From Candidatus Binataceae bacterium (GTDB lineage Bacteria > Desulfobacterota > Binatia > Binatales > Binataceae), in assembly GCA_035939115.1 (NCBI GenBank), contig DASZGF010000205.1:10561-74560 (forward strand): a DNA stretch of 64,000 nt, written 5' to 3'. Positions 1-64,000 of this stretch are shown here, one piece after another. The notes under the pieces were generated by a model. It did no database searches, was not told where the DNA came from, and saw only the letters and a program-made list of their open reading frames with translations. Numbering within the stretch: the stretch's first letter is position 1; each line of letters begins with the position of its first letter. A program made the position numbers and the translations under genes.

Positions 1-2584
1 TCTTCCATCTGCTGGCGCTGTTGCTTTGGGCGGCGGCTGCGCTTTCCTGGATGCTGAGGACTCCCGAGGTGGCGATGGCGATCGTCGCCGTTATCGCAAT
101 CAACGGAGTCTTCAGCTTCTGGCAGGAATACGAAGCTGAACGGGCCGCCGAGGCGCTCCAACATCCTCACCAGGTTACCGTGCGCCGCGCGGGGCGCGAG
201 CAGACTATCCCCGCGGCCGATGTTGTACCCGGCGACCTTCTCATTCTCACTGAAGGCGAATCGGTGCCTGCGGACGCCCGCGTGATCCTTTCCCAAGGGC
301 TCCGGCTTGACGCCTCCTGCCTGACGGGAGAGTCGCGCCCGACGCCGCGCTTTGATCGCGCCGTCTCCGCCGAGGGCAGCAACCCGGCGATGGTCGCCAA
401 CCTGGTCTTCGCCGGAACGTCGGTTGTACGCGGGCGGGGCGAGGCGGTGGCCTTCGCTACCGGAGCGGCGACTGAATTCGGCCGGATTGCGCGGCTGGCC
501 CAGGCGGTGCCCGAGCGCCAGCCCGTTGGAACGGGAAGTCGTCTTGGTAACCCGGATAATCACCCTGCTCGCGGTTGGGATGGGGATCATTTTTTTCATG
601 ATTGGCACTTGGGTGGGCGGGCTGGCGCCGCTGACCGGGTTGCTGTTTGCGATCGGAATGATCGTGGCCAACGTTCCCGAGGGTTTGTTGCCCACCTTGA
701 CGCTGGCGCTGGCGATCGCGGTGCGGCAGATGGCCGCGTGCAAGGCGCTGGTCAAGCGCCTGTTAGCGGTCGAGGCTCTCGGTGCGGCAACCACGATCGT
801 AACCGACAAGACCGGCACGCTGACCGAGAATGAGATGACCGTCCGCGAGGTCTGGGCGGGCGGCTGCCGCTATCGGATCGGCGGCGCCGGCTACGAACCG
901 GCCGGCGACGAGGAAGCGATTGATGGTGACAATCCTCCGGACTTTGCGGGCGTGAAGGAAATGCTGCGCACCGCGGCGCTATGCTGCGACGCTCAACTAA
1001 TCGCGCCCGGCCAGGCCGGCGGTCGCTGGTCGGCACTGGGCGATCCGACCGAAGCGGCAATCCTGGCGGCGGCCACTAAAATCGGCATCGATCGCAACGC
1101 TCTGGAGGCCTGGCCGCGCCTGGCCGAACTGCCCTTTGACTCGGTTCGCAAGCGCATGACGACTATCGAGGAGATCGACGGCGAAGCGGTGGCCTGCGTC
1201 AAAGGTGCCTTGAGCGAACTGCTGCCGCGCTGCGCCGAAATCAGCTGGCGAGGATTGGCGCATCCTCGGGACGATCGGCTGACCCAGGCCACGCGCGACA
1301 GCCACGACCAGTTAACCGGCCGCGGGATGAGAGTGCTCGCGGTCGCCGCGCGCCGGCTCGATCCGCACTTGCGTCGCGACCACCATTGGCACGCCGAGGA
1401 GGTGGAAACCGGCCTCGTGCTGCTGGGTCTGATCGCAATGGAAGACCCGCCCCGGCCCGAAGTGCGCAGTGCAATCGCCGCCTGCCGCCTGGCGGGGATC
1501 AGAGTGGTGATGGTGACCGGCGACGATGGCCGCACCGCAGCGGCAATCGGCCGCGAAATCGGCTTGGTGACCAGCGATTGCACGATCGTTACCGGCGCCG
1601 ACCTCGAGGTGATGAGCGAGGTCGCGCTGGACGCCGCGCTCGATCGGCCAGAAGTCGTGTTTGCTTGGGTGGTGCCCGACCACAAACTGAGACTGGTGCG
1701 CGCGTTGCAACGTCGCGAAGAGGTGGTCGCGGTTACAGGCGACGGCGTCAACGACGCGCCGGCGCTCAAGCAGGCCGACATCGGGGTCGCGATGGGCGCC
1801 ACGGGTAGCGATGTGGCGCGCGAGACTGCCGACATCGTCCTGACCGATGACAATTTCGCGGCCATCGTCAGCGCAATCGAACTGGGCCGCGCAGTTTACG
1901 ACAACGTGCGCAAGTTCCTCACCTATCCTGACGCACAACGTCCCTGAGGCGGCGGCCTTCGTCGCCTTCGTGCTGTTCAAGATTCCTTTGCCGCTCACCG
2001 TGATGCAGGTTTTGGCGATCGACCTCGGCACCGACATCCTGCCCGCTCTCGCCCTTGGAATGGAGCCGCCCGAACCTGGGATCATGCGGCGGCCACCGCG
2101 CGCGCGCTCCGAACGGCTGCTTAACGGCGCCACTATTTTGCGCGTCTAGCTATGGTTGGGCTTGTTGGAATCGGGCCTGGTGCTCGGCGGGTACGTATTC
2201 GCCATGTGGTGCGGCGGTTGGCGTCCCGGTCAGCCGATGCCCGCCGCCGGTCCCATCTATCTCGCCGCCACCACCATGACGCTGGCGGGAATCGTGGCCT
2301 GCCAGGCCGGAAACGTGCTCTCCTGCCGCAGTTCCACTCAGCCGATCTGGCGTCTGGGCCTAACGACCAACCCGATGGTGCTGGCTGGAATCGGGCTGGA
2401 ACTGCTAGCTAGCCGCGCTCATTTACATCGGTCCCTAGCCAGGATCTTCAGCCTCGAGCCGCTGCAGGCGCGCCAGTGGATCGTGCTGGCCACATTTGGG
2501 CCGTTGATGATTGCATTCGAGGGCACCCGCAAAGCCATCACCCGCAGGATGGGGCGGCGCCGGTTGGCATCGGCGCCCGCATGA
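1..2584 (+). pseudogene. Cation-transporting P-type ATPase (5' end lies outside the window) with a broken reading frame
   Basis: TGES (CLTGESRP), DKTGT (IVTDKTGTLTENEM) and VTGDGVNDAPALKQADIGVAMG motifs. The translation must hop from ORF 21..833 to ORF 352..1947 near 522 (extra C in a C-run). It hops again to ORF 1847..2149 near 1926, then crosses an in-frame TAG at 2147-2149 before continuing in ORF 2156..2584. Confidence 0.75.
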
Positions 2585-2591
2585 CCGCATT

Positions 2592-3003
2592 CTCGTGTGA
2601 ATGGCTCTGATCGACATGAAAGCCTCGGTATTCGATAGGCTGGAAGCCGCGCCCGACCCCGAAATCACCCCGGCCGTCGCTGATCAGATCCAGCAGGGCA
2701 ATCTCCTCCGCGAGGCGCAGAGGATGGTTTAACGGCAGTACCGTGATTCCGGTTCCCAGGCGGATGTTGTTGGTCACCGGTGCTACTGCGGCCAAGGTCA
2801 GCGCGGGCGACGCGCAAAACCCGTACTCCGAGAAGTGATGTTCGGAGAAATGTTGAGGAAGCAGAGAACGATGCGCGGGTTTACAAAGGCCCATACTGAG
2901 TCGAAGCCCGGGTCTTCAGCGCAGCTCATCAGGTCCATCTCCCGCAACACCTGGCGCTCTTGCCGGCCAAATTCTCAAACAGATAAAGCATCCCGAATTT
3001 CAT
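2592..3003 (-). pseudogene. Truncated, frameshifted remnant of a luciferase-like (LLM class) flavin oxidoreductase; partial paralog of the gene at 19327..20406
   Basis: The reverse strand from 3003 reads MKFGMLYLFENLAGKS..., then shifts frame. ORF 2538..2894 reads HFSEYGFCASPALTLAAVAPVT...ISDGRGDFGVGRGFQPIEYRGFHVDQSHSHE. This is collinear with residues 1 to about 135 of the 19327 protein. Similarity stops at about 2592, directly abutting the ATPase stop codon (2582-2584). Confidence 0.7.
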
Positions 3004-3053
3004 AAGAGTCTCCCACCTCGCGTAAGTGAAGTGATTTCTTTCTTTCAGTATTA

Positions 3054-3602
3054 TTATTTCCCAAACTTGTTCTGGATCTGCCGCAGAAATTTTTGTAGCC
3101 AACCGTTTTCGCTCAAGCTGGGCATCGACAACCTTGTGTCAGGCGACGCTTCCGGCTCATGGGTGGCACGCTGGCCGGTAATCTGAACGACCTGTATGCG
3201 ATAGAAGACCGGCACCAGCCGGCGCTCCGCGCCGTGGAGGATAGAACTCGCGTAACCGGGCTCCCACCACATCGCGTTCTGTTGCAACATTTTGTAGGCG
3301 AATTCCCTCTCGTTCCGCCATTCGGGCGTATCGGGCAACTCCTCATAGCGACCGAAGACGATGACACTCGTCCACTGTTGCGGGCTCACCACCTCATCCA
3401 CTTCGACGCAGACCAGCGGATTGACGCGCATCCACTCGATCTTTTGCCCAACCGTTGAAAAGCTATAGAGATAGTTATTGTTGTAGACGAAATAGACTGG
3501 CACGACGTAAGGTTGGGTCGATCGGGCGCATGCTAGTCTGCCAAAACGCATGCGGGCCAGCAGGTCCAAACTCGCCTGGCTGGTCAGTTCCTGGATCAAC
3601 AC
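3054..3602 (-). CDS. Pyridoxamine 5'-phosphate oxidase-like FMN-binding split-barrel family protein
   Basis: 182-aa intact ORF. The pattern RMRFGRLAC...PYVVPVYFVY...WTSVIVFGRYEEL is typical of the Pyridox_ox_2-type family. G+C is visibly lower than in the surroundings. Confidence 0.6.
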   Translation of the reverse strand: MLIQELTSQASLDLLARMRFGRLACARSTQPYVVPVYFVYNNNYLYSFSTVGQKIEWMRVNPLVCVEVDEVVSPQQWTSVIVFGRYEELPDTPEWRNEREFAYKMLQQNAMWWEPGYASSILHGAERRLVPVFYRIQVVQITGQRATHEPEASPDTRLSMPSLSENGWLQKFLRQIQNKFGK

Positions 3603-3969
3603 GACGATTCTCCCATCAGACTATTTTAGTCTTAAAGCGTGCACAGTATTCGCTTTCCACGAACACCACGGTGTTCCAGAATATCTCCACCGGAGTCAAC
3701 GCTCTCTTCTACAACACACGGGGGCTACAATAATACCCCAGGTGGGACCGCTAGCGATTCGCGAGCCGCTGTACCTGCCAGCCACCAACGCCTGTTTCAG
3801 CACAATCGTCGTGCTGCAAATTGTCTACGTGTTTCTGTGCCGGAGCGGGTGCGGCTCAACATCGCGCTAATCCGCACCTCTCGAAGCCTCCCCGAAGCGG
3901 CCCGCGGCCACGAGTTAGACTTTGGCCGAGAGAGGGTGGGGCGAACCACAGGCGTGAGGATGGCGCGAT

Positions 3970-4353
3970 ATGAGAACGCTAAAGGCATCCGCGATTTATT
4001 TCGTATCTGTCTTCGCTGTTGGATGGGTGGTGGGGCCCATCCGGGAACTTTGGGTAGTGCCACATCTCGGACGGATCGCGGGGCTGCTGTTCGAAGCGCC
4101 CCTCATGCTGGCCGCCATGATTGCCTCTGCGCGGTGGACGATACGCCGGCTCGACGTGCCACACGCGATAGGTTGGAGGTTGTTCATGGGTGTGGCCGCG
4201 TTTGGAATGTTGCTGATTGCCGAGGTCGCAGGAGCACTGTGGCTCCGCCATATTTCGGCCAAAGCATACCTGGCCAGCTTTACTACCACTCCTGGGTTTA
4301 TTCCGCTGGTCCTGTTCCTGCTCTTCGCAGGCATGCCTTTGCTTGTGCCGTAG
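3970..4353 (+). CDS. Small hypothetical integral membrane protein
   Basis: 127-aa ORF with four hydrophobic helix-length segments. No recognisable family. Confidence 0.4.
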   Translation: MRTLKASAIYFVSVFAVGWVVGPIRELWVVPHLGRIAGLLFEAPLMLAAMIASARWTIRRLDVPHAIGWRLFMGVAAFGMLLIAEVAGALWLRHISAKAYLASFTTTPGFIPLVLFLLFAGMPLLVP

Positions 4354-4659
4354 GTGGATGTCCGGTGCGCACCCCCCTTCTTGGTGAATTGAATTGCGAG
4401 TCATTTGCTTTACCGGCAGTCATAACACGCGGTCCCGAGCGGAACTGTTTCTAAAACGGGATTTCGGTTGTTTTAAGAATTTGATAAAATGCTTGGAAAG
4501 CAGTCATTAGGCGGTTTAGAGATGCGCCTAGGGTGGGGCGAAGGAGGGCAGCCGGTGAATGAAACGGGAGCGGGGCGCGGACTTTCCTTTTGTCGGCATA
4601 ACCGAAGTGTGGTAGTGCCCTGGGAAGCTGAGGAGATTGAAAAATGGAAAGAACTGCGA

Positions 4660-5067
4660 GTGCGCAGTATCATGACGCTCGACGTAACTACGCTAAAAAG
4701 AAACGATAAGTTGACGCTCGCTGATGACATCATGCAGCTAGGGCGAATTCGCCATCTGCCAGTGCTCGACGAAGAGGGACAGCAGCTCGTCGGGCTGGTT
4801 ACTCAGCGCGACCTCTTCCGCGGCGCGTTGGCGCGCGCGCTTGGGTACGGCCAGCACGCCCAGCGAAAGGTGTTGGACACTCTATTGGTCAAAGAGGTGA
4901 TGAGTAGCGAGGTGATTACGACGACTCCAGACACACCTTTGGTTGAGGCCGCGAGGGTCCTGCTGGAGCGGAAGATCGGTTGCCTTCCGGTTTTGGAGGG
5001 CGGACATCTTGTCGGCATCGTTACCGAGAGCGACTTCGTAGCGATGGTGGCGCGCAAGGGTCAGTAA
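4660..5067 (+). CDS. CBS domain pair protein
   Basis: (V)RSIMTLDVTTL...HLPVLDEEGQQLVGLVTQRDL...VKEVMSSEVITTTPDTPLVEAARVLLERKIGCLPVLEGGHLVGIVTESDF gives two CBS repeats. The start was chosen at GTG 4660 (ATG 4672 is an alternative), behind ggaaagaa. ORF 4489..5067 extends further upstream. Confidence 0.7.
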   Translation: MRSIMTLDVTTLKRNDKLTLADDIMQLGRIRHLPVLDEEGQQLVGLVTQRDLFRGALARALGYGQHAQRKVLDTLLVKEVMSSEVITTTPDTPLVEAARVLLERKIGCLPVLEGGHLVGIVTESDFVAMVARKGQ

Positions 5068-5260
5068 GGATTCATGCCGGCGGCTCCGTGCATCACCTTT
5101 GCCTGCGTTCTACTTCTACCGCCATCAGCCTGTATTCGGGGCAATCTGTCACGCGGTCGCGGACATCGCTGCGAAAGTCCCACAGACATTTACGACTCTA
5201 ACTCTCTTCGCAGGGCGGCGTGGGTTACGCGCTTGCCGACGTTACCAAAGATATCGCTTA

Positions 5261-5734
5261 TCAGGCGCGCTTTGGCCTCCGGGTCTCCGTTCGTGACGCT
5301 CGACCAGCACGAGCTATTTTCGGTTTGACTGTCAGCACGGGGCACGGAGCTTCGCGAACCACATGTTCAGCCACGCTGCCGAGAACCAGGCGGTGAAGCC
5401 CCTTCCGTCCATGGGTCGCCATTACAATCAGGTCCGCGCCCAGCTGGCTTGCCAGTTGCAAAACCTGGACGGCAGGATCGCCTATCATGACCAGTAATTC
5501 GTAACGGATTTCGGGCTGGAGGTTCTGATGGCTAATCCGTTCAAGCCTGGTTCGCGCCGCGGTCTCCATCTTCCCGGACCGTAACGCCACCTCCGGTCCC
5601 GGAGGTACCTTCATGACGTGGAGTAGATAAAGCGTTGCGTTGTTTTTCCGCGCAAGCTGCGATGCGCTGCGGAGCGCCGGGAGGGAGGTTTAATCGAAAT
5701 CGACAGGGCAGACGATCTTGTTTAATCGAGGCAT
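5261..5734 (-). pseudogene. Universal stress protein (UspA family) interrupted by an in-frame TAA
   Basis: The reverse strand from ATG 5734 reads MPRLNKIVCPVDFD, then TAA (plus strand 5690-5692). It continues in the same frame as TSLPALRSASQLARKNNATLYLLHV and joins ORF 5261..5614 (...DLIVMATHGRKGLHRLVLGSVAEHVVREAPCPVLTV). Confidence 0.7.
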
Positions 5735-5869
5735 CTCAGACTTTTCTCTCGGTCTCGTCCAGCTTATGCCGAACACGGCTCCCTTAAAAGACGAATTATG
5801 GTGCCTAAGACCTCCGGCGTCCCCGGACCTGCTGGACGACTACTTAGCTTCTCGGCGTGTCACGCCTTC

Positions 5870-7100
5870 CCTGCAGGCGGCCGCGGTTGCGGGCAACACC
5901 TTGGGCCTGGCTCCGGGCACGGTAGTCGCCTCGGTGGATGCCGTCATGCCGGTGTCCTCCGAGGTCAATTTCAACAATTGCCACACTTCATCGGTTGAGG
6001 GCGCAACGGGCTTGCCACCGATGGCAAGGGTTTTCCGGTGGCGACCCGCTTCAGCGATCCCGCCTTCGGTCGGGTTCCGGAGTCGGTCAGCATCGCTTAC
6101 GCATGGGACCTGAACGTTATTCGCCTGCATGACAAGAAGCATGGTACGGCGCTGGCCAAGGCGATGCCCGTGCAATGTCAGACTTGCCATTATTCGCCGG
6201 CCCTCGATGTCGCCCAGCTCGGTCCGCTGGAACCGGGCGACGCTTTCGCCAATGGCCGCCAGCAGACGCTGCATCACAGCTTCTCGATGGCGATGCATGG
6301 GTTTCACGGCCCGCTGCTGAAGTCCAACGGAACTCCGCTGTTCCCCAAGATGCCGTCGCCCGTTGGCCGTACTATCGCAACCCGAGACAGCATCCTGCAG
6401 CAGACCTGCTACCAATGCCATCCGGGCGGCGTCACCAAATGTTTGCACGGTAAGATGTTCGACGTCGGCGTGGCCTGCCAGGATTGCCACGGCAGCATGA
6501 CGCAAGTGGGAACCGACTTTTCCAAGAACGTCTCACCCAGCCATCCGAAGGCTTTCATATTGGCAGACGATTTCTACACCAACCCCGCAACCCCGCGCGT
6601 GCCATGGGCCAACGAGCCGATGTGCCAGTCCTGTCACAGCGGCGATGCGGTCAAGAACCTGGCGTCTTCCGCGGAAGTGGTTGCGTCGCCCGACAAGATT
6701 CATCTCCTGCAGGCCTATCGAACCACTGACGTCAACGCCGAACCGATCGTAGCCATTAACCGGCGCTTCGCCGAAAACGCGAGCGGGACCAAGCAGGTGC
6801 TCTACCGCTTGAGCGAGGGACATGGCGGAGTGTACTGCCAGGCCTGTCATGGCAGTACGCACGCGGAGGGGCCAAACCGGTCGGCAACGCCAATGACAAC
6901 GTGGACCCGACCCAACTTCAAGGACATGACGGCGTAGGCCTGCGCAAGCGGGCAGGTCTCGCCAACCACCATCTTCAACTTGCGGTCGCAATGAGGGCAA
7001 ATGACGCGTCTACACCGGCTCGCAGCGGCCGAACCGGTTCGCGAGGTTTATTTCTACATTTCCAGCAGGAGTCTGCAAACCTGTCACCTGACTCGCTGAT
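5870..7100 (+). pseudogene. Multihaem c-type cytochrome; the central 6038..6937 segment is intact but both ends are frame-disrupted
   Basis: ORF 6038..6937 carries five CxxCH motifs (CQTCH, CYQCH, CQDCH, CQSCH, CQACH) but has no signal peptide. The upstream reading continues in the frame of ORF 5718..6113 (…EVNFNNCHTSSVE, a CxxCH-like site with Phe in place of the first Cys), with a shift near 5996-6000. Downstream, another frame contains ...NDNVDPTQLQGHDGV and ...SLQTCH. Confidence 0.5.
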
Positions 7101-7121
7101 GGGTCTTGCGGCTCGCGAAAT

Positions 7122-8315
7122 TTGCGCGATGATGTAACCTACGAGGAACCAGCTTTGGAGCCGGGATCGATAGAAAAAAAGGGGGCGAACGCTCCGGACG
7201 GCGCGGTAATCATCAGCTATGACGGACTCGACGCCCTGATTGGCGCGCTTTGCGCCGCCGGTTACAGGGTGGTCGGCCCGACGGTTAGCGAGGGGGCGAT
7301 CATCTACGACGAGATCGAGCGCGCAGCGCAACTCCCGATCGGCTGGACCGACGTGCAGGAGCCCGGCTCCTACCGCCTGGACCGACGCGAGGATGGCGCA
7401 ATCTTCGGATTCGCCGTGGGCCCCCACTCGTGGAAGAAGTTCCTCCACGTGCCGACGCTGCGGCTTTGGCGCGCGCAGCGGGCCAGCGACGGCTCGATCA
7501 ACGCGAGCGCGGACGTGGAGCCGTCGCCCCGCTTCGCGTTTATCGGGGTCCGCTCCTGCGAACTGCACGCGATCGCAATCCAGGACAAGGTGCTGATCGG
7601 GGGAGCATACAAGGACCCTCATTACGCGGAGCGCCGCGACGGCGTGTTTATCGTGGCGGTCAACTGTATCACGGCGGGCGGCACCTGCTTTTGCGTGTCG
7701 ATGGGGACCGGACCGCGCGCGCAGACCGGCTACGATCTGGCGCTGACGGAGTTGCTTGATGAAGGCCGCCACGAGTTCCTGGTCGAAATCGGCACTGCGG
7801 GCGGCGCCGAGATCATGGCGAACCTCCCCCATTCGTCCGCCGATGCCGATCACCAACGCGCAGCCACCGACGCCGTGGCGCGGACCCGGACGCAGATGGG
7901 CCGCGAACTCGACACCACCGGTATCAGGGACTTGCTGTTCGCCAACCTCGAGCATTCCCGATGGGACGACGTGGCGGCGCGCTGCCTGGCCTGCGGCAAC
8001 TGCACGATGGTCTGTCCGACCTGCTTTTGCACCACGGTCGAGGATCACACCGATCTCGCCAACGGCACGGCGGAGCGCGTGCGGCAATGGGATTCCTGCT
8101 ACACGATGGATTTCTCCCACCTGCACGGAGGCAGCGTCCGAGCGTCGATCAAGGCCCGCTACCGGCAATGGCTCACGCACAAGCTGGGCTCGTGGATCGA
8201 TCAGTTTGGGACTTCGGGATGCGTGGGCTGCGGGCGCTGCATCACCTGGTGCCCGGTGGGAATCGACCTCACCGAGGAAGTGGCGGCGATTCGGCTAGAG
8301 CCTGCAAAGCGGTAG
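7122..8315 (+). CDS. hyhB: Group 3b [NiFe] hydrogenase beta subunit (AsrA-like 4Fe-4S dicluster protein)
   Basis: [16 protein letters not shown] and [12 protein letters not shown] ferredoxin-type motifs in an AsrA/HydB-like layout. It is the first gene of a same-strand hydrogenase operon. The start (TTG 7122) is uncertain. Confidence 0.75.
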
Positions 8316-8338
8316 CCAAATCGGATTGGAGCATCGCG

Positions 8339-8800
8339 GTGGAAACCCTCGCACGTCTGCTCAAAGAGCATCCCTTCCTGCAAGGCCTCGACGACCGCCA
8401 TCTCGAATTCCTCACCGGCTGCGCCTCCAACGTGCGCTACGCCGGCGATGAGTTTCTGTTCCGCGAAGGCGAGGAAGCGGGTGCGTCATACGTGGTGCGC
8501 ACCGGGCGCATCGCGCTGGAGATCGGCGTGCCCGGACGCGGCCCGGCCCAGCTTCAGACCGTCGAGGCCGGCGAGGTGCTGGGCTGGTCGTGGCTATATC
8601 CGCCGTACCGATGGCAATTCGACGCGCGCGCGGTGGAGCCGGTGCGGGCCTTCGCGCTGGACGGCAACTGCCTACGCGCCAAGTGCGAGGCCGATCACGA
8701 CCTCGGCTACGAACTGGTCAAACGCTTCCTCTACCAGGTTCACATGCGCCTGGAGCGTACGCGCATGCAACTGATCGACGTTTACCGGGCCGACCGTTAG
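8339..8800 (+). CDS. Stand-alone cyclic-nucleotide-binding (cNMP) domain protein
   Basis: [52 protein letters not shown]...GEVLGWSWL is a CAP/Crp-type effector domain with no HTH. GTG 8339 is the assumed start. Confidence 0.7.
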
Positions 8801-8817
8801 CAGGGGACGAGCACATC

Positions 8818-9693
8818 ATGGCAACCGGGTCCGGGACTATCGATGCGACGCGGCCGCCCGCTCCGCTCGCCGATCCTATGCTGCCGCGGTTTTTGCGCAT
8901 TCGCCGGGTCTCTAAGGAAACTCACGACACGGCAACCCTGGAACTGGATGATTCGGCGGCGGCGCCGCGCTTCGCGCCCGGGCAATTCAATATGCTCTAC
9001 CTGTTCGGAGCCGGCGAGGCAGCGATTTCAATCAGCGGTTCGCCCGCCCGCCCCGAAACGCTGGTCCATACCGTCCGCGGCGTGGGCGCCGTCACCGCTC
9101 CGCTGTTGCGCGCCAAACGCGGCGACGTGTTCGGAGTACGCGGACCTTACGGCAGCCCCTGGCCGATCGAGGAGGCCGCCAACACTGGATGCGACCTGCT
9201 GCTGCTCGCTGGGGGGATCGGCCTGGCGCCGTTGCGTCCGGTAATTTACGAGGTGCTGCGGCGTCGGCGCGCTTTCGGCCGCCTCATCATTTTGTACGGC
9301 GCGCGGACTCCCGCGGACTTGCTCTATCGCAAGGAACTCAATCAATGGCGGACCTATCCGGGCGTCACGGTCAAGCTGATCGTGGACCGCGCCGCGGCGG
9401 GATGGAGCGGGAGAGTCGGCGTCCTGACCGACCTGCTGAACGCGGTCGAGTTCGACCCGGCGGAAACTATCGCGATGGCCTGCGGCCCGGAGGTGATGAT
9501 GCGCTTTGCGCATCGCGAACTGGCCCGGCGCGGTGTTCCTGAGCAGCGCGTCTACCTGTCGCTGGAGCGCAACATGAAGTGCGCGGTGGGCCTGTGCGGC
9601 CATTGCCAGTTCGGTCCGACCTTTATCTGCAAGGACGGCCCGGTCTTCACCGCCGATCGGGTTTTGCCGTTGCTGGGAATCAGGGAGCTTTGA
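8818..9693 (+). CDS. hyhG: Group 3b hydrogenase gamma subunit (AsrB-like FAD/NAD(P)-binding, 2Fe-2S oxidoreductase)
   Basis: [24 protein letters not shown] and the C-terminal [23 protein letters not shown] cluster motif. Confidence 0.8.
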
Positions 9694-9698
9694 GTACG

Positions 9699-10484
9699 AT
9701 GGCCCGGCCCAAACGCGCCAAGCTCGCGGTGTGGAAGTTCACCTCCTGCGACGGATGCCAACTCAGTCTGCTCGACTGCGAGGACGAGTTCCTGGCGCTG
9801 GCCGAGCGCGTTCAGATCGCCAAATTTGCCGAAGCCACCAGCGCCGAGGTCAGGGGTCCCTACGATCTTTCCCTGGTCGAGGGCTCGATAACCACACCCA
9901 AGGACGCCGAGCGGATTTTGCAAATCCGCCGCCAGTCCAGGGCGCTGGTTACGATTGGCGCCTGCGCAACCTCGGGCGGGATTCAGGCGTTGCGCAATTT
10001 CAAGAATGTTCCCGATTTCATCGCGGCGGTGTACGCATCACCTGAATACATCTCCACGCTCAGCACTTCCACGGCGATCGCCGACCATGTGCCGGTGGAG
10101 TTCGAGCTGCGCGGATGCCCGATCAACAAGCGCCAGCTCCTGGAAGTGATCGGCGCTTTTATCAACGGGCGCCGGCCCGCAACGCCCGCGCACAGCGTGT
10201 GCATCGCGTGCAAGCGGCGCGGCACGGTGTGCGTGATGGTGGCCAAAAAAATCCCCTGTCTGGGTCCGATCACGCACGACGGTTGCGGCGCGATCTGCCC
10301 GGCGTATGGGCGCGGATGCTACGGATGCTACGGGCCGTCGGAAACGCTCAACGCGCCGTCGCTGGCCAGCGCCTGGCAGGCGGTGGGCGCCTCCAAGGCC
10401 GAGCTGCATCGCGTACTGCGCGGCTTTAACGCCAATGCCGGCGAGTTCCGCGCCGCCGCCGAAAAGCTCCATGAAGACGATTAA
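9699..10484 (+). CDS. hyhS: Group 3b [NiFe] hydrogenase small (delta) subunit
   Basis: [16 protein letters not shown]...[12 protein letters not shown]...GCPINK... with a Cys-rich C-terminal region. No Tat signal peptide. Confidence 0.85.
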
Positions 10485-11754
10485 GGTCGATTACCTGGCG
10501 CGCGTGGAGGGCGAGGGCGCCCTGCGGATCCGCTTTAAAGGCGATCAGGTCCGCGACGTGGAGTTGCGCATCTTCGAGCCGCCGCGCTTCTTCGAGGCCT
10601 TCCTGCGCGGCCGCTCCCACGCCGAAGTCCCCGATATCACGGCGCGCATCTGCGGGATCTGCCCGGTCGCTTACCAGATGAGCGGATGCGCCGCGATCGA
10701 AGACGCCCTGGGTATCGAGACTGGCGCTGCCATTGGCGCCCTGCGCCGGCTGCTGTACTGCGGCGAATGGATCGAAAGCCATACCCTGCACATGTTCTTC
10801 CTCCACGCTCCGGATTTCCTCGGCTATCCCGACGCGGTCGCGATGGCGCGGGAGCATCGCGAAATGGTTCTGCACGGGCTCGCGATCAAGAAGGCCGGCA
10901 ATGCCCTGATTCGGGTGGTGGGCGGCCGCGAGGTCCATCCGGTCAATCCGCGCGTCGGGGGTTTCTATTCGATGCCGCCGCGCGCCGCCCTGCGCGAACT
11001 GCTCCCCGAACTGGAGCGCGCCCGCGACGGGGCGCTGGAAGCCCTGGAATGGATGGCGCATTTTCCGTTCCCCGATTACACCTGCGAGTACGAATTCGTC
11101 GCGGTGGACGCCGGGCCGCAATACCCATTCATCGGCGGCCGGCTGATCTCCAATCGCGGCCTCGATATCAGCGTGCGCGATTACGACAGCCACTTCGAGG
11201 AGCATCAGATACCCCACTCCAACGCCCTGCACTCCAGACTCAAGAATGGGGGAAATTACCTGTGCGGACCGCTGGCGCGCTTCAACCTGCATTTCGACAA
11301 GCTCAGCGCTGCCGCCCGCGAGGCGGCGCGGCACGCCAATATCGAGCCGCCCTGCCACAACCCGTTCAAGAGCATCCTGGTGCGCGGAGTTGAGACCGCC
11401 TGGGCGCTGGAAGAGGCGATTGCGCTCATCGAGGGCTACGACGCAAGCGTGCCGCCGTTCGCGGCAGCGCCAATGCGGCCGTCGATCGGTTACGGAGTCA
11501 GCGAAGCGCCCCGCGGCATGCTCTACCATCGCTACCGGCTCGACGACGCCGGCCTGATCCGCGACGCCAAGATCGTGCCGCCCACGTCGCAAAATCTCGC
11601 CTCGATCGAAGACGACCTGATGTGCCTGGCGCCGCGGATGATCGCGATGACGGCGTCCGACGCGACTCGGCTGGCGGAGCAGGCGGTGCGCAATTACGAC
11701 CCGTGCATTTCGTGCGCCACGCATTTCCTCAAGGTCACGCTGGAAAGGGAATAG
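10471..11754 (+). CDS. hyhL: Group 3b [NiFe] hydrogenase large (alpha) subunit
   Basis: N-terminal ARVEGEGAL and [10 protein letters not shown], plus C-terminal DPCISCATH Ni-binding motifs. Overlaps the small-subunit stop by 14 nt. Confidence 0.9.
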
Positions 11755-11760
11755 GCAGCC

Positions 11761-12213
11761 TTGGCGGGACGGATCATCGGCGTGGGACAGCAATGGGCCG
11801 GTGACGACGGCGTAGGAATCGCGGTCATCCGCAGGCTGCGGGAAATGAGCGTCTTGTCGATTGACCTCGTCGAGGCGCCCGACCCAACGCAGCTAGTCAC
11901 CCTGCTGACCGACGGCGCCAATCCGGTGGTGATTGTCGATGCGGTGCTGGACGAGGGGCCCGCGGGCCGCGTGCTGGTCGACCCTCAGCGCCCGGACCCA
12001 CTTTCGGAGCACCTGCTCTCCACCCACGGCCTCGGCGTGATGGAGGCGATCGAACTGGCGCGAATTGCACATCCCGAGGAGGTCTCGCAAGAAATCTTCA
12101 TCGTCGGAATCACAATTCAAAGCGCCGGCCGCGGTGGCAGCGTCCTGTCTGCAGCGGTTGCGGACGCAGTACCACCCGCCGCTGCGCGGGCTCTGGAGAT
12201 AGCCAAAACTTAG
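11761..12213 (+). CDS. Hydrogenase maturation endopeptidase (HycI/HoxW-like)
   Basis: IIGVGQQWAGDDGVGIAV...VVIVDAV...STHGLG pattern. Lies immediately after hyhL. TTG start. Confidence 0.75.
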   Translation: MAGRIIGVGQQWAGDDGVGIAVIRRLREMSVLSIDLVEAPDPTQLVTLLTDGANPVVIVDAVLDEGPAGRVLVDPQRPDPLSEHLLSTHGLGVMEAIELARIAHPEEVSQEIFIVGITIQSAGRGGSVLSAAVADAVPPAAARALEIAKT

Positions 12214-12283
12214 CAGGCAATCGAAAAAGGACCTTCGCAGCCTGCTCCATTACTCTTATCTCTCCCGTAGAGAGAAGATTTAA

Positions 12284-13924
<1,641 letters not shown>

Positions 13925-13925
13925 G

Positions 13926-14360
13926 ATGCGGCTCGTCATCACAACGCCGATGGCGGTCGTGGTCGATATCACCGGCGTCGTTCACGTGCGTGCCGAAGAC
14001 GAAACCGGGACTTTTGGGATACTCGATCGTCATGACGAGTTTCTTACCGCGCTGGCGGTGTCGGTTGTGAGCTGGCGTCTGGCCTCGGGCCGCGAGGGAC
14101 ACTGCGCGGTGCGCGGCGGCGTGCTTTCGGTGTCGGGCGGCAAGGAGGTCGCGATCGCTTCCCGCCAGGCGGTGATTGGCGACGATCTCGGTCACCTGGC
14201 GGACAAGGTCGTCGCCGAACTCAAACGTCAAGCCGAGCAGGATGAAGTGGCATGGACGCACTCGGCGCAGATGCGCCTGCGGGTATTGCGGGAGCTTTCA
14301 CGTTCGACCGCTCTCGGCGGCGCGCGCCCGCAGCATCCGCTCGGCGGCAAAGAACAATGA
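13926..14360 (+). CDS. atpC: ATP synthase epsilon subunit
   Basis: MRLVITTPMAVVVD...GTFGILDRHDEFLTAL is a typical epsilon N-terminal beta-sandwich. Starts 2 nt after the atpD stop. Confidence 0.75.
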   Translation: MRLVITTPMAVVVDITGVVHVRAEDETGTFGILDRHDEFLTALAVSVVSWRLASGREGHCAVRGGVLSVSGGKEVAIASRQAVIGDDLGHLADKVVAELKRQAEQDEVAWTHSAQMRLRVLRELSRSTALGGARPQHPLGGKEQ

Positions 14361-14671
14361 AGTCTCCGCACGATCAGGAAAAGCCTGGACCACGGCCTGA
14401 GCCGGGTCGCAGCGACCTGCCGCATCAGGCGCGTCTGCGCAGTGAACGGCGCGCGCGCTTTGAGCGCGAAGGCGAGCGGCCGGTGGGCAGGAATCTGGCC
14501 CTGATGGGCTCGCTCGGATGGCTGATCGTAATCCCGGCATTGCTTGGGATGGGTGCCGGCATCTGGCTAGATCGGACCTTTAATACCGGCGTGTTCTGGA
14601 GCGGGGCGCTGCTGGTCGGTGGCCTTGGCCTCGGATGCTGGCTGGGGTGGCAGCGCGTTAACGAGGAGTGA
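14357..14671 (+). CDS. atpQ: AtpZ/AtpI-like small membrane protein of N-ATPase operons
   Basis: ATGA overlap with atpC. LGWLIVIPALLGMGAGIWLDRTF...GALLVGGLGLGCWL gives two TM helices, as in the ATPase_gene1 family. Confidence 0.65.
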   Translation: MKSPHDQEKPGPRPEPGRSDLPHQARLRSERRARFEREGERPVGRNLALMGSLGWLIVIPALLGMGAGIWLDRTFNTGVFWSGALLVGGLGLGCWLGWQRVNEE

Positions 14672-14684
14672 ACAGGGGAGGGAC

Positions 14685-14948
14685 GTGGCCGTCACGATAG
14701 TGCTGTTTGCGCTGCTGGGGTTTGGCGCCGGCACGATCCATTTTGCGATGCTGCGCCGTAATGTGAAGCTAATAATCATGGGCGGCTCGATCGCCGTCGC
14801 GCTCGCAACGGCCTTGGGACGCTTCGCGCTTACCGTGCTGATTTTCGTTGTGGTCGCGATGTCCCACGGGCTGGCCGTGCTGTGGACGCTGGGCGGATTC
14901 GTGCTGGCGCGGGTTGCCGCGGTGCGGATCATCCGGGCGGAGGCTTGA
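14685..14948 (+). CDS. atpR: N-ATPase AtpR subunit (small membrane protein)
   Basis: GTG start behind ggggaggga. 87 aa, three hydrophobic segments with Arg residues (MLRRNV, LGRF). Its position after atpQ and before atpB is diagnostic of N-ATPase operons. Confidence 0.6.
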   Translation: MAVTIVLFALLGFGAGTIHFAMLRRNVKLIIMGGSIAVALATALGRFALTVLIFVVVAMSHGLAVLWTLGGFVLARVAAVRIIRAEA

Positions 14949-15616
14949 ATGCGATCGCCTCTGCACTTGCCGATTCTGTTTTCACTGGGCCCGGTGCCGA
15001 TTGCGAACCGGTGGTGGTGACCTGGGCAATCATGGCCGCGATGACGATTGGATCGTATCTGGCCGCGCGGCGGCTCAGCCTCCATCCCGGCGGCGGGCAG
15101 GCGCTGGTGGAGATTGTACTCGACACCATCCACACGCAACTCTCCGAGGCGATGGGTGTGGACGGCAAGCGGTATTTTCCGCTGCTGGCGACACTATTTG
15201 CGTTCCTGGTGGTGGCCAATCTTTCCGGGTTGATCCCCGGAATCACGGCGCCCACGGCGTTTATCCAGACGCCAGCGGCACTGGCGATCATCGTGTTCTT
15301 CGCGGTCCACTATTATGGCGTGCGTACCGTCGGTGTTGCGGCCTATCTCAAAAGCTTCACTAGGCCGACGATCCTGATGCTGCCGCTGAACATTCTCGGC
15401 CAGATCACGCGCACCTTCTCCCTGATGGTCCGGCTGTTCGGAAATATCATGAGCGGCGAATTCGTCATCGGGATAATACTGGCGTTTGCCGGACTGTTCG
15501 TGCCGATTCCCTTGCTGGCGCTCGAGATCGTCGTCGGTATCATACAGGCTTACATTTTCACCGTGCTCGCCGGGGTTTTCATAGCTGCCGGTGTGAGTGC
15601 GGTGGAAACCGGATGA
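14945..15616 (+). CDS. atpB: ATP synthase a subunit
   Basis: [28 protein letters not shown] contains the essential Arg of subunit a. The TTG 14945 start overlaps the atpR stop and is uncertain. Confidence 0.8.
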
Positions 15617-15627
15617 GGAGGAGTCGC

Positions 15628-15870
15628 ATGACGTTGCAGCAAATCAGTATCATCGCCGCGGCCTTCGCGGTCGCGATCGGTTCGCTGATGCCAGCGTTCG
15701 CTGAAGGCCGCGCGGTGGCGGCGGCGATGGACGCGATCGCGCGCCAACCCGAGGCCTCGGGAGCCATTTCGCGTACCCTGTTCGTAGGTCTGGCGATGAT
15801 CGAAACCATGGCAATCTACTGCCTGGTGGTGGCGTTGCTGGTGCTGTTCGCCAATCCGTTCCTGCATTGA
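15628..15870 (+). CDS. atpE: ATP synthase c subunit (two-carboxylate type ion site)
   Basis: Hairpin protein with the ARQPE loop. Helix 1 has AEG where Na+-type c subunits have GQG. Helix 2 has MIETMAIY (E, T, Y ligand positions). ATG 15628 follows a gaggaggag Shine-Dalgarno (SD) sequence. Confidence 0.85.
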
Positions 15871-15879
15871 GAGGCCACG

Positions 15880-16644
15880 ATGAACTGGTGGACGCTCGGG
15901 TTTCAAGCCGTAAATTTTCTCGTCCTCGTATGGCTGCTGCAGCACTTCCTTTACCGGCCGGTGATGGAAATCATGGAGCGACGCAAGGGTGAGATCGACC
16001 GCGCTTACGCCGAGGCGGCGGCGGCCAAGGCGGCGGCGGATTCCGCTCGCGCCGAGTTCGAGAGCATGCGTGCTGACGCTGCGAAAACCGCCGCCAGGAT
16101 GGTGGACCAGGCGAAAGAAGCCGGGCTGCGCGAGCGCAACGCGATGATGGATCACGCGCGGGCCGACGCCGATAGCATCGCCACGGCAGCCAGTCAACGC
16201 ATGGCCCGGGAGCGTGAGGCAGCGGAGCGTCAACTCCGCGATCGGATTGCGCGGCTGGGTGTGGAAGTCGCGGCGGCGCTACTGCGCCAATCGGTTTCAG
16301 ATGACGGGGCTACCCCGATGCTGGCCGATCGGGCCCTGCGGATGCTCGAAGAGTTGCCGCGTGAAGAACGTGCTCGCATGGCCGGCGACCTCAACGCGAA
16401 TGCGGCACTGGAAGTCGCGAGCGCCGGACCGCTCTCATCCAAGGAGACTGAACTGTGCCGCAAACGGATTGCGGACGCATTGGGCCGCGAGGTTGCTATC
16501 GACTTCGTTCAGGATCCCGGTCTTATCGCGGGCGTGGAATTACGCCTGCCGCTTTCGGTCGTCAGTTGCACTTGGAAGCAGAGTCTGGAGCAGGCTCTGA
16601 AGACTCTTTTGGATGACGATGGCGACGCTGCTCGAAAATCTTGA
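15880..16644 (+). CDS. atpF: ATP synthase b subunit with a delta/OSCP-like C-terminal extension
   Basis: N-terminal TM (WTLGFQAVNFLVLVWLL), then a long Ala/Glu/Arg-rich helix. The C-terminus EVAIDFVQDPGLIAGVELRLPLSVV resembles the delta C-terminus. No separate atpH is present in the operon. Confidence 0.75.
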   Translation: MNWWTLGFQAVNFLVLVWLLQHFLYRPVMEIMERRKGEIDRAYAEAAAAKAAADSARAEFESMRADAAKTAARMVDQAKEAGLRERNAMMDHARADADSIATAASQRMAREREAAERQLRDRIARLGVEVAAALLRQSVSDDGATPMLADRALRMLEELPREERARMAGDLNANAALEVASAGPLSSKETELCRKRIADALGREVAIDFVQDPGLIAGVELRLPLSVVSCTWKQSLEQALKTLLDDDGDAARKS

Positions 16645-18174
16645 CCGTTGGCTGGAGGACGCGCCTAAACGTCTGGCCAGCCTGACGCTCCAACCGATCG
16701 CCGAAGCTTTTGGGAGGGTCGAGGATGTCGGCGATGGAATCGCCTGGGTCTCAGGGCTGCCCGGGACGCGGCTGGATGAAATTCTCGTCTTTGCGGGCGG
16801 CGTCCGCGGCTTGGCCGTCGATCTCGAGGCCGGCCGTGCCTGATGCTACCTGCTGGGCGGCGAAGAGCCGGTGACCGCGGGTAGCCGCGTGCGCGGCACC
16901 GGAGCCGTGGTACGGGTGCCGGTCGGCGAGGCGCTGCTGGGACGCACGGTCGATCCTTTGGGCAATCTGCTTGACGATGGCGACCCGCTCGCTCCCGAAC
17001 GGATGGACCCAATCGACCGTCCCGCGCCTGGAATAATCGATCGCGATCTGGTCACGCAGCCACTTTACACCGGCCTGATGGTGATCGACGCGATGTTCCC
17101 GATCGGGCGCGGCCAGCGCGAGCTGATTATCGGCGACCGTTCAACCGGCAAGAGCGCTATAGGTGTCGACACCATCATCAACCAGCGCCGCTCCGACGTG
17201 ATCTCGGTCTATGTCGCGGTCGGCCAGCGTTCGTCCGCGGTGCGCGAGGCGATCGAGGCGGTGCGCACTCATGGCGGGATTGAGCGCTGTATCTTTGTAG
17301 TCGCCGACGGCGACAGCGCGCCCGGCCTGCAATGGCTCGCACCCTACGCCGGAATGACAATAGCGGAGTATTTCCGCGACTGCGGTGGCCATGCCCTGGT
17401 CGTGATCGATGACCTGAGCAAACACGCCGCGGTTCATCGCGAGCTCGCGCTACTGCTGCGTCAGGCGCCGGGGCGCGAGGCCTATCCCGGCGATATTTTT
17501 TATACCCACGCGCGGCTGCTGGAACGCGCCGCCAAACTCGGCGAGAAACGCGGCGGCGGGTCGCTGACCGCGCTACCGATAGCTCAGACTCAATCGGGAA
17601 ACCTGAGCGCCTACATCCCGACCAACCTCATCTCGATAACCGATGGGCAAATTTGCCTGGACTCCAAGCTGTTTTACGGGGGCCATCATCCCGCCGTCGA
17701 CGTCGGCAAGAGTGTGTCGCGGGTGGGCGGCAAGACCCAGGCCCCCGCCTTGCGCACGCTGGCCGAGCCGCTGCGGCTGGCGTACGCGCAGTTCCTGGAA
17801 CTGAAGATGTTCGCCCGCTTCGGCACTATCATGGACGAGCGCACCGGCCGCGAGCTTGAACAAGTCGCCGGCTGCGCGCGATGTTGCAGCAGGCCCAGTA
17901 TTCGCCGCGCCCGATGGAAATCCAGGTGGCCCAACTGTTGGCGCTTCAGGAGGCGATCGTCGACAAGATACCCTTGGAGCAGATGGCGGCGTTCGCGGCG
18001 CGCCTGCCCGAATGGCTTGCGGCGCATGCTCCCGATGTAATCGCAAAACTGGAGCACAGCGGCGAAATGGACGCGGCAAGCCGTGCCGCGCTGAAGAATG
18101 CGATCCAGTCGCTGGCTAACGAATTTACGGCAGGACAAGAGGAGGGGAACGTGCAAACCGGCCTGCCTGTTTGA
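16613..18174 (+). pseudogene. atpA: ATP synthase alpha subunit with an in-frame TGA and one frameshift
   Basis: GDRSTGKSA Walker A and conserved alpha blocks. There is an in-frame TGA at 16841-16843 (…[16 protein letters not shown]…). A 1-nt shift near 17864 joins ORF 16871..18040 (…RELEQ) to ORF 17881..18174 ([14 protein letters not shown]…). Confidence 0.8.
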
Positions 18175-18324
18175 TGTCGCGTATCTTCCCTGTAAGCGGC
18201 AGACGGTTTGCTGTACCTCTTCGGAACGCGGGGTTTTTCTGAAACCGCTCCGACATTCAGTTATAGGGAGGCCAGGGTGAAGGGATTTGATACGTTTCAA
18301 GCACAACCATAACCACCCTTGATA

Positions 18325-19170
18325 ATGGAACGGCTGTCCGAACTCGAAACGCGCATCTCCAGCTTCGCGCAATTGCAGGACGTGATCAGCGTAATGCGGT
18401 CGCTGGCTGCCAGCCGCATCCAGCAGGCACAAAACGCGCTGGCCGCGATTCGCGGCTACAGCGATACGATAGGCGCCTCGATCGCCAAGGCGGAAAGCTA
18501 CCTGACGCTGGAATGGGTAGGGCGCTCTCGCGATGGTTCCTCGGTGCATGGGCTGATTTTGTTCTGCGGCGAGCACGGGTTTTGCGGCGCCTTCAATGAG
18601 AAGCTCCTCGAAGCGGTGCAGGAAACTCTCGGACGCACGGAGCTTTACGTGGTGGGCAGTCGCGGTGCCCTGATGTCGCAGGAGCGCAAGGTCCCCGTCG
18701 CGTGGAGCACTGCCATGGCGACCAGTATCGGCACGATCACGACGGTGGCCCATCGCGTGGGCGAGGCGCTATACGAGCGGTTCAGCCGGGGTGGGATAGC
18801 GGATGTGATGATGGTGTTCGCGCGTTACGGAGGCCAAGGTCGTTTCTCAATAGAGCGCGAGATGCTGTTGCCGTTGGATCTGGGGCGCTTCCGCCGCTAC
18901 CTAACGCGGCCGGCGCCGCGGAGCAACCTTGCGCCCAGCCATCTTATCGACCGGCTGATAGAGGAATACTTCTTCGCGCAACTGGTGCGCGGAGCCACCG
19001 AGAGCTTCGCCAGCGAGAACGCCGCGCGGGTCGCATTAACTCAGTCGGCTCGCCATTCGATCGAAGGCAGGCTAGAGGAACTCACCAGGGAACAACGGCA
19101 ACTGCGCCAGGAACAGATCACCACGGAGATCCTCGAAGTCATCTCAGGCGCGGAAGCGTTGGAGAAGTAG
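18325..19170 (+). CDS. atpG: ATP synthase gamma subunit
   Basis: MERLSELETRISSFAQLQDVISVMRSLAA... with C-terminal ...QEQITTEILEVISGAEAL. Last gene of the operon. Confidence 0.8.
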   Translation: MERLSELETRISSFAQLQDVISVMRSLAASRIQQAQNALAAIRGYSDTIGASIAKAESYLTLEWVGRSRDGSSVHGLILFCGEHGFCGAFNEKLLEAVQETLGRTELYVVGSRGALMSQERKVPVAWSTAMATSIGTITTVAHRVGEALYERFSRGGIADVMMVFARYGGQGRFSIEREMLLPLDLGRFRRYLTRPAPRSNLAPSHLIDRLIEEYFFAQLVRGATESFASENAARVALTQSARHSIEGRLEELTREQRQLRQEQITTEILEVISGAEALEK

Positions 19171-19326
19171 GAAGCATAGGAACGAAAGCCGGTCTGATGT
19201 TCGGACTAGCAAACCCGGGCTCGAGCTTGGCGTTTGCAAACCGTCTGGCGTCGGTGCGAGTCTGAATCAGAATTCAAAAGGAAAATTCCGGTTGATACGT
19301 TTTGGCCCAGCGCATAGGAGATTCGT

Positions 19327-20406
19327 ATGAAATTCGGAATGCTTCATCTGTTCGAGAACCCGGCGGGTAAGAGTGAGCACCAGGTGCTGAAGGAAGAAAT
19401 GAGTCTCATGCGTGGCGCCGAAGACCTCGGCTTCGACTCGATCTGGGCTTCCGAGCATCACTTCTCGGAATACGGGTTTTGCGCCTCGCCGGCCTTGACC
19501 CTGGCCGCCCTGGCGCCGGTGACCAAAACCATAAGGCTCGGAACCGGAGTCACGGTTCTGCCCTTCAACCATCCGGTGAGAATCGCAGAGGAAATCGCCC
19601 TGCTCGACTTGATCAGCGACGGCCGGGTTGATTTCGGCGTCGGACGCGGCTTCCAACCGACTGAATACCGCGGCTTTCACATCGATCAGAGCCATTCGCA
19701 CGAAATTTTCGACGAAGCCCTAGACATCATATTGCAGGCCTGGACCCAGCAGAAGCTCAGCTATCCGGGCAAGCACTTCAAGTTCGAAGTCGATCAGGTG
19801 ATGCCCAAACCGCTGCAAAAGCCGCATCCACCGGTATGGGTCGCAGCGGTGAGCGCCGACAGCTTTGGCGCCGCGGGCAAGCGGGGCCTCAACCTGCTAT
19901 GCGCTCCGGTCTTCGGCTTTTACGGCAATGCTGCCACACAAATGATCAAGCGCTACCATGACGGATTGCGCCTCAGTCCCCATCCGAGCGCGCCGCGCGA
20001 TATCGGCGCGCTTTGCATGGTGTACTGCGCCGAGACCGAAGAGCAGGCGCGGCGTGAGTTTACCGGCCCGGTGCTGTGGACCTATCGAACCCTGGCGAAA
20101 TACATCGCGCCGCCTCCCGGCCATCACGCCGCCGAGGGCTACGAGTTGTACGAGCAACTGCGCAGCATCTGCTCGGCGGTCAATTGGGAGGACTTGAAGG
20201 CCGTCGGGGCGGTTATTTGCGGAGATCGCGACTCCTGCATCGAGCAGATCTCCGCTTTGAAGGAGCGATTGGGCTGCACCCAGTTGCTGTGCTGGACCCG
20301 GATGGGTGGTTTGGAGAGCGCCAGGGTCACCCAGAGCATGGAGTTGATAAGCAAGCACGTGATCCCGCACTTCAAAGCCGATGAAGAGGCGGGGGCAAAG
20401 TCCTGA
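19327..20406 (+). CDS. LLM-class (luciferase-like) flavin/F420-dependent oxidoreductase
   Basis: 359-aa intact ORF. MKFGMLHLFENP...SEHHFSEYGFCASP...DLISDGRVDFGVGRGF is typical of the LLM family. Confidence 0.8.
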   Translation: MKFGMLHLFENPAGKSEHQVLKEEMSLMRGAEDLGFDSIWASEHHFSEYGFCASPALTLAALAPVTKTIRLGTGVTVLPFNHPVRIAEEIALLDLISDGRVDFGVGRGFQPTEYRGFHIDQSHSHEIFDEALDIILQAWTQQKLSYPGKHFKFEVDQVMPKPLQKPHPPVWVAAVSADSFGAAGKRGLNLLCAPVFGFYGNAATQMIKRYHDGLRLSPHPSAPRDIGALCMVYCAETEEQARREFTGPVLWTYRTLAKYIAPPPGHHAAEGYELYEQLRSICSAVNWEDLKAVGAVICGDRDSCIEQISALKERLGCTQLLCWTRMGGLESARVTQSMELISKHVIPHFKADEEAGAKS

Positions 20407-20526
20407 GATTCCACGAACGCGGCGCCATCGAGTTGGCGCCGCGGAGACAGGGCGGTTGAATTAGGCTTGCCGACAGCGCCTCGGCCGCCTCGCGCTTACT
20501 CCTCCTAGTCCTAGTTTGGTTTTCTT

Positions 20527-20580
20527 TCCGTGGGACAGACTTCCAGCCTGGGTGCACAGACTGGAAGCGTGTCCCACGGA
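20527..20580. repeat. Long imperfect inverted repeat (hairpin with a 20-nt stem, 18 of 20 paired, and a 14-nt loop)
   Basis: tccgtgggacagacttccag ...14 nt... ctggaagcgtgtcccacgga. No U-tract on either strand. Confidence 0.6.
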
Positions 20581-20594
20581 GCCAATACAAAATG

Positions 20595-21354
20595 TCAGGG
20601 GGCAGGTGACGCCGCGGGTTTGGGTGCGGCTGACGCTGAAGGTTGGGGCGCAGGTGATGCCACCGGTTCAGGAATATACTGCGGCGGATAGTTGATGTGC
20701 CGCCAGCTCAGGATCAGCAACGCCAAAGCGCGCGCCTGCTCGGGCGGAAGGTTGTAGTCGGGCATCGCCGTGCCAGGCGATACCTTGCCGGCCGGGATGA
20801 AATGCTCGACATGCCAGGACGAGGGCGAGCGCGGCCGTGTGACAGGGCTTCATGGCGGGTTGTTCCAGTTCAACACCTTGCTGGTCACTCGCCACCCCTT
20901 GTTGGTCAGGACGAGTTCTGCCCGACCTGTCTCGGTTTCACCGATATATGGGTCGTTCGTGCTTCCTGAGCGAGGTAAGGCTTCACCCAATCGTAAGGGC
21001 AGTTTTCGACAACGAACCACACGGTGCTGTACGTTGCACCCTCGCTATTCGGTCCCGGCACTGTGTACCAATCGATCTTGGTGACAACGGTTCGGCCTTC
21101 CTCTACCGCATAGCGCATGATGTTGCCGCCGCCGCCCGCTTCGGCATATGAACCCGTAATCCCAAGGGGTCAGATGTAACGTTTGGCTCCCCCCGTGATT
21201 GAGTACGCGGTTACAACCGGCGTTTGGACCGTTTCATCCAGAAATCCCGCCTTCACCAGCATCTGGAGTTGCGATACCCCTCGCCTGGGCACGTGTGCCA
21301 GGTGTCGGATTCGCCGACATAAATAGTCAGCTGTTGGCCCTTACCGGTAAACAT
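20595..21354 (-). pseudogene. Decayed remnant of two translationally coupled genes (an unknown protein plus a small lipoprotein with a cytochrome-c-like C-terminus)
   Basis: Reverse-strand pieces lie in different frames: MFTGKGQQLTIYVGESDTW..., ...IMRYAVEEGRTVVTKIDWYTVPGPNSEGATYSTVWFVVENCPYDWVKPYLAQEA, and ...NDPYIGETETGRAELVLTNKGWRVTSKVLNWNNPP*. An ATGA overlap then leads into MKPCHTAALALVLAC (lipobox-like), which shifts to ...HFIPAGKVSPGTAMPDYNLPPEQARALALLILSW.... Confidence 0.35.
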
Positions 21355-21501
21355 CGCTGAGCAACCTGGTTCGAAGCTTGCCTCCTCGCGCGCGTCGTTT
21401 GGAGATTGTTACGCCAAAAGATCGAAAGCAACAGTCCGACGCAAGGCGACGCGGCTGCGCACGGAATTCCTCAGAATGTGCTCAGAAACAAAACGCGCGG
21501 G

Positions 21502-22341
21502 TTATGATGTGGCCCGGCTGCGCAGCCACGCATACCAGGAATCCAGGCAGGCGCCGCGCGTGGCCGAAAGCTGAAAGAACTTTAGCCTCGGGTTTACCCG
21601 ATGCGCGTACTCCAGGCAGCGTTCAACATCGAACTCCAGATGCGGCAGCAGGTCCACTTTGCTTAGAATCATCGCGTCCGCCGCGCGAAACATGTGGGGG
21701 TATTTGAACGGCTTGTCCTCGCCTTCTGTCACCGACATGATCACCACCCGCGCGCGCTCGCCAAGATCGAACAGCGCGGGACACACCAGGTTGCCGACGT
21801 TTTCGATAATCACGACTGACCTGGGCGGTGGTTCCAACTCGCGCAGCGCGCGGTTCAGCATTTCGGCGTCCAGATGGCATCCGCTGCCGGTGTTGACCTG
21901 AACGACTTTGCAGCCGGTGGCGCGGATGCGCTCCGCGTCGCGCAGCGTTTCCTGGTCGCCCTCGATTACCGACAGCGCTATCTCGCCGCCAAGGTCGCGG
22001 ATCGTCCGCTCCAGCAGCGTGGTTTTGCCGGCGCCCGGCGAACTCATCAAATTGACCGCAAAGATTTCCCGCCCTTCGAACCATCCGCGGTTGCGCTCGG
22101 CGAGCCGGTTGTTCTTTGCCAGGATGTCCTGCTCCAGGCGGATCGTGCGCTGGTCCGCTTCACTGTGCGGATGCACGTGGGAGTGTTCGTGATCCCCGTC
22201 GCCGTGGTGATGCTCGTGCGCATGCGGATGCTCGTGATCGTGTTGATGGGCGCGCGGCGCCTCCCGATCGAACATCGCCATCTTGTCGGGATTTGTAACC
22301 ACAGGTCTGACGGCTTCGGAGCATCCGCAAGTGCTACACAT
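21502..22341 (-). CDS. hypB: Hydrogenase nickel-insertion GTPase HypB
   Basis: MCSTCGC N-terminus, a His-rich tract (HQHDHEHPHAHEHHHGDGDHEHSHVHPH) and the P-loop SSPGAGKTTLLE. Confidence 0.92.
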   Translation of the reverse strand: MCSTCGCSEAVRPVVTNPDKMAMFDREAPRAHQHDHEHPHAHEHHHGDGDHEHSHVHPHSEADQRTIRLEQDILAKNNRLAERNRGWFEGREIFAVNLMSSPGAGKTTLLERTIRDLGGEIALSVIEGDQETLRDAERIRATGCKVVQVNTGSGCHLDAEMLNRALRELEPPPRSVVIIENVGNLVCPALFDLGERARVVIMSVTEGEDKPFKYPHMFRAADAMILSKVDLLPHLEFDVERCLEYAHRVNPRLKFFQLSATRGACLDSWYAWLRSRATS

Positions 22342-22669
22342 CGGCTAACTCCACTTCGTGAATTTTCAGTTCCTGGCCGGCAATAAGTTCGAGGTCCGCG
22401 CTGCCGCATTGGCACAGCGCGAAAAGATCGTCCACGCCGAAGCAGGCGCCGCACTCGCGGCATCGCGCGCAGCCTGCGGTCTGGATAATTTCAAGCCGCG
22501 CTCCCTCAAGCGTGGTGCCCTGGGCGCAAACGTCGAAACAAAAGCGCACCGAATCGCAGACCACTCCTGAAAGCAGGCCTATCTCAAGTGCAACCCGCGT
22601 GACCTTTGCGTCACCCAGGCGCTCGCCTATCTGGTCCACGACGCCTTGTGTGATCGCCAGTTCATGCAT
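22334..22669 (-). CDS. hypA: Hydrogenase nickel metallochaperone HypA
   Basis: MHELAITQGVV..., with a zinc site CARCRECG...CQCGS. Overlaps the hypB start. Confidence 0.88.
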   Translation of the reverse strand: MHELAITQGVVDQIGERLGDAKVTRVALEIGLLSGVVCDSVRFCFDVCAQGTTLEGARLEIIQTAGCARCRECGACFGVDDLFALCQCGSADLELIAGQELKIHEVELADV

Positions 22670-22781
22670 CGCCGTTGCCAAGCGCGGAGGAAGCTGCAAA
22701 CCGAGCTCCGGCGCCCTTCAATAAATATATCCTAACCGAAATACGGACCGCCGTGTTTGCGCGCGAGCGATCGCGACTTAA

Positions 22782-23168
22782 CTAAATCCGGCCCCGGGCC
22801 GCGGACATCCCCTGCTCAAACAATTGCATCACCAGCGCCGCGCCGGTGGAAGCCGCACTCTCCGCCTGGAACGTTTGCGAAACAGCCGCCCACAGTCCCT
22901 GCAGATTGCCGTTTCTAGCGGCGGGTTTCTCGGGATGCTCAGAGCCTGGCTCCTCTTCCGCGCCCATCAGACCCGTAACAAATTGCGCGACACCCGCCGC
23001 GCCCTGCTCCATCAGGCTCTCCAGAGTTGCCCTTGCAGTTGCGGAGAGGGCTTGGAACTCTTCCGACTCGCTGATCGTCTGCCAGGCTTTGGTGAGGTCA
23101 TCGATTCCATTGGGTCCAGCCTTGGTGCCGAGATAAAAGCCGAGGGCGAAGCCCAGTAAAGTCCCCAT
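22782..23168 (-). CDS. Hypothetical protein with an N-terminal hydrophobic anchor (YtxH-like N-terminus)
   Basis: ATG 23168 is preceded by an aaggagg SD. MGTLLGFALGFYLGTKAG..., the rest is Ala/Glu/Gln-rich. Lies between hypF and hypA. Confidence 0.45.
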   Translation of the reverse strand: MGTLLGFALGFYLGTKAGPNGIDDLTKAWQTISESEEFQALSATARATLESLMEQGAAGVAQFVTGLMGAEEEPGSEHPEKPAARNGNLQGLWAAVSQTFQAESAASTGAALVMQLFEQGMSAARGRI

Positions 23169-23247
23169 TGCGAAATCCTCCTTGGCCGCGTTCTTCTTCC
23201 TGACGATCATTTCAAACTCTGCAAGCGGCCCCGCGGGCCGCCAGCGC

Positions 23248-25684
23248 TCATAACCGTTCGCGAGCGGCGTCGCGAGCGGCGGCAATCGCAGCCTGACCGA
23301 AGGCGATACCGCCGTCGTTGGCGGGCACTCGCGAATGGGTAAGCACCCGGAATCCCATCATCTGAAGCCGCTGCGACGTGCGCTCGAGCAGCAAGGCGTT
23401 CTGGAACACGCCGCCGCTGATCGCGGTGGTGTTCAGATCATGTTCGCCGCGGATGATATCGCAAACAGCGACAATCGCCTCGGCCATCCCGTTGTGGAAA
23501 CGCGCGGCCACGATCTCACGCGGCGTGCCGGCGCAGACATCATCGACCAGGGCGCGCACCAGGTCCGCGCCGCTGATTCGAATCGCCTCGGAGCGGATGA
23601 TACCGGCGCGCTAAGCGCCGCGCTCCGCGATCTCCGCCATCTGCTCGAATTCGACCGCCGCCTGGCCTTCGTAGTTAACCTGGTCTCTCAATCCCGAGAT
23701 CGCCGCGGCGGCGTCAAACAACCGTCCCGCGCTGGATGTCATGGGCGAGTTCACCTTTGCGCGCATGGCAGCGGCAACGGCGCTCCAATGGCTGCGATTG
23801 CGTTTGAACACCTCCAGGCCGGCCGGCAGTTCATCTCCATAGAGCAGGTCGAGATAAGCCAGCGCCATTCGCCACGGCTGCCTGATTGCGGCGGCGCCTC
23901 CCGGCATCGGCACCGGCTCGAAGTAAGCTCCGCGCCGAAAGCCACACAAATCAGCAATGAGGAATTCGCCGCCCCACATCATCGAGTCGGCCCCGTAACC
24001 CAGACCGTCGAACGCGACGCCGATTGCCGGTCCTTGCTCTCCATTGTCAGCCAGACACGCGGCGATGTGCGCATGATGGTGCTGGACGGCCATTAACTCG
24101 ACCGCGCGCAGGTCCAGCGCGTACTTGGTGGAGAGGTATTCGGGATGGAGATCATGGACCACCAGTTGCGGACTCAGCTCAAACGCTCGGCGGAAGTGCT
24201 CGATCCCTTCGGTAAAAGCGCGCAGGCTTCGATAATTCTCGAGGTCTCCAATATGGTGCGAGAGAAAGGCGCTGCGATCGCGCACCAGGCAGAAGGTGTT
24301 TTTCAATTCGGCGCCGCAACTCAGTATCGGGCGGCGCGCGCATAGCGGCAGCGCCAGCGGCGCGGGCGCATAGCCGCGCGAACGGCGGATCGGCATCTCG
24401 CGTCCGGAAAAGACGCGCACCACCGAGTCGTCGGTGCGGATATGAATCGGGCGATCGTGGGTCAGGAAGAAATCGGCGATTGCGCCCAGGCGCTCCATCG
24501 CGTCATCGTCGCGATAGGCAATCGGCTCGTCGGAGAAGTTGCCACTGGTCAGCACCATCGGCTGGTCCAAGGCGTCGCACAGCAGATGGTGCAGCGGCGT
24601 GTAGGGAAGCATCACACCGACGAAACGATTGCCTGGAGCCACGGCGGCCGCCAGCGGCGCCTGCGGACGGCGGGGAACCAACACGATCGGCCGGCGCGCG
24701 CTGCTTAACACCCGCTCTTGCGCCTCATCGATCACGGCCAGCTGCCGCGCCGCGCCGATATCGGCAGCCATCACGGCGAACGGCTTGTCCTCGCGATGCT
24801 TGCGCGCCCGCAGTGCGCTTACCACTACTTCATTGGCAGCAGCCGCTGCGAGATGATGGCCGCCCAATCCTTTGATTGCGATAATATGCCCCGCCGCAAG
24901 TAGCCGCGCAGCAATATCGATCGGATTTCCCGGCTGTTCTTTTCCCTTCCCCCGACCAACGAGATCTTTCCCTTCTCTCCGCTCCCCCTGACCAGGGAGA
25001 GCTCTCCTTTCTCTACCCTCTCCCTGACCAGAGAAAGGGTTAGGGTGAGGGTGCGCTTGAGCGCCGGCGCGATCGACAAGGCGCAGACGCGGTCCGCAAT
25101 CGGGGCATGAGATCGGCTGTGCATGGAAGCGGCGATCGCCCGGGTCGTGGTATTCCCGCGCGCACAGTGCGCACATCGCAAAGCCCGCCATCGTAGTGAA
25201 GGGCCGGTCGTACGGAGTGTCTCGGATGATGGTGAAGCGGGGACCGCAGTTGGTGCAGTTGGTGAAGGGGTAACGGTAGCGGCGGTCGGAGGGGTCGAAG
25301 ATCTCATGCAAGCAGTCGGCGCAGGTTGCAGTATCAGGCGCGATCAACGTCTGGCGCGACCCTTCGGGACGGCTGGCGACAATCCTGAATTCGCCCTCGC
25401 CCAGCGCCGCAATCGGCGTGGTGGACAAGCGATCGACCGACGCCAGGACCGGCGCGTCGCTTTGCAGGCGAGCGATGAATTCGACGACACTTGGTGGAGC
25501 GCCTTCAACCTCGATAGTTAACTCCGCGCTGATCGTTTGCCACATAACCGCCGAGCTCCAACCGCGCCGCCAACGCGTAAATGAACGGGCGAAAGCCAAC
25601 TCCTTGCACAATACCTTCGACTCGGATTAGCGTCCGAATAATGGGAGTCGCGCCAGGGGTTATGATAGAATTGGCTTGACTCAT
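23248..25684 (-). pseudogene. hypF: Carbamoyltransferase HypF carrying a frameshift, an in-frame repeat insertion and an in-frame TAG
   Basis: The acylphosphatase part (RVEGIVQGVGFRPFIYALAARLELGGYVANDQRGV) is in the frame of ORF 25505..26005. A shift near 25520-25530 leads into ORF 23611..25611, which holds the Zn fingers CADC...CTNCGPRF and CALC...CPDCGPRL, the YrdC-like IIAIKGLGGHHL and a Kae1-like part. TAG at 23611-23613 is in frame with the C-terminal ORF 23248..23559. Confidence 0.85.
24948..25063. repeat. Copy of the ccctctccc/gggagaggg palindromic repeat family, inserted in-frame inside hypF
   Basis: ...ctccccctgaccagggagag...ccctctccctgaccagagaaagggttagggtgagggtg. It is translated as AHPHPNPFSGQGEGRERRALPGQGERREGKDLVGRGKGKEQ between the Zn-finger and YrdC-like domains. 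Confidence 0.7.
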
Positions 25685-25747
25685 CGGGCCCACATAATCG
25701 GCGCATTGCTTGAGGCTCGCAGCGCCGCACCACATCGAGGTTTTACC

Positions 25748-26008
25748 ATGTGCCTGGGCATAGTCGGCCAAGTCGTCGCGCTTTCTGAAGAACATCCCGA
25801 ACTGGCCACCGTGGACGTCGCCGGCGCCCCGCGCGACATCAACATCATGATGCTGGCTGAGCAGGGACTTGAGTGCGGCGACTGGATTCTGATCCATGCC
25901 GGCTTCGCGATGGAAAAGATCGACGAAGCCACCGCCGGCGAGCAGATGGCGGCGCTGCGCGAATACACTGGTAGTCCGCCGGAAATCGATGATGTGGAGG
26001 AGCAATGA
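25748..26008 (+). CDS. hypC: Hydrogenase assembly chaperone HypC/HupF family
   Basis: MCLGIVGQVV...DWILIHAGFAMEKID. Divergent from hypF. Confidence 0.85.
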   Translation: MCLGIVGQVVALSEEHPELATVDVAGAPRDINIMMLAEQGLECGDWILIHAGFAMEKIDEATAGEQMAALREYTGSPPEIDDVEEQ

Positions 26009-26063
26009 GGGGCCATATGACGCAATACGGCGCCGCTGGCAGTGAAGTTCGCCGGAGTCGAGG

Positions 26064-26348
26064 GTGAAGTTCCTGGTGATTAGGCAAATCGAGATTTCGC
26101 TGTTGTCGCGCGAGATCCTGAAGTCGGTGGCCAGGATGCCAGACTATGCGCAGCCGTTAGAGAAACAGGGCAAGATCCTCGCCCGCTATCACATCCCCGG
26201 CTCACACGGCGGGGCGTGGATCTACAACGTCGGCTCCAACGAGGAACTAGATATGCTGCTCGCGCGCTCGCCCGTGTACAACTACTCCCGCTACCAGGTC
26301 TATCCGCTGGCCGACATGACGCCGCCAGGGTTTGCGCCGCCGCAGTGA
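26064..26348 (+). CDS. Muconolactone delta-isomerase-like small alpha+beta protein
   Basis: 94 aa. (V)KFLVIRQIEISL...YHIPGSHGGAWIYNVGSNEELDMLLARSPVYNYSRYQVYPL resembles the MIase family. GTG start. Confidence 0.5.
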   Translation: MKFLVIRQIEISLLSREILKSVARMPDYAQPLEKQGKILARYHIPGSHGGAWIYNVGSNEELDMLLARSPVYNYSRYQVYPLADMTPPGFAPPQ

Positions 26349-26424
26349 GGGCGCGCAGCATCGGGAGACGAAGCACGCAGGGAGGTTCCCCGCCGGTTTT
26401 GAAAACTGGCGCGAACTGCGCGGA

Positions 26425-26658
26425 CACCCTCGCCCTAACCCTCTCCCTGGACCAGGGAGAGGGAAAGAAAGAAATGATCACCCAATTCTTGATGCACCCT
26501 GCCGAGAAAGACATGCTCACTCTATTCGTGATCCACTCTGCCCAAACAGCGAGAAAATTTCTGATTAACCCTCGGCGAATAGAATTTCCCTCTCCCTGAC
26601 CTCTTTCCGTCCCCTCTCCCTGACCACACCTGGTCAGGGAGAGGGCTAGGGTGAGGGT
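26425..26658. repeat. MITE-like unit: two inverted copies of the palindromic repeat family flanking an A+T-richer core
   Basis: Left end: caccctcgccctaaccctctccctgg|accagggagaggg. Right end: ccctctccctgaccacacctggtcagggagagggctagggtgagggt. The outer about 24 nt are reverse complements of each other with two mismatches. Confidence 0.6.
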
Positions 26659-26693
26659 AACTTCTGAGAAATAAAACCATTCCTCGCCCCATC

Positions 26694-27744
26694 TCAGCAA
26701 ATTCTTGGCAGCGCTTCGCCGAACGGCAGGTCCAGGACGCGCTCGCCGCCGACCGGCGTTTTTAGGATTACGAATCCCGGATGACTTTCCGTCACCCGAC
26801 CGATGCGCGCAGCGTCGCGCCCCAGCGGATTGCTGCGCAGCGCCTCCAGCACGCGCCCACTGTGCTGCCCGGGCACGAACGCGACCAGCTTGCCTTCATT
26901 GGCGACCAGCAGCGGATCGAGGCCGAAAATCTCGCACGCTCCACGCACGGTATCGCGTATCGGGATCGACGTCTCTTCCACCTCGATCCCCAGATGGCGG
27001 CGCGAGGCGAACTCGACCAGCGTGGCCGCAAGTCCCCCGCGCGTCGGATCCCGCATCGCGTGTATTCCCGGATACGCGCCGAGCGCCGCGGCAGCCAGTT
27101 CATGCAGCGGCGCGGTGTCACTCAGCAACTCGCCTTCGAACTCCAACCCCTCGCGCCGCGACAGGATCGCGATGCCATGGTCGCCAATCGTGCCCGACAG
27201 CAGAATCGCGTCGCCGGGCCTGATGCGGCACGACGAAAGCTCGATTCCTGCGGGAACCACGCCGATCCCCGACGTATTGACGAAAATCTTGTCGCCGCTG
27301 CCTTTGCCGACGACCTTGGTATCGCCGGTTACGATCCGCACGCCGGCGCGCTGCGCGGCGCGCGGATTCCACCACGCGCTCCAGGTCGGCCAGCGGCAAT
27401 CCTTCCTCGAGGATAAAAGCGAGCGAGAGATAAAGCGGTTGCGCCCCGCCCATCGCGAGGTCGTTGACCGTGCCATTGACGGCAAGATCGCCGATATCGC
27501 CGCCGGGAAAGAAAATCGGCGTCACCACATATGAATCGGTGGTGAACGCCAAGCGCGCGCCGCCCACCGAAAAGACCGCCTGATCGTCAAGCAACTCCAG
27601 CTCCGGATTGCGAAACGCGGGCAGGATCAGGTTTTCGATAAGCTGGGCGCTGAGCTTGCCGCCGCTGCCATGGCCCATCAGCACCTCGGCGACCTGGTTG
27701 ATTGGCAGCGGGCATCGCCCGAAAGGCGTTTCCTCAGATGACAT
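26694..27744 (-). pseudogene. hypE: Hydrogenase maturation protein HypE with one frameshift
   Basis: N-terminal part in ORF 27118..27762 (…[11 protein letters not shown]…[18 protein letters not shown]…). C-terminal part in ORF 26694..27485 (…[11 protein letters not shown]…MRDPTRGGLA…ALPRIC). The frames meet in the GC-repeat gcgcgccgcgcagcgcgcc near 27345-27355. Confidence 0.85.
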
Positions 27745-28315
27745 CGTCCGCTCCCATCGCAACGTGCAGCAGGTCCCACAACAGATGGAGCAGCGCGGTG
27801 TGGGTTTCCTGGATGCGGTGAATTGACCACGATTTCACGGTAAAGCAGTAATCGCACAGCGCCGGCATCTGCCCGCCGTCGCGCCCGGCGAAGCCAACGG
27901 TCAGGAGGCCCTTGTCACGCGCCCGCCGCAGCGCCCGATTGACGTTGGCCGACGCGCCCGAGGTCGAGATGCCCAGCGCTATGTCTTCGGGCCGCGCGAG
28001 CAGTTCGAGCTGGTCGATAAACACGTAGGAAAAATCCTTATCGTTGCCGATCGCGGTCAGCGTGGCAGTGTCGATAGTCAGCGCGAATGCCGGCAGGGGC
28101 TTGCGCTTTTCGATTATGGGATGTTGGAATTCCACCGCGACGTGCTGTGCGTCGCAGGCCGAGCCGCCGTTGCCCATCGCAATCAACCTGCCACCGCGGC
28201 TGAAACGTTCGCTGATGTCGTGGACGCATCGCTCCAGCGAGTCAGCGTTTTCGGCGAAAAAGCCCACCATTAGATCGGCGATCTCGCGCGCCTTGCGGAG
28301 GATCGCCTCTCTCAT
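27734..28315 (-). CDS. SIS-domain protein (GmhA/phosphoheptose-isomerase-like) embedded in the hyp cluster
   Basis: [23 protein letters not shown]...[17 protein letters not shown] overlap with the hypD stop. Its 3' end overlaps the hypE start. Confidence 0.8.
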
Positions 28316-29451
28316 TTGCCGGCGGCTCTCGCGGAGTTCCCCGGCGCAACCGAGCCGTTGGTGTCGAGGTAGCGTCCATACTGGTAGTAGGCGGCGCACG
28401 CCCCTTCAGCCGACACCATCGTCGCGCCCAGCGGGTTTTGCGGCGTGCATTGCTTGCCGAACGCCGGACAATCGCAAGGTTTCTTGAGGCCGCGCAGGAT
28501 TGGGCCGCTGATACATTCGGCCGGCTCGCGGGTCTCGATTTCATCGACCTCGAAGATCTTTTCCGCGTCGTGGTCGCGGTATTCGTAGGCAACCTTGTAA
28601 CCCGACTTGGGAATCGACCCGACGCCGCGCCATTTGCGGTCGCCAATCTCGAACACCTCGAAGATCAGATCGCGCGCCGCCCGGTTGCCGTCCCGTGTGA
28701 CCGCCCGCACGTACTGATTTTCGACTTCCGCGCGGCCCTCTTGGAGCTGGCGCACCGCCATCAGGATTCCTTCCAGTATGTCGAGCGGCTCGAATCCGGT
28801 GATGACGATTGGTACGCGATAGCGCTCGCACAGCGATTCGTACTCGCGGTAGCCCATCACCGCGCATACGTGGCCGGGCCCCAGGAAGGCCTGCACACGA
28901 TTTCCCGGCGCCTGCAGGATCGCCGCGATCGACGGCGGCACCAGCACGTGCGACACCAGCATCGAGAAGTTTTTGACGCCCAGCCGCCTGGCCTGATGAA
29001 GCGCCATCGCGTTGGCGGGCGCCGTGGTCTCAAAGCCGATGCCGAAGAAGACTACCTGGCGGGCGGGATTTTCGCGCGCGATCCGCACCGCGTCCAGCGG
29101 CGAGTAGACCACCCGCACGTCGGCGCCGCGGCCCCTGAGCGTGAGCAGGTCGCCGCGCGAGCCGGGCACCCGCAGCATGTCGCCGAAGGACGTGAAGATC
29201 ACGCCGGGACGCTGCGCGATGGCGTGCGCGCGATCGATCATCTCCAGCGAGGTCACGCACACCGGGCATCCGGGGCCATGGACCAGTTCGACCGCATTCG
29301 GGATCATCCGGTCGATCCCGTAGCGAACGATCGAATGGGTCTGGCCGCCGCACACCTCCATCAGCACCCATGGCCGGGTGACCATTTCGCCGATCCTGCG
29401 GGTCAGCGCGCCGGCGATTTCGCTGCTACGGTATTCGTCGAGGTATTTCAC
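28312..29451 (-). CDS. hypD: Hydrogenase maturation protein HypD
   Basis: [32 protein letters not shown]. Confidence 0.92.
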
Positions 29452-29716
29452 GGCTGCCCTCCGATGCAGGGGCGTCGGCGGTCAATTCCGCGGTCTGGCC
29501 CAACTCTTCGAGCACTCGATAGGCGCGCGCGGCCTCCTCCGGATCGATTTTGGAGATCGCGAAACCGACGTGGACCACCACGAACTCGCCCGGCATCGCC
29601 TCGGGCACGTACTGCAAACAGACCTCGCGCGTGATACCGGCGAAGCGCACTTTGCCCACGCGCAGCCCCTTGTCGTCGCGAACCTCGAGGATCTCACCGG
29701 GGATGCCCAGACACAT
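29426..29716 (-). CDS. hypC: Hydrogenase assembly chaperone HypC (second copy)
   Basis: [12 protein letters not shown]...[15 protein letters not shown]. Confidence 0.88.
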
Positions 29717-29739
29717 CGAACTCTCCTTGGGTGCGGCGC

Positions 29740-30249
29740 TCAGTCCTGTTTTGCGGCCACCACGCGTCCGCGCACCGTTACATCGGGATAAACTTTCAAC
29801 ATCAGGATGCGTGGCGGAGTCAGGCCGAAATCTCGGATGTCGAAAACCTTCTCGCCTTCGACCTCGAAGGTACCGTCGTCAAGGACGCTCAAGGTCACCT
29901 CGCCCTCGACGGTTTTGGTCACGCCGTGAAGAGAAAGATTTCCGCGCACCTTGTAGCGTTTCGCATCGAGTTCCGTGACTTCGAGTATCTCGCCTCGGAT
30001 GCGCGGGAATTTGCGAGTGTCCAGTTGGCGCGGCAGTTCGTGATCGTAGAGCACGTTGCCGGTCTTGAGGCTTTCCACGTCGACGTCGATCCGGCCCTGC
30101 GGCGCAACCTTCAGGTCGGGCGCGCCGCCGTTCAGCTCGATTTCTATGTATCCCGTCACTCCCGCGCTCTCCGCTTTGATCGGATGGAGGCTGGAGCGCG
30201 CCTCAGCCCAGATACGGGAGCGCTCCGGGATTATCTTGAAGCGCTCCAT
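29740..30249 (-). CDS. YceI-like domain protein
   Basis: ...SLKTGNVLYDHELPRQLDTRKFP...LSLHGVTKTVEG... is typical of the YceI lipid/polyisoprenoid-binding fold. Confidence 0.7.
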   Translation of the reverse strand: MERFKIIPERSRIWAEARSSLHPIKAESAGVTGYIEIELNGGAPDLKVAPQGRIDVDVESLKTGNVLYDHELPRQLDTRKFPRIRGEILEVTELDAKRYKVRGNLSLHGVTKTVEGEVTLSVLDDGTFEVEGEKVFDIRDFGLTPPRILMLKVYPDVTVRGRVVAAKQD

Positions 30250-30252
30250 CGC

Positions 30253-30354
30253 TCACATCTCGCGTATCTTTATGTAGCGCGCGATGTCCGGAATCGACGA
30301 TACCACCACGTAAGCGACTGCCAGCAGCGCAAGGATACCCACGAGACGTTTCAT
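30253..30354 (-). CDS. 33-aa single-TM miniprotein
   Basis: MKRLVGILALLAVAYVVVSSIPDIARYIKIREM. ATG 30354 is preceded by an aggagg SD and forms an ATGA overlap with the protease stop codon. Confidence 0.5.
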   Translation of the reverse strand: MKRLVGILALLAVAYVVVSSIPDIARYIKIREM

Positions 30355-30893
30355 GTTTCTTTCTCCTCCTGGTTGGCCGAGGGGGATCGTTCTCCGCCCG
30401 CGGGCTTCGACGTAACTTCTTCCTGAATCAGCCGGCACACCACCGTGCAGGCCTCGCCTACGGCGTGTTCGACGGCCTGGGTCAGACCCATCCGTTCACT
30501 GAGGTCGGCCGGCTCGCAGCCAACGATTACCACCCGTCCGACCTTACCGCCCAGGTCTTTCAGAATGCCCAGGACCATCTCCGGATCCATGCCGTGAGCG
30601 TCGAGCAGGAACCCACTTTCAGTGCGTTGCAATGTTTCAGGCTGCTCGAAATCAGGCTCTATAACGAAGATCGTGCCGGGCGCTTCTCCCCTCGACGCCG
30701 CGTCGATCAGGATAAGAGTATCGTATCCCTCCAGGAGCTGATAAGCGAGGTGAACGCCGCGGATGCCGAAGTCGGCAACATCGACGCCTTGCGGAAACGT
30801 CTCGCTGCCAAGGCGCCGCGCGACCTCAACGCCGAATCCGTCGTCGCCCAAAAAAATATTACCCACGCCGGCAACCAGGATACGTTGCTTCAT
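30351..30893 (-). CDS. hupD: [NiFe] hydrogenase maturation endopeptidase (HupD/HyaD-like)
   Basis: ILVAGVGNIFLGDDGFGVEV...LILIDA...DAHGMDP. Confidence 0.88.
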   Translation of the reverse strand: MKQRILVAGVGNIFLGDDGFGVEVARRLGSETFPQGVDVADFGIRGVHLAYQLLEGYDTLILIDAASRGEAPGTIFVIEPDFEQPETLQRTESGFLLDAHGMDPEMVLGILKDLGGKVGRVVIVGCEPADLSERMGLTQAVEHAVGEACTVVCRLIQEEVTSKPAGGERSPSANQEEKET

Positions 30894-32257
30894 GACCGCT
30901 CCTCAAAGGGTTCGACTTCGTCGGGCTGGAAGTAAAGGAAGCGGCCGTGTGACTGGTAAAGGTCCGCGGCAGGATCGTCTTCGAGCGTCACCGCCAGGTA
31001 GCTGTTGTCATCGATATCGCGAAAAACCCCATGTACCCGAGCGGCGCGGCCGTCCAGGAACATGTCCTGGGCGTCGGCGCGCTGCATCCTCGGCCGCAGG
31101 CGCACGCGGCTGCCCTTGGCTATCGCGACGCCGGCTACCTCTACACTATCAACCTCCGGACGCACCGAAGCGTCGGCTCCGGGGTCCCACCACGGAACAT
31201 CGGGTTGCTGGCTCCCAGGCTGGCGCAGTTGCTCGCCACCCGCCTCGCGCAAATAACGAATCGCGCCATGCAGGCGGTCGAGCACTTCGGGCGGCATGTT
31301 GTCGACCCGGTCGATAATAGCGGCGGCACGCGGATCGGTCGCGCGCGCCTCGCGCTTCTCTTCGTCGGTAAGCGTCATGGTGCGCAGGGTTAGAATCTCG
31401 TCAATTTCGGTCGCATCAAACAGGTCGGCAGGACTTTCCGGAGCCACTCGCGGGTGGTCTTCCAAAATGATCGGCGAAGAAAGAACCAGGTTGCGCTCGC
31501 CCGGCGCGCCCGCCATCACCGGCCACGTGCGTACGTTCACGCACGAATTCGCCACCCCCGCCGCCCATTGCGGCGGATCCTGCAACGAGACAAACGTCGC
31601 GTCCTCCACGCCCAGCAGCGCGTGGGCGCCAACGAAAAATGCCGTCAGCACCGCGTCGCGGGGGGCGTCCACAGCGGTCCATGGCGTCAGGTTCTCCTCG
31701 CGCAAGCGCACCTTGACCAGGGAATATGGACCGGGGATCGGCTCCACGTCGATTCGCAGCACTCCGCCGATCGCAGCCTGCTCGTGCAGGATTCGCGCGG
31801 CCAGCCTGCCGGCGCCATCGCCGACCTCTTCCACCCCAGCGCTATGCGAAAATTCAAACGGCACCTCGAGGCTCGCGCCCACGTTGGGATCGAGCGCAAC
31901 CGCGAAGTCCGCTTCACGCTCGATTCCCTCTTCCCACGACGTGTACAGGCGGCCGTCGATTTCAGCCGACGGCACCGGACGGAACATGCCAGAGCCTTCG
32001 GCAATCTCCACGCGGCGCGCAGCAATTTGCAGAAACCGCAGCTTGCCGGTCAGGTGCGTGCCGCCGGCGCATTCGACCAGGCATTCGGTTTGCCGCCACC
32101 AATGCTCGCATCCGCCGGCTTCGCTCCACGCGCGCGGAGCCAGCACGCCGAACTGCCATCGGAGCTGGTTCTTGCGCGCCGAGGCGCGATAAGGATACAG
32201 GATGTAGCCCTCGTAAAGGACGGCGTCGGCAATTTTGCGAGCGCGTTCGAAGTTCAT
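30890..32257 (-). CDS. Conserved hypothetical protein of Hhy-type hydrogenase clusters (455 aa)
   Basis: Intact ORF with 4-nt overlaps to both neighbours. No motif I can name. Confidence 0.6.
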   Translation of the reverse strand: MNFERARKIADAVLYEGYILYPYRASARKNQLRWQFGVLAPRAWSEAGGCEHWWRQTECLVECAGGTHLTGKLRFLQIAARRVEIAEGSGMFRPVPSAEIDGRLYTSWEEGIEREADFAVALDPNVGASLEVPFEFSHSAGVEEVGDGAGRLAARILHEQAAIGGVLRIDVEPIPGPYSLVKVRLREENLTPWTAVDAPRDAVLTAFFVGAHALLGVEDATFVSLQDPPQWAAGVANSCVNVRTWPVMAGAPGERNLVLSSPIILEDHPRVAPESPADLFDATEIDEILTLRTMTLTDEEKREARATDPRAAAIIDRVDNMPPEVLDRLHGAIRYLREAGGEQLRQPGSQQPDVPWWDPGADASVRPEVDSVEVAGVAIAKGSRVRLRPRMQRADAQDMFLDGRAARVHGVFRDIDDNSYLAVTLEDDPAADLYQSHGRFLYFQPDEVEPFEERS

Positions 32258-32895
32258 CGCGCTTTTTCTCCGGCGGCGTCCAGCAGGACCTCAATCACCT
32301 GGTCCCACGTCGCGATCGCGTTGCGCGCCTTGAATTTCAGTAATTGGTCCAAGGTGTCGCGATGCAGCCGGAGCCATCCGCCGTTGGGAAAGTATAGATC
32401 CAACAGATCGCGCCAGACGCGGACCGGCAGGCGGTAGCTGGCATCCTTATGCCAGGCAAGCTGAGTCACGCGCAAACCGGAGGGCGCCTTGGCAAACACG
32501 GAACCGTTGAACAAAAACAGCAGCGGCACCTCGCCTTCGCCCAGCGAATGGAGATACTTGGCGCCCGCGACCTCGAAGTCATATGTGCAGGGCACGTTGA
32601 GATCGATCTCCGTGCTCCCCGCGAATCCCGGCACCATCATGTCGGCATGCGTCCACAAAAACGGCTTGAGCGTATCGCCCCATTGCGGAGCCGCGCCGAA
32701 CAATTCGCGCAGCCGATCCTCTTCCTCTTTGGAATATCGCCGCCGCTGCGGTTCGATACGGATTTGGCAATGCAGCGCGACGGAATGGACCGTGGCGCCG
32801 GAGGGCTCATCAAGCCGCAGACGGAAAGCCAGCGTGGGGACGGCGGCGTAGGGCTGGGCTTTGGCGTCCAGCACGGCGAAATCGATCTCGCTCAT
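32254..32895 (-). CDS. Conserved hypothetical protein (resembles the DUF6084-type proteins of group 1h clusters)
   Basis: 213-aa intact ORF, translationally coupled downstream. The family assignment is from memory of synteny and is not verified. Confidence 0.55.
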   Translation of the reverse strand: MSEIDFAVLDAKAQPYAAVPTLAFRLRLDEPSGATVHSVALHCQIRIEPQRRRYSKEEEDRLRELFGAAPQWGDTLKPFLWTHADMMVPGFAGSTEIDLNVPCTYDFEVAGAKYLHSLGEGEVPLLFLFNGSVFAKAPSGLRVTQLAWHKDASYRLPVRVWRDLLDLYFPNGGWLRLHRDTLDQLLKFKARNAIATWDQVIEVLLDAAGEKAR

Positions 32896-32900
32896 GGCGT

Positions 32901-33551
32901 TTATGCCGTTCCCGCCGGGCGGCTCTTTTCGCGCAGCGCGTCGAAGAAACCGTCGATATCGCGCCGCGCCTCCTCGCCGCCGTCAAATCCCCGCCATCGC
33001 CGGCGGACGATTCCAGTCAGCTCGTAGCAGGAATCGATCGGCACCAGGAAACATTCGAAGCTGGCATCGCGGCCGCGGCGCACCAGCAACGCTTCCACGT
33101 CCGCCTCCATGGTTTGGATGATCGGATCGGCTGATGAAATTTCCCGCCACGCGTCAAGCGGCAGCAGCGACTCGGTGGCGCCGGCCGGGCTCGGATAAAA
33201 GCCACTGACGCGCCCCAGAGCCGAGTTGAAGAAGAAAAACGCCATCCCCACCGGAACCTGCAAGGTCTCCCATCGCTGCGGTGTGAACTCGGCTGATTGC
33301 AGGCGCAGGTAGCGGTCAGGAACCGCCTTGAACTTTCCCTGCGCCGCTCCCGGTTGGAGGAAAAGCAAATAGCAGGCGCGGCAGGCGCACATCAGGCTGC
33401 GGGTTTCGAGATTGACGATATGGGAATGGCCGGGTGCAAGCTCTTGCGAGCACATCTCGCACTTCTCGACCGGCGCCTGCTTGGGCGCCGGTCGCACAAA
33501 ACGGGTTAATGCCGTCAGCGGCTGGCCCCGCAAAGGCTGACCTCCGCTCAT
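32901..33551 (-). CDS. Conserved hypothetical Cys-rich protein (resembles the DUF5947-type proteins of group 1h clusters)
   Basis: CEMCSQEL...HSHIVNLETRSLMCACRACYLLF N-terminal metal-site-like motif. ATGA overlap with the upstream gene. Confidence 0.55.
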   Translation of the reverse strand: MSGGQPLRGQPLTALTRFVRPAPKQAPVEKCEMCSQELAPGHSHIVNLETRSLMCACRACYLLFLQPGAAQGKFKAVPDRYLRLQSAEFTPQRWETLQVPVGMAFFFFNSALGRVSGFYPSPAGATESLLPLDAWREISSADPIIQTMEADVEALLVRRGRDASFECFLVPIDSCYELTGIVRRRWRGFDGGEEARRDIDGFFDALREKSRPAGTA

Positions 33552-34405
33552 GGCGATGCCTCGGCCAACGCGACTCTCACCCCGGCGTCGTCCTCCAGCA
33601 ATGGAACCGGCTCCAGGTGCAGTTTGCGGTTTTCAAGGGAACCTCCAGCCAGCCGAACGTCGTAGCGCTGTCCGCACGAGGGGCAGCTGAGGACGGTTTG
33701 GTCGAGCGAGCCGGTGTGAATCGCGCCGGCGCATTCCGGACAGCAATCGCGATAGGCGTAGAGGCTGGGCCCGACCCGGCACAGCACGATTCGCGCGCCG
33801 CCGGTTTCGATCGTTGCCAAAGCACCGGGTTCGACCTTGGGCGCGCTAGCCAGCGCCGTCCACTTGGGCGCGTGCCCGGCCAGGCCGTTTAGAGCGGACT
33901 GATTGGAGTTCTGCCCCCCTTCAACTTCGATACTGCTCAGCTCCGGAGCGACCTCCCTGATCGCGCCCTCGACGGCGAGCTTCACCGTCAGCGTCGAGGA
34001 CGGACACGTCTCACAGCTTCCCTCCATCCGCAGGCGCACTACCCCGGTCGCGTCGTCGGCGTCGATCAGCTCAACGTCGCCGCCGTGCGAGCCCAGGTAG
34101 GGACGCACGCGGATTAGCGCTTTGCTCACCCGCGTGGCGAAATCGTCGGGATGCAATCCGTGGAGAATAAGCAGGCTTGAAATCAATTCGTCTTGCGTGA
34201 AACGCTCGAGCAGCGCTTCGCCGAAGGGGCCGCCCTCCGCGCTGATCTCAACGATGCGGCCGAGGCCGGATCCGTACAGCTCCAGAATGAGTCGGATCAG
34301 TTCATCCACCCGCTGCCACGCGGGCGGACTCGCCATCGAGCGCACTTCTTCGAGCAGGCGCTCGATTCGCTCGCCGATTTGACCAGGGCTCCCGCGGTCA
34401 GGCAT
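33548..34405 (-). CDS. NifU-like / Rieske-type ferredoxin fusion protein (HhaA/HhyE-like accessory Fe-S protein)
   Basis: NifU C-terminal-type HGGDVELIDADDATGVVRLRMEGSCETCPSSTLT, followed by CPECAG...LSCPSCGQRYD, a Rieske/NirD-like part. The start is either ATG 34405 or the ORF start at 34444. Confidence 0.7.
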   Translation of the reverse strand: MPDRGSPGQIGERIERLLEEVRSMASPPAWQRVDELIRLILELYGSGLGRIVEISAEGGPFGEALLERFTQDELISSLLILHGLHPDDFATRVSKALIRVRPYLGSHGGDVELIDADDATGVVRLRMEGSCETCPSSTLTVKLAVEGAIREVAPELSSIEVEGGQNSNQSALNGLAGHAPKWTALASAPKVEPGALATIETGGARIVLCRVGPSLYAYRDCCPECAGAIHTGSLDQTVLSCPSCGQRYDVRLAGGSLENRKLHLEPVPLLEDDAGVRVALAEASP

Positions 34406-34508
34406 CTGTGCGCTTCTCCCCGGCGCGGTATTAGATATAAGCACCGCGCGGCCGGTAACGTCAGTTCGCTTGGCTGAAACTCACAACCTGCTCACTACAG
34501 CTCGATCA

Positions 34509-36275
34509 TCATAGCTTGTTCATCATGGCTGGCGAGTGAATCTTGTCCAGCACTTTGCCCTTGCCCAGATACATGTGCACGCCGCACGGCAGGCACGGGT
34601 CGAAGCTTCGCACCGTCCGCATGATGTCGATCCCTTTGAATTTGTCCGGCGGATTCTCCTCGAAGATTGGGGTGTTCTGCACCGCGTCCTCGTATGGCCC
34701 CGGCGTTCCGTAAACGTCGCGTGGATTGGCGTTCCAGGGCGTGGGCGGATAGGGATGATAGTTGGCGATCTTGCCGCCTCGAATCACCATGTGATGCGAC
34801 AGCACGCCGCGCACCGCCTCGGTAAAGCCGCATCCGATCCCTTCATCGGGAACCTTGAACGGCTCCCAGGTCTTGGTGTTGCCGGCCCGCACCTCGGCCA
34901 GCGCCTTTTCCATGAAGTGCAGCGCGCAGGCGCACGCGTAAGCCTGGAAGTAGGTGCGCGCGCGGTCGCGCTCGATGGTGTTGGACCACTTGGGAATCTT
35001 CCATTCAAAGGTAACCGGTCCGCGCGTCGCGCTCTTGGGCAGATTGATAACCACGCTGTTGCCGGTCGCCTTGAGGTAGCCGATGTCCACCAGGCCCGAG
35101 AGCGCAGTGGACCACAACCGCGCGATCGGACCGCCGCCGGTGTCCAGCGCCAGATGATCCTTGCCGTCGTACCATCGCGGCGACATCACCCAGCTATAGT
35201 TGCCGTCGAAGTTGCGCTTTTGCGGGCGCGGATTGGTGTGCTGGTTCCACGGATGGCGCCGGTCGACGGGATTGCCCAGCGGATCGTTGCGCACGAACAT
35301 CTCCTGGTCTTCCCAGTCCTCATAGAAGGAATGGCCCAGAAGGATTCGAATCCCAAGGTTGATTTGCACCAGGTCGTTGGTGACCAGCTTGCCATCCACG
35401 ACCACGCCGGGCGTGACGTACATCGCGCGGCCCCACTTGGTCATGTCGCGGTACTGAAAGTTGCAGACGTCGGGATCCTGGAAGGAACCCCAGCATCCCA
35501 GTAGAATCCTGCGCTTGCCAACCTCTTCGTAACCGGGCAGCGCCTGGTAGAAGAAGTCGAACAGGTCGTCATGCATCGGGACCGCCCGCTTGAGGAACTC
35601 CACATAGCGCATCAGGCGGGTCAGGTAGTCGGTGAAAAGCTGCACCGTGGCGGTGGTGCCGACGCCGCCGGGATAGAGCGTGGAGGGATGGACGTGGCGG
35701 CCTTCCATCAGGCAGAACATCTCGCGCGTCCAGCGGCTGGTCTGGAGCGCTTCGCGGTAGAACTCGCCCTCCAGCGGATTGACCGCCTTCATGATGTCGC
35801 CGATGGTCTTGTAGCCATGATCCTTGGCATGCGGCGCCTCTGCCTTGGCCGCCTTCTCCCACAGGCCCGGATTGGTCTCCCGCACCATCTTTTCGCAGAA
35901 GTCCACCGCCACCAGGTTTTCCTGGAAGATGTTGTGATCGAACATGTACTCGGCGGCCTCACCCAGGTTGACGATCCATTCGCCCAGATGGGGCGGCTTG
36001 ACGCCGTAGGCCATGTTCTGCGTGTAACAGGAACAGGTCGCGTGATTGTCGCCGCAAATCCCGCAGATGCGGCTGGTGATGAAGTGCGAGTCACGCGGGT
36101 CCTTGCCCTTCATGAACACGCTATAGCCACGGAAGATTGAAGAAGTGCTGTGACATTCGGCGACCTTGCGCTTGCCGAAGTCGATCTTGGTATAGATCCC
36201 GAGGCTGCCGACGATCCGGGTAACCGGATCCCAATTCATCTCGACCAGCCCGTTGCTCGTTTTTGCGGCAGCCAT
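34509..36275 (-). CDS. hhyL: Group 1h/5 (high-affinity, Hhy-type) [NiFe] hydrogenase large subunit
   Basis: L1 motif TSRICGICGDNHATC and L2 motif RSFDPCLPCGVH, followed by a 21-aa C-terminal extension. ggagga SD. Confidence 0.92.
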   Translation of the reverse strand: MAAAKTSNGLVEMNWDPVTRIVGSLGIYTKIDFGKRKVAECHSTSSIFRGYSVFMKGKDPRDSHFITSRICGICGDNHATCSCYTQNMAYGVKPPHLGEWIVNLGEAAEYMFDHNIFQENLVAVDFCEKMVRETNPGLWEKAAKAEAPHAKDHGYKTIGDIMKAVNPLEGEFYREALQTSRWTREMFCLMEGRHVHPSTLYPGGVGTTATVQLFTDYLTRLMRYVEFLKRAVPMHDDLFDFFYQALPGYEEVGKRRILLGCWGSFQDPDVCNFQYRDMTKWGRAMYVTPGVVVDGKLVTNDLVQINLGIRILLGHSFYEDWEDQEMFVRNDPLGNPVDRRHPWNQHTNPRPQKRNFDGNYSWVMSPRWYDGKDHLALDTGGGPIARLWSTALSGLVDIGYLKATGNSVVINLPKSATRGPVTFEWKIPKWSNTIERDRARTYFQAYACACALHFMEKALAEVRAGNTKTWEPFKVPDEGIGCGFTEAVRGVLSHHMVIRGGKIANYHPYPPTPWNANPRDVYGTPGPYEDAVQNTPIFEENPPDKFKGIDIMRTVRSFDPCLPCGVHMYLGKGKVLDKIHSPAMMNKL

Positions 36276-36334
36276 GGTGATCCTCCTGATTAGGTAACGA
36301 AGCCGGAGCAGCCAGCCTTTTGGTTTGCGTTAGT

Positions 36335-37369
36335 TCATTTCCAAGTAGGTTGATACCCAGTGGTAAGTTTTGGTCCCGGGCGGCGCCATTTCGGTTCTTT
36401 GTCCAGGGTCGAGGTGGTAAACGAGCGCAAGGCCCTGATGGCGGACCCCAATACGTTGGCGGCCTTGGTCGAGAGCTTGGCGCCCGGCGGTTCGTCCATG
36501 AACGGCATGAATTTGTCGGGGAAGCCGGGCATCGTACAGCCGATACAGATTCCGCCCACGTTGGGACAGCCGCCGATACCGGCCATCCATCCGCGCTTGG
36601 GCACGTTGCACTTCACCACCGGGCCCCAGCATCCCAGCTTGACGATACATTTGGGCGAGCCGTATTCGGTCGCGAAGTCGCCCTGCTCATAGTACCCGGC
36701 ACGATCGCATCCCTCATGGACCGTGGCACCAAATAGCCACTTGGGCCGCAACTCCTCGTCCAACGGAATCATCGGCGCCTGCCCACCCGCCTGATAGAGC
36801 AGATAGAGGATGGTCTCGGAGAGATTGTCGGGCTGGATCGGACATCCGGGCACGCAGACGATCGGGTTGCCGCCCTTGGAGCGGAAATCCCAACCCAGGA
36901 AATCAGGCACACCCATCGCGCCGGTCGGATTCCCGGCCATCGCGTGGATCCCGCCATAGGTCGCGCACGTTCCGACCGCTAAAACGGCCCATGCCTTGGG
37001 CCCCAGCCGCTCCAGCCATTCCGAGGTCGTCATCGGCTGGGTATCGCGGCCACCACCTTCCACGCGATTGCCCATCGCGGCCCAGTAACCCTCGCGCTTG
37101 ATCTCCTCGTTGGGGATGGAGCCCTCGACCACCAGCACGAACGGATCGATTTCGCCTCGATCGGCCTTCCAAAACCACTGCATGAACTCGTCGCCGACCT
37201 GATAGTCAATCAGCAGCCAATGCACTGCGACGCGAGGTAAACCCGGTAGCGTGCCAAGGACGATGTCTTCGATGCTTGGCTGCATGGCCGCCGTCAGCGC
37301 GACCGAGTCACCATCGCAACCCAGTCCCGAGTTCAGCCACAGGATGTGAACGAGCGGTTCCTCTGCCAT
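36335..37369 (-). CDS. hhyS: Group 1h/5 [NiFe] hydrogenase small subunit (no Tat signal)
   Basis: LWLNSGLGCDGDS, GTCATYGGI, VPGCPIQPDN, CIVKLGCWGPVVKCNV, CPNVGGICIGCTMPGFPD. aaggagg SD. Confidence 0.92.
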   Translation of the reverse strand: MAEEPLVHILWLNSGLGCDGDSVALTAAMQPSIEDIVLGTLPGLPRVAVHWLLIDYQVGDEFMQWFWKADRGEIDPFVLVVEGSIPNEEIKREGYWAAMGNRVEGGGRDTQPMTTSEWLERLGPKAWAVLAVGTCATYGGIHAMAGNPTGAMGVPDFLGWDFRSKGGNPIVCVPGCPIQPDNLSETILYLLYQAGGQAPMIPLDEELRPKWLFGATVHEGCDRAGYYEQGDFATEYGSPKCIVKLGCWGPVVKCNVPKRGWMAGIGGCPNVGGICIGCTMPGFPDKFMPFMDEPPGAKLSTKAANVLGSAIRALRSFTTSTLDKEPKWRRPGPKLTTGYQPTWK

Positions 37370-37745
37370 TGCGAGCCTCCTTGCTGAGGTTGGTTTGCAA
37401 GAAAGAAGGCCTGAATAGGCCGTGACTTCTCATTAACGATAGCACTGCATCCGCGAGAAGCCAGAAAAAATATTTACGATCGCGTGCCCGACCGAATAAT
37501 GCCTTCCGACGCGCGCATAGACCACTCCATGCAGCCGCAATCGGCAATACGGTGAACACCCTATTTTTGGGAATTCGATACCTTAGCCCAAAGGAACGCG
37601 CTCCCACATCCGAAGCGTGAAGCGCTGCCGCAGCGCCGGGCTCCGTGCCAGCGTTTTTCCGTCATCGGTGAGGAAGCATGCTCCTTCGCGCTTTCTTCAT
37701 CGCCGGATCTGAATATGCGGAGCCCGATTACCGGCGGTGATTGCA

Positions 37746-38567
37746 CTATTTTATCGGCGGCACGAAATCCGGCATGTCGCGTACCTTGGATTTCCATTGC
37801 GGCTTGCGCTTTTCGAGGAAGGCCGTGATTCCCTCGCCGGCGTCGGGCTGAGTTCCGATCCACCAGAAAATCTGGTCTTCCACCGCCTGAGCTTTTTCGG
37901 CTTCCGGCTCGGTCAGAAAGTTGAAGATCAACCGCTTGGTGATCGCGACCGACATCGGCGAGGTATTGACCGCGATCTCCGCCGCCAGCTCACGGGTTCG
38001 CGCCATGAACTCCGCGTCCGGCCATACGTGACTGACTAGTCCATATTCGAGCGCCTCGCGTGCGTTCAGGATGCGGCCCGAAAGCAGCAATTCACTGGCG
38101 CGCGCTACTCCGACGAGCCGCGGCAGGGTCCAGGCGGCGAGCCCCTCGGGAATGATCCCGCGGCGTACGTACACCAGGCCGATACGCGCGCTTTCGGCCG
38201 CAACCCTGATGTCGTAGTGCAGCGTCAGGGAAGCGCCGGCTCCCACCGCGGGCCCGTTGATCGCCGCGATTATCGGCTTGCGGATGTTCCACGGCCGCAC
38301 TTTGGGTCCGTTGCCGGTGCTGAAGTTCTGGCGGCCGTCGGTATCGAAGGTCTTGCCGCCTGAAGAAAGATCGGCGCCGGCGCAGAACGCCCGGCCCGCG
38401 CCGGTCACGATGATCACCCGCACTTCGTCGTTGTTATCCAGCTCGTAATAGGCCTGATCGAGTTCCTGCCCCATCTGGCCGGTCATCGCGTTGAGTTTCT
38501 CGGGACGATTAAGGGTTAAGGTCGCGATCGAATCCTTGATCTCGACCTGGATCTGCTCCGATGGCAT
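37746..38567 (-). CDS. Enoyl-CoA hydratase/isomerase (crotonase) family protein
   Basis: LTLNRPEKLNAM...VIIVTGAGRAFCAGADL...AAINGPAVGAGA. Confidence 0.85.
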   Translation of the reverse strand: MPSEQIQVEIKDSIATLTLNRPEKLNAMTGQMGQELDQAYYELDNNDEVRVIIVTGAGRAFCAGADLSSGGKTFDTDGRQNFSTGNGPKVRPWNIRKPIIAAINGPAVGAGASLTLHYDIRVAAESARIGLVYVRRGIIPEGLAAWTLPRLVGVARASELLLSGRILNAREALEYGLVSHVWPDAEFMARTRELAAEIAVNTSPMSVAITKRLIFNFLTEPEAEKAQAVEDQIFWWIGTQPDAGEGITAFLEKRKPQWKSKVRDMPDFVPPIK

Positions 38568-38591
38568 AGCGTCTTTCTCCTGGGAGGTGAA

Positions 38592-39815
38592 TCAGTTATG
38601 CGCGGTCTTTGCGCCCCGCTCTGCGAGCCCGTAAAGCGCGGCCGCGTTTTCCTGCGTCATGGCGCGCCGCTGGTCGGCTGGTACGTCGCCAAGGATTTCA
38701 TCGAGGATCTGATGCGAGCAAGGCCAGGTCGAGTCCAGATGCGGATAGTCATTGGCCCACATCAGGTTGCTTACCCCAACCAGCTCGCGCGTCAGCACCC
38801 CGGCCCGGTCGTCCTCGAATGTGGCGAAGAACTGGCGCCGCCAGTACTCGCTGGGGCGCAGATCAAGGTAGTCAGCCGCCGCCTCCGGGGTGCGAAGCAG
38901 GGCCTGATCAAGCCGATCCAGCCAGTGCCCAATCCATCCGGTATTGAACTCCGCAACCACAAACTTGAGCTGGGGATGACGATGCGCGACACCCTGGCAG
39001 ATCAACTCGACCAGCGTTTGCTGGATCGAAACCATGACCCCGGCGTAAGCGATGAGGTAGTCGAAATTCGGGTTCGCACCGATCGCGCGCCGGCGCGGAC
39101 CATTGGTGCCGGCATGCATGCTGAGGGGGAAGTCCGCTTCCTCCGCCGCCGCCCAGATACGCTCGTATGCGGCATCGCGATACGGCCGCTCCACGGGCGC
39201 GGTGCAGGGGATACAACCGCCCCGGAATCCCATACGCAAAACCCGCTCGAGCTCTTTGGCCCCCGCCGCTGGATCGTGCAACGGGATCAACGCGAGGCCG
39301 ACGAGCCGCTCGCCCGCGGGACGGCAATAATCCGCCATCCAGTCGTTGTAATTGCGGAAGCAGGCGGCAACCAGATCGAAGTTGTCAAGGCCGAAGACCG
39401 AAAAAAAGAAGCTCGGATACAACAGCTCGGCACGGACACCGTCCTGATCCTGATCGGTATCACGAGCGGCACCTCGCACCAGCCCCTCGCGCAGACCGGC
39501 GAACCCGCGCCCCAGAATTTCCTTGATGTAAGGGTCGCCCTTATCCTCGGGCAATGGTTTATGACCGGGACGGCGCTCGATACGCCGGCCGGGATCCAGC
39601 CTGCGGCCGGCGATTCCCAACTCCGCCGCGGGGACCGCCCGCCCACCCCGCGCCGGGATCACCATCGCATCGACGTGGCCGCCCACGTTGGCAATGCGGG
39701 GCGCTTCGTCGCCAAAGCGTTGCGCGAGCCCCGCGAAAACTTCTGGCGCCTCCACCACGTGAGAGTCCGCCGAGATAAGAAACCCGGCATTTTCCGGTTG
39801 CGCAGATAACGCCAT
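38592..39815 (-). CDS. Amidohydrolase-2 (ACMSD-like metal-dependent hydrolase) family protein
   Basis: ISADSHVVEAPEVF... and ...WANDYPHLDSTWP. ATG 39815 was chosen; the ORF extends to 39941. Confidence 0.7.
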   Translation of the reverse strand: MALSAQPENAGFLISADSHVVEAPEVFAGLAQRFGDEAPRIANVGGHVDAMVIPARGGRAVPAAELGIAGRRLDPGRRIERRPGHKPLPEDKGDPYIKEILGRGFAGLREGLVRGAARDTDQDQDGVRAELLYPSFFFSVFGLDNFDLVAACFRNYNDWMADYCRPAGERLVGLALIPLHDPAAGAKELERVLRMGFRGGCIPCTAPVERPYRDAAYERIWAAAEEADFPLSMHAGTNGPRRRAIGANPNFDYLIAYAGVMVSIQQTLVELICQGVAHRHPQLKFVVAEFNTGWIGHWLDRLDQALLRTPEAAADYLDLRPSEYWRRQFFATFEDDRAGVLTRELVGVSNLMWANDYPHLDSTWPCSHQILDEILGDVPADQRRAMTQENAAALYGLAERGAKTAHN

Positions 39816-40264
39816 ATTGATCCTCGAAGCGATGCCGCAGAGTTGTTGTTTGCGATTGTCTTGCCCGTTAATGCCACCCAGCCACGCCAGCAATCCGGAG
39901 GTGTTCAGAACTCGATCACGACCCTGGTTCTTCCGTTTCACTCCCCGATTTCAACTCTTTCATGTAGACCGAACTGTCAAGCTCGGCAAGGTTTAGCCAG
40001 AGTAAGTGGTGGGTCAGTTTGAAATAGCGGGCTGCCTGACGGGGCTAACAGGTGAGGCCGGACCGTTCGCTGGCAACCACAAATAGGGTCAATTTGACAG
40101 TCGCGACATGCGAAGTTTGCCGGAACGGGGCGGGTCGGATTCGGACCGACGGGCCGCAGCGCGCGGCGCACCTTTTGCTGACGTTGCGTTCAGCTTCTCC
40201 GCCACGCCGTTTTTCTTTATCGACTCACCCCTTCCTCCAACGCCCTGGAAAATCCCTACTAAAC

Positions 40265-40660
40265 TTATTTATGAGACACTACACTAGAGGCATCGTCGGG
40301 GTGGGGCGCTGGACTAGCCTTCTCGCATCGCGCTTCGGCATCCGCAACGAGTTTGGCTATTGGCGTGAATGAAGGATCGTCTAAATCTACGCCAATCGCA
40401 ACTAGCAAATTACTAACGGTTTTTAGCGTCCAGTTACCAGCGCCTCCAAGCAGTCTGTTTATTCGGGCCGGGTCCTGCGCAAGGCGCTCCGCAAGCTCAA
40501 CTTGGGTCAAGCCCTCCTCCTTGGATTGCTGAATGTATGCATCCAAGACCAAAGCATGAAGCCGGTCGATTAACCGCCCACTGAAGTATTCAAGAGTGCT
40601 TTCGGGAATGGGTTTTTTTTTAAGATCAGATAGAATGGACTTTTGCTGAGACGTAATCAT
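40265..40660 (-). CDS. XRE-family helix-turn-helix protein (antitoxin-like)
   Basis: GLTQVELAERLAQDPARINRLLGGAGNWTLKTVSNLLVAIGVDL. Sits in a low-G+C island, downstream of and overlapping the 180-aa ORF. Confidence 0.6.
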   Translation of the reverse strand: MITSQQKSILSDLKKKPIPESTLEYFSGRLIDRLHALVLDAYIQQSKEEGLTQVELAERLAQDPARINRLLGGAGNWTLKTVSNLLVAIGVDLDDPSFTPIAKLVADAEARCEKASPAPHPDDASSVVSHK

Positions 40661-41168
40661 AAACAGTTCTCCCACTGTGCGCTGAGTAGGGACGAAACAG
40701 CTCATCCCAATCCATTTGACAACGCGCCATTGCTATCTTCGAATTTTTGCGCCCCCTTAATTCTGCATGGTCAAACAAGCGGAGAGCAATAAAAACATCC
40801 GTTTTGGCAAATCGGCCAAGTACTCTCGGCATGTCAGGTCTGCGTCTACCTTGAACACGGACTTCCCACATTTCCTCGCCGGAAGGAACCAGCCTGGCTA
40901 GGTCGGCCCCCTGATGGCGCTCAAGCTTTAGGGCAACAGCAATCGTACGTCCCAAGATGAAGTTGCCGAACACTTGTTGTAACCTACGGCGTGTGAATGC
41001 GTCATTCTGGTTCTCCGAATCGAGAGTGTGATGAATATCGGACGAAGCATAGATGAAACGCCTATAGTCGCTTTGGCGTATTGGCCTAAGGTCTGCCGGC
41101 TCAACCGAGAAGAGCCGCTGCTCATTGCACCTGTTTTCAATTTCATCTGAAATTGACATATAAGTCAA
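40626..41168 (-). CDS. Hypothetical protein (possible HigB/Gp49-like toxin core with an N-terminal extension)
   Basis: 180-aa ORF in the low-G+C island. EMWEVRVQGRRRPDMPRVLGRFAKTDVFIAL is loosely reminiscent of RelE/Gp49-type toxins. The assignment is weak. Confidence 0.35.
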   Translation of the reverse strand: MTYMSISDEIENRCNEQRLFSVEPADLRPIRQSDYRRFIYASSDIHHTLDSENQNDAFTRRRLQQVFGNFILGRTIAVALKLERHQGADLARLVPSGEEMWEVRVQGRRRPDMPRVLGRFAKTDVFIALRLFDHAELRGRKNSKIAMARCQMDWDELFRPYSAHSGRTVYDYVSAKVHSI

Positions 41169-41213
41169 TGGGCAACTGACTTGTCGATCCGTGCCGGCAG
41201 CGCTAACCGCGGT

Positions 41214-42716
41214 TCAGCGCCGCTGCTTGATCGGAAGAATCACCCGAACATGTGTGCCGCTCTTGGGTGAACTGGTAGCACTGATTCGCCCTGCATGCCG
41301 TTCGACGATCTTGCGGCAGATTGCCAGGCCCATACCGTTTCCCTGGTAATCGCCGCGGTGCAGGCGCTGGAAGGGTTGAAACAGTTGGGGCGCCAGTTTG
41401 GGGTCGAATCCAACGCCGTTGTCCTCGACGCGCAGCTCGAAGACGCTGCCCGCGCCGCGCTTGCCACGCCTGGGAAAACTCGCACGCAAGCGCACTATCG
41501 CCGGCTGATCCGGGCGGCGAAACTTCAGCGCATTATCGATCAGGTGGTGAAGCATCGTGTGCATCTGGCGGGGTATGGCCTCGATGGTCGGCAAAAATCC
41601 GCCCTCTATGCTGGCTTGGCTGGTGCTAATCCGCTCGTCCATCTCGCCAATCACTTTCGCCGCCAGCTTGCCGAGATCCACCGGCCGGACTTTGCTTCGA
41701 TCGCCGGCGACCTCGGCGTACTGGAGTAAATCATCGACCAGCGACGAGATCCGATCGGCCGATTTTCGCAGACGCTCAAGGTTTGCCGGCGGAAGTCCCG
41801 GCTTTACTGCCGGTCGTTTGCCTGAGTGCCCGCCGCCCGCGGACGGCTTGCCGCGCGGTTCACGCAAATCGTGGGTGGCAACGGCGGCCAGTTGCCGGAG
41901 TTCAGTGTTGGAGCGGGCCAATTGTGACAGCAGTGCCTCGCGCTCGACCTCCGCGCGGCGGCGCTCACTGATGTCGCGAATCGCCATCACCGTACCGACC
42001 ACCCGGCCCTCATCGTCATGGATTGCGGTGCTGCGCTCCTCGACGGGAATTTCGCTTCCCTGCCTTGAAATCAGCATGCCCTCCAGCGCAACGTTGCCGC
42101 GCTCCAATCGCTGCCGCTCGACCTCGGCCCCTGACACGGAATACTCGACCTTAAGCATCTCCGCAGTCTGAAGTCCGGCCGCCTCGGCCACCGTCCACCC
42201 GGTCAGCCGCTCCGCCACGGGGTTCATGAACCGAATCCGCCCTTGCGCATCGGCCGCAATCACGCCGTCGGCGATACTTCTAAGCGTGGCCGCCAGCCAT
42301 CGCTCGCTTTCCTTGACCCGCTGTTCGAGCTGATGGCGATACAACGCCACCTCCACCGCCGCATGCAACTCGCGCTCCCCAAAGGGCTTGATCAGGTAGC
42401 CCAGCGCGCCGGTCAGCCGCGCCCTGCTGAGCGTGGCGGGATCGGCATAGGCGGTGAGGTAAATCGCCGGGATGTCAAAGCGCGTGCGAATCTCTTCGGC
42501 CGCTTCGACCCCGTCAATGGCGCCGCGCAGCCGGATATCCATCAGCACCAGGTCGGGGCGCAGCGCGGCGGCCTTTTCAATCGCCTCCTCACCGCTGGCG
42601 GCGGTGGCGGGCACGGCGTAGCCAAAGCTGATAAGGTCGCGCTGGATATCCAGGGCTACGATATTCTCATCCTCGACCACCAGGATTCTGGGCGCTTCGC
42701 TCGCGTCGGCCATCAT
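41214..42716 (-). CDS. Hybrid response-regulator receiver / PAS / histidine kinase
   Basis: REC (ILVVEDE...DLVLMDIRL...YLIKPF), PAS (IADGVIAADAQGRIRFMNPVAERLTGW), H-box ATHDLREP and HATPase (DNGVGF...GNGMGLAICRKIV). Confidence 0.8.
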   Translation of the reverse strand: MMADASEAPRILVVEDENIVALDIQRDLISFGYAVPATAASGEEAIEKAAALRPDLVLMDIRLRGAIDGVEAAEEIRTRFDIPAIYLTAYADPATLSRARLTGALGYLIKPFGERELHAAVEVALYRHQLEQRVKESERWLAATLRSIADGVIAADAQGRIRFMNPVAERLTGWTVAEAAGLQTAEMLKVEYSVSGAEVERQRLERGNVALEGMLISRQGSEIPVEERSTAIHDDEGRVVGTVMAIRDISERRRAEVEREALLSQLARSNTELRQLAAVATHDLREPRGKPSAGGGHSGKRPAVKPGLPPANLERLRKSADRISSLVDDLLQYAEVAGDRSKVRPVDLGKLAAKVIGEMDERISTSQASIEGGFLPTIEAIPRQMHTMLHHLIDNALKFRRPDQPAIVRLRASFPRRGKRGAGSVFELRVEDNGVGFDPKLAPQLFQPFQRLHRGDYQGNGMGLAICRKIVERHAGRISATSSPKSGTHVRVILPIKQRR

Positions 42717-42719
42717 GCC

Positions 42720-44303
42720 TCAGCCTCGGTTGGGAAAGCTGATGGCGAACTCGGTGCCCGCGCCACGGCGCAGCTCCAGATCTCCGCCAATCTGTTCGGT
42801 GAGCGTCCTCACCAGTTGCATCCCAAGCGTTTCGGTGGTGCGAAAATCGACCTGCGCGGGAAAACCGACACCATCGTCGGCCACCGTAAGCTTTAAACGG
42901 GTGACGTCCACCGGCCGCAGCTCAACCCTGATGCGCCCGGCGCGGCCATCGGGAAATGCGTACTTGAGACAATTGGAAATGAGTTCGTTCAGGATCAAAC
43001 CAAGCGGCACCGCCAGCTCGATACTCAAGGCCGCGCTTTCGATTGCGGTGTCCAGCTCGATATGCGGGCGCGCCGCGTAGGAGCGCAGCAGCAGACTTAG
43101 CAGGTCGCGCACGTAGGAGGCGAATTCCACCCGCGAGAGATCCGGCGATTGGTATAACTTTTCGTGGATCAGCGCCATCGAGCGAATCCGGTTCTGGCCC
43201 TCGTGGAACATTTCCAGCGCCGAGCCATCGCGGACGCCTGCCGCCTGGAGCTTGAGCAGACTTGAGATCACCTGAAGATTGTTCTTAACCCGATGATGAA
43301 TCTCCTTGAGCAGACTTTCCTTTTCCCTCAGTGAGGCCTTGAGCTGCTCGGCACCGGCCCGCATCGCCTCCTCCGCCCGTTTGGTTTCCGAGATGTCATA
43401 GGCGACCCCCTGGATAAACAGCGGGCGCCCATGTTCGTTGCGCACGACGCGTGCTTCGCCATGAATCCAGACCACCGAGCCGTTGCGATTGAGCGCGCGA
43501 AATTCAGCCTTGAAGGGCCCCCCGGTGGCGCAGCCGCGCGCAAATTCCTCATGCAGCAGGTCGCGGTCATCCGGATGGATCTGGTGGTACCACAGCACTG
43601 GATCGCTGAGCCATTGCTCCTGGGTAAAGCCCAACAGTTCCTCGACCTGGGGGCTCACGTAGAGTTCGTGGATGTCTTCATCGAGCGCGGCCATCGCGGT
43701 CACCACCGGGAGTTGTTCAATCAGCGTACGGTAACGGGCTTCGGCTTTGCGCCGCTCCAGCTCCAGGCGGTTGGGCTCGGTCAGGTCGCGCACCACGATG
43801 ATGAATCGGCGCTGCTCTCCAAGCTTAAAATCGGTGCTGGTGATCTCCACCGAGAACCGGGTTCCGTCCCGGCGCCGGCCGACGGTATCGGGACGCACGC
43901 TGAGCGCGGCGGCGCGGCGGGAAGCTACAACCGCCAACCCACCGGCATCGCTGGTCGCGCTGGTCAACAACATCCCGATATGCCTGCCCACCGCCTCCGC
44001 GGCGTTGTAGCCGAAGATCTTTTCGGCGATCGGGTTGAACGATTCGATAATCTCGCGCTCGTCAAGGATCAGGATGCCGTCTTCGGCTACGCTCACCGGC
44101 TCCGGCCGCTCTTCTTTCGCCGTTGCATAAGTACGCAGGACTTGCGTCAGTTCCGGTCCGATGAGCGAGAACGCCTGCGCCATCCCCTGCACCGAACTCC
44201 ACGCGCGCTCGAAGCTATCCGGCGCCCGCTCAGCCTTGCGCAAAACCGGCGCCAACTCGGCGTGCACCCGGCCATCCGGATCAGAATTGCGGCGGACTTT
44301 CAC
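42720..44303 (-). CDS. Soluble PAS-PAS HisKA_2/HWE-type sensor histidine kinase
   Basis: Two PAS-like segments, H-box EIHHRVKNNLQVISSLL and HATPase (ADDGVGFP...GMQLV). No TM segment. The GTG start forms a GTGA overlap with the restored stop of the hydrogenase large subunit. Confidence 0.8.
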   Translation of the reverse strand: MKVRRNSDPDGRVHAELAPVLRKAERAPDSFERAWSSVQGMAQAFSLIGPELTQVLRTYATAKEERPEPVSVAEDGILILDEREIIESFNPIAEKIFGYNAAEAVGRHIGMLLTSATSDAGGLAVVASRRAAALSVRPDTVGRRRDGTRFSVEITSTDFKLGEQRRFIIVVRDLTEPNRLELERRKAEARYRTLIEQLPVVTAMAALDEDIHELYVSPQVEELLGFTQEQWLSDPVLWYHQIHPDDRDLLHEEFARGCATGGPFKAEFRALNRNGSVVWIHGEARVVRNEHGRPLFIQGVAYDISETKRAEEAMRAGAEQLKASLREKESLLKEIHHRVKNNLQVISSLLKLQAAGVRDGSALEMFHEGQNRIRSMALIHEKLYQSPDLSRVEFASYVRDLLSLLLRSYAARPHIELDTAIESAALSIELAVPLGLILNELISNCLKYAFPDGRAGRIRVELRPVDVTRLKLTVADDGVGFPAQVDFRTTETLGMQLVRTLTEQIGGDLELRRGAGTEFAISFPNRG

Positions 44304-46084
44304 TTAAGTATCCCCAACAGCGGCGAATGTTCGACCTCGACTGTTTTCCCGCCGCCCAGGTACATGTGCACTCCGCACGGCAGGCAGGGATCGAAGCTTC
44401 GCACAGCGCAGGATATCAATCCCCTTGAACTCGTCGCGGCCATTTTCTTCGAAGATGGGCGTGTTCTGGATGGCGTCTTCGTAGGGGCCGGGCGTCCCGT
44501 GAAGATCGCGCGGGCTCGCGTTCCAGCAAGTCGGCGGATATGGATGGTAGTTGGCCAGCTTGCCCTCGCGAATCACCAGGTGATGGGAGAGCGCCCCGCG
44601 CACCGCCTCGTGGAAGCCACAGCCAACGGCCTCCTGCGGCACTTTGAACTCGGTCCAGGTTTTGGTCCGGCCCGCCAGCACCTCCGCGCGCGCCTGCTCC
44701 AGAAAGTACAGCGCGGCAGCGGCGGCGTAGGCCTGGAAATAAGTGCGCGCGCGATTGCGCTCGAGCGTGTTGCTCCACTTGGGGATCTTCCATTCCAGTT
44801 CGGTCTCGGGAATCGCCGCGCTTTTGGGCAGACGGATTTTCAGACCGCCGCGCGCCGCTTCGATATAGCCGATCCGCACCCGTTGCGAGAGCGCCGTGCT
44901 CCACAACCGGGCCAGCGGTCCGCCGCCGGTATCCAACGCGAGGTGGCGGTTGTTGCGCGCGTCGTACCATCGCGGCGACATGACCCAGGTGTACTTGCCG
45001 GCAAAATCGCGGCGGTCTGGCTTGGGGATGGTGGTCTGATTCCACGGATGGCGCTGATCGACGGGATTACCCAGCGGATCAGACTTCACAAAAGTCTCCG
45101 CGCCTGCCAGTCGTCGTAAAATGAACTTCCCAATAAAATCCGGATGCCAAGGTTAATCTCGACCAGATCGGTGGTCAGCAGTTCGCCGTCGACAATGATC
45201 CCCGGCGTGACATACATCTCGCGTCCCCAGCGGCTCATCGTCGCGTAGTCGAAGTCGCACGCCTCCGGGTTTTGGAACGACCCCCAACAGCCCAGCAAAA
45301 TCCGGCGCCGGCCAACCTCTTCATAGCCGGGCAGCGCCTCGTAGAAAAAATCAAACAAATCGTCATGAAATGCGACTGCGCGTTTGATGAAATCGATATA
45401 CTTCATCAGCCGAACCAGGTATCCGGTGAACAACTGGATATCGGCGACGGTGCCGACTCCACCCGGATAGAGGGTCGAGGGATGCGCATGACGGCCGCCC
45501 ATCAGGCAATACATCTCGCGCGCCAGGCGGCTCATCTCCAGCGCCTCGCGGTAGAACGGCCCCTGGAACGGATTGAGCGCGGCCATCAGGTCGCCAATCG
45601 TGGCGTAGCCGTGCCGCGCGGCATTGGGCGCCGCCGCGCGCTGCGCTTTGGCCAGTACGGCGGGATTGGTCTCCCGCATCATGCGCTCGCAGAAATCGAC
45701 CCCTACCATGTTGTCCTGGAACAGGTTGTGATCGAACATGTATTCGGCGGCTTCCGCCAGGTTGATTATCCAGTCGGCCAGCGGCGGCGGCTTCACCCCG
45801 AACGCCATGTTTTGCGCATACACCGCGCAAGTTGCGTGATTGTCGCCGCAGATGCCGCAGATGCGGCTGGTGATGAACTGTGCATCGCGCGCATCCTTGC
45901 CCTTCATGAAGATGCTGTAGCCGCGGAAGATCGAGGAAGTGGCGTGGCATTGCGCGACCTGGCGATTGGCGAGATCGACCTTGGCGTGGATGCCGAGGCT
46001 GCCCACCACGCGCGTGATGGGATCCCAGGTCACATCGAGCATTTCGCCCGAGCCCTGGCCGTCGCGCCGCCGCGGCTTAGCCAT
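44300..46084 (-). pseudogene. hhyL: Second group 1h-type [NiFe] hydrogenase large subunit with two frameshifts
   Basis: ORF 45086..46084 carries TSRICGICGDNHATC. It is joined to ORF 44304..45089 by a 1-nt shift near 45090-45100. The L2 motif FDPCLPCGVHMYLGGGKTVEVEHSPLLGILK* (44366-44392 for DPCLPCGVH) is only reached after a further 2-nt shift near 44403-44409. Confidence 0.85.
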
Positions 46085-47174
46085 TGCGCTTTTCCCTTTT
46101 GACGGTTTCCGGCGTCCGCTGATCGGCGGCCTGATGGTTCGCGCGGCCGCGCCAATCCGGCTCCCGATCCATCGAGTCGATGGTAAAGCGCCGCAGCGCC
46201 CTCACCGCGCGCCCGTACATCATTACCGCCGAGGACGACATCTTTGCTCCCGGCGGCTCATCCATGAAGGGCATGATCTTGTCGGGAAACCCGGGCATCG
46301 TACAGCCGATGCAGATCCCGCCGACATTCGGACAGCCGCCGACACCGCCGATCCATCCGCGCTTGCCGACGTTGCATCGCACCACCGGGCCCCAGCATCC
46401 GAGCTTGACGATACACTTGGGACGGCCGTATTGCTCCTCGAAATCAGCCTGTTCGTAGTATCCGCCGCGATCGCAGGTTTCATGTACCGTCGGCCCGAAC
46501 AACCATCGCGGACGCAAACAGTCATCCAGCGGGATCATCGGCGCGTGGCCCGCCGCCTGGTAAAGCAGGTAGAGCAGCGTCTCCATAAAGTTGTCGGGCT
46601 GCACCGGGCATCCGGGAACGCAGACAATCGGGATACCGGCGCGCGATCGCCAGTCCCATCCCAGGAAATCAGCCACTCCCATACAGCCAGTAGGATTGCC
46701 GGCGTCCGCGTGGATGCCCCCGTAGGTAGCGCACGTTCCCGCCGCCACAATCGCCCACGCATTGGGCGCCAGCCGCTCCAGCCATTGGCAGGTGGTAATC
46801 GGTTGGCCGGTGGCCGCGTCGGTTCCCATCGCCGCCCAGTAACCTTTGCGCTTGTTGGTTTCGTCGGGAATCGATCCTTCCACCACCAGCAGGTACGGAC
46901 CGAGCTTGCCGCGCGCCGCGCGATGGAAGTGATCGAGGAACTGGTCGCCGACCTCGTAGGCCAACACCGGGTTGTGCAGAGTAACTTTGGGAATGCGGGG
47001 AATGGCGCCGAGCACGATGTCCTCGATACTGGGCTGGGTTGCGGCGGTCATCGCGATCGTGTCACCGTCACAACCCAAACCGGCGGTGATCCATAAAATG
47101 TCGAGTTCTTGAAGCGGCGCGAGCGCTTGCGCGCGCGGGACGAGCGTTTTCCCGGGTTTAGCCGCGCGCGCCAT
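46077..47174 (-). CDS. hhyS: Second group 1h-type [NiFe] hydrogenase small subunit (intact)
   Basis: LWITAGLGCDGDT, GTCATYGGI, VPGCPVQPDN, CIVKLGCWGPVVRCNV, CPNVGGICIGCTMPGFPD. All Cys positions of the first copy are conserved. No Tat signal. Confidence 0.9.
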   Translation of the reverse strand: MARAAKPGKTLVPRAQALAPLQELDILWITAGLGCDGDTIAMTAATQPSIEDIVLGAIPRIPKVTLHNPVLAYEVGDQFLDHFHRAARGKLGPYLLVVEGSIPDETNKRKGYWAAMGTDAATGQPITTCQWLERLAPNAWAIVAAGTCATYGGIHADAGNPTGCMGVADFLGWDWRSRAGIPIVCVPGCPVQPDNFMETLLYLLYQAAGHAPMIPLDDCLRPRWLFGPTVHETCDRGGYYEQADFEEQYGRPKCIVKLGCWGPVVRCNVGKRGWIGGVGGCPNVGGICIGCTMPGFPDKIMPFMDEPPGAKMSSSAVMMYGRAVRALRRFTIDSMDREPDWRGRANHQAADQRTPETVKREKRNG

Positions 47175-47182
47175 AAACCAGC

Positions 47183-47836
47183 CTATACCTGGATGATGTT
47201 GTTGCGCAGCGCATAGCGCACCAGTTCGCCAATGGAATGAATGCCCAGCTTGCGCATCAGGTTGGCGCGATGAGTGACCACCGTCTTAAGGCTTATGCCA
47301 AGGGCCGCGGCGACCTCCTTGCTGCTCTTTCCCTCCGCCAGCAGTTGCACGATCTCGCGTTCGCGCGGGGTCAGCTCCGCCGCCGTTGGCGGGCCGCTCG
47401 ATTTGGCCTTGAGGTCATTGCGATATCCCCCCAGCATCATCTCGGCCACTTTGGAGTCGAAAAAGGGTTTGTGCGCCCGCAACGATTCAACCGCCGCCAA
47501 AAGGTCCCGCGCCGCTTCGGCCTTGGACAGATAACCATGCGCGCCGGCCGCCAGCGCCTCGCGCATCATCTGTTCGGACTCATGCATCGTGAGCACCAGG
47601 ATCTCGATTTGCGGCATGGTCTTGTGAATCTTACGAATCGTTTCCAAGCCGTTCATCCCCGGCATCGAGATGTCCACGACCAGAAGATCAGGCTTAAGGC
47701 GGCGCGCCTGCTCGACGGCATCATGCCCGGTCGCGGCCTCGCCGCAAACATTCCACCCGGTCTGGCTCTCCAACAGGGCGCGGATGCCTCTGCGGACGAC
47801 TTCGTGGTCATCGGCCACCAGGATCCTGGTCGTCAT
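47183..47836 (-). CDS. NarL/FixJ-family response regulator (REC + LuxR-type HTH)
   Basis: ILVADDHEVVRRG...DLLVVDISMPGMNG... and LTPREREIVQLLAEGKSSKEVAAALGISLKTVVTHRANLMRKLG. Confidence 0.9.
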   Translation of the reverse strand: MTTRILVADDHEVVRRGIRALLESQTGWNVCGEAATGHDAVEQARRLKPDLLVVDISMPGMNGLETIRKIHKTMPQIEILVLTMHESEQMMREALAAGAHGYLSKAEAARDLLAAVESLRAHKPFFDSKVAEMMLGGYRNDLKAKSSGPPTAAELTPREREIVQLLAEGKSSKEVAAALGISLKTVVTHRANLMRKLGIHSIGELVRYALRNNIIQV

Positions 47837-49455
47837 CGATCGCTCCCAGGCATGGGCAGCACGGCCCGCACTGTAGCTCCCGAGCCAACGCTCTGGATTT
47901 CCAATCGGCCGCCGGCCTGACGCGCCCGTTCCTGCATACTGCGAATGCCGACGCCGAGTCCGGCCGCGACCAGGGCGCCGTTTCCGCTTGCGGTCGAAAA
48001 TCCGCGGCCCTGATCCGAAATTTCCAGCACCAGCTCGTCCTCACGTTGCGACAGCGCGATGCGCGCGGTCGGGCTGCCGGAATGCAGATGGACGTTGGTC
48101 AGGCTTTCCTGCACGATGCGGAACAGGGTCGTTTCCATCGCGTCGGGTAATCGCCCAATTGCGCCCGGCAAGTCAAGCTCCACCCCAATTCCGCTCCGGC
48201 GCGTGAAGCCTTCCACATAGCCGCGCAGCGCGTATGCAAGTCCCGCTTCCTCGAGCATCGGCGGATGCAACAGGTAGGAGAGCGTGCGCAGCTCGCGCAG
48301 GCAGCCCTCGGCCAGCCGTAGCCCTTCCTCGAAGGCCGCTTGAGCGCCGGGACTGAAACGCGGCTCCGATCGCTCCACCAGGCTCAGATTCATCGACAAC
48401 GCCGCCAGCTTCTGGGCCGTGGTGTCGTGGAGTTCGCGGGCGATCCGCCGCCGTTCCTCGTCCTGCAGGCGGAGCAGGCGGCCGGAAAGCTCCTGAACGG
48501 TTCTTTCGGCCGCTTTGCGTTCGGTGATGTCGCGGATGATCACGAGTTGCCATTGTTCTCCGGCGATTCCGATTTTGGCGGCCGAAAACAATCCGCGGCG
48601 CACGCTCCCATCCTGGCGCCTGAAGCTGGTTTCCAGATTGCGCACGAACCCGCGACTGCGCAGTTCGTCCGTAACCGTGGTCAGTTCATCTTTGTCCACC
48701 CAGATCCCAAGCTCAGCCGACGTGCGGCCAATCATCTCCGTGCGGGGCAAGCCGATGAAACGCGAGCATTCATCGTTGATGTCGGCGAATTGGCCGTCGG
48801 CCATGCGGATAATCGCCACGGCGTCCAGACTGCCCTCGAAGATGGCCCTGAATTTTTCCTCGGCCGCCGCCAGCGCTTCTTCGGTCCGCTTTTGGCCAGT
48901 GACGTCGATTAGCAGCCAATGCAACTCGGTCGGCTGCCCCGCCGGTCCGCGCGAAGCGGCGACCGTCAACGCCGCCTGGGTCACGGTTCGCCGCGGTCCC
49001 ACAATCCTGGCCTCCAGGTCGCGGGCCCTTGAGTCGGTTGCGCGATACATCTCAGCCAGATTTGCGGCCAGTAAGTCGCGGTCGGGCTCCGCAATCAGGA
49101 AGCTGAGCGGAATGCCGATCAAGGCCTGGCGCCGCATTCCCAACAGCGCCGCCGCGGTCGCGTTGGCGTCTTCGATCACACCCTTGGGGTCGGTGACCAG
49201 ACACGCCAGTGGAGAGACTTCGAATAGTTCGCGATAACGGTGTGCCGCCGCCTCTTCCGCCTGCTGCAACTCGACCGGTTCATGGTCGGAAACGGCGCTC
49301 TGGCCGCGGGCGCCTTCCAGGTCTTCGAAGATGTTCCACACTTCCTCGAGCGTCTCGACCAGCGCCGACGCTGGTATGTCGGCGCGCCGGCGCCGCAGTG
49401 CGCGCGCCTTTAACCGCGCCGCGGCAATTCCCACCGAGAGCGTTTTGCTCTTCAC
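47833..49455 (-). CDS. Soluble PAS-PAS HisKA_3-type sensor histidine kinase (NarX/DegS-like core)
   Basis: Two PAS segments, H-box RRIARELHDTTAQKLAAL and HATPase (ISDQGRGF...GVGIRSMQERA). 4-nt overlap with the response regulator gene. No TM segment. GTG start. Confidence 0.85.
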   Translation of the reverse strand: MKSKTLSVGIAAARLKARALRRRRADIPASALVETLEEVWNIFEDLEGARGQSAVSDHEPVELQQAEEAAAHRYRELFEVSPLACLVTDPKGVIEDANATAAALLGMRRQALIGIPLSFLIAEPDRDLLAANLAEMYRATDSRARDLEARIVGPRRTVTQAALTVAASRGPAGQPTELHWLLIDVTGQKRTEEALAAAEEKFRAIFEGSLDAVAIIRMADGQFADINDECSRFIGLPRTEMIGRTSAELGIWVDKDELTTVTDELRSRGFVRNLETSFRRQDGSVRRGLFSAAKIGIAGEQWQLVIIRDITERKAAERTVQELSGRLLRLQDEERRRIARELHDTTAQKLAALSMNLSLVERSEPRFSPGAQAAFEEGLRLAEGCLRELRTLSYLLHPPMLEEAGLAYALRGYVEGFTRRSGIGVELDLPGAIGRLPDAMETTLFRIVQESLTNVHLHSGSPTARIALSQREDELVLEISDQGRGFSTASGNGALVAAGLGVGIRSMQERARQAGGRLEIQSVGSGATVRAVLPMPGSDR

Positions 49456-49680
49456 CGGACCTCCAGTTAAGTCTGCGCCACGGTTCTCTCCGCTATCTCA
49501 ATAATCCCGAATTGGCAAACTCGGCAAGGTCGGCCAGGCTTGTTTTTCGCAACGGCGCAGGCTTGCCAACAAAGCCGGCTGCCCAGACCTTCGCGCGCAG
49601 CCATTGCGGGTCCGCCCCTGATCAAACGATACTTCTCACCGGCTCGTAGCGGCGACCTCGCCGGGGAGGAGTGCATTCAT

Positions 49681-52167
49681 TTGGCACAGTCCGCAACTGA
49701 CGATCGTTTCGAGGCAGCGCAGGCTGCGGCTCGTATGCCCCTGTCGGGTGTTTGCGTAGTGGAAGCCGGGCAGGGCGTGGCGGCCGCATTCGGCGCCAAG
49801 CTGATGGCGCTGCTGGGCGCGGATGTAATCAAGGTCGAGCCGCCCCAGGGCGACATCACCCGGCGATGGGGCCCGTTTCCGGGCGACGTACAGGACCCCG
49901 AAAATAGCGGCCTGTTCCGCTACCTCAACGCCGACAAGCGCGGCGTCACGCTTGATCTGCACGTTGCGCCCGAACGCGACACGCTGCACCAGCTTCTGGC
50001 CGGCGCCGACATTCTGATTCACGAGATTCCACCGGCCGCGCGCGCCGCCTGCGGATTGGACAGCGACTTGCTCTGCCGCAAGCATCCCCGCCTGATCGTC
50101 ACTTCGATTTCGGCCTATGGCGGCTTCGGCCCGCGCGCCAATTACCACGCCTACGAGATCAACGCGTTGCATTCCAGTGGAATCGCGATTCTTAATCCAC
50201 GCCTCTCCGAGCGGCCCGACCTGCCGCCGCTCAAACCCTACGGCCATCACGCGGAATTTCAGGGCGGAGTTCATGCCGCCGCGGCGACCCTGGCCGCGTT
50301 GCGCCATCGGATGAAATCCGGCGCCGGTCAGGCAGTCGATGTCAGCGAGCAGGAATGTCTGGCGGCGGCGCTGGAGCTGAGCCTGGTCTGGTACACCTAC
50401 GAGGGAAAACGCACCTCGCGAATGGGATGGGTAAACTCGGCTCCCACCGGGATTTTCGATTGCGCCGATGGCCTCGCCGAGATCATGTGCGTCGAGGACG
50501 CGCACTGGCACCGTCTGGCGGAATTCCTGGGCAAGCCGGAATGGCTGGAGGAGGAGATCTTCATCCAGCGTCCGTCGCGGATCAAGAATTCCGACGCGGC
50601 CAATGCGCTGGTGGCGCAAGCCGTTGCCGGTCGCCCGATGCTGGGCACTGTTCGCGGGTTGCAGCACGTCCGCGTACCGGCCGCTCCGGTAAGCACGATG
50701 GCGGACCTTTACCACGATGAGCATCTGAAGAGCCGCGAGTTTTTTGTTCCACTCCCCGCGCACGACAGTGCCGAAGCGCCCGCGCTTGCGCCCAGTGTGC
50801 CCTTCAAATCCACCGCGATGGGATGGTCGATGCGCCGCCCGGCACCGCGGTTGGGCGAACACAACCAGGACGTGATGCAGGAAATTGCCGCACGCAGCGC
50901 GGCGCCGACGACGCCGCAATCCGCTATCGCGCCGCTGGCTGGTGCGGAGTCGGCGCCCGGTCCACTAAGCGGCGTGCGCGTGCTGGATTTTAGCTGGGTG
51001 TGGGCGGGACCGTTTTGCACCCTGCAACTGGCCCATCAGGGCGCGGAGGTCATCCGCGTCGAAACCAGCAAGCGTCCGTGCATCAACCGCGTCATCCCGC
51101 CTTATGCAGAGGGTAAAGCCGGCGTGAATCGCGCCGGCAGTTTCAACCAATGGAACCAGGGCAAACGCAGCCTCCAACTCGATCTGTCCAAGCCGCAGGC
51201 GGCGGAGATCGCGCGTGAACTGGCCCGCCATTGCGATGTCGCAGTGGAAAATTTCGCGCCCGGCGTGATCGATCGCTTCGGAGTCGGCTACCAGGCGCTG
51301 CGCGCGGCCCGGCCGGACCTGATAATGCTATCCATGTCGGGCTACGGTCAGACTGGTCCCTACGCGAAGTTCGTGAGCTATGGCCTGATGATCGCCTCGC
51401 ACTGCGGCCTGCATACGGTCACCAGCTACGACGGCGACCGGCCACGCGAACTGGGCGTCAGCTACGCCGACCCCACCACTGGCATCTTCGGCGCCTACGC
51501 GATAATCGCGGCATTGATCCATCGCGATCGCACCGGCCAGGGGCAGCACATCGACCTGTCGATGCTCGAAGCGATGGAGATGATCATGCCCGAGCCGCTG
51601 CTCGAATACGCAATCAGCGGCCGCGAGCCCCGTCCGATAGGCAATCACGACCCATGGATGTCACCACACAACTGCTACAAAGCGCGCGGCGACGCGGAGC
51701 ATTGGGTCACAATCGCGGTGGGCAACGAAAGGGAGTGGCAAGCCTTGTGCGAAGCGATGGGCAAGCCCTCGATGGCACAAGACCCGCGCTTCCACGACGC
51801 ACCAGCGCGCAAGCAAAACGAAGCCGAACTGGACCGCATCATCAATGCCTGGACCTCGGAGCGCGACCGCTGGGAAATAACCGAGATACTCCAACGCGCC
51901 GGCGTAGCCGCGATTCCCACCTTCACCAACGAAGACGTGGCCAAAGATCGCCACATGCGCGAGCGCGGCTTCTTGATCGAACTACCCCACCCGGAAATAG
52001 GCCCCTACACCCACGCAGGCGTGCCCTGGACGATGTCGCGCACGCCAAGCAAGGTGCGCACCCCCGCCCCGCGCCTGGGCGCCGACACCGATTACGTGCT
52101 GCGCGAAATCCTGGGCTATTCGCCGGACAAGATCGCGGAGCTGCGCGGTACGAGAATCATCGGCTGA
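49681..52167 (+). CDS. Tandem-fused double CaiB/BaiF family (class III) CoA-transferase
   Basis: Two complete modules: PLSGVCVVEAGQGVAAAFGAKLMALLGADVIKVE... and PLSGVRVLDFSWVWAGPFCTLQLAHQGAEVIRVE.... TTG 49681 sits behind ggggaggag; ATG 49735 is an alternative start. Confidence 0.75.
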   Translation: MAQSATDDRFEAAQAAARMPLSGVCVVEAGQGVAAAFGAKLMALLGADVIKVEPPQGDITRRWGPFPGDVQDPENSGLFRYLNADKRGVTLDLHVAPERDTLHQLLAGADILIHEIPPAARAACGLDSDLLCRKHPRLIVTSISAYGGFGPRANYHAYEINALHSSGIAILNPRLSERPDLPPLKPYGHHAEFQGGVHAAAATLAALRHRMKSGAGQAVDVSEQECLAAALELSLVWYTYEGKRTSRMGWVNSAPTGIFDCADGLAEIMCVEDAHWHRLAEFLGKPEWLEEEIFIQRPSRIKNSDAANALVAQAVAGRPMLGTVRGLQHVRVPAAPVSTMADLYHDEHLKSREFFVPLPAHDSAEAPALAPSVPFKSTAMGWSMRRPAPRLGEHNQDVMQEIAARSAAPTTPQSAIAPLAGAESAPGPLSGVRVLDFSWVWAGPFCTLQLAHQGAEVIRVETSKRPCINRVIPPYAEGKAGVNRAGSFNQWNQGKRSLQLDLSKPQAAEIARELARHCDVAVENFAPGVIDRFGVGYQALRAARPDLIMLSMSGYGQTGPYAKFVSYGLMIASHCGLHTVTSYDGDRPRELGVSYADPTTGIFGAYAIIAALIHRDRTGQGQHIDLSMLEAMEMIMPEPLLEYAISGREPRPIGNHDPWMSPHNCYKARGDAEHWVTIAVGNEREWQALCEAMGKPSMAQDPRFHDAPARKQNEAELDRIINAWTSERDRWEITEILQRAGVAAIPTFTNEDVAKDRHMRERGFLIELPHPEIGPYTHAGVPWTMSRTPSKVRTPAPRLGADTDYVLREILGYSPDKIAELRGTRIIG

Positions 52168-52349
52168 CTTCGCCCGCGCCGATAAAGCCGGGCACTTCCG
52201 AAGCCAGTCTCCTTCCGTAGCGGCGGCCCAGCCTGCTCTGAGTCTGTCGAAGGGTGCCGGTTCCTTTCTTCGGACTAAACTAAAGTCCCGCCGATTCTCT
52301 CAACGCTAATGAGCGTTTTGCAAACGGACCGGCTTTAGGCGATTTGCCG

Positions 52350-53003
52350 TTATCGCTTGTACAGGTCGGGGCATTCGTTGCGCAGGTGATCGATTTTGGG
52401 GAGGTCGTTCATCACGATGTAGGGATTGTCCGGATGTACTTCGAGGAAGTTCTGATGGTAATCCTCAGCGGGATAGAAGTGCTGGAAGGGAACCACTTGC
52501 GTGACGATCGGATTGGGAAAAGCCTTGCGGCGCTCCAGTTCGGCGATATATTTCTGCACCGCGCGCTTTTGCTCTTCATTGGTGTAAAAGATCGCCGAGC
52601 GGTATTGAGTCCCTTCATCCGGGCCCTGCCGATTGAGTTCGGTGGGGTCGTGCGCGACCAGAAAAAAAACCTTGAGCAGTTGGTCGTAGGATACCTTCGA
52701 CGGATCGTAGGTGACCTCCACAGATTCGGCGTAACCGGTCGTCCCGGTACTGACCATCTCGTAGGAAGGATTCGCCACGCTCCCGCCCGCATAGCCGGAG
52801 ACCACTCTGCCTACACCCTTTACGTGCTTGAAGACTCCGTCCACGCCCCAAAAGCAGCCGCCCGAAAAGACGGCGGTCTCCATTTTCGCTTGAGCGGGGG
52901 AGACCGGCGCATCCGCGCCGGTCGCGGCCGATACCGCCAGGCCGAATGCCGCCAGAAATACGAAGAGACGCAAAACCAGGGAGGAACCCTTTTGTGCCAC
53001 CAT
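52350..53003 (-). CDS. msrA: Peptide-methionine (S)-S-oxide reductase with a signal peptide
   Basis: GGCFWGVDGVF active-site motif and a hydrophobic N-terminus (LVLRLFVFLAAFGLAVSAA). Confidence 0.9.
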   Translation of the reverse strand: MVAQKGSSLVLRLFVFLAAFGLAVSAATGADAPVSPAQAKMETAVFSGGCFWGVDGVFKHVKGVGRVVSGYAGGSVANPSYEMVSTGTTGYAESVEVTYDPSKVSYDQLLKVFFLVAHDPTELNRQGPDEGTQYRSAIFYTNEEQKRAVQKYIAELERRKAFPNPIVTQVVPFQHFYPAEDYHQNFLEVHPDNPYIVMNDLPKIDHLRNECPDLYKR

Positions 53004-53169
53004 TTCAGCACCTCGTCTTTTTATTACAGCACGATGAGATGCTCCGACGAAGCGCGTCTACCGGGAAGCCGATTTCAGACTCCTTGACTACAAGGAGAGG
53101 CTTCAGAGAAAACTTGGACTCGCCTTGAGCACGGAGAATTCCTGTGATCGATAAAGAGCGCTCAGCCTG

Positions 53170-54496
53170 ATGCCCGCAAATCCGCTCAAGGCCGTCGCCG
53201 CGTTCTTCGATTTCGAGGGACATCGCACCAGTTTTCAGCGCGAAGCGGTGGCGGGGCTCACCACCTTCGTCACCATGTCCTACATCATCGCGGTCAATCC
53301 CGCGATTTCTCAAAGAGGCCGGAATCCCGCCGGGACCCTCGATGGTAGCCACAATCGTGGCCGCCGTCGTCGGCACATTGATCATGGGACTGTACGCGAA
53401 CCGGCCCTTCGCAATCGCCCCGTACATGGGCGAGAACGCCTTTATCGCGTTCACCGTCGTTAAAACGATGGGATTTTCGTGGCAGACCGCGCTGGCCGCC
53501 GTCTTCATCAGCGGAGTCCTGTTCGTGGCGCTGACGGTGGCGCGAATCCGCCAATGGCTGCTGGAGTCGGTGCCGCCCGGATTGCGCTACAGCTTTGCCG
53601 CCGGAATCGGGCTGTTCCTGGTTTTTATCGGCATGAACGAAGCGGGCATCGTCGCGCTGGGCGTGCCCGGCGCTCCGGTGCGGATTGGCGTGCTGACCTC
53701 GCCCACGGTGCTGATGGCGATCGGCTGTTTCCTGCTGATTTCAGTGCTGATGATGTGGCAAGTGCCGGGAGCGATCCTGCTGGGGATTCTGAGCGCGGCG
53801 GCGGCGTCCTTTATCCTGGGCCTGGCGCCGGCGCCCGCGCGATGGACCGGCGCGCCGCCGGACCTGCGCCCGCTGCTCTTTCAGATCGATCTGCGCGGGG
53901 CGCTCAGTTGGCCGTTTCTGGGCGTGCTGCTGACCATCTTCATGATGGCCTTTATCGACACTTTGGGCTCGTTGATTGGGCTGTCGGCGCGCGCGGGATT
54001 TCTCGACGCGGACGGGCGGTTGCCGCAAATCGAGCGACCGATGCTGGCTGACGCGATCGCGACCACGGTGGCCGGGCTTATCGGCACCACCACTTCCGGG
54101 GCGTTTATCGAATCGGCCACCGGGATCGCCGCCGGCGGACGCACCGGATTCACCGCTGTGGTCACCGCGGCCCTGTTTGCGGCGGCCTTGTTTTTCGCCC
54201 CGCTCATCACCGGGATTCCGCCGGCGGCGTACAGTCCCGCCCTGATCGTAGTCGGGCTCCAGATGCTGGCGCCGATTGCTCGGATCGATTTCGACGATTA
54301 CACGGAGATGATCCCGGCCTTCGCGGTGGTGGTGTTGATGAGCTTCACCTACAACATCGGGATAGGAATAACCGGTGGGTTCGTGCTTTGTCCGTTCTTC
54401 AAGCTGGTGACCGGCAGAGCGCGCGAGGTGAGCCCCGGATTGTGGGTTTTGAGCGCATTCTCGCTGCTGTTCTTTATCTTCTATCCCTACCGATGA
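53170..54496 (+). pseudogene. NCS2-family (AzgA-like purine) permease with one frameshift
   Basis: N-terminus REAVAGLTTFVTMSYIIAVNPAI is in ORF 53170..53463. The rest (LKEAGIPPGPSMVATIVAAVVGTLIMGLYANRPFAIAPYMGENAF...) is in ORF 53342..54496. An extra T in the run at 53306-53308 explains the shift. Confidence 0.8.
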
Positions 54497-54565
54497 GATT
54501 TGCCCTGGGCCTGTTGTAGAGCAGAAGGTTACGTCCGGCGGTTATCCATCTTTGGAGCGAGAAAT

Positions 54566-54592
54566 CGCCGGCACGGAGGCCGGCTGCTACGG
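54566..54592. repeat. REP element, forward orientation (F1)
   Basis: cgccggcacggaggccggctgctacgg. Contains the internal hairpin gccggc-acggag-gccggc. Confidence 0.85.
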
Positions 54593-54670
54593 AAGAAAGC
54601 TGCCCGGCTGCTTTGAAAGTGCAGAAGGTCTTTGCGAAAATGAGTTTCACGGAACGCGCAACGCCACTTT

Positions 54671-54697
54671 CCGTAGCAGCCGGCCTCCGTGCCGGCG
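54671..54697. repeat. REP element, reverse orientation (R1)
   Basis: ccgtagcagccggcctccgtgccggcg is the perfect reverse complement of F1. It ends 7 nt before the rayT ATG. Confidence 0.85.
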
Positions 54698-54704
54698 TTC
54701 TTCA

Positions 54705-55013
54705 ATGACTGCGGACGACAGTCAGCGGTACCGGCTAATCGGCTACGCCGTGATGAACGACCATGTGCATATGGTCGTAGAGCCGAGCATGGGTTACGAT
54801 CTGACTGCGATTGTGCAATCTTGGAAGTCCTATACGACTATTCGTGTGCTACGCAGTTTCGGAAGAAAGGGGCGGATTTGGCAGCGGGAGTATTTCGACC
54901 GCGTTATTCGGGACGACGAGGAACTCCGCAACCGGCTTGCTTACATCCTGGGCAATCCTGGCACGCGGTGGCCGGATATTGAGGACTACTCATGGGTGTG
55001 GGTGGAAGGGGAG
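54705..55013 (+). pseudogene. rayT: N-terminally deleted RAYT copy; the stop codon is lost and the ORF reads on to 55226
   Basis: MTADDSQRYRLIGYAVMNDHVHMVVEPS...SWKSYTT... lacks the approximately 49 residues TTLYRGRLPHW...LRNFEG present in the other two copies. Confidence 0.75.
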
Positions 55014-55022
55014 AGCGGAGAA

Positions 55023-55049
55023 CGCCGGCACGGAGGCCGGCTGCTACGG
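55023..55049. repeat. REP element, forward orientation (F2)
   Basis: Identical 27-mer. Confidence 0.85.
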
Positions 55050-55283
55050 CAGAAAGGGAGATCGGAGCGTTCAGGAAGTCTAAGCGTTAGTCGGCGCAAC
55101 TGCGAGGCCCGCGTCGGACCGACGATGCCCCAGCAGTGGCAAGCGGTTCTTCCACTACACCTTGCCGATTTATCTCGACGCTCCGGAGGCCGGTGCAACT
55201 GGAGAAAATCTGTCCTGGTGCTTTGAAAGTGTTCAAAGGCTTTGCGAAAATGAATCGCATGGAGCTAATGCGCAACGCCTCTT

Positions 55284-55310
55284 CCGTAGCAGCCGGCCTC
55301 CGTGCCGGCG
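55284..55310. repeat. REP element, reverse orientation (R2)
   Basis: Identical 27-mer in reverse complement. Confidence 0.85.
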
Positions 55311-55317
55311 TTCTTCA

Positions 55318-55770
55318 ATGACTGTGGACGACACAACATTATATCGAGGCAGGCTTCCGCATTGGCGCGTTTCCGGCGCTATATACTTCGTCACCTGGCG
55401 CGTGGCCAAGGGACAGTCCGAGCTCTCGCCGGATGAAAGGGACATCGTGGTCGCGACGCTGCGCAACTTTGAGGGTCAGCGGTACCGGCTAATCGGCTAC
55501 GTCGTGATGAACGACCATCTGCATGTGGTCGTAGAGCCGAGCACGGGTTACGATCTGACTGCGATCGTGCAATCGTGGAAATCCTATACGACTAATCGCA
55601 TGCAACGCAGTTGCGGAAGAAAGGGTCGAGTTTGGCAGCGGGAGTATTTCGACCGCGTTATTCGGGACGACGACGAGCTGAACAACCGGCTTGCGTACAT
55701 CTTGAGAAATCCGAGCGAGCGGTGGCCGGACATTCAGGAATATTCCTGGGCGTGGGTTGATGGAGTCTAG
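55318..55770 (+). CDS. rayT: REP-associated tyrosine transposase (IS200/IS605 Y1 transposase-like)
   Basis: RLPHWRVSGAIYFVTWRV, HUH motif NDHLHVVVE, catalytic Tyr region QSWKSYTTNRM. Flanked by inverted REPs at 55284-55310 and 55790-55816. Confidence 0.85.
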   Translation: MTVDDTTLYRGRLPHWRVSGAIYFVTWRVAKGQSELSPDERDIVVATLRNFEGQRYRLIGYVVMNDHLHVVVEPSTGYDLTAIVQSWKSYTTNRMQRSCGRKGRVWQREYFDRVIRDDDELNNRLAYILRNPSERWPDIQEYSWAWVDGV

Positions 55771-55789
55771 TTGGTCTTTTTGCGGAGAA

Positions 55790-55816
55790 CGCCGGCACGG
55801 AGGCCGGCTGCTACGG
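55790..55816. repeat. REP element, forward orientation (F3)
   Basis: Identical 27-mer. Confidence 0.85.
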
Positions 55817-56055
55817 CAGAAAGGGAGAAAAGATCGGAGCGTTCAGGAAGTCCTATGCGTTAGTCGGCGCAACTGCGAGGCCCGCGTCGGACCGACGATG
55901 CCCCAGCAGTGGCAGGCGGTTCTTCCACTACACCTTGCCGATCTATCTCGACGCCGGAGGCCGGTGCAACTGGAGAAAATCTGTCCTGGTGCTTTGAAAA
56001 GTGTTCAAAGGCTTTGCGAAAATGAATCGCATGGAGCTAATGCGCAACGTCTCTT

Positions 56056-56082
56056 CCGTAGCAGCCGGCCTCCGTGCCGGCG
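56056..56082. repeat. REP element, reverse orientation (R3)
   Basis: Identical 27-mer in reverse complement. Confidence 0.85.
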
Positions 56083-56089
56083 TTCTTCA

Positions 56090-56545
56090 ATGACTGCAGA
56101 TGACACAACGTTGTATCGAGGCAGGCTTCCGCATTGGCGAGTTTCCGGCGCTATATACTTCGTCACCTGGCGCCTGGCCAAGGGACAGTCCGAGCTCTCG
56201 CCGGAGGAAAGGGATCTCGTAGTCGCGACGCTGCGCAACTTTGACGCTCAGCGGTACCGGCTTACCGGCTACGTCGTGATGAACGACCATCTGCATGTGG
56301 TCGTAGAGCCGAGCACGGGTCACAACCTGACTGCGATCGTGCAATCTTGGAAGTCCTATACGACCAATCGCATGCAACGCAGTTGCGGAAGAACGGGTCG
56401 GATTTGGCAGCGGGAGTATTTCGACCGCGTTATTCGGGACGACGAGGAACTCCGCAACCGGCTTGCTTACATCCTGGGCAATCCTGGCACGCGGTGGCAG
56501 GAGATTGAGGACTACTCATGGGCGTGGGTGGAAGGGGTTTTTTGA
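56090..56545 (+). CDS. rayT: REP-associated tyrosine transposase (third copy)
   Basis: Same motifs as the 55318 copy with scattered substitutions. Flanked by REPs at 56056-56082 and 56556-56582. Confidence 0.85.
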   Translation: MTADDTTLYRGRLPHWRVSGAIYFVTWRLAKGQSELSPEERDLVVATLRNFDAQRYRLTGYVVMNDHLHVVVEPSTGHNLTAIVQSWKSYTTNRMQRSCGRTGRIWQREYFDRVIRDDEELRNRLAYILGNPGTRWQEIEDYSWAWVEGVF

Positions 56546-56555
56546 GAGCGGGGAA

Positions 56556-56582
56556 CGCCGGCACGGAGGCCGGCTGCCACGG
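56556..56582. repeat. REP element, forward orientation (F4; one mismatch)
   Basis: cgccggcacggaggccggctgccacgg. Confidence 0.8.
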
Positions 56583-56617
56583 GGAGAAAGGCAGAAAGAT
56601 CGGAGCGTTAACGGAGC

Positions 56618-57223
56618 CTATGCCTTGCGCGGCGCAACTGCGAGGCCCGCGTCGGACAGGCGCTGCTCGAGCAGCGGCAGGCGGTCGTGACCCCAGAATG
56701 GTTCGCCCTCGTGGAAGAATAGCGGGACGCCGAAAACGTGATCATTGGCGGCTTCCTGCTGGGCTGCCGCCCACGATTCGAGTCCGGCTCCGGAGAGGTA
56801 GTTGCGATACTCCGCGGCGTCCAGACCCAGATTCGCGATCACGTTCGCAACGGCGTTGGGCTGGTCGATTTCCAGTTCGCGCCGGAAGAAAAGCTCGTAC
56901 ACTTTGCGGCTGTACTCCGGCAGCCGTCCGTTCTTTTCGGCAAACAGTCCGCCGATTAGGGCGGGCGTCGAGTCGTAAACCTTGAGCGGACCGCGGATTA
57001 CGAACCCGCGCGACCTGGCCCATCGGCGGGCGTCCAGATAGGAGTATTTAGCCTTGTATTCGGAATAGAGACTGCGCTCGCCCTTGCCCTTGATTCGGAG
57101 CTGGAATGGAATCCAGCGCACTCGCACCCTGTAGCGCTGTTCAAGCGCGAACGCCGGATCGAAAGCCAGGTAGGCGAAGGGACTCTTGTAGTCGGAGTAC
57201 ATTTTAATTTCCGGCGGTTCCAC
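56618..57223 (-). CDS. DsbA-like thioredoxin-fold protein (2-hydroxychromene-2-carboxylate isomerase family)
   Basis: IKMYSDYKSPFAYLAF...HVFGVPLFFHEGEPFWGHDRLPLLE. Confidence 0.75.
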   Translation of the reverse strand: MEPPEIKMYSDYKSPFAYLAFDPAFALEQRYRVRVRWIPFQLRIKGKGERSLYSEYKAKYSYLDARRWARSRGFVIRGPLKVYDSTPALIGGLFAEKNGRLPEYSRKVYELFFRRELEIDQPNAVANVIANLGLDAAEYRNYLSGAGLESWAAAQQEAANDHVFGVPLFFHEGEPFWGHDRLPLLEQRLSDAGLAVAPRKA

Positions 57224-57256
57224 AACTACTCCGGGCGGTGGGTCTTGAAGTGTATC

Positions 57257-57294
57257 AACCCTAACCCTCTCCCACGACTGAATGTGGGAGAGGG
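57257..57294. repeat. Copy of the ccctaaccctctccc palindromic repeat family
   Basis: caaccctaaccctctcccac gactgaat gtgggagagggg (11-nt perfect stem). Confidence 0.65.
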
Positions 57295-57351
57295 GACAGA
57301 ATGGTGATACGGGCCGAGGCGCGCATTTTCATGAGCGACGGCGATTTTACC

Positions 57352-59010
57352 TCAGTTCATTCGCTGCGAGCGGATTACCTGGCCGGGCAGCGCGCCTGTA
57401 GCTTTGCCGTCCACGTAGATCACTTCGCCGTTTACCACGGTGTAGTTGATGCCCTGCGCCGTCATCACGAAACGGGCGCCGCCGCCGGGTAGGTCGCGAA
57501 TCTGATGCTGGCGCATCTTGGTATCAATCGTGTCGTAGTCGAAGATTACCACGTCGGCCGCCATCCCGGGCTTAAGCCGTCCGCGTCCGACGACGCCGAA
57601 GATATCGGCGGGATGCGACGTTATCAGCTCGACGGCGCGCTCGAGCGAAAAGAGCTGCTTCTTGCGCACCCAATGGCCGATCATGTAGGTCGGATAGCCG
57701 GCTTCGCAATGCGCGTCGACGTGCGCGCCGCCGTCGGACAGGCCGATCATCGTGCGCGGGTCGGACAGCAACAGGTCCATCCCGTCCTCGCTCATCGGCA
57801 TATCGGTGAAGCGGGTTTGGATACCGTCGGCGACCGCAAGGTCGAGGAAGGCGTCGACCAGGTCCACGCCGCGCTCCTGCGCGATCTGGGTAAGCGATTT
57901 GCCCTCGTAGGATTTCAGGTCCGGTCTTTGGACCTCTTCCACACGCAACCGCTTGAGATCGGGGCGGGCGACCTTCAGGCTCAGATTGCGGCGGAATTCC
58001 TCGTGAAACGCAGGGTCGGCGTAGGCCTGCTTCATCACCTCGAGCGGCTTGTTGAGCACGCGGCCGAACGCCGGCAGCGCGGCGAAGCTGCCCGGTGTGC
58101 TCAGGTTGACGTTGCGAACCACCGGCACCGCCGACACCTGCGGAATACCGCCCCTCTTGACCAGCGGCTCGACCTTGGCGAGCACCTCCTTGTGGTTGTG
58201 AACAAAGACCGCCAGCCACGTCACGGGGCGGCCGCTGGCGGTCAGCAGCGCGTCGAGCATCTTGTAGTCGTCGTCGCTGAAATTGCCTGTGACATTGAGG
58301 TTGAACTCGATAATGCCGCGGCCCAGTTCCTTGAGCACGCCGGCGTACGCCACCAACTCATCCATGCTGGCCAGGCGCGAGGCCAACGGACGCCCCTGGT
58401 AGCCGACGTGATTGGCCGCCTTGCTGGTGGACCATCCCATCGCGCCCGCCGCCACGGCTTCGTAGATCAGTTGCTTGATCTGCTTGATCTCTTCGGGACG
58501 CGCCGCGCGGTCCATCGATTCCTCGCCCATCACGTAATGGCGAAAGGGCGTGAGCGGCGCCAGAAAGCCTACATTGATCCCCAGTTTCTGTCGCGCGGCG
58601 GCTTCGATGTATTGCGGAAAAGTCTCCCACTTCCAGGTAATGCCCCGCTGGAGCACGTCGAACGGGATGCCTTCAACGTTGACCAGGTCCCACGCGGCGA
58701 CCTCGCGCATCTCGGGCTTGCACGGCGCAATCCCCACGCCGCAGTTGCCCATCACGGTGGTCGTCACTCCATGCCACGAGGAACAGGTCACCAGGTCGTC
58801 CCACCAGATCTGGGCGTCGTAATGCGTGTGCGGATCGATAAAGCCGGGAGCGACAATCAAGCCGTCGGCGTCGATCACCTTGGCGGCGCCGTCTTTGATT
58901 TTGCCGACTTCGGCGATTTTGCCATTGGCTATTGCCACGTCCGCCTGGACGCGCGGGGCGCCGGTGCCGTCAACGACGGTCCCGTTTTTGATCAACAGAT
59001 CATAGGCCAT
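57352..59010 (-). CDS. N-acyl-D-amino-acid deacylase (D-aminoacylase) family amidohydrolase
   Basis: YDLLIKNGTVVDGTGAP...ADVAIANGKIAEVG...VAPGFIDPHTHYD. Confidence 0.8.
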   Translation of the reverse strand: MAYDLLIKNGTVVDGTGAPRVQADVAIANGKIAEVGKIKDGAAKVIDADGLIVAPGFIDPHTHYDAQIWWDDLVTCSSWHGVTTTVMGNCGVGIAPCKPEMREVAAWDLVNVEGIPFDVLQRGITWKWETFPQYIEAAARQKLGINVGFLAPLTPFRHYVMGEESMDRAARPEEIKQIKQLIYEAVAAGAMGWSTSKAANHVGYQGRPLASRLASMDELVAYAGVLKELGRGIIEFNLNVTGNFSDDDYKMLDALLTASGRPVTWLAVFVHNHKEVLAKVEPLVKRGGIPQVSAVPVVRNVNLSTPGSFAALPAFGRVLNKPLEVMKQAYADPAFHEEFRRNLSLKVARPDLKRLRVEEVQRPDLKSYEGKSLTQIAQERGVDLVDAFLDLAVADGIQTRFTDMPMSEDGMDLLLSDPRTMIGLSDGGAHVDAHCEAGYPTYMIGHWVRKKQLFSLERAVELITSHPADIFGVVGRGRLKPGMAADVVIFDYDTIDTKMRQHQIRDLPGGGARFVMTAQGINYTVVNGEVIYVDGKATGALPGQVIRSQRMN

Positions 59011-59028
59011 GGATGTTGTCCTCCAGCG

Positions 59029-61371
59029 TCAGTCCAGACGCACGTCCCACACCGGCGGTTCGTCGGCGCGGACCAGTTCGTTTTCCAGCAGCACCCCGCA
59101 ATTGGGGCACAGAAATTCGCGATATACAATTGACACATCGAACTCGCCTGCCGGGTCGGGAAACAGCTCCGCGTCGATTTCCATCAGCGAGCCGTCGATG
59201 CACGCCGCGCCCAGCTTGTAATTGCCATCGCCGGCGCAGATGAAATGGCCGCAATCCTTGCACATGATATAGCGCTCCGGCCCGATCGCCACCAGTTCGA
59301 GCTCCTCACCGACGTCGTGTAGATGGGTCAGCGGAGTGCCGTTGGGGCTGGGTTGCGGCGCGAGCGCCAGCGGCGGCGGAGACGCGCGCCCAATCCGTTC
59401 GGCGCGTATGTCTTTGCGGCGTCGATCCGTGGCGGGCGCATCCTCCGCGCCGTCCTTGACAATCGCGCCATAAATCCGCGCCGCGACTTCGGTGCTGATC
59501 ACCTTGGATACCACGTCCTTTACGACCAGCGCAGGATCGCGCCGGATCGGATCGCCATAGCCGCCGCCCGACGACACCGACTGCACCATCACATCGCTTT
59601 GCAGCATCCGGATGTTCGCGGTCTTGGGCGGCACCGCTTCCAGGTTCCACAGCTCGTTGACTTCGCGGCTGTTGGCGGGAAGGCTGCCCTGTTTGAATTG
59701 CTCGCGAATGTCGGTGCCCGACTGATAATGGCACAGCCCCGACTGGCCCCAGTGCCCGCCCCACAGTCCATGACATCCGGGCAGGCTCACCGGCGCCGAC
59801 ACGTTGCTGAATACCTGCTGCTCGGTGCCCTGCCCGACCCATCCCATCACCAGTCCCGCGCCGCCCCGGTACTTGCCGTGGCCGAAGCCGGGAAAGCTGC
59901 GCCGGTACAGGTACATGATCGGATAGGCCTGCTCCCACGCCTCGCAATCGCCGCTTTCGGCGCTGGGCATGATATGCGCGGAACCCTGGTCGAGCCCGTC
60001 CTTGAAGGAAAACGCCGCCATCCCGTGCGCGATTACGTCCAGCGTGATGCTGGCGTAAGGCTTACCCCACTGGTCGATGCCCGACATTCCGGCAAATGTC
60101 GTTCCGACGCTGCCGGCCATCGCCATCTTTCGCAGCTCGGAGTCGCCGACCATCATCTTGGAGGCGACCTTGGAGGCCTGGAAGATGGTCATCATGATCG
60201 CCTGCAGATTGGAGACCGCGCCGTTGCGGTCGATACAGGTGATCGTGCCCGGGACGCCTTCGAATTTCATATGCTTCAGCACGCCGGCGAAACAAAACCG
60301 ATGGTCCCACGCCAGCATCGAGCACAGCGAGGCCAGGATCGCCGCGCGCCACGCCCCATACGAGCAGTTGGAAGATCCTACTTGCGGATCGGTACCATCG
60401 TTAAAAAACGTAAGCTGGTCGCCCTGCTTCTTCATCCCGAGCCGCACGCGATAGGCGCCGCGGTCGCCGGTGTACATCCCGCCCAGATAGGACACATCGG
60501 TCCAGGTGCCGTCGGGCAGACGGCTTAGCCGCTCGCCCACGGCGCGGCTGGTATCGCGGACTATTTTGCGCATCGCGGCCTTGACCGTCGCCGCGCCGTA
60601 GCGCCGCACCAGATCAAGAATGCGCACGCGCGAGGCGTGGATCCCCGCCATCTGCGAGCGCAGGTCCAGGGCCAGCAGACCGGGCAGCCTCGAGTGGCGC
60701 ATCAGGGCCGCCTCGATATCGGGGCGGATGCGCCCGCGCTCGATGATCTTGAGCGGGGGAATCGGAGTGGCCTCGCTGTAGATGTCGCGGGCGTCAACGC
60801 AGAAACTTCCCGGCGCAACTCCGCCGATATCGCGCACGTGGATCGAATTGAAGATCCAGCAGAACAGCTCGTCGCCGACGAACACCGGCGCAAAAGCCTG
60901 GAAGTCCATCTGATGGCTGACCCCGATCAGCGGGTCGTTCTGGACAAACAGGTCGCCGTCGTGGATGCCGGGGAACTCGCCCAGATTCTCGATCGTCCAC
61001 CGCACGACCAGATCCGCCATCCCGGGGAAATACTGAAGGTAAGGGGCAAAGACCACGCCGTCCCCCACTTCATCCTGGATCGACGTATTGAAGTCGAACG
61101 CGAATGTGGTCACCGGCGAGGAGGAAACCTTGCGGATGGTGTCGGCTTGCTCCTGGTTGACGATCCACAGCGCGTTGCGGATGACCTCGAAGGTGACGGG
61201 ATGAATCGACTCCGCCTCCTCGGTGTGCAGCTTCAGGTTGGGGGCCAGGCGCAGCTTGGGACCGGGGATATAGCTGCGCATCCGCCCGTCCCATTCATCG
61301 GCCCGGGGACGCTCGCTATGCGTGGTCCGTCGTTCAGTTTCGAATTCCATTTCCCGCGGCTGTCCGGCCAT
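59029..61371 (-). CDS. Hydantoinase B/oxoprolinase (acetone-carboxylase-alpha-like) protein with a C-terminal Zn-ribbon resembling the acetone carboxylase gamma subunit
   Basis: 780 aa. The HyuB-like core includes ...GGGYGDP.... The C-terminus has CKDCGHFIC...YREFLCPNCGVLLENE. Confidence 0.65.
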   Translation of the reverse strand: MAGQPREMEFETERRTTHSERPRADEWDGRMRSYIPGPKLRLAPNLKLHTEEAESIHPVTFEVIRNALWIVNQEQADTIRKVSSSPVTTFAFDFNTSIQDEVGDGVVFAPYLQYFPGMADLVVRWTIENLGEFPGIHDGDLFVQNDPLIGVSHQMDFQAFAPVFVGDELFCWIFNSIHVRDIGGVAPGSFCVDARDIYSEATPIPPLKIIERGRIRPDIEAALMRHSRLPGLLALDLRSQMAGIHASRVRILDLVRRYGAATVKAAMRKIVRDTSRAVGERLSRLPDGTWTDVSYLGGMYTGDRGAYRVRLGMKKQGDQLTFFNDGTDPQVGSSNCSYGAWRAAILASLCSMLAWDHRFCFAGVLKHMKFEGVPGTITCIDRNGAVSNLQAIMMTIFQASKVASKMMVGDSELRKMAMAGSVGTTFAGMSGIDQWGKPYASITLDVIAHGMAAFSFKDGLDQGSAHIMPSAESGDCEAWEQAYPIMYLYRRSFPGFGHGKYRGGAGLVMGWVGQGTEQQVFSNVSAPVSLPGCHGLWGGHWGQSGLCHYQSGTDIREQFKQGSLPANSREVNELWNLEAVPPKTANIRMLQSDVMVQSVSSGGGYGDPIRRDPALVVKDVVSKVISTEVAARIYGAIVKDGAEDAPATDRRRKDIRAERIGRASPPPLALAPQPSPNGTPLTHLHDVGEELELVAIGPERYIMCKDCGHFICAGDGNYKLGAACIDGSLMEIDAELFPDPAGEFDVSIVYREFLCPNCGVLLENELVRADEPPVWDVRLD

Positions 61372-61442
61372 AAGATGCCTTGCCTCTACATTAGCTTGTA
61401 CAACCGTTCCTTGTTTGCGGCAATCACCATTTCAGGCGACCG

Positions 61443-61531
61443 AGAAAAGAGAAACGAGAAATGAGAAAAGAGAGGCAGGTCCGGGCGGTTTGCCAGCCCT
61501 CTTTTTTCTATTTTCTCGTTTCTCTTTTCTT
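61443..61531. repeat. Purine-rich / pyrimidine-rich long inverted repeat in a divergent intergenic region
   Basis: gagaaaagagaaacgagaaatgagaaaagagagg ...21 nt... ccctcttttttctattttctcgtttctcttttc. Arms are about 33 nt with a few mismatches or indels. Confidence 0.7.
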
Positions 61532-61577
61532 CCGAATTGGTTACGCTAGCCGTCCTGATGAGAAGGAGGGCCACACC

Positions 61578-63182
61578 GTGGCGCTAGCAAGCAGATGTCC
61601 GTCGGCCGGGGAACCAATGGCCGCCGCCGGTTGGACGATTACCCGCGTGGTCAATCCTTCACCATTATATGGCTCCAATGGGATGCGGCTGGGGCCGGAC
61701 GGATGGCTTTACGTGACGCAGGTGTTCGGCAGTCAGATCAGCGCGATCAATCCTGCCACCGGCGAGGCGCGGATCGTCAGCCCGCGGGGTGGGTCGATCG
61801 TCAGTCCCGACGACCTCGATTATGACTCCAAAGGCGTGATGTACATAACCGAATATCTGAACTCGCGGGTTTGTGCGCGGATGCCCAACGGCGAGGTGCG
61901 CGTCATTTCCGATCAGGTTCCCGGCGCCAACGGTATCACCGTTTACAAAGACCGCCTGTTCATCGACGAATGCCGCGCCGGCGGACGTTTGCTCGAACTG
62001 TTTCCGGACGGGCGGGCGCCGCGCCTGATGGCCGATGGGCTTGCAATGCCCAATGCGTGCGCCGTCGGTCCCGATGAGCATCTTTACTTTCCCGAAGTCC
62101 TGAGTGGGGACATCTGGCGCGTGCCGCTCAACGGCGGCGAGCGCGAGCGTTTCATTAGCGGGCTTCACACTCCGCCGGCGCTGAAGTTCGACAATCGGGG
62201 CGCGCTGATGGTGCTGGAATCGCACACCGGCGATGTCACCCGGATCGACTTGCAGAGCCGGAAAAAGACCCGCTTCGCAACGCTGGAGTCGGGGCTCGAC
62301 AACCTGGTCATCGCGCCCGACGACCGCGTCTTCGTGTCCAGCTTCGCCCACGGAGGGCTTTGGGAGATCGCACCCAACGGCCAAAGCAAAGTGCTTGTGC
62401 CCCATGGATTGATCGGACCGTGGGACCTGGCATGGAGCGGCGAGACGCTCTTCATCGGGGATGGGCCGAGCTTGATTCGCGTGCGTTCCGAAGGCGGATG
62501 GGAGCGGGCCGGATGGGTCGGAGATCCGGGCTTTCCGGGGATAATCCGCGGCTTGTGCGCGGGTCCCGGCGGGGCGCTGTACATCACCACGACCGTGGGC
62601 ACCGTCGCCACCTTTGATCCGAAAACGCACAGCGCCGAAGTGCTGGCCAAGGAGCTCGATCATCCGCTCGGTATCGCCCGTTCGCCGCGCAACTCCGTGA
62701 TCGTGGTGGAAAGCGGGACCGGCAGGATTCTGGAGCTGGTCGAAGGCGGAGAACCCAAAACCATCGCCGAAGGACTGAACTCCCCGACCGGAGTAGCCGT
62801 CGCGCCGGACGGCGCCTGCTACGTCAGCGAAACCGGCGCTCGCCGCGTGGTCAGGATAAATGGCGGCGTTGAGACCGTGTCCGAAGGGATGGACAAGCCC
62901 CAGGGCCTCGCGGTCGTGGGCGACGCGCTGGTGGTGCTCGACGCGGGCTCGCGGCTATTGCTGGAAATCCCGCTCAGCGATCGCCGGCGCAAACTGCTGG
63001 CGTCCAACCTGCCGGTAGGCAGCGCCGGCAGTTTACCGGCCAAGGCAATGCCGGGAATTCCCGGCATTTTCCCTGGACCATTCGTTCCGTTCGCCGGCAT
63101 CGCGACCGGACCCGGCGGCCGCATCTTCGTCGCCGGCGACGCCGACGGCAGCGTACTGGCGCTGAAGCGAAACCCTGAGTGA
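61578..63182 (+). CDS. SMP-30/gluconolactonase/NHL-type beta-propeller repeat protein
   Basis: Repeated ...GPDGxLY..., ...P.GIA/GVAV..DG.. blades across about 530 aa. GTG 61578 follows an aggaggg SD; ATG 61617 is an alternative start. Confidence 0.5.
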   Translation: MALASRCPSAGEPMAAAGWTITRVVNPSPLYGSNGMRLGPDGWLYVTQVFGSQISAINPATGEARIVSPRGGSIVSPDDLDYDSKGVMYITEYLNSRVCARMPNGEVRVISDQVPGANGITVYKDRLFIDECRAGGRLLELFPDGRAPRLMADGLAMPNACAVGPDEHLYFPEVLSGDIWRVPLNGGERERFISGLHTPPALKFDNRGALMVLESHTGDVTRIDLQSRKKTRFATLESGLDNLVIAPDDRVFVSSFAHGGLWEIAPNGQSKVLVPHGLIGPWDLAWSGETLFIGDGPSLIRVRSEGGWERAGWVGDPGFPGIIRGLCAGPGGALYITTTVGTVATFDPKTHSAEVLAKELDHPLGIARSPRNSVIVVESGTGRILELVEGGEPKTIAEGLNSPTGVAVAPDGACYVSETGARRVVRINGGVETVSEGMDKPQGLAVVGDALVVLDAGSRLLLEIPLSDRRRKLLASNLPVGSAGSLPAKAMPGIPGIFPGPFVPFAGIATGPGGRIFVAGDADGSVLALKRNPE

Positions 63183-63206
63183 CCCAACTGACCGGAGGAA
63201 GAGCAA

Positions 63207-64000
63207 ATGCCTAACGCACCAAAGACCTGTATGGCCGCGCTGCTCAAGGCTTACCGGGAGCCGCTGGCGGTTGAAGAAGTGCAGCTTCCGCGGGAGCTTG
63301 AACCCGGTGCGATGCTGGTCAAAAACGACGCCAGCTCAATCTGCGGGTCCGACATGCACGCGTGGGAAAATCCGCCTCCCGCAAGCATGGGAATCGCCGT
63401 GAACCTGCCCGTGGTGCCGGGGCATGAGATGATGGGCCGGATCGCGGATTTAGGTACCGTCAAGGACGATTCGCTGGGGCGTCCGCTGAAGGAAGGCGAC
63501 CGCGTCATCTGGAGTCCGGGGGTCTGCGGGCGATGCTTCTGGTGCGTCGTCGCCAAGCGCCCCTCGCTGTGCCCCAATCGGCGCTACTTCGGCGTGTCGT
63601 CGGCCAAAAACTATCCGTACCTGACGGGGGCGTTTGCCGAATACACTTACGTGTTTCCGGGGTGCGGACTGGTCAAGGTGCCCGACACCGTCAAGGACCA
63701 TTGGGCGTCAGCCGCGTCTTGCGCGTTGCGGAGCGTGGTGCACGCGTTCGAACGGCTGGGAACGCTGCGCGAGCCGGAGATCGTGGTGGTTCAGGGAACG
63801 GGGCCGATCGGGCTGTTCTCGGTTGCGATGTCGGCGCGCTCCGGCGCCGCCAAGGTGATCGCGATCGGTGCGCCAGCGGATCGCCTCGAAGTGGCGAAAA
63901 AATGGGGCGCCGACCATACGATTTCCGTGAATGTACCTCACGCCCAGCGCGTCGAGCAGGTCAAGGAACTGACCGGCGGGCTGGGCGCGGACCTGGTGAT
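63207..64000 (+). CDS. Zinc-dependent alcohol dehydrogenase (MDR family), 3' end outside the window
   Basis: Manual translation from ATG 63207 (ggaggaag SD) is open to the window end. Motifs: ICGSDMHAW, PGHEMMG, structural-Zn CGRCFWCVVAKRPSLC and Rossmann VVQGTGPIG. It is absent from the ORF track because no stop codon lies in the window. Confidence 0.8.
   Translation, partial: MPNAPKTCMAALLKAYREPLAVEEVQLPRELEPGAMLVKNDASSICGSDMHAWENPPPASMGIAVNLPVVPGHEMMGRIADLGTVKDDSLGRPLKEGDRVIWSPGVCGRCFWCVVAKRPSLCPNRRYFGVSSAKNYPYLTGAFAEYTYVFPGCGLVKVPDTVKDHWASAASCALRSVVHAFERLGTLREPEIVVVQGTGPIGLFSVAMSARSGAAKVIAIGAPADRLEVAKKWGADHTISVNVPHAQRVEQVKELTGGLGADLV

Follow-up and report, generated by a model that had tools for sequence, protein, structure and literature searches.

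A kinase-linked group 1h NiFe hydrogenase paralog as a candidate regulator of atmospheric hydrogen consumption

Analysis of a 64,000-nucleotide stretch of Candidatus Binataceae DNA (hereafter referred to as the window) and of related loci reveals near-exclusive genomic coupling between a subclade of group 1h hydrogenase small subunits, here termed S2-type, and a particular PAS domain of soluble histidine kinases, within a signalling module that is under purifying selection. Because the hydrogenase paralog lies in a kinase operon, and because the pairing of S2 with the PAS kinase is seen again in roughly 100 loci of soil bacteria, the kinase-linked hhy paralog is, on this genomic evidence, a strong candidate regulator of atmospheric hydrogen consumption.

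A six-gene signalling operon and the adjacent Hhy enzyme cluster

The minus strand of the window between positions 41,214 and 49,455 encodes, in the order proposed in the initial annotation and recovered here by ORF reading and Pfam domains, a histidine kinase (HK1), a response regulator (RR), the hydrogenase subunits HhyS2 and HhyL2, a second histidine kinase (HK2) and a hybrid kinase. HK1 (47833..49455), a soluble PAS-PAS-HisKA_3-HATPase_c protein of 540 aa with 79-83% identical orthologs in the related loci L001 and L158, is the probable cognate kinase of RR (47183..47836), a NarL/LuxR-type regulator of 217 aa with REC and GerE HTH domains, whose orthologs are 89% identical (dN/dS 0.07). 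The intact small-subunit gene hhyS2 (46077..47174) encodes a 365 aa protein with Oxidored_q6 and NiFe_hyd_SSU_C domains, and hhyL2 (44300..46084) a NiFeSe_Hases large subunit that comprises 595 codons once repaired by three-frame reading. HK2 (42720..44303) is a soluble PAS_9-PAS_3-HisKA_2/HWE-HATPase_c kinase of 527 aa. Its likely phospho-acceptor is the 500 aa hybrid protein (41214..42716), with REC-PAS-(degenerate HisKA)-HATPase_c architecture; the HisKA domain is weak here and just as faint in relatives, and alignment of the hybrid gene with that of L001 detected no frameshift.

All five junctions, read off the sequence, are the same as originally reported: a 4-nt overlap between HK1 and RR (47833-47836), an 8-nt gap between RR and hhyS2 (47175-47182), an 8-nt overlap between hhyS2 and hhyL2 (46077-46084), a GTGA overlap placing the HK2 GTG start over the hhyL2 TGA stop (44300-44303) and a 3-nt gap between HK2 and the hybrid gene (42717-42719). 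The signalling proteins were said to lack transmembrane segments, and a Kyte-Doolittle scan agrees, revealing no transmembrane-like segment; the top-scoring 19-mer (1.75) falls within the HK2 ATPase domain.

The initial annotation had suggested searching for the same synteny elsewhere, and the operon is indeed found in Binataceae relatives (L001, L158, L202 and L203, all of which carry HK2 orthologs). At least five Binataceae assemblies retain the six genes, with hhyS1L1 directly downstream, and independent assemblies repeat the same order with the same gene lengths; the arrangement is thus more than chance. A Binatia locus (L206) also encodes a 43% identical hybrid ortholog directly after its HK2 ortholog.

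Pfam domains and orthologs confirm the gene set of a separate, canonical Hhy enzyme cluster (30253..37369, minus strand), the presumed regulatory target of the operon. It comprises hhyS1 (36335-37369), hhyL1 (34509-36275) and a NifU-Rieske, HhyE-like gene (33548-34444), all on the minus strand, together with genes for DUF5947, DUF6084, DUF6893, an unknown 455-aa protein and a HycI-type protease, and its orthologs are 93-97% identical (dN/dS 0.03-0.06). The hyp genes lie at 21502-29716, where hypE and hypF are disrupted. The embedded pair was described as a paralog without its own accessory genes, which holds: S1 and S2 are 68.7% identical, L1 and L2 70.2%, and no HhyE, DUF5947, DUF6084 or protease genes lie between or beside hhyS2 and hhyL2, whereas they accompany hhyS1L1 at 30253-34444. 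The second cluster reported 7 kb away is therefore real, but its distance reflects a lineage-specific insertion of ~3.8 kb (37370..41213; enoyl-CoA hydratase, amidohydrolase and HTH protein genes) between the signalling operon and hhyS1; none of the relatives compared (L001, L158, L202 and L203) has it, and in them the operon abuts hhyS1. Alignment of the window with L001 and L158 also identified a conserved 45-nt block with a TAGGGT direct repeat ~200 nt upstream of hhyS1 (37543..37587, minus strand), which may serve the enzyme operon as promoter or operator.

Class, paralogy and reading frame of the embedded subunits

By sequence comparison, HhyS2 and HhyL2 clearly belong to group 1h/5 and not to group 2b, as originally claimed. 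The best PDB matches are HofG (5AA5_C, 1053 bits; next 150) for HhyL2 and HofK (5AA5_A, 563 bits; next 155) for HhyS2, as against about 121 and 101 bits for Huc (group 2a), the single group 2 structure among the PDB comparisons. Membership of group 2b (HoxBC/HupUV) was considered and rejected, since the top matches are group 1h instead; nor does L2 show the group 2b trait of a large subunit without C-terminal extension, as it runs 21 residues beyond the final His (HMYLGGGKTVEVEHSPLLGILK), like L1. No NCBIfam family scored above cut-off for the hydrogenase subunits. The pair was also predicted to lack a Tat signal, and the HhyS2 N-terminus accordingly contains no twin-arginine or RRxF motif.

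HhyS2 keeps every Fe-S Cys column of the enzyme HhyS in alignment, and hence the ligands for three Fe-S clusters, but not the C-terminal LTTGY tail conserved in enzyme-type HhyS. Repaired HhyL2 keeps both Ni-Fe Cys motifs (L1 xSRICGICGDNH and L2 DPCLPCGVH) and differs from enzyme HhyL by conservative changes only. The proposed check for distinct subclades was borne out by neighbor joining, which places S2 and L2 each in a kinase-linked subclade: the L2/L1 split has a bootstrap of 100/100 and the S2/S1 split a moderate 71/100, with the window S2 grouping with orphan hhyS copies of Acidobacteria in the kinase-linked clade. Both genes show low dN/dS (0.15 for hhyS2, 0.10 for hhyL2).

In the window, hhyL2 is split over three frame pieces. 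Of the two group 1h/5 motifs initially reported, TSRICGICGDNH is present, but FDPCLPCGVH, like the GTGA stop/start overlap, is in frame only after repair of two lesions. Pairwise DNA alignment with L001 locates the first, 1 nt missing relative to orthologs (CAG-GCGCGG), at 45103..45104 and the second, 2 nt missing (CTGCG--CTGTG), at 44406..44407, both on the minus strand; jointly they restore the original frame. These breaks are probably assembly errors rather than biology, because orthologs are intact and full length in 12 of 12 clusters (593-595 aa, 87-94% identical) and dN/dS is ~0.1. That they are real, making hhyL2 a recent pseudogene in an organism drifting to the orphan-S2 state of Acidobacteriota, is the less probable reading, although several observations fit it: the remaining 6.5 kb of the operon contains no lesion, lesions elsewhere in the window are concentrated in a handful of genes (atpA and hypF with two each, hypE with one), two of these are in-frame stops, atypical of indel errors, and other lineages have evidently lost L2. 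Yet the out-of-frame stretch has the same dN/dS (0.10-0.13) as its flanks, and broken hypE and hypF genes would disable all three hydrogenases, while hhyS1L1 is intact and highly conserved. Sister long-read assemblies (L159, L158, L202 and L203) show similar scattered breaks in different genes. Whether the lesions are real is a matter of this particular genome and does not depend on what the module does.

Genomic coupling of S2-type subunits and a PAS kinase

Alignments and tallies delimit a HhyS-associated PAS domain in HK2 (residues about 185-316; 43356..43751, minus strand), the sole part of the kinase that is conserved (about 50% identity) alongside S2-type small subunits. The domain is 49-58% identical across phyla, and an alignment of 130 distinct sequences shows 29 columns with at least 95% conservation and no conserved Cys. 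In a tally based on 246 distinct small subunits in the fetched loci, the next gene encodes a kinase bearing the HK2-type PAS domain for 98 of 115 S2-type genes and for none of 121 S1-type genes. In an independent set of loci, collected by way of the large subunit, the counts are 26/27 and 0/54, respectively. Searching in the other direction, from the PAS domain only, finds a Hhy small subunit, usually S2-type, directly upstream in ~29 of 34 strong matches, leaving five PAS-kinase loci without a nearby S2. The commonest architecture, present in at least 73 loci, is S2, PAS-kinase, NarL regulator, hhyS and hhyL.

In most lineages, including the Acidobacteriota, where the usual order is S2, kinase, regulator and hhySL, S2 is usually an orphan, and about 100 loci have S2 only, without L2. 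Judged by gene neighborhood, then, the conserved kinase partner is the small subunit rather than the small/large pair. Kinase-adjacent L2-type subunits recur in Binataceae and, in a different phylum, Chthoniobacterales, where stand-alone S2-L2-kinase modules likewise have no accessory genes beside S2/L2. Versions of HK2 with 46-49% identity adjoin Hhy operons in L074 and L206, and in Paludisphaera mucosa (L204) and L206 the only Hhy is S2/L2-like, with full hyp and accessory genes, and is followed by the same kinases. The S2/L2 clade is therefore not intrinsically sensor-only.

These observations bear on an unlikely reading in which S2/L2 is simply a further catalytic Hhy isoenzyme, or represents an enzyme subclade with kinases as neighbors, and the kinases regulate its expression or use it as a target rather than as a sensor. 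In its favor, no catalytic motif is missing from L2, which also has the C-terminal maturation extension; S2 retains the full set of cluster ligands; and in four loci (L204, L206, L074 and L096) the sole visible Hhy is S2/L2-like and occurs with maturation or accessory genes and the same kinases. Against it, HhyE, DUF5947 and DUF6084 do not accompany S2/L2 in the window, its Binataceae relatives or the Chthoniobacterales modules, and S2 lacks the enzyme tail. The GTGA junction moreover translationally couples L2 and HK2, which argues for their stoichiometric co-production, and the orphan S2 of the loci without L2 cannot be an isoenzyme, being a small subunit alone.

A possible sensory role and comparison with known systems

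We give roughly even chances to the reading that HhyS2, together with HhyL2 here, is a duplicated group 1h module serving as the input of a cytoplasmic two-component network that controls the adjacent hhy operon. H2 would be split at the Ni-Fe site of HhyL2 or, where L2 is missing, at that of the enzyme's own HhyL, and the three Fe-S clusters of HhyS2 would become reduced; the HhyS-associated PAS domain of HK2 would dock on S2, read its redox or conformational state and pass the signal to the hybrid kinase through the latter's REC domain. This network and the HK1/NarL-type pair would then set transcription of hhyS1L1 and the accessory genes immediately downstream. If so, kinase-linked S2 would be the regulator still missing for atmospheric hydrogen consumption. 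The absence of accessory genes beside S2/L2, the loss of the S2 tail and the solubility of all partners are sensor-like traits. In Acidobacteriaceae KBS 83 the hhyS homolog is expressed and is 13-fold up in stationary phase, with hhyL induced about 125-fold, whereas Edaphobacter aggregans does not express the homolog and raises hhyL only about 3.5-fold, a hint that favors a regulatory role.

Several points count against a sensor. The L2 sequence shows no mark of a non-catalytic state and keeps the extension that group 2b sensors lack; hhyL2 is frameshifted in the window and the S2/S1 bootstrap is moderate; and the kinases may just regulate or respond to an ordinary enzyme, because the sole Hhy of L204 and L206 is accompanied by these kinases. 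Five of 34 PAS-kinase loci have no nearby S2, and most S2 genes lack a large subunit of their own. In cultured Acidobacteria hhyL is present in one copy (PMC5900883), and known hhy induction tracks starvation rather than H2 supply. The last two observations also suit an unlikely alternative in which S2 acts on its own as an Fe-S redox or O2 sensor, no longer in need of a large subunit, and reports redox or energy state (starvation), rather than H2, to the PAS kinase, with L2, where present, an evolutionary leftover. The prevalence of orphan S2 genes would fit this, as would the induction of hhy by carbon starvation or in stationary phase, the stationary-phase rise of S2 in KBS 83 and the broken hhyL2 of the window. 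Even in different phyla, however, orphan S2 proteins share 70-77% identity with S2 along the entire HhyS fold, which fits retained binding to a large subunit, and L2, intact in all ortholog clusters and under purifying selection, recurs next to kinases in two phyla.

The initial annotation interpreted the locus as a candidate H2-sensing module, adding that it knew of no described sensory role for this class. That interpretation is supported in part: class, paralogy, synteny, subclades and PAS coupling speak for it, but it must be amended in that the small subunit is the conserved partner and in that the idea has been raised before. An additional hhyS copy has been noted in KBS 83 and E. aggregans (Giguere 2020, PMC8027828 SI-2), and the same source attributes one to Pyrinomonas methylaliphatogenes (Greening 2015); the sensor idea is therefore not wholly new, though uncharacterised.

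Among known systems, Hhy enzymes (HofKG of Cupriavidus necator, 5AA5, and HhySL) are the best match of S2/L2 by a wide margin and share their L1/L2 Cys motifs, Fe-S Cys columns and lack of Tat signal. The window pair differs in having no HhyE, DUF5947, DUF6084 or LTTGY tail of its own, in lying among signalling genes, with translational coupling to them, and in evolving ~3x faster than S1/L1. Group 2b HoxBC/HupUV dock on PAS kinases (PMC5037454, PMC13098282). Like HoxBC-HoxJ-HoxA of C. necator and HupUV-HupT-HupR of Rhodobacter capsulatus, the window pair is cytoplasmic and Tat-less, has genes for a soluble PAS histidine kinase and a response regulator alongside, and lies near the uptake-hydrogenase genes presumably controlled, without accessory genes of its own. 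In contrast to those systems, its subunits are group 1h/5, with a C-terminal extension on L2, its regulator is NarL-type instead of NtrC-type, it includes two kinases and a hybrid kinase, and most S2 lineages duplicate the small subunit only. The acidobacterial hhyS copy resembles hhyS2 in being about 70% identical to hhyS, adjacent to a kinase and regulator, and a few kb upstream of hhySL. Unlike the acidobacterial module, the window has a dedicated L2 interposed between S2 and the kinase, carries the diagnostic PAS domain on a HisKA_2 rather than a HisKA_3 kinase, and adds both a hybrid kinase and HK1/RR as a separate pair. Relative to the published acidobacterial notes, what is new in these sequence comparisons is the PAS-domain link, the clade structure and the distribution.

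A hydrogenase pair within a signalling operon

Open reading frame analysis and Pfam searches reveal six minus-strand genes occupying positions 41214-49455, bearing out both the gene order and the underlying observation of the initial annotation. The operon comprises a histidine kinase gene (HK1, 47833-49455; PAS, PAS, HisKA_3 and HATPase_c domains), a NarL-type response regulator (RR, 47183-47836; REC and GerE), the hydrogenase small subunit gene hhyS2 (46077-47174; Oxidored_q6 and NiFe_hyd_SSU_C), the large subunit gene hhyL2 (44300-46084; NiFeSe_Hases), a second kinase (HK2, 42720-44303; PAS_9, PAS_3, HisKA_2/HWE and HATPase_c) and a hybrid kinase (41214-42716; REC, PAS, a weak HisKA and HATPase_c). 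All five junctions first proposed are exact in the sequence, including the GTGA stop/start overlap between hhyL2 and HK2 at 44300-44303. The signalling proteins had been described as lacking transmembrane segments and the hydrogenase as lacking a Tat signal; accordingly, no operon protein contains a transmembrane-like stretch, and HhyS2 has no twin-arginine signal.

Consensus terminator matches inside the operon did not exceed shuffled expectation, and promoter and terminator matches across 36000-50000 were no more numerous than in shuffled sequences, which speaks neither for nor against co-transcription. An NCBIfam scan of HhyS2, HhyL2 and the kinases returned no curated family at its cut-off. 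Frameshifts in the HisKA region of the hybrid kinase were considered and rejected, as comparison with the Binataceae MAG L001 shows only multiple-of-three indels and relatives have an equally faint HisKA. This domain is faintly recognisable in all relatives, including the L202, L203 and JGI contig orthologs, and may be a phosphotransfer domain that has diverged, or mark a pseudo-kinase.

The best PDB match for HhyL2 is HofG (5AA5_C, 1053 bits; next class 150, group 2a Huc ~121) and that for HhyS2 is HofK (5AA5_A, 563 bits; next class 155, group 2a Huc ~101). HhyL2 keeps both Ni-Fe cysteine motifs and HhyS2 all Fe-S cysteine columns, and the pair is, on these scores and retained residues, assigned to group 1h/5. 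Its description as a paralog of the neighbouring enzyme HhyS1/HhyL1 (cluster 30253-37369) also holds, with 68.7% identity between the small and 70.2% between the large subunits. The paralogs evolve about three times faster than the enzyme (dN/dS 0.15 and 0.10 for S2 and L2 versus 0.056 and 0.032 for S1 and L1). In HydDB, groups 2b and 2c are the only sensory [NiFe] classes, and group 1h comprises atmospheric H2 scavengers (PMC5037454). Unlike group 2b sensors, which lack a C-terminal extension, HhyL2 of the window keeps one, as does HhyL1.

The window also encodes a third [NiFe] hydrogenase (10306-12213) with its own HycI-type protease and a NAD-binding/Fe-S subunit (8590-9693); its 482-aa large subunit is nearest to sulfhydrogenase/group 3b alpha subunits, below NCBIfam cut-offs. 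Between this hydrogenase and the hyp genes lies an N-type ATPase operon (12302-19170) encoding beta, epsilon, a, b/delta, alpha and gamma subunits.

Conservation and frame breaks in the Binataceae

The proposed synteny is conserved: all six genes recur, identical in length and overlap, in the comparison loci L001/L160, L158, L159, L202 and L203 and in one JGI contig. In these relatives, the upstream neighbour of the operon is a divergently transcribed two-domain CoA-transferase. The corresponding family III gene of the window (49540-52167) is read as an 875-aa ORF that probably begins too early, the protein measuring 818-819 aa in all Binataceae relatives.

Within the window, hhyL2 is divided into three frame pieces. 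In an alignment of the whole operon with its L001 ortholog, frame-breaking indels are confined to hhyL2 and number two: a 1-nt deletion between 45104 and 45103 and a 2-nt deletion between 44407 and 44406. The repaired gene has 595 codons, the same length as its orthologs, with a dN/dS of 0.10 against L001 and L158; between the lesions, the original frame yields 0.10-0.13, and the flanks are alike. A search of 5.8 billion proteins returned 12 clusters of HhyL2 relatives at 87-94% identity, 11 of them full length (581-595 aa) and the twelfth a fragment of 499 aa from a contig of 2 kb, beyond which identity falls to 80% or less. The repaired length, the dN/dS and the full-length ortholog clusters together point to damage that arose recently or is an artefact. 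Assembly error is its probable source, since the sister assemblies L159, L158, L202 and L203, with Flye-style contig names, show similar breaks in other genes. That hhyL2 is instead a real, very recent pseudogene is possible but rather unlikely; in its favour, the window's lesions are clustered in few genes and include two nonsense codons.

Other genes of the window are broken as well. The hypF gene (23248-26005) carries a 1-nt insertion (GTTAACT, ~25540) and an in-frame TAG (23611-23613), a frameshift near 27330 interrupts hypE (26694-27762), and the N-type ATPase alpha-subunit gene atpA (16562-18170) contains an in-frame TGA at ~16838 and a frameshift at ~17870-17950. If the hypE and hypF lesions were real, no [NiFe] hydrogenase could mature; assembly errors are the more likely explanation for these two genes.

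In the relatives, hhyS1-hhyL1-NifU/Rieske-DUF5947-DUF6084 follows ~260-900 nt downstream of the operon. In the window, the signalling operon and hhyS1 are instead separated by a private 3.8-kb insertion (37370-41213) that none of the five relatives has; it contains genes for an enoyl-CoA hydratase (37746-38567), an amidohydrolase (38592-39941) and an HTH protein (40265-40705), together with a further ORF (40626-41168). A search of its borders revealed no repeat and no mobile-element signature. Upstream of hhyS1, a 45-nt non-coding block (37543-37587) containing a TAGGGT direct repeat ~24 nt apart is nearly invariant among the window, L001 and L158 within a diverged spacer, and a second near-invariant non-coding block in the same three sequences (37435-37444) reads TGCTATCGTT. 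Both blocks are candidate operator or promoter elements. A k-mer search of 87 acidobacterial regulator-hhyS intergenic regions found no operator; the top words, considered as shared-operator candidates, were rejected because they encode the HhyS N-terminus (VPYGR).

Kinase-linked small subunits across genomes

Species-representative genomes were scanned three times, with HhyS2, HhyL2 and the PAS domain of HK2 (residues ~185-316) as queries, and the loci from the three scans were compared by tblastn, blastp and neighbour-joining (NJ) trees. Small subunits split into two clades, one kinase-linked and S2-type, the other enzyme-type S1 (NJ bootstrap 71/100). A large subunit gene comes next in 114 of 121 distinct S1-type genes, the other seven lying at a locus edge or having no scored neighbour. 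A kinase with an HK2-type PAS domain, matching HK2 at roughly 50% identity, follows 98 of 115 S2-type genes and none of the 121 S1-type genes. The diagnostic residues held in an independent set for 26/27 S2-type and 54/54 S1-type sequences.

The dominant order in the Acidobacteriota, found in at least 73 loci, is an orphan S2 gene, a PAS-HisKA_3 kinase, a NarL regulator, hhyS, hhyL, NifU and further genes; a single hhyL has been reported in cultured Acidobacteria (PMC5900883). The large subunits adjoining kinases, found in Binataceae and Chthoniobacterales, form a clade apart from 96 enzyme-type HhyL (bootstrap 100/100); Chthoniobacterales carry S2, L2 and the PAS kinase as an isolated trio with no accessory genes. 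In the scan with the PAS domain, about 29 of the 34 strong matches have an Hhy small subunit, usually S2-type, directly upstream, and five do not. Exceptions to the coupling are the PAS-kinase loci L169, L175, L176, L191 and L161, none of which has an S2-type small subunit gene within 6 kb; among these, the Pyrinomonadaceae-type loci still have kinase and regulator ahead of hhySL. Among 130 sequences of this PAS family, 29 positions are conserved at 95% or above, none of them cysteine, and no obvious cofactor motif was seen.

Two loci, L204 (the cultured Paludisphaera mucosa, GCA_029589435.1) and L206 (Binatia MAG DASPNH010000127.1), possess a single complete hhy/hyp operon with kinases of the same PAS family directly after it. 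The L206 kinases are orthologous to HK2 (49%) and to the hybrid kinase (43%), and the small subunit of this locus is S2-like, without the LTTGY tail. These operons imply that the hydrogenase-kinase link is older than the duplications and that S2/L2-like proteins can act as the only Hhy enzyme; they suggest that, in lineages lacking a duplicated subunit, the Hhy enzyme may itself signal to the kinase. Together with the induction of hhy by starvation, they also lend support to the rival reading of S2/L2 as a second catalytic isoenzyme, a reading countered by the frequently orphan S2 genes, the occurrence of S2/L2 without accessory genes, the C-terminal tail lost from S2 and the translational coupling. 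The same two lines of evidence likewise support S2 as an Fe-S redox sensor independent of H2, but one dispensing with the large subunit is at odds with L2 genes that are intact and under selection.

A candidate regulator of atmospheric H2 oxidation

Biological removal of atmospheric H2 is chiefly the work of group 1h hydrogenases. In the literature searched, a group 1h sensor or an hhyL-kinase link appears in no main text and only in a passing supplementary note, in which an extra hhyS copy ~3.6 kb upstream of the hhy genes was recorded in the Acidobacteriaceae strain KBS 83 and in E. aggregans (Giguere et al., 2020; PMC8027828). In KBS 83 this copy was expressed, its level rising 13-fold in stationary phase; in E. 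aggregans it was silent (PMC8027828); the supplementary passage concerned adds "as observed in P. methylaliphatogenes". Because of this note, the core idea has been glimpsed before, though never analysed. As late as 2026, the sensors behind atmospheric H2 oxidation were still described as unknown (PMC13098282). No description was found in the literature searched of the six-gene Binataceae operon, the dedicated L2 paralog or the particular PAS domain, nor of how the clades are structured and how broad the distribution is. The locus and its ~100 relatives suggest a concrete candidate: an HhyS paralog, together with one specific PAS domain and, on the side of the hhy promoter, a NarL-type regulator. 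As cultured strains carry the module, the question is directly testable: that supplementary passage names KBS 83, E. aggregans and P. methylaliphatogenes (PMC8027828), to which our genome scans add KBS 96 and Paludisphaera mucosa.

The most economical reading, plausible from the comparative analysis, is a hydrogenase-to-kinase signalling device like HoxBC-HoxJ. HhyS2 would carry the Fe-S relay and contact the PAS domain, the Ni-Fe subunit would be HhyL2 where present and otherwise presumably the HhyL of the enzyme, and the output would be transcription of the adjoining hhy operon. In the window, HK2 (a HisKA_2 kinase) probably passes phosphate to the REC domain of the hybrid kinase, and DNA-binding output would fall to the HK1/NarL pair. 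A more general proposition is doubtful, and is offered as conjecture: a group 1h-derived sensor class would govern the oxidation of atmospheric H2 by soil bacteria, with a dedicated HhyS2 docking on a specialised PAS kinase, most Acidobacteriota borrowing the HhyL of the regulated enzyme, and Binataceae and Chthoniobacterales keeping a private HhyL2. If true, the acidobacterial version would be a subunit-sharing H2 sensor, and the class would represent the first sensory role of group 1h and the first identified Hhy regulator outside mycobacteria.

Of the H2-sensing module originally proposed, the observation stands and the sensor interpretation is partly supported; judged from sequence, the locus is a candidate sensor and a good lead for experiments. 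With its own large subunit, the Binataceae version is the most complete form of the module, and the easiest to compare with the classical sensor HoxBC-HoxJ.

What the first reader, a model, noticed from the sequence alone, without database searches (positions are those of the whole stretch)
54566..56640. Tandem triplication of a RAYT gene with its REP palindromes, carrying along a piece of the neighbouring gene
- RAYTs are normally single-copy domesticated transposases. Here three copies lie head to tail, with periods of 767 and 766 bp.
- Each copy is preceded by a reverse REP that ends 7 nt before the ATG and is followed by a forward REP. The 27-mers are perfect reverse complements.
- Copies 2 and 3 differ by scattered substitutions, so this is not an assembly duplicate.
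- Copy 1 has lost about 49 N-terminal codons and its stop codon.
- Each unit also contains a diverged pseudo-copy of the last approximately 25 codons of the adjacent DsbA-like gene. Compare 55086-55160 and 55863-55935 (...WKNRLPLLGHRRSDAGLAVAPTNA*) with the real gene end at 56618-56700 (...WGHDRLPLLEQRLSDAGLAVAPRKA*).
- This shows the array grew by duplication of a segment spanning the gene boundary.
Basis: seen in the sequence. Interest (0 to 1): 0.65.

Follow-up and report, generated by a model that had tools for sequence, protein, structure and literature searches.

The report
Tandemly triplicated RAYT–REP locus (REPtron)
A domesticated transposase gene (RAYT) with its flanking REP hairpins, usually present once per genome, has been copied three times head to tail here by ordinary host recombination rather than by transposition. 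This is a real and tidy example of repeat-driven gene amplification, but not a new kind of system.

Summary
Window 54561-56589 holds three head-to-tail units. Each unit is a REP hairpin, a RAYT ORF and an inverted REP, and units 2 and 3 also carry a 78-nt pseudo-copy of the 3' end of the neighbouring dsbA-like gene.

- **Not an artefact.** Three independent metagenome assemblies reproduce the array. Copy-specific unitigs sit at single-copy depth in four soil metagenomes.
- **Family.** The proteins pass the NCBIfam RAYT model. They have the HUH motif and the catalytic Tyr, and the model of copy 3 is closest to E. coli TnpA-REP (4ER8).
- **REP.** The REP is GTAG, then CA, then a 6-bp stem with a 6-nt loop. 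It occurs in many other contexts in the same metagenomes.
- **Lineage-specific.** Related lineages carry one RAYT at the same site next to dsbA.
- **History.** An old non-homologous duplication captured the dsbA tail. Unequal crossover and gene conversion followed.
- **State of the copies.** Copies 2 and 3 are intact and under purifying selection (pN/pS 0.31). Copy 1 is dead: it has an in-frame deletion of 47 codons, not 49, and has lost its stop codon.

Two things are new. A related strain carries a collapsed single hybrid unit. A second locus carries exactly one period of the array, circularly permuted, which suggests an excised circle that reintegrated.

Verdict: new variant of a known kind, moderate interest.

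The parts
53342..54496 (+). Left flanking gene, xanthine/uracil-permease family. It is not part of the repeat.
   Evidence: Pfam PF00860, E 1e-30. The same gene order MsrA-permease-RAYT-DsbA is seen in relative L107.
54561..54599 (+). Outermost forward REP (iREP orientation on the + strand; core 54567-54592). With 54669-54701 it forms a REPIN-like doublet.
   Evidence: The doublet 54560-54705 folds as one long hairpin: -54.4 kcal/mol, z -9.15. An equivalent upstream REPIN is present in orthologue L102.
54613..54641 (+). Promoter-like site TTGAAA-17-GAAAAT in the spacer. It recurs in every unit, at 55223-55251 and 55994-56023.
   Evidence: 3 found against 0.8 expected. This is a consensus match only. 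The spacer core is conserved between units (D7).
54669..54701 (+). REP upstream of copy 1. The GTAG-CA-hairpin is on the coding strand and ends 7 nt before the ATG.
   Evidence: 6-bp stem GCCGGC, 6-nt loop, GTAG 2 nt 5' of the stem.
54705..55226 (+). RAYT copy 1, a pseudogene. It has an in-frame 141-nt deletion (residues 6-52) and has lost its stop. The ORF runs on through the REP and the pseudo-tail. RAYT homology ends near 55012.
   Evidence: The NCBIfam score of 63.7 is below the cut-off of 80. The deletion removes strand 22-29 and helix 38-50 of the model. pN/pS against copy 3 is 0.64.
55018..55056 (+). Forward REP downstream of copy 1 (core 55024-55049).
55081..55158 (-). Pseudo-copy 1 of the last ~25 codons of the dsbA-like gene.
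   Evidence: 59 of 77 positions identical to 56618-56695, and 44% beyond. Translation ..WKNRLPLLGHRRSDAGLAVAPTN, with a stop codon just upstream.
55178..55204 (+). Degenerate forward REP (REP'), the decayed homologue of 54561-54599. The old duplication junction lies between the pseudo-tail and this REP'.
   Evidence: Sequence comparison. The L003 copy is less decayed and still reads GCTACGG.
55280..55314 (+). REP upstream of copy 2 (core 55284-55309).
55318..55770 (+). RAYT copy 2, intact, 150 aa.
   Evidence: NCBIfam NF047646 at 89.1 bits (cut-off 80) and Pfam Y1_Tnp. HUH and Tyr are present. Metatranscriptome contigs match it exactly.
55785..55823 (+). Forward REP downstream of copy 2 (core 55791-55816).
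55854..55931 (-). Pseudo-copy 2 of the dsbA tail.
   Evidence: 97% identical to pseudo-copy 1 (D3) and 81% to the real tail.
55951..55975 (+). Degenerate forward REP (REP') of unit 3.
56052..56086 (+). REP upstream of copy 3 (core 56056-56081).
56090..56545 (+). RAYT copy 3, intact, 151 aa.
   Evidence: NF047646 at 91 bits. Aligns to 4ER8 with HUH (H67, H69) and with Tyr115 of 4ER8 opposite Y127. AlphaFold model pLDDT 88.6, best fold match 4ER8 at TM 0.70.
56551..56589 (+). Forward REP downstream of copy 3 (core 56557-56582, one mismatch T>C at 56578). Other strains have the perfect REP here.
   Evidence: The variant with the perfect REP is seen.
56618..57223 (-). Real DsbA-like gene, convergent with the RAYTs. 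It is the source of the pseudo-tails.
   Evidence: Pfam PF01323, E 1.6e-24. It is the conserved neighbour of the RAYT in L095, L102, L106 and L107.

Best explanation
This is a REPtron: a domesticated Y1 HUH transposase gene (RAYT, also called TnpA-REP) bracketed by inverted copies of its cognate REP hairpin. It sits at an old, vertically inherited site next to a dsbA-like gene in an uncultured soil bacterium, probably Binatia.

**Inferred history**
1. The ancestral locus was [REP doublet]-RAYT-REP-dsbA.
2. An old, non-homologous tandem duplication took in everything from the upstream REP to 78 nt inside dsbA. Its age is roughly pS 0.2. It made two units and left a pseudo-dsbA tail and a now-decaying REP at the junction.
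3. Both RAYT copies stayed under purifying selection.
4. Unequal homologous crossover and gene conversion between units later expanded the array to three. This homogenised the intergenic segments and shuffled the ORFs into mosaics.
5. Copy 1 then lost 47 codons and its stop codon.
6. The same recombination also contracts the array. One related strain appears to hold a single hybrid of copy 1 and copy 3.
7. At least once, recombination probably released a one-unit circle that reintegrated elsewhere by illegitimate recombination, giving a dead, circularly permuted unit.

**Shown:** the anatomy, the independent assemblies, family membership, the single-copy orthologous loci, the selection statistics, the mosaic site patterns, and the exact one-period permuted copy.

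**Inferred:** the order of events, the recombination mechanism and the circular intermediate. Nothing requires the RAYT enzyme itself to have made the copies.
For: - **Anatomy and repeat statistics:**
- **RAYT identity:** NF047646 scores 89 and 91 bits against a cut-off of 80, while IS200 scores 23 against 55. 4ER8 is the only PDB sequence hit and HUH and Tyr are aligned. H67 is invariant, and H69 and Y127 are at least 90% conserved across 38 homologues. The fold match to 4ER8 has TM 0.70 and rmsd 3.0, against TM 0.5-0.6 for IS200, IS608 and ISDra2.
- **REP form:** GTAG, 2 nt, 6-bp stem, as described for group-3 REPs in PMC8266576. A compensatory stem change, GCGGGC/GCCCGC, is seen in relative L013.
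- **REP dispersal:** REP-containing unitigs have tens of times the flank depth and many different flanks. REP doublets with other 18-36-nt spacers occur in the same metagenomes.
- **Single RAYT at the same site next to dsbA in relatives:** L095, L102, L106 and L107.
- **The array is real:** L099, L100 and L002, and unitig depths.
- **Two ages of duplication:** the ORFs of copies 2 and 3 differ by pS 0.22. The pseudo-tail is 77-81% identical to the real tail and the unit-1 spacer is 76% identical to the others. In contrast, intergenic segments 1 and 2 are 98.6% identical.
- **Purifying selection:** pN/pS is 0.31 between copies 2 and 3, like the orthologue comparisons at 0.24-0.32.
- **Mosaic blocks** shared between different pairs of copies.
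- **Collapsed haplotype:** L097 and L098 have flanks 98.4-99.1% identical to the window.
- **Permuted unit:** L003:5799-6571 is 773 nt, that is the 772-nt period with 'GC' repeated at both ends. It starts and ends at the same point of the RAYT ORF. Its boundaries are identical in 10 samples, and its depth equals that of the window locus in four runs.
Against: - The old duplication junction cannot be placed to the base, so a role for REP sequences or the RAYT in that event is not excluded.
- Copy 2 is not a simple copy-3/copy-1 hybrid. The three-unit state therefore needs extra gene-conversion steps, or allele exchange between strains.
- The single-unit contigs could be assembler collapses through the 96-nt stretch that is identical in copies 1 and 3.
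- No empty site for the second-locus insertion was found, so the target sequence and the 2-nt microhomology remain inferred.
- That the window locus and the second locus share one genome rests only on co-abundance and shared samples.
- No long reads were available.
Confidence: 0.8

Rival explanations
1. Assembly artefact: a single RAYT unit was expanded by the assembler, or strain variants were stitched in tandem.
For: The window comes from a metagenome. Short-read contigs often break at the REPs; L002 starts inside copy 2 and L106 starts at a REP. One-unit contigs exist.
Against: L099 carries copy 1, copy 2 and the start of copy 3 on one independent contig at 99.8% identity and without gaps. 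L100 and L002 overlap it at both ends. Unitigs specific to each of the three diverged copies sit at about flank depth in four runs. The junction-specific pseudo-tails occur only inside the array.
Confidence: 0.02
2. IS-like self-transposition: the unit is an active IS200/IS605-type element that inserted next to itself.
For: The protein has the Y1 HUH fold with flanking hairpins, as in IS200/IS605. A further partial copy exists at another locus.
Against: - The copies are strictly head to tail and co-duplicate 78 nt of host dsbA.
- The IS200 model scores 23 bits against a cut-off of 55, while the RAYT model passes.
- The gene sits at the same site in at least four related lineages.
- The only ectopic copy is cut inside the ORF, not at the hairpins.
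Confidence: 0.04
3. RAYT-catalysed amplification: the HUH enzyme nicks at its flanking REPs and drives rolling-circle-like or strand-transfer events. These would create the tandem units and a circular unit that can reinsert.
For: - TnpA-REP cleaves and rejoins single-stranded REP DNA in vitro, and local BIME amplification has been proposed (PMC3333891, PMC8266576).
- The period is REP to REP.
- The six REPs that directly flank ORFs are 26/26 identical, while the junction REP' decays.
- Remnants of a second RAYT 5' end lie next to dsbA in L095 and L102, which suggests recurrent duplication at this site.
- The break of the permuted unit lies in a stretch that loosely resembles a REP half-site (note).
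Against: - The old junction lies between dsbA coding sequence and a REP flank, not at a REP cleavage site.
- The permuted unit is opened inside the ORF, with no hairpin there.
- Mosaic blocks and the hybrid of copies 1 and 3 are what RecA-type recombination gives.
- There is no biochemical evidence.
Confidence: 0.1
4. The second unit was imported rather than duplicated in place. A diverged allele of the RAYT-REP-dsbA-tail segment from another strain would have been added by recombination, which would explain why the ORFs are more diverged than the spacers.
For: The ORFs of copies 2 and 3 differ by pS 0.22, about the same as dsbA between the window and the L106 lineage (0.24). The copies are nearly as far from each other (86% aa) as from P0002 (81-82%).
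Against: - The pseudo-tail shares 27 consecutive nt with this lineage's own dsbA tail.
- The pseudo-tail, spacer and REP' divergences (19-24%) match an in-place duplication of the same age as the ORFs.
- No donor lineage carrying the junction was found.
Confidence: 0.1

Closest known systems
REPtron / REPIN-RAYT system (TnpA-REP of E. coli, PDB 4ER8; group 2 and 3 RAYTs of Pseudomonas, Stenotrophomonas and Marinomonas)
   Same: - A Y1 HUH protein of about 150 aa with HUH and a single catalytic Tyr.
- The gene is bracketed by inverted REPs.
- The REP is GTAG plus a short perfect palindrome. The spacing of 2 nt from GTAG matches the Marinomonas group-3 REP (PMC8266576).
- REP doublets (REPINs) are present.
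- The chromosomal position is conserved in related lineages.
   Different: - There are three tandem gene copies instead of one, two of them intact and both flanked by the same REP.
- The REP family appears small, at tens of copies, with none elsewhere in 64 kb.
- The host is an uncultured Binatia-like soil bacterium.
- The RAYT group (1 to 5) was not assigned.
IS200/IS605 family insertion sequences (TnpA of IS608, ISDra2, IS200)
   Same: The same HUH Y1 fold, with hairpins near the gene ends. The circular intermediates of that family are conceptually similar to the circle inferred here.
   Different: - The score is below the IS200 model cut-off.
- The fold match is poorer than to TnpA-REP.
- The flanking hairpins are inverted copies of one dispersed REP.
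- There are no dispersed full copies.
- The ectopic copy is permuted within the ORF, not bounded by element ends.
Recombination-driven tandem gene amplification in bacteria (an initial duplication followed by RecA-dependent unequal crossover, expansion and collapse)
   Same: There is one rare founding junction, here dsbA tail joined to REP flank. After that come homologous expansion and contraction, hybrid copies, copy-number polymorphism between strains, and loop-out of unit-length circles.
   Different: The array is old, with two copies kept under purifying selection, rather than a transient selected amplification. One loop-out product seems to have been fixed at a second locus.

Membership tests
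RAYT / TnpA-REP | Sequence membership in the curated RAYT family rather than IS200 TnpA | tested here: met
   NF047646 REP_Tyr_transpos scores 89.1 and 91.0 bits for copies 2 and 3 (cut-off 80). The IS200 model NF033573 scores 23 bits (cut-off 55). Copy 1 scores 63.7, below the cut-off.
RAYT / TnpA-REP | HUH motif and single catalytic tyrosine in a Y1 fold | tested here: met
   H67-L-H69 and Y127 align with the HUH motif and Tyr115 of 4ER8. They are conserved in 38 homologues. The AlphaFold model has pLDDT 88.6 and its best match is 4ER8, TM 0.70.
RAYT / TnpA-REP | Gene flanked by REP sequences in inverted orientation | tested here: met
   A reverse REP lies 7 nt before each ATG and a forward REP after each ORF, with arms 97-100% complementary.
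RAYT / TnpA-REP | REP is the conserved GTAG tetranucleotide 5' of a short palindrome | tested here: met
   CCGTAG-CA-GCCGGC-CTCCGT-GCCGGC, with a 6-bp stem, -7.7 kcal/mol, z -2.6. A compensatory stem variant is seen in L013.
RAYT / TnpA-REP | The same REP is over-represented and dispersed in extragenic space of the host genome, often as REPIN doublets | tested here: inconclusive
   No copy lies outside the array in the 64-kb window. In four soil metagenomes, REP unitigs reach tens of times the flank depth, with more than 10 different flanks and several doublets with other spacers. Related species share the REP, so the count per genome is unknown. No complete genome was available; the exact 26-mer gave 1 hit in the GTDB representatives and 0 in the JGI collection.
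RAYT / TnpA-REP | Single copy, non-jumping, vertically inherited at a fixed locus | tested here: not met
   The fixed locus and vertical inheritance are met: L095, L102, L106 and L107 all have RAYT next to dsbA. Single copy is not met, with three tandem copies plus one dead fragment elsewhere. The extra copies carry marks of host recombination, not of transposition.
RAYT / TnpA-REP | Cleaves and strand-transfers single-stranded cognate REP | not testable with these tools
   This needs purified protein and oligonucleotide assays as in PMC8266576.
IS200/IS605 insertion sequence | Multiple dispersed full-length copies with defined left and right ends, and insertion 3' of a target tetra- or pentanucleotide | tested here: not met
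   The only copy outside the array is cut inside the ORF and is exactly one array period long. The protein fails the IS200 model.

The most novel reading that the evidence does not exclude
The REPtron may not be fully immobile. The RAYT, or recombination between its REPs, could generate unit-length circular DNA that can amplify locally and occasionally reinsert elsewhere. On this reading, the tandem array, the RAYT 5' remnants next to dsbA in two other species, and the permuted unit at a second locus would all be products of one enzyme-assisted process. That would give a route by which a 'domesticated, non-jumping' RAYT gene duplicates and founds new REP-RAYT lineages.
Probability: 0.1. Interest if true: 0.7.

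Novelty: new variant of a known kind. Interest (0 to 1): 0.4.

Why it matters
RAYTs are the textbook case of a domesticated bacterial transposase that no longer copies itself. How new RAYT paralogues arise, each later acquiring its own REP class, is only modelled as 'duplication and diversification' (PMC3686654).

This locus catches that first step in the act:
- A tandem duplication made by host recombination.
- Two paralogues kept under selection while still sharing one REP.
- A third paralogue decaying.
- Copy-number variation between strains.
- A probable circle-mediated move of one unit to a new locus.

It extends REP-RAYT systems to an uncultured soil phylum. It also shows that the exact REP is held constant across species whose RAYTs are only 72-73% identical.

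It does not change the understanding of how RAYTs work.

Tried and rejected
- **Exact REP scans.** The 26-mer gave one hit in the GTDB representative genomes, in a different MAG, and none in the JGI metagenome collection. The source genome is therefore not in those collections, and a genome-wide REP census was not possible.
- **Exact look-up of the DsbA protein:** not on record.
- **Nanopore runs holding the locus:** none listed, so there was no long-read test of copy number.
- **Empty site of the second-locus insertion.**
  - The pattern scan found nothing.
  - No skipping joint appeared in four runs.
  - Relatives of the neighbouring Na/H exchanger in GTDB genomes are at most 73% identical, too distant to be useful.
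  - Joining the flanks gives no convincing disrupted ORF, so the target looks intergenic.
- **Rfam:** no family in 53-58 kb apart from a chance sub-threshold hit.
- **A contig join from 55816 to 56588** looked like a deletion of one unit. It is only the strain variant with a perfect last REP.
- **Simple unequal-crossover model.** It predicts that the middle copy is a hybrid of copy 3 and copy 1. The site patterns do not fit this without extra conversion events.
- **The L107 RAYT dN/dS** used a wrong frame and is disregarded.
- **RAYT group assignment (groups 1 to 5)** was not attempted, for lack of reference sequences.


Full report
**1. Observation**

- The 26-mer GCCGGCACGGAGGCCGGCTGCTACGG occurs seven times in the 64-kb window, all between 54567 and 56582. 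Four copies are on the + strand and three on the - strand. Zero are expected by chance.
- The forward copies are spaced 767 and 766 bp apart. The inverted arms extend to 29-35 nt at 97-100% complementarity.
- Three ORFs follow the reverse copies at a distance of 7 nt:
  - Copy 1: 54705-55226.
  - Copy 2: 55318-55770, 150 aa.
  - Copy 3: 56090-56545, 151 aa.
- Copy 1 lacks 141 nt, which is 47 codons in frame. It also lacks the 7 nt that carry the stop codon in copy 3, so it reads on to 55226.
- Between the forward REP and the next reverse REP, units 2 and 3 carry a stretch at 55081-55158 and 55854-55931. On the minus strand it translates to ...WKNRLPLLGHRRSDAGLAVAPTN. It is 77-81% identical to the real 3' end of the dsbA-like gene at 56618-56695. 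Similarity falls to 44% right after.
- After each pseudo-tail lies a decayed forward REP (REP', about 55178-55204 and 55951-55975). It is homologous to the outermost REP at 54561-54599.
- The unit is therefore [forward REP - spacer - reverse REP] - RAYT - forward REP - dsbA tail.

**2. Not an artefact**

- Independent JGI short-read contigs from other samples reproduce the array:
  - L099 equals window 54622-56502 at 99.8% with no gap. It carries copy 1, copy 2 and the start of copy 3.
  - L100 equals 54037-55846.
  - L002 equals 55392-64000.
- In Logan unitigs of four soil metagenomes, sequences specific to each of the three diverged copies have about the depth of the single-copy flanks. In X2, for example, they are at 7.6-12.6 against 13.3.
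- No long-read run was available.

**3. What the parts are**

*The protein*
- Copies 2 and 3 pass NCBI's equivalog model for REP-associated tyrosine transposase (89 and 91 bits, cut-off 80). They fail the IS200 model (23 bits, cut-off 55). Pfam gives Y1_Tnp.
- The only solved structure found by sequence is E. coli TnpA-REP, 4ER8. HLH (residues 67-69) aligns on its HUH motif, and Y127 (LAYILGNP) aligns on its Tyr115.
- In 38 homologues down to 40% identity, H67 is invariant, and H69 and Y127 are at least 90% conserved.
- An AlphaFold model of copy 3 has pLDDT 88.6. It matches 4ER8 best (TM 0.70, rmsd 3.0 Å). IS200, IS608 and ISDra2 transposases follow at TM 0.5-0.6.
- The copy-1 deletion removes strand 22-29 and helix 38-50 of that model, so copy 1 cannot fold as a RAYT.

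*The REP*
- On the strand that carries GTAG, the REP reads CCGTAG-CA-GCCGGC-CTCCGT-GCCGGC. That is a 6-bp stem and a 6-nt loop, with GTAG two bases 5' of the stem.
- GTAG plus a short perfect palindrome, 2 nt apart, is the form described for group-3 REPs such as that of Marinomonas (PMC8266576).
- A more distant relative (L013, RAYT 56% identical) has the stem changed on both sides, GCGGGC/GCCCGC.
- The outermost REP pair folds into one long hairpin with z -9. It is a REPIN-like doublet.

*Promoter-like site*
- Each unit also holds the same promoter-like site in its spacer. This is a consensus match only.

*Transcription*
- Soil metatranscriptome contigs match copy 2 exactly. They also match parts of copies 1 and 3 and the pseudo-tail region.
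- This is weak evidence of transcription, because strand is unknown and DNA carry-over is possible.

**4. Is the REP dispersed?**

- There is no copy elsewhere in the window.
- There are no copies outside the RAYT units in the roughly 20 kb of further contigs from the same organism.
- In the metagenomes, however, REP-bearing unitigs sum to tens of times the flank depth.
- Many contigs at genome-like depth carry the REP with unrelated flanks.
- Several contigs join a forward to a reverse REP through other spacers of 18-36 nt.
- Related species share the identical REP (see section 5), so these figures are an upper bound per genome.
- I read this as a small dispersed REP/REPIN family of tens of copies. 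A per-genome count could not be made.

**5. Comparison with relatives**

The best named homologues are from Candidatus Binataceae. Four related lineages have one RAYT at the same place, convergent with the dsbA-like gene and the amidohydrolase behind it:

| Locus | RAYT aa identity |
|---|---|
| L095 | 72% |
| L102 | 73% |
| L106 | 81% |
| L107 | same MsrA-permease-RAYT-DsbA order; 84-91% nt identity |

- The triplication is therefore specific to the window's lineage, and the locus is inherited vertically.
- L095 and L102 carry the exact same 26-mer REP although their RAYTs are only 72-73% identical.
- L102 has the upstream REP doublet.
- Both L095 and L102 have, between the downstream REP doublet and dsbA, a remnant of a RAYT 5' end. 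This hints that partial or whole duplications of this REPtron have happened before.
- In L107 the RAYT has a TGG>TGA nonsense codon and its REPs are decayed.

**6. History read from divergence**

- *Two ages.* The intergenic segments between copies 1 and 2 and between copies 2 and 3 are 98.6% identical. The ORFs of copies 2 and 3 differ at 11% of sites: pS 0.22, pN 0.068, ratio 0.31. Coding sequence is thus more diverged than non-coding sequence, which a single recent duplication cannot give.
- *The old event.* The pseudo-tail is 19-23% diverged from the real tail. The unit-1 spacer is 24% diverged from the later spacers. The junction REP' is decayed. All of these have about the same age as the ORF divergence. 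That age is also about the dsbA divergence from the L106 lineage, pS 0.24.
- *Mosaic copies.* Site patterns show mosaic blocks:
  - Copy 3 shares its 3' end with copy 1.
  - Copy 3 shares an internal block with the second-locus copy.
  - Copy 2 shares its 3' end with the second-locus copy.
- *Best reading.* One old duplication had a junction in dsbA and made two paralogues. Both were then kept under purifying selection; the ratio of 0.31 equals that of the orthologue comparisons at 0.24-0.32. A recent unequal crossover plus gene conversion then gave three units with near-identical spacers.
- *Copy 1.* Copy 1 decayed afterwards (pN/pS 0.64 against copy 3).

**7. Two further products of the same dynamics**

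*(a) A collapsed haplotype.* Contigs L097 and L098, from two samples, read permease - REP doublet - one RAYT - REP - dsbA.
- That RAYT has the copy-1 5' part, including the 47-codon deletion, and the copy-3 3' end.
- Its flanks are 98.4-99.1% identical to the window, so it is another strain.
- This is what recombination between copies 1 and 3 would leave behind.
- An assembler collapse through their 96-nt identical stretch cannot be excluded.

*(b) A permuted unit at a second locus.* The locus lies between a radical-SAM/SPASM cluster and a Na/H exchanger gene. It is represented in 21 JGI contigs, of which 10 were read.
- It carries L003:5799-6571, which is 773 nt. That is one array period (772 nt) with 'GC' repeated at both ends.
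- In order, it holds the RAYT 3' part from GCTTACATCC, the forward REP, the pseudo-dsbA tail, REP', the spacer, the reverse REP, and the RAYT 5' part up to CCGGCTTGC.
- Its boundaries are identical in all ten loci.
- It has a frameshift and is dead.
- Its spacer is 93.5% identical to those of the array, so it predates the latest homogenisation.
- Its junction unitigs have the same depth as the window locus in all four runs, and samples are shared. This suggests the same genome.
- A fragment that begins and ends at the same point of a repeat unit is the signature of a one-unit circle opened at one site. I infer loop-out from the array and illegitimate reintegration.
- The break lies inside the ORF, at the catalytic-Tyr codon, and not at a REP. 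The RAYT enzyme is therefore not implicated, although the local sequence loosely resembles a REP half-site (note).
- The empty site was not found.

**8. Comparison with what is known**

- Across genomes, RAYTs average about two per replicon, 7.7% have a near-identical second copy, and Group 3 is often multi-copy (PMC5581495).
- Duplication followed by REP diversification is the proposed origin of new REP classes (PMC3686654).
- None of the four RAYT papers searched for the word uses 'tandem' for RAYT genes. In PMC3686654 it refers to REPIN-like doublets, and in PMC8266576 its single use was not displayed.
- The system here is a member of the RAYT/REP kind by every feature tested except single copy. 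The tandem, long-maintained, polymorphic array and the permuted ectopic unit are a new variant of that kind.
- The mechanism that fits, a founding duplication followed by homologous expansion and collapse, is ordinary bacterial genetics.

**9. Verdict**

It is of moderate interest. Its main value is as a snapshot of how RAYT paralogues are born, and as a case to test whether REPtrons can move as circles.

Noticed in passing
window 57258-57300 (also 25023-25052, 26629-26658, and the tandem repeat at 24937-25031): A second, much more abundant dispersed palindromic element: CCCTAACCCTCTCCCAC...GTGGGAGAGGG, with the GGGAGAGGGTTAGGGTGAGGG motif. It lies between the dsbA-like gene and the amidohydrolase gene. 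Unitig depth is 200-280 against about 12 in the flanks, with many different flanks on both sides. It is probably another REP-like family, with no RAYT seen near it.
   Followed up: partly
L003:5799-6571 (also L004-L012): Exactly one period of the array, circularly permuted and frameshifted, is inserted in an intergenic region between a radical-SAM/SPASM cluster and a Na/H exchanger gene. The boundaries are identical in 10 samples.
   Followed up: yes
L097:1590-2057 and L098: A one-unit haplotype of the locus in a strain 1-1.6% diverged from the window. Its single truncated RAYT is a hybrid of copy 1 and copy 3, so that strain may have no working RAYT at this site.
   Followed up: partly
L095:4574-4633 and L102:~3600-3680: In two related species with a single RAYT, a downstream REP doublet is followed by a remnant of the first 20-30 nt of a RAYT ORF that abuts the dsbA stop codon. 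This looks like the scar of an older second unit.
   Followed up: partly
L107:4938-5390: The orthologous RAYT in NCBI MAG GCA_030157165.1 has a TGG>TGA nonsense codon near its 3' end. Both flanking REPs are altered (a 1-nt deletion, and degeneration). This looks like a REPtron in decay.
   Followed up: no
L092-L094 (gene at 4001-4453 in L092): Another RAYT, 72% identical, lies at a different locus (TMEM175 - RAYT - OYE-type oxidoreductase). Its REP variant carries GTAA instead of GTAG: CCGTAAGCGCCGGCCTCCGTGCCGGT. It occurs in one of the same samples as the second locus. It may be a second REP-RAYT family in the same community or genome.
   Followed up: no
window 55822-56002: The highest metatranscriptome contig depth over the whole locus (21 in run X27) falls on the pseudo-dsbA-tail and REP' spacer, not on a RAYT ORF. 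The strand is unknown.
   Followed up: no
window 34554-36678 vs 44345-46444: A segmental paralogy: about 2 kb of coding sequence is repeated 9.79 kb downstream at 71-87% identity. It appears to be a duplicated gene cluster (D3-D5, D11-D15).
   Followed up: no
window 2593-3013 vs 19317-19703: Inverted paralogous segments, 254 nt at 83% and 57 nt at 82%, lie 16 kb apart (I1 and I2).
   Followed up: no
window 61442-61530: An A/G-rich 7-nt tandem repeat (GAGAAAA x 4.6) forms one arm of a 33-nt inverted repeat at 91% complementarity with a 22-nt loop (I12).
   Followed up: no
L002:1125-1140 vs window 56522-56548: In another sample, copy 3 has a 27-nt deletion between the ORF end and the REP. The deletion removes the stop codon, giving a 164-aa product (P0001). 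This mirrors the 7-nt loss in copy 1. The short stretch between the RAYT stop and the REP seems prone to deletion.
   Followed up: partly
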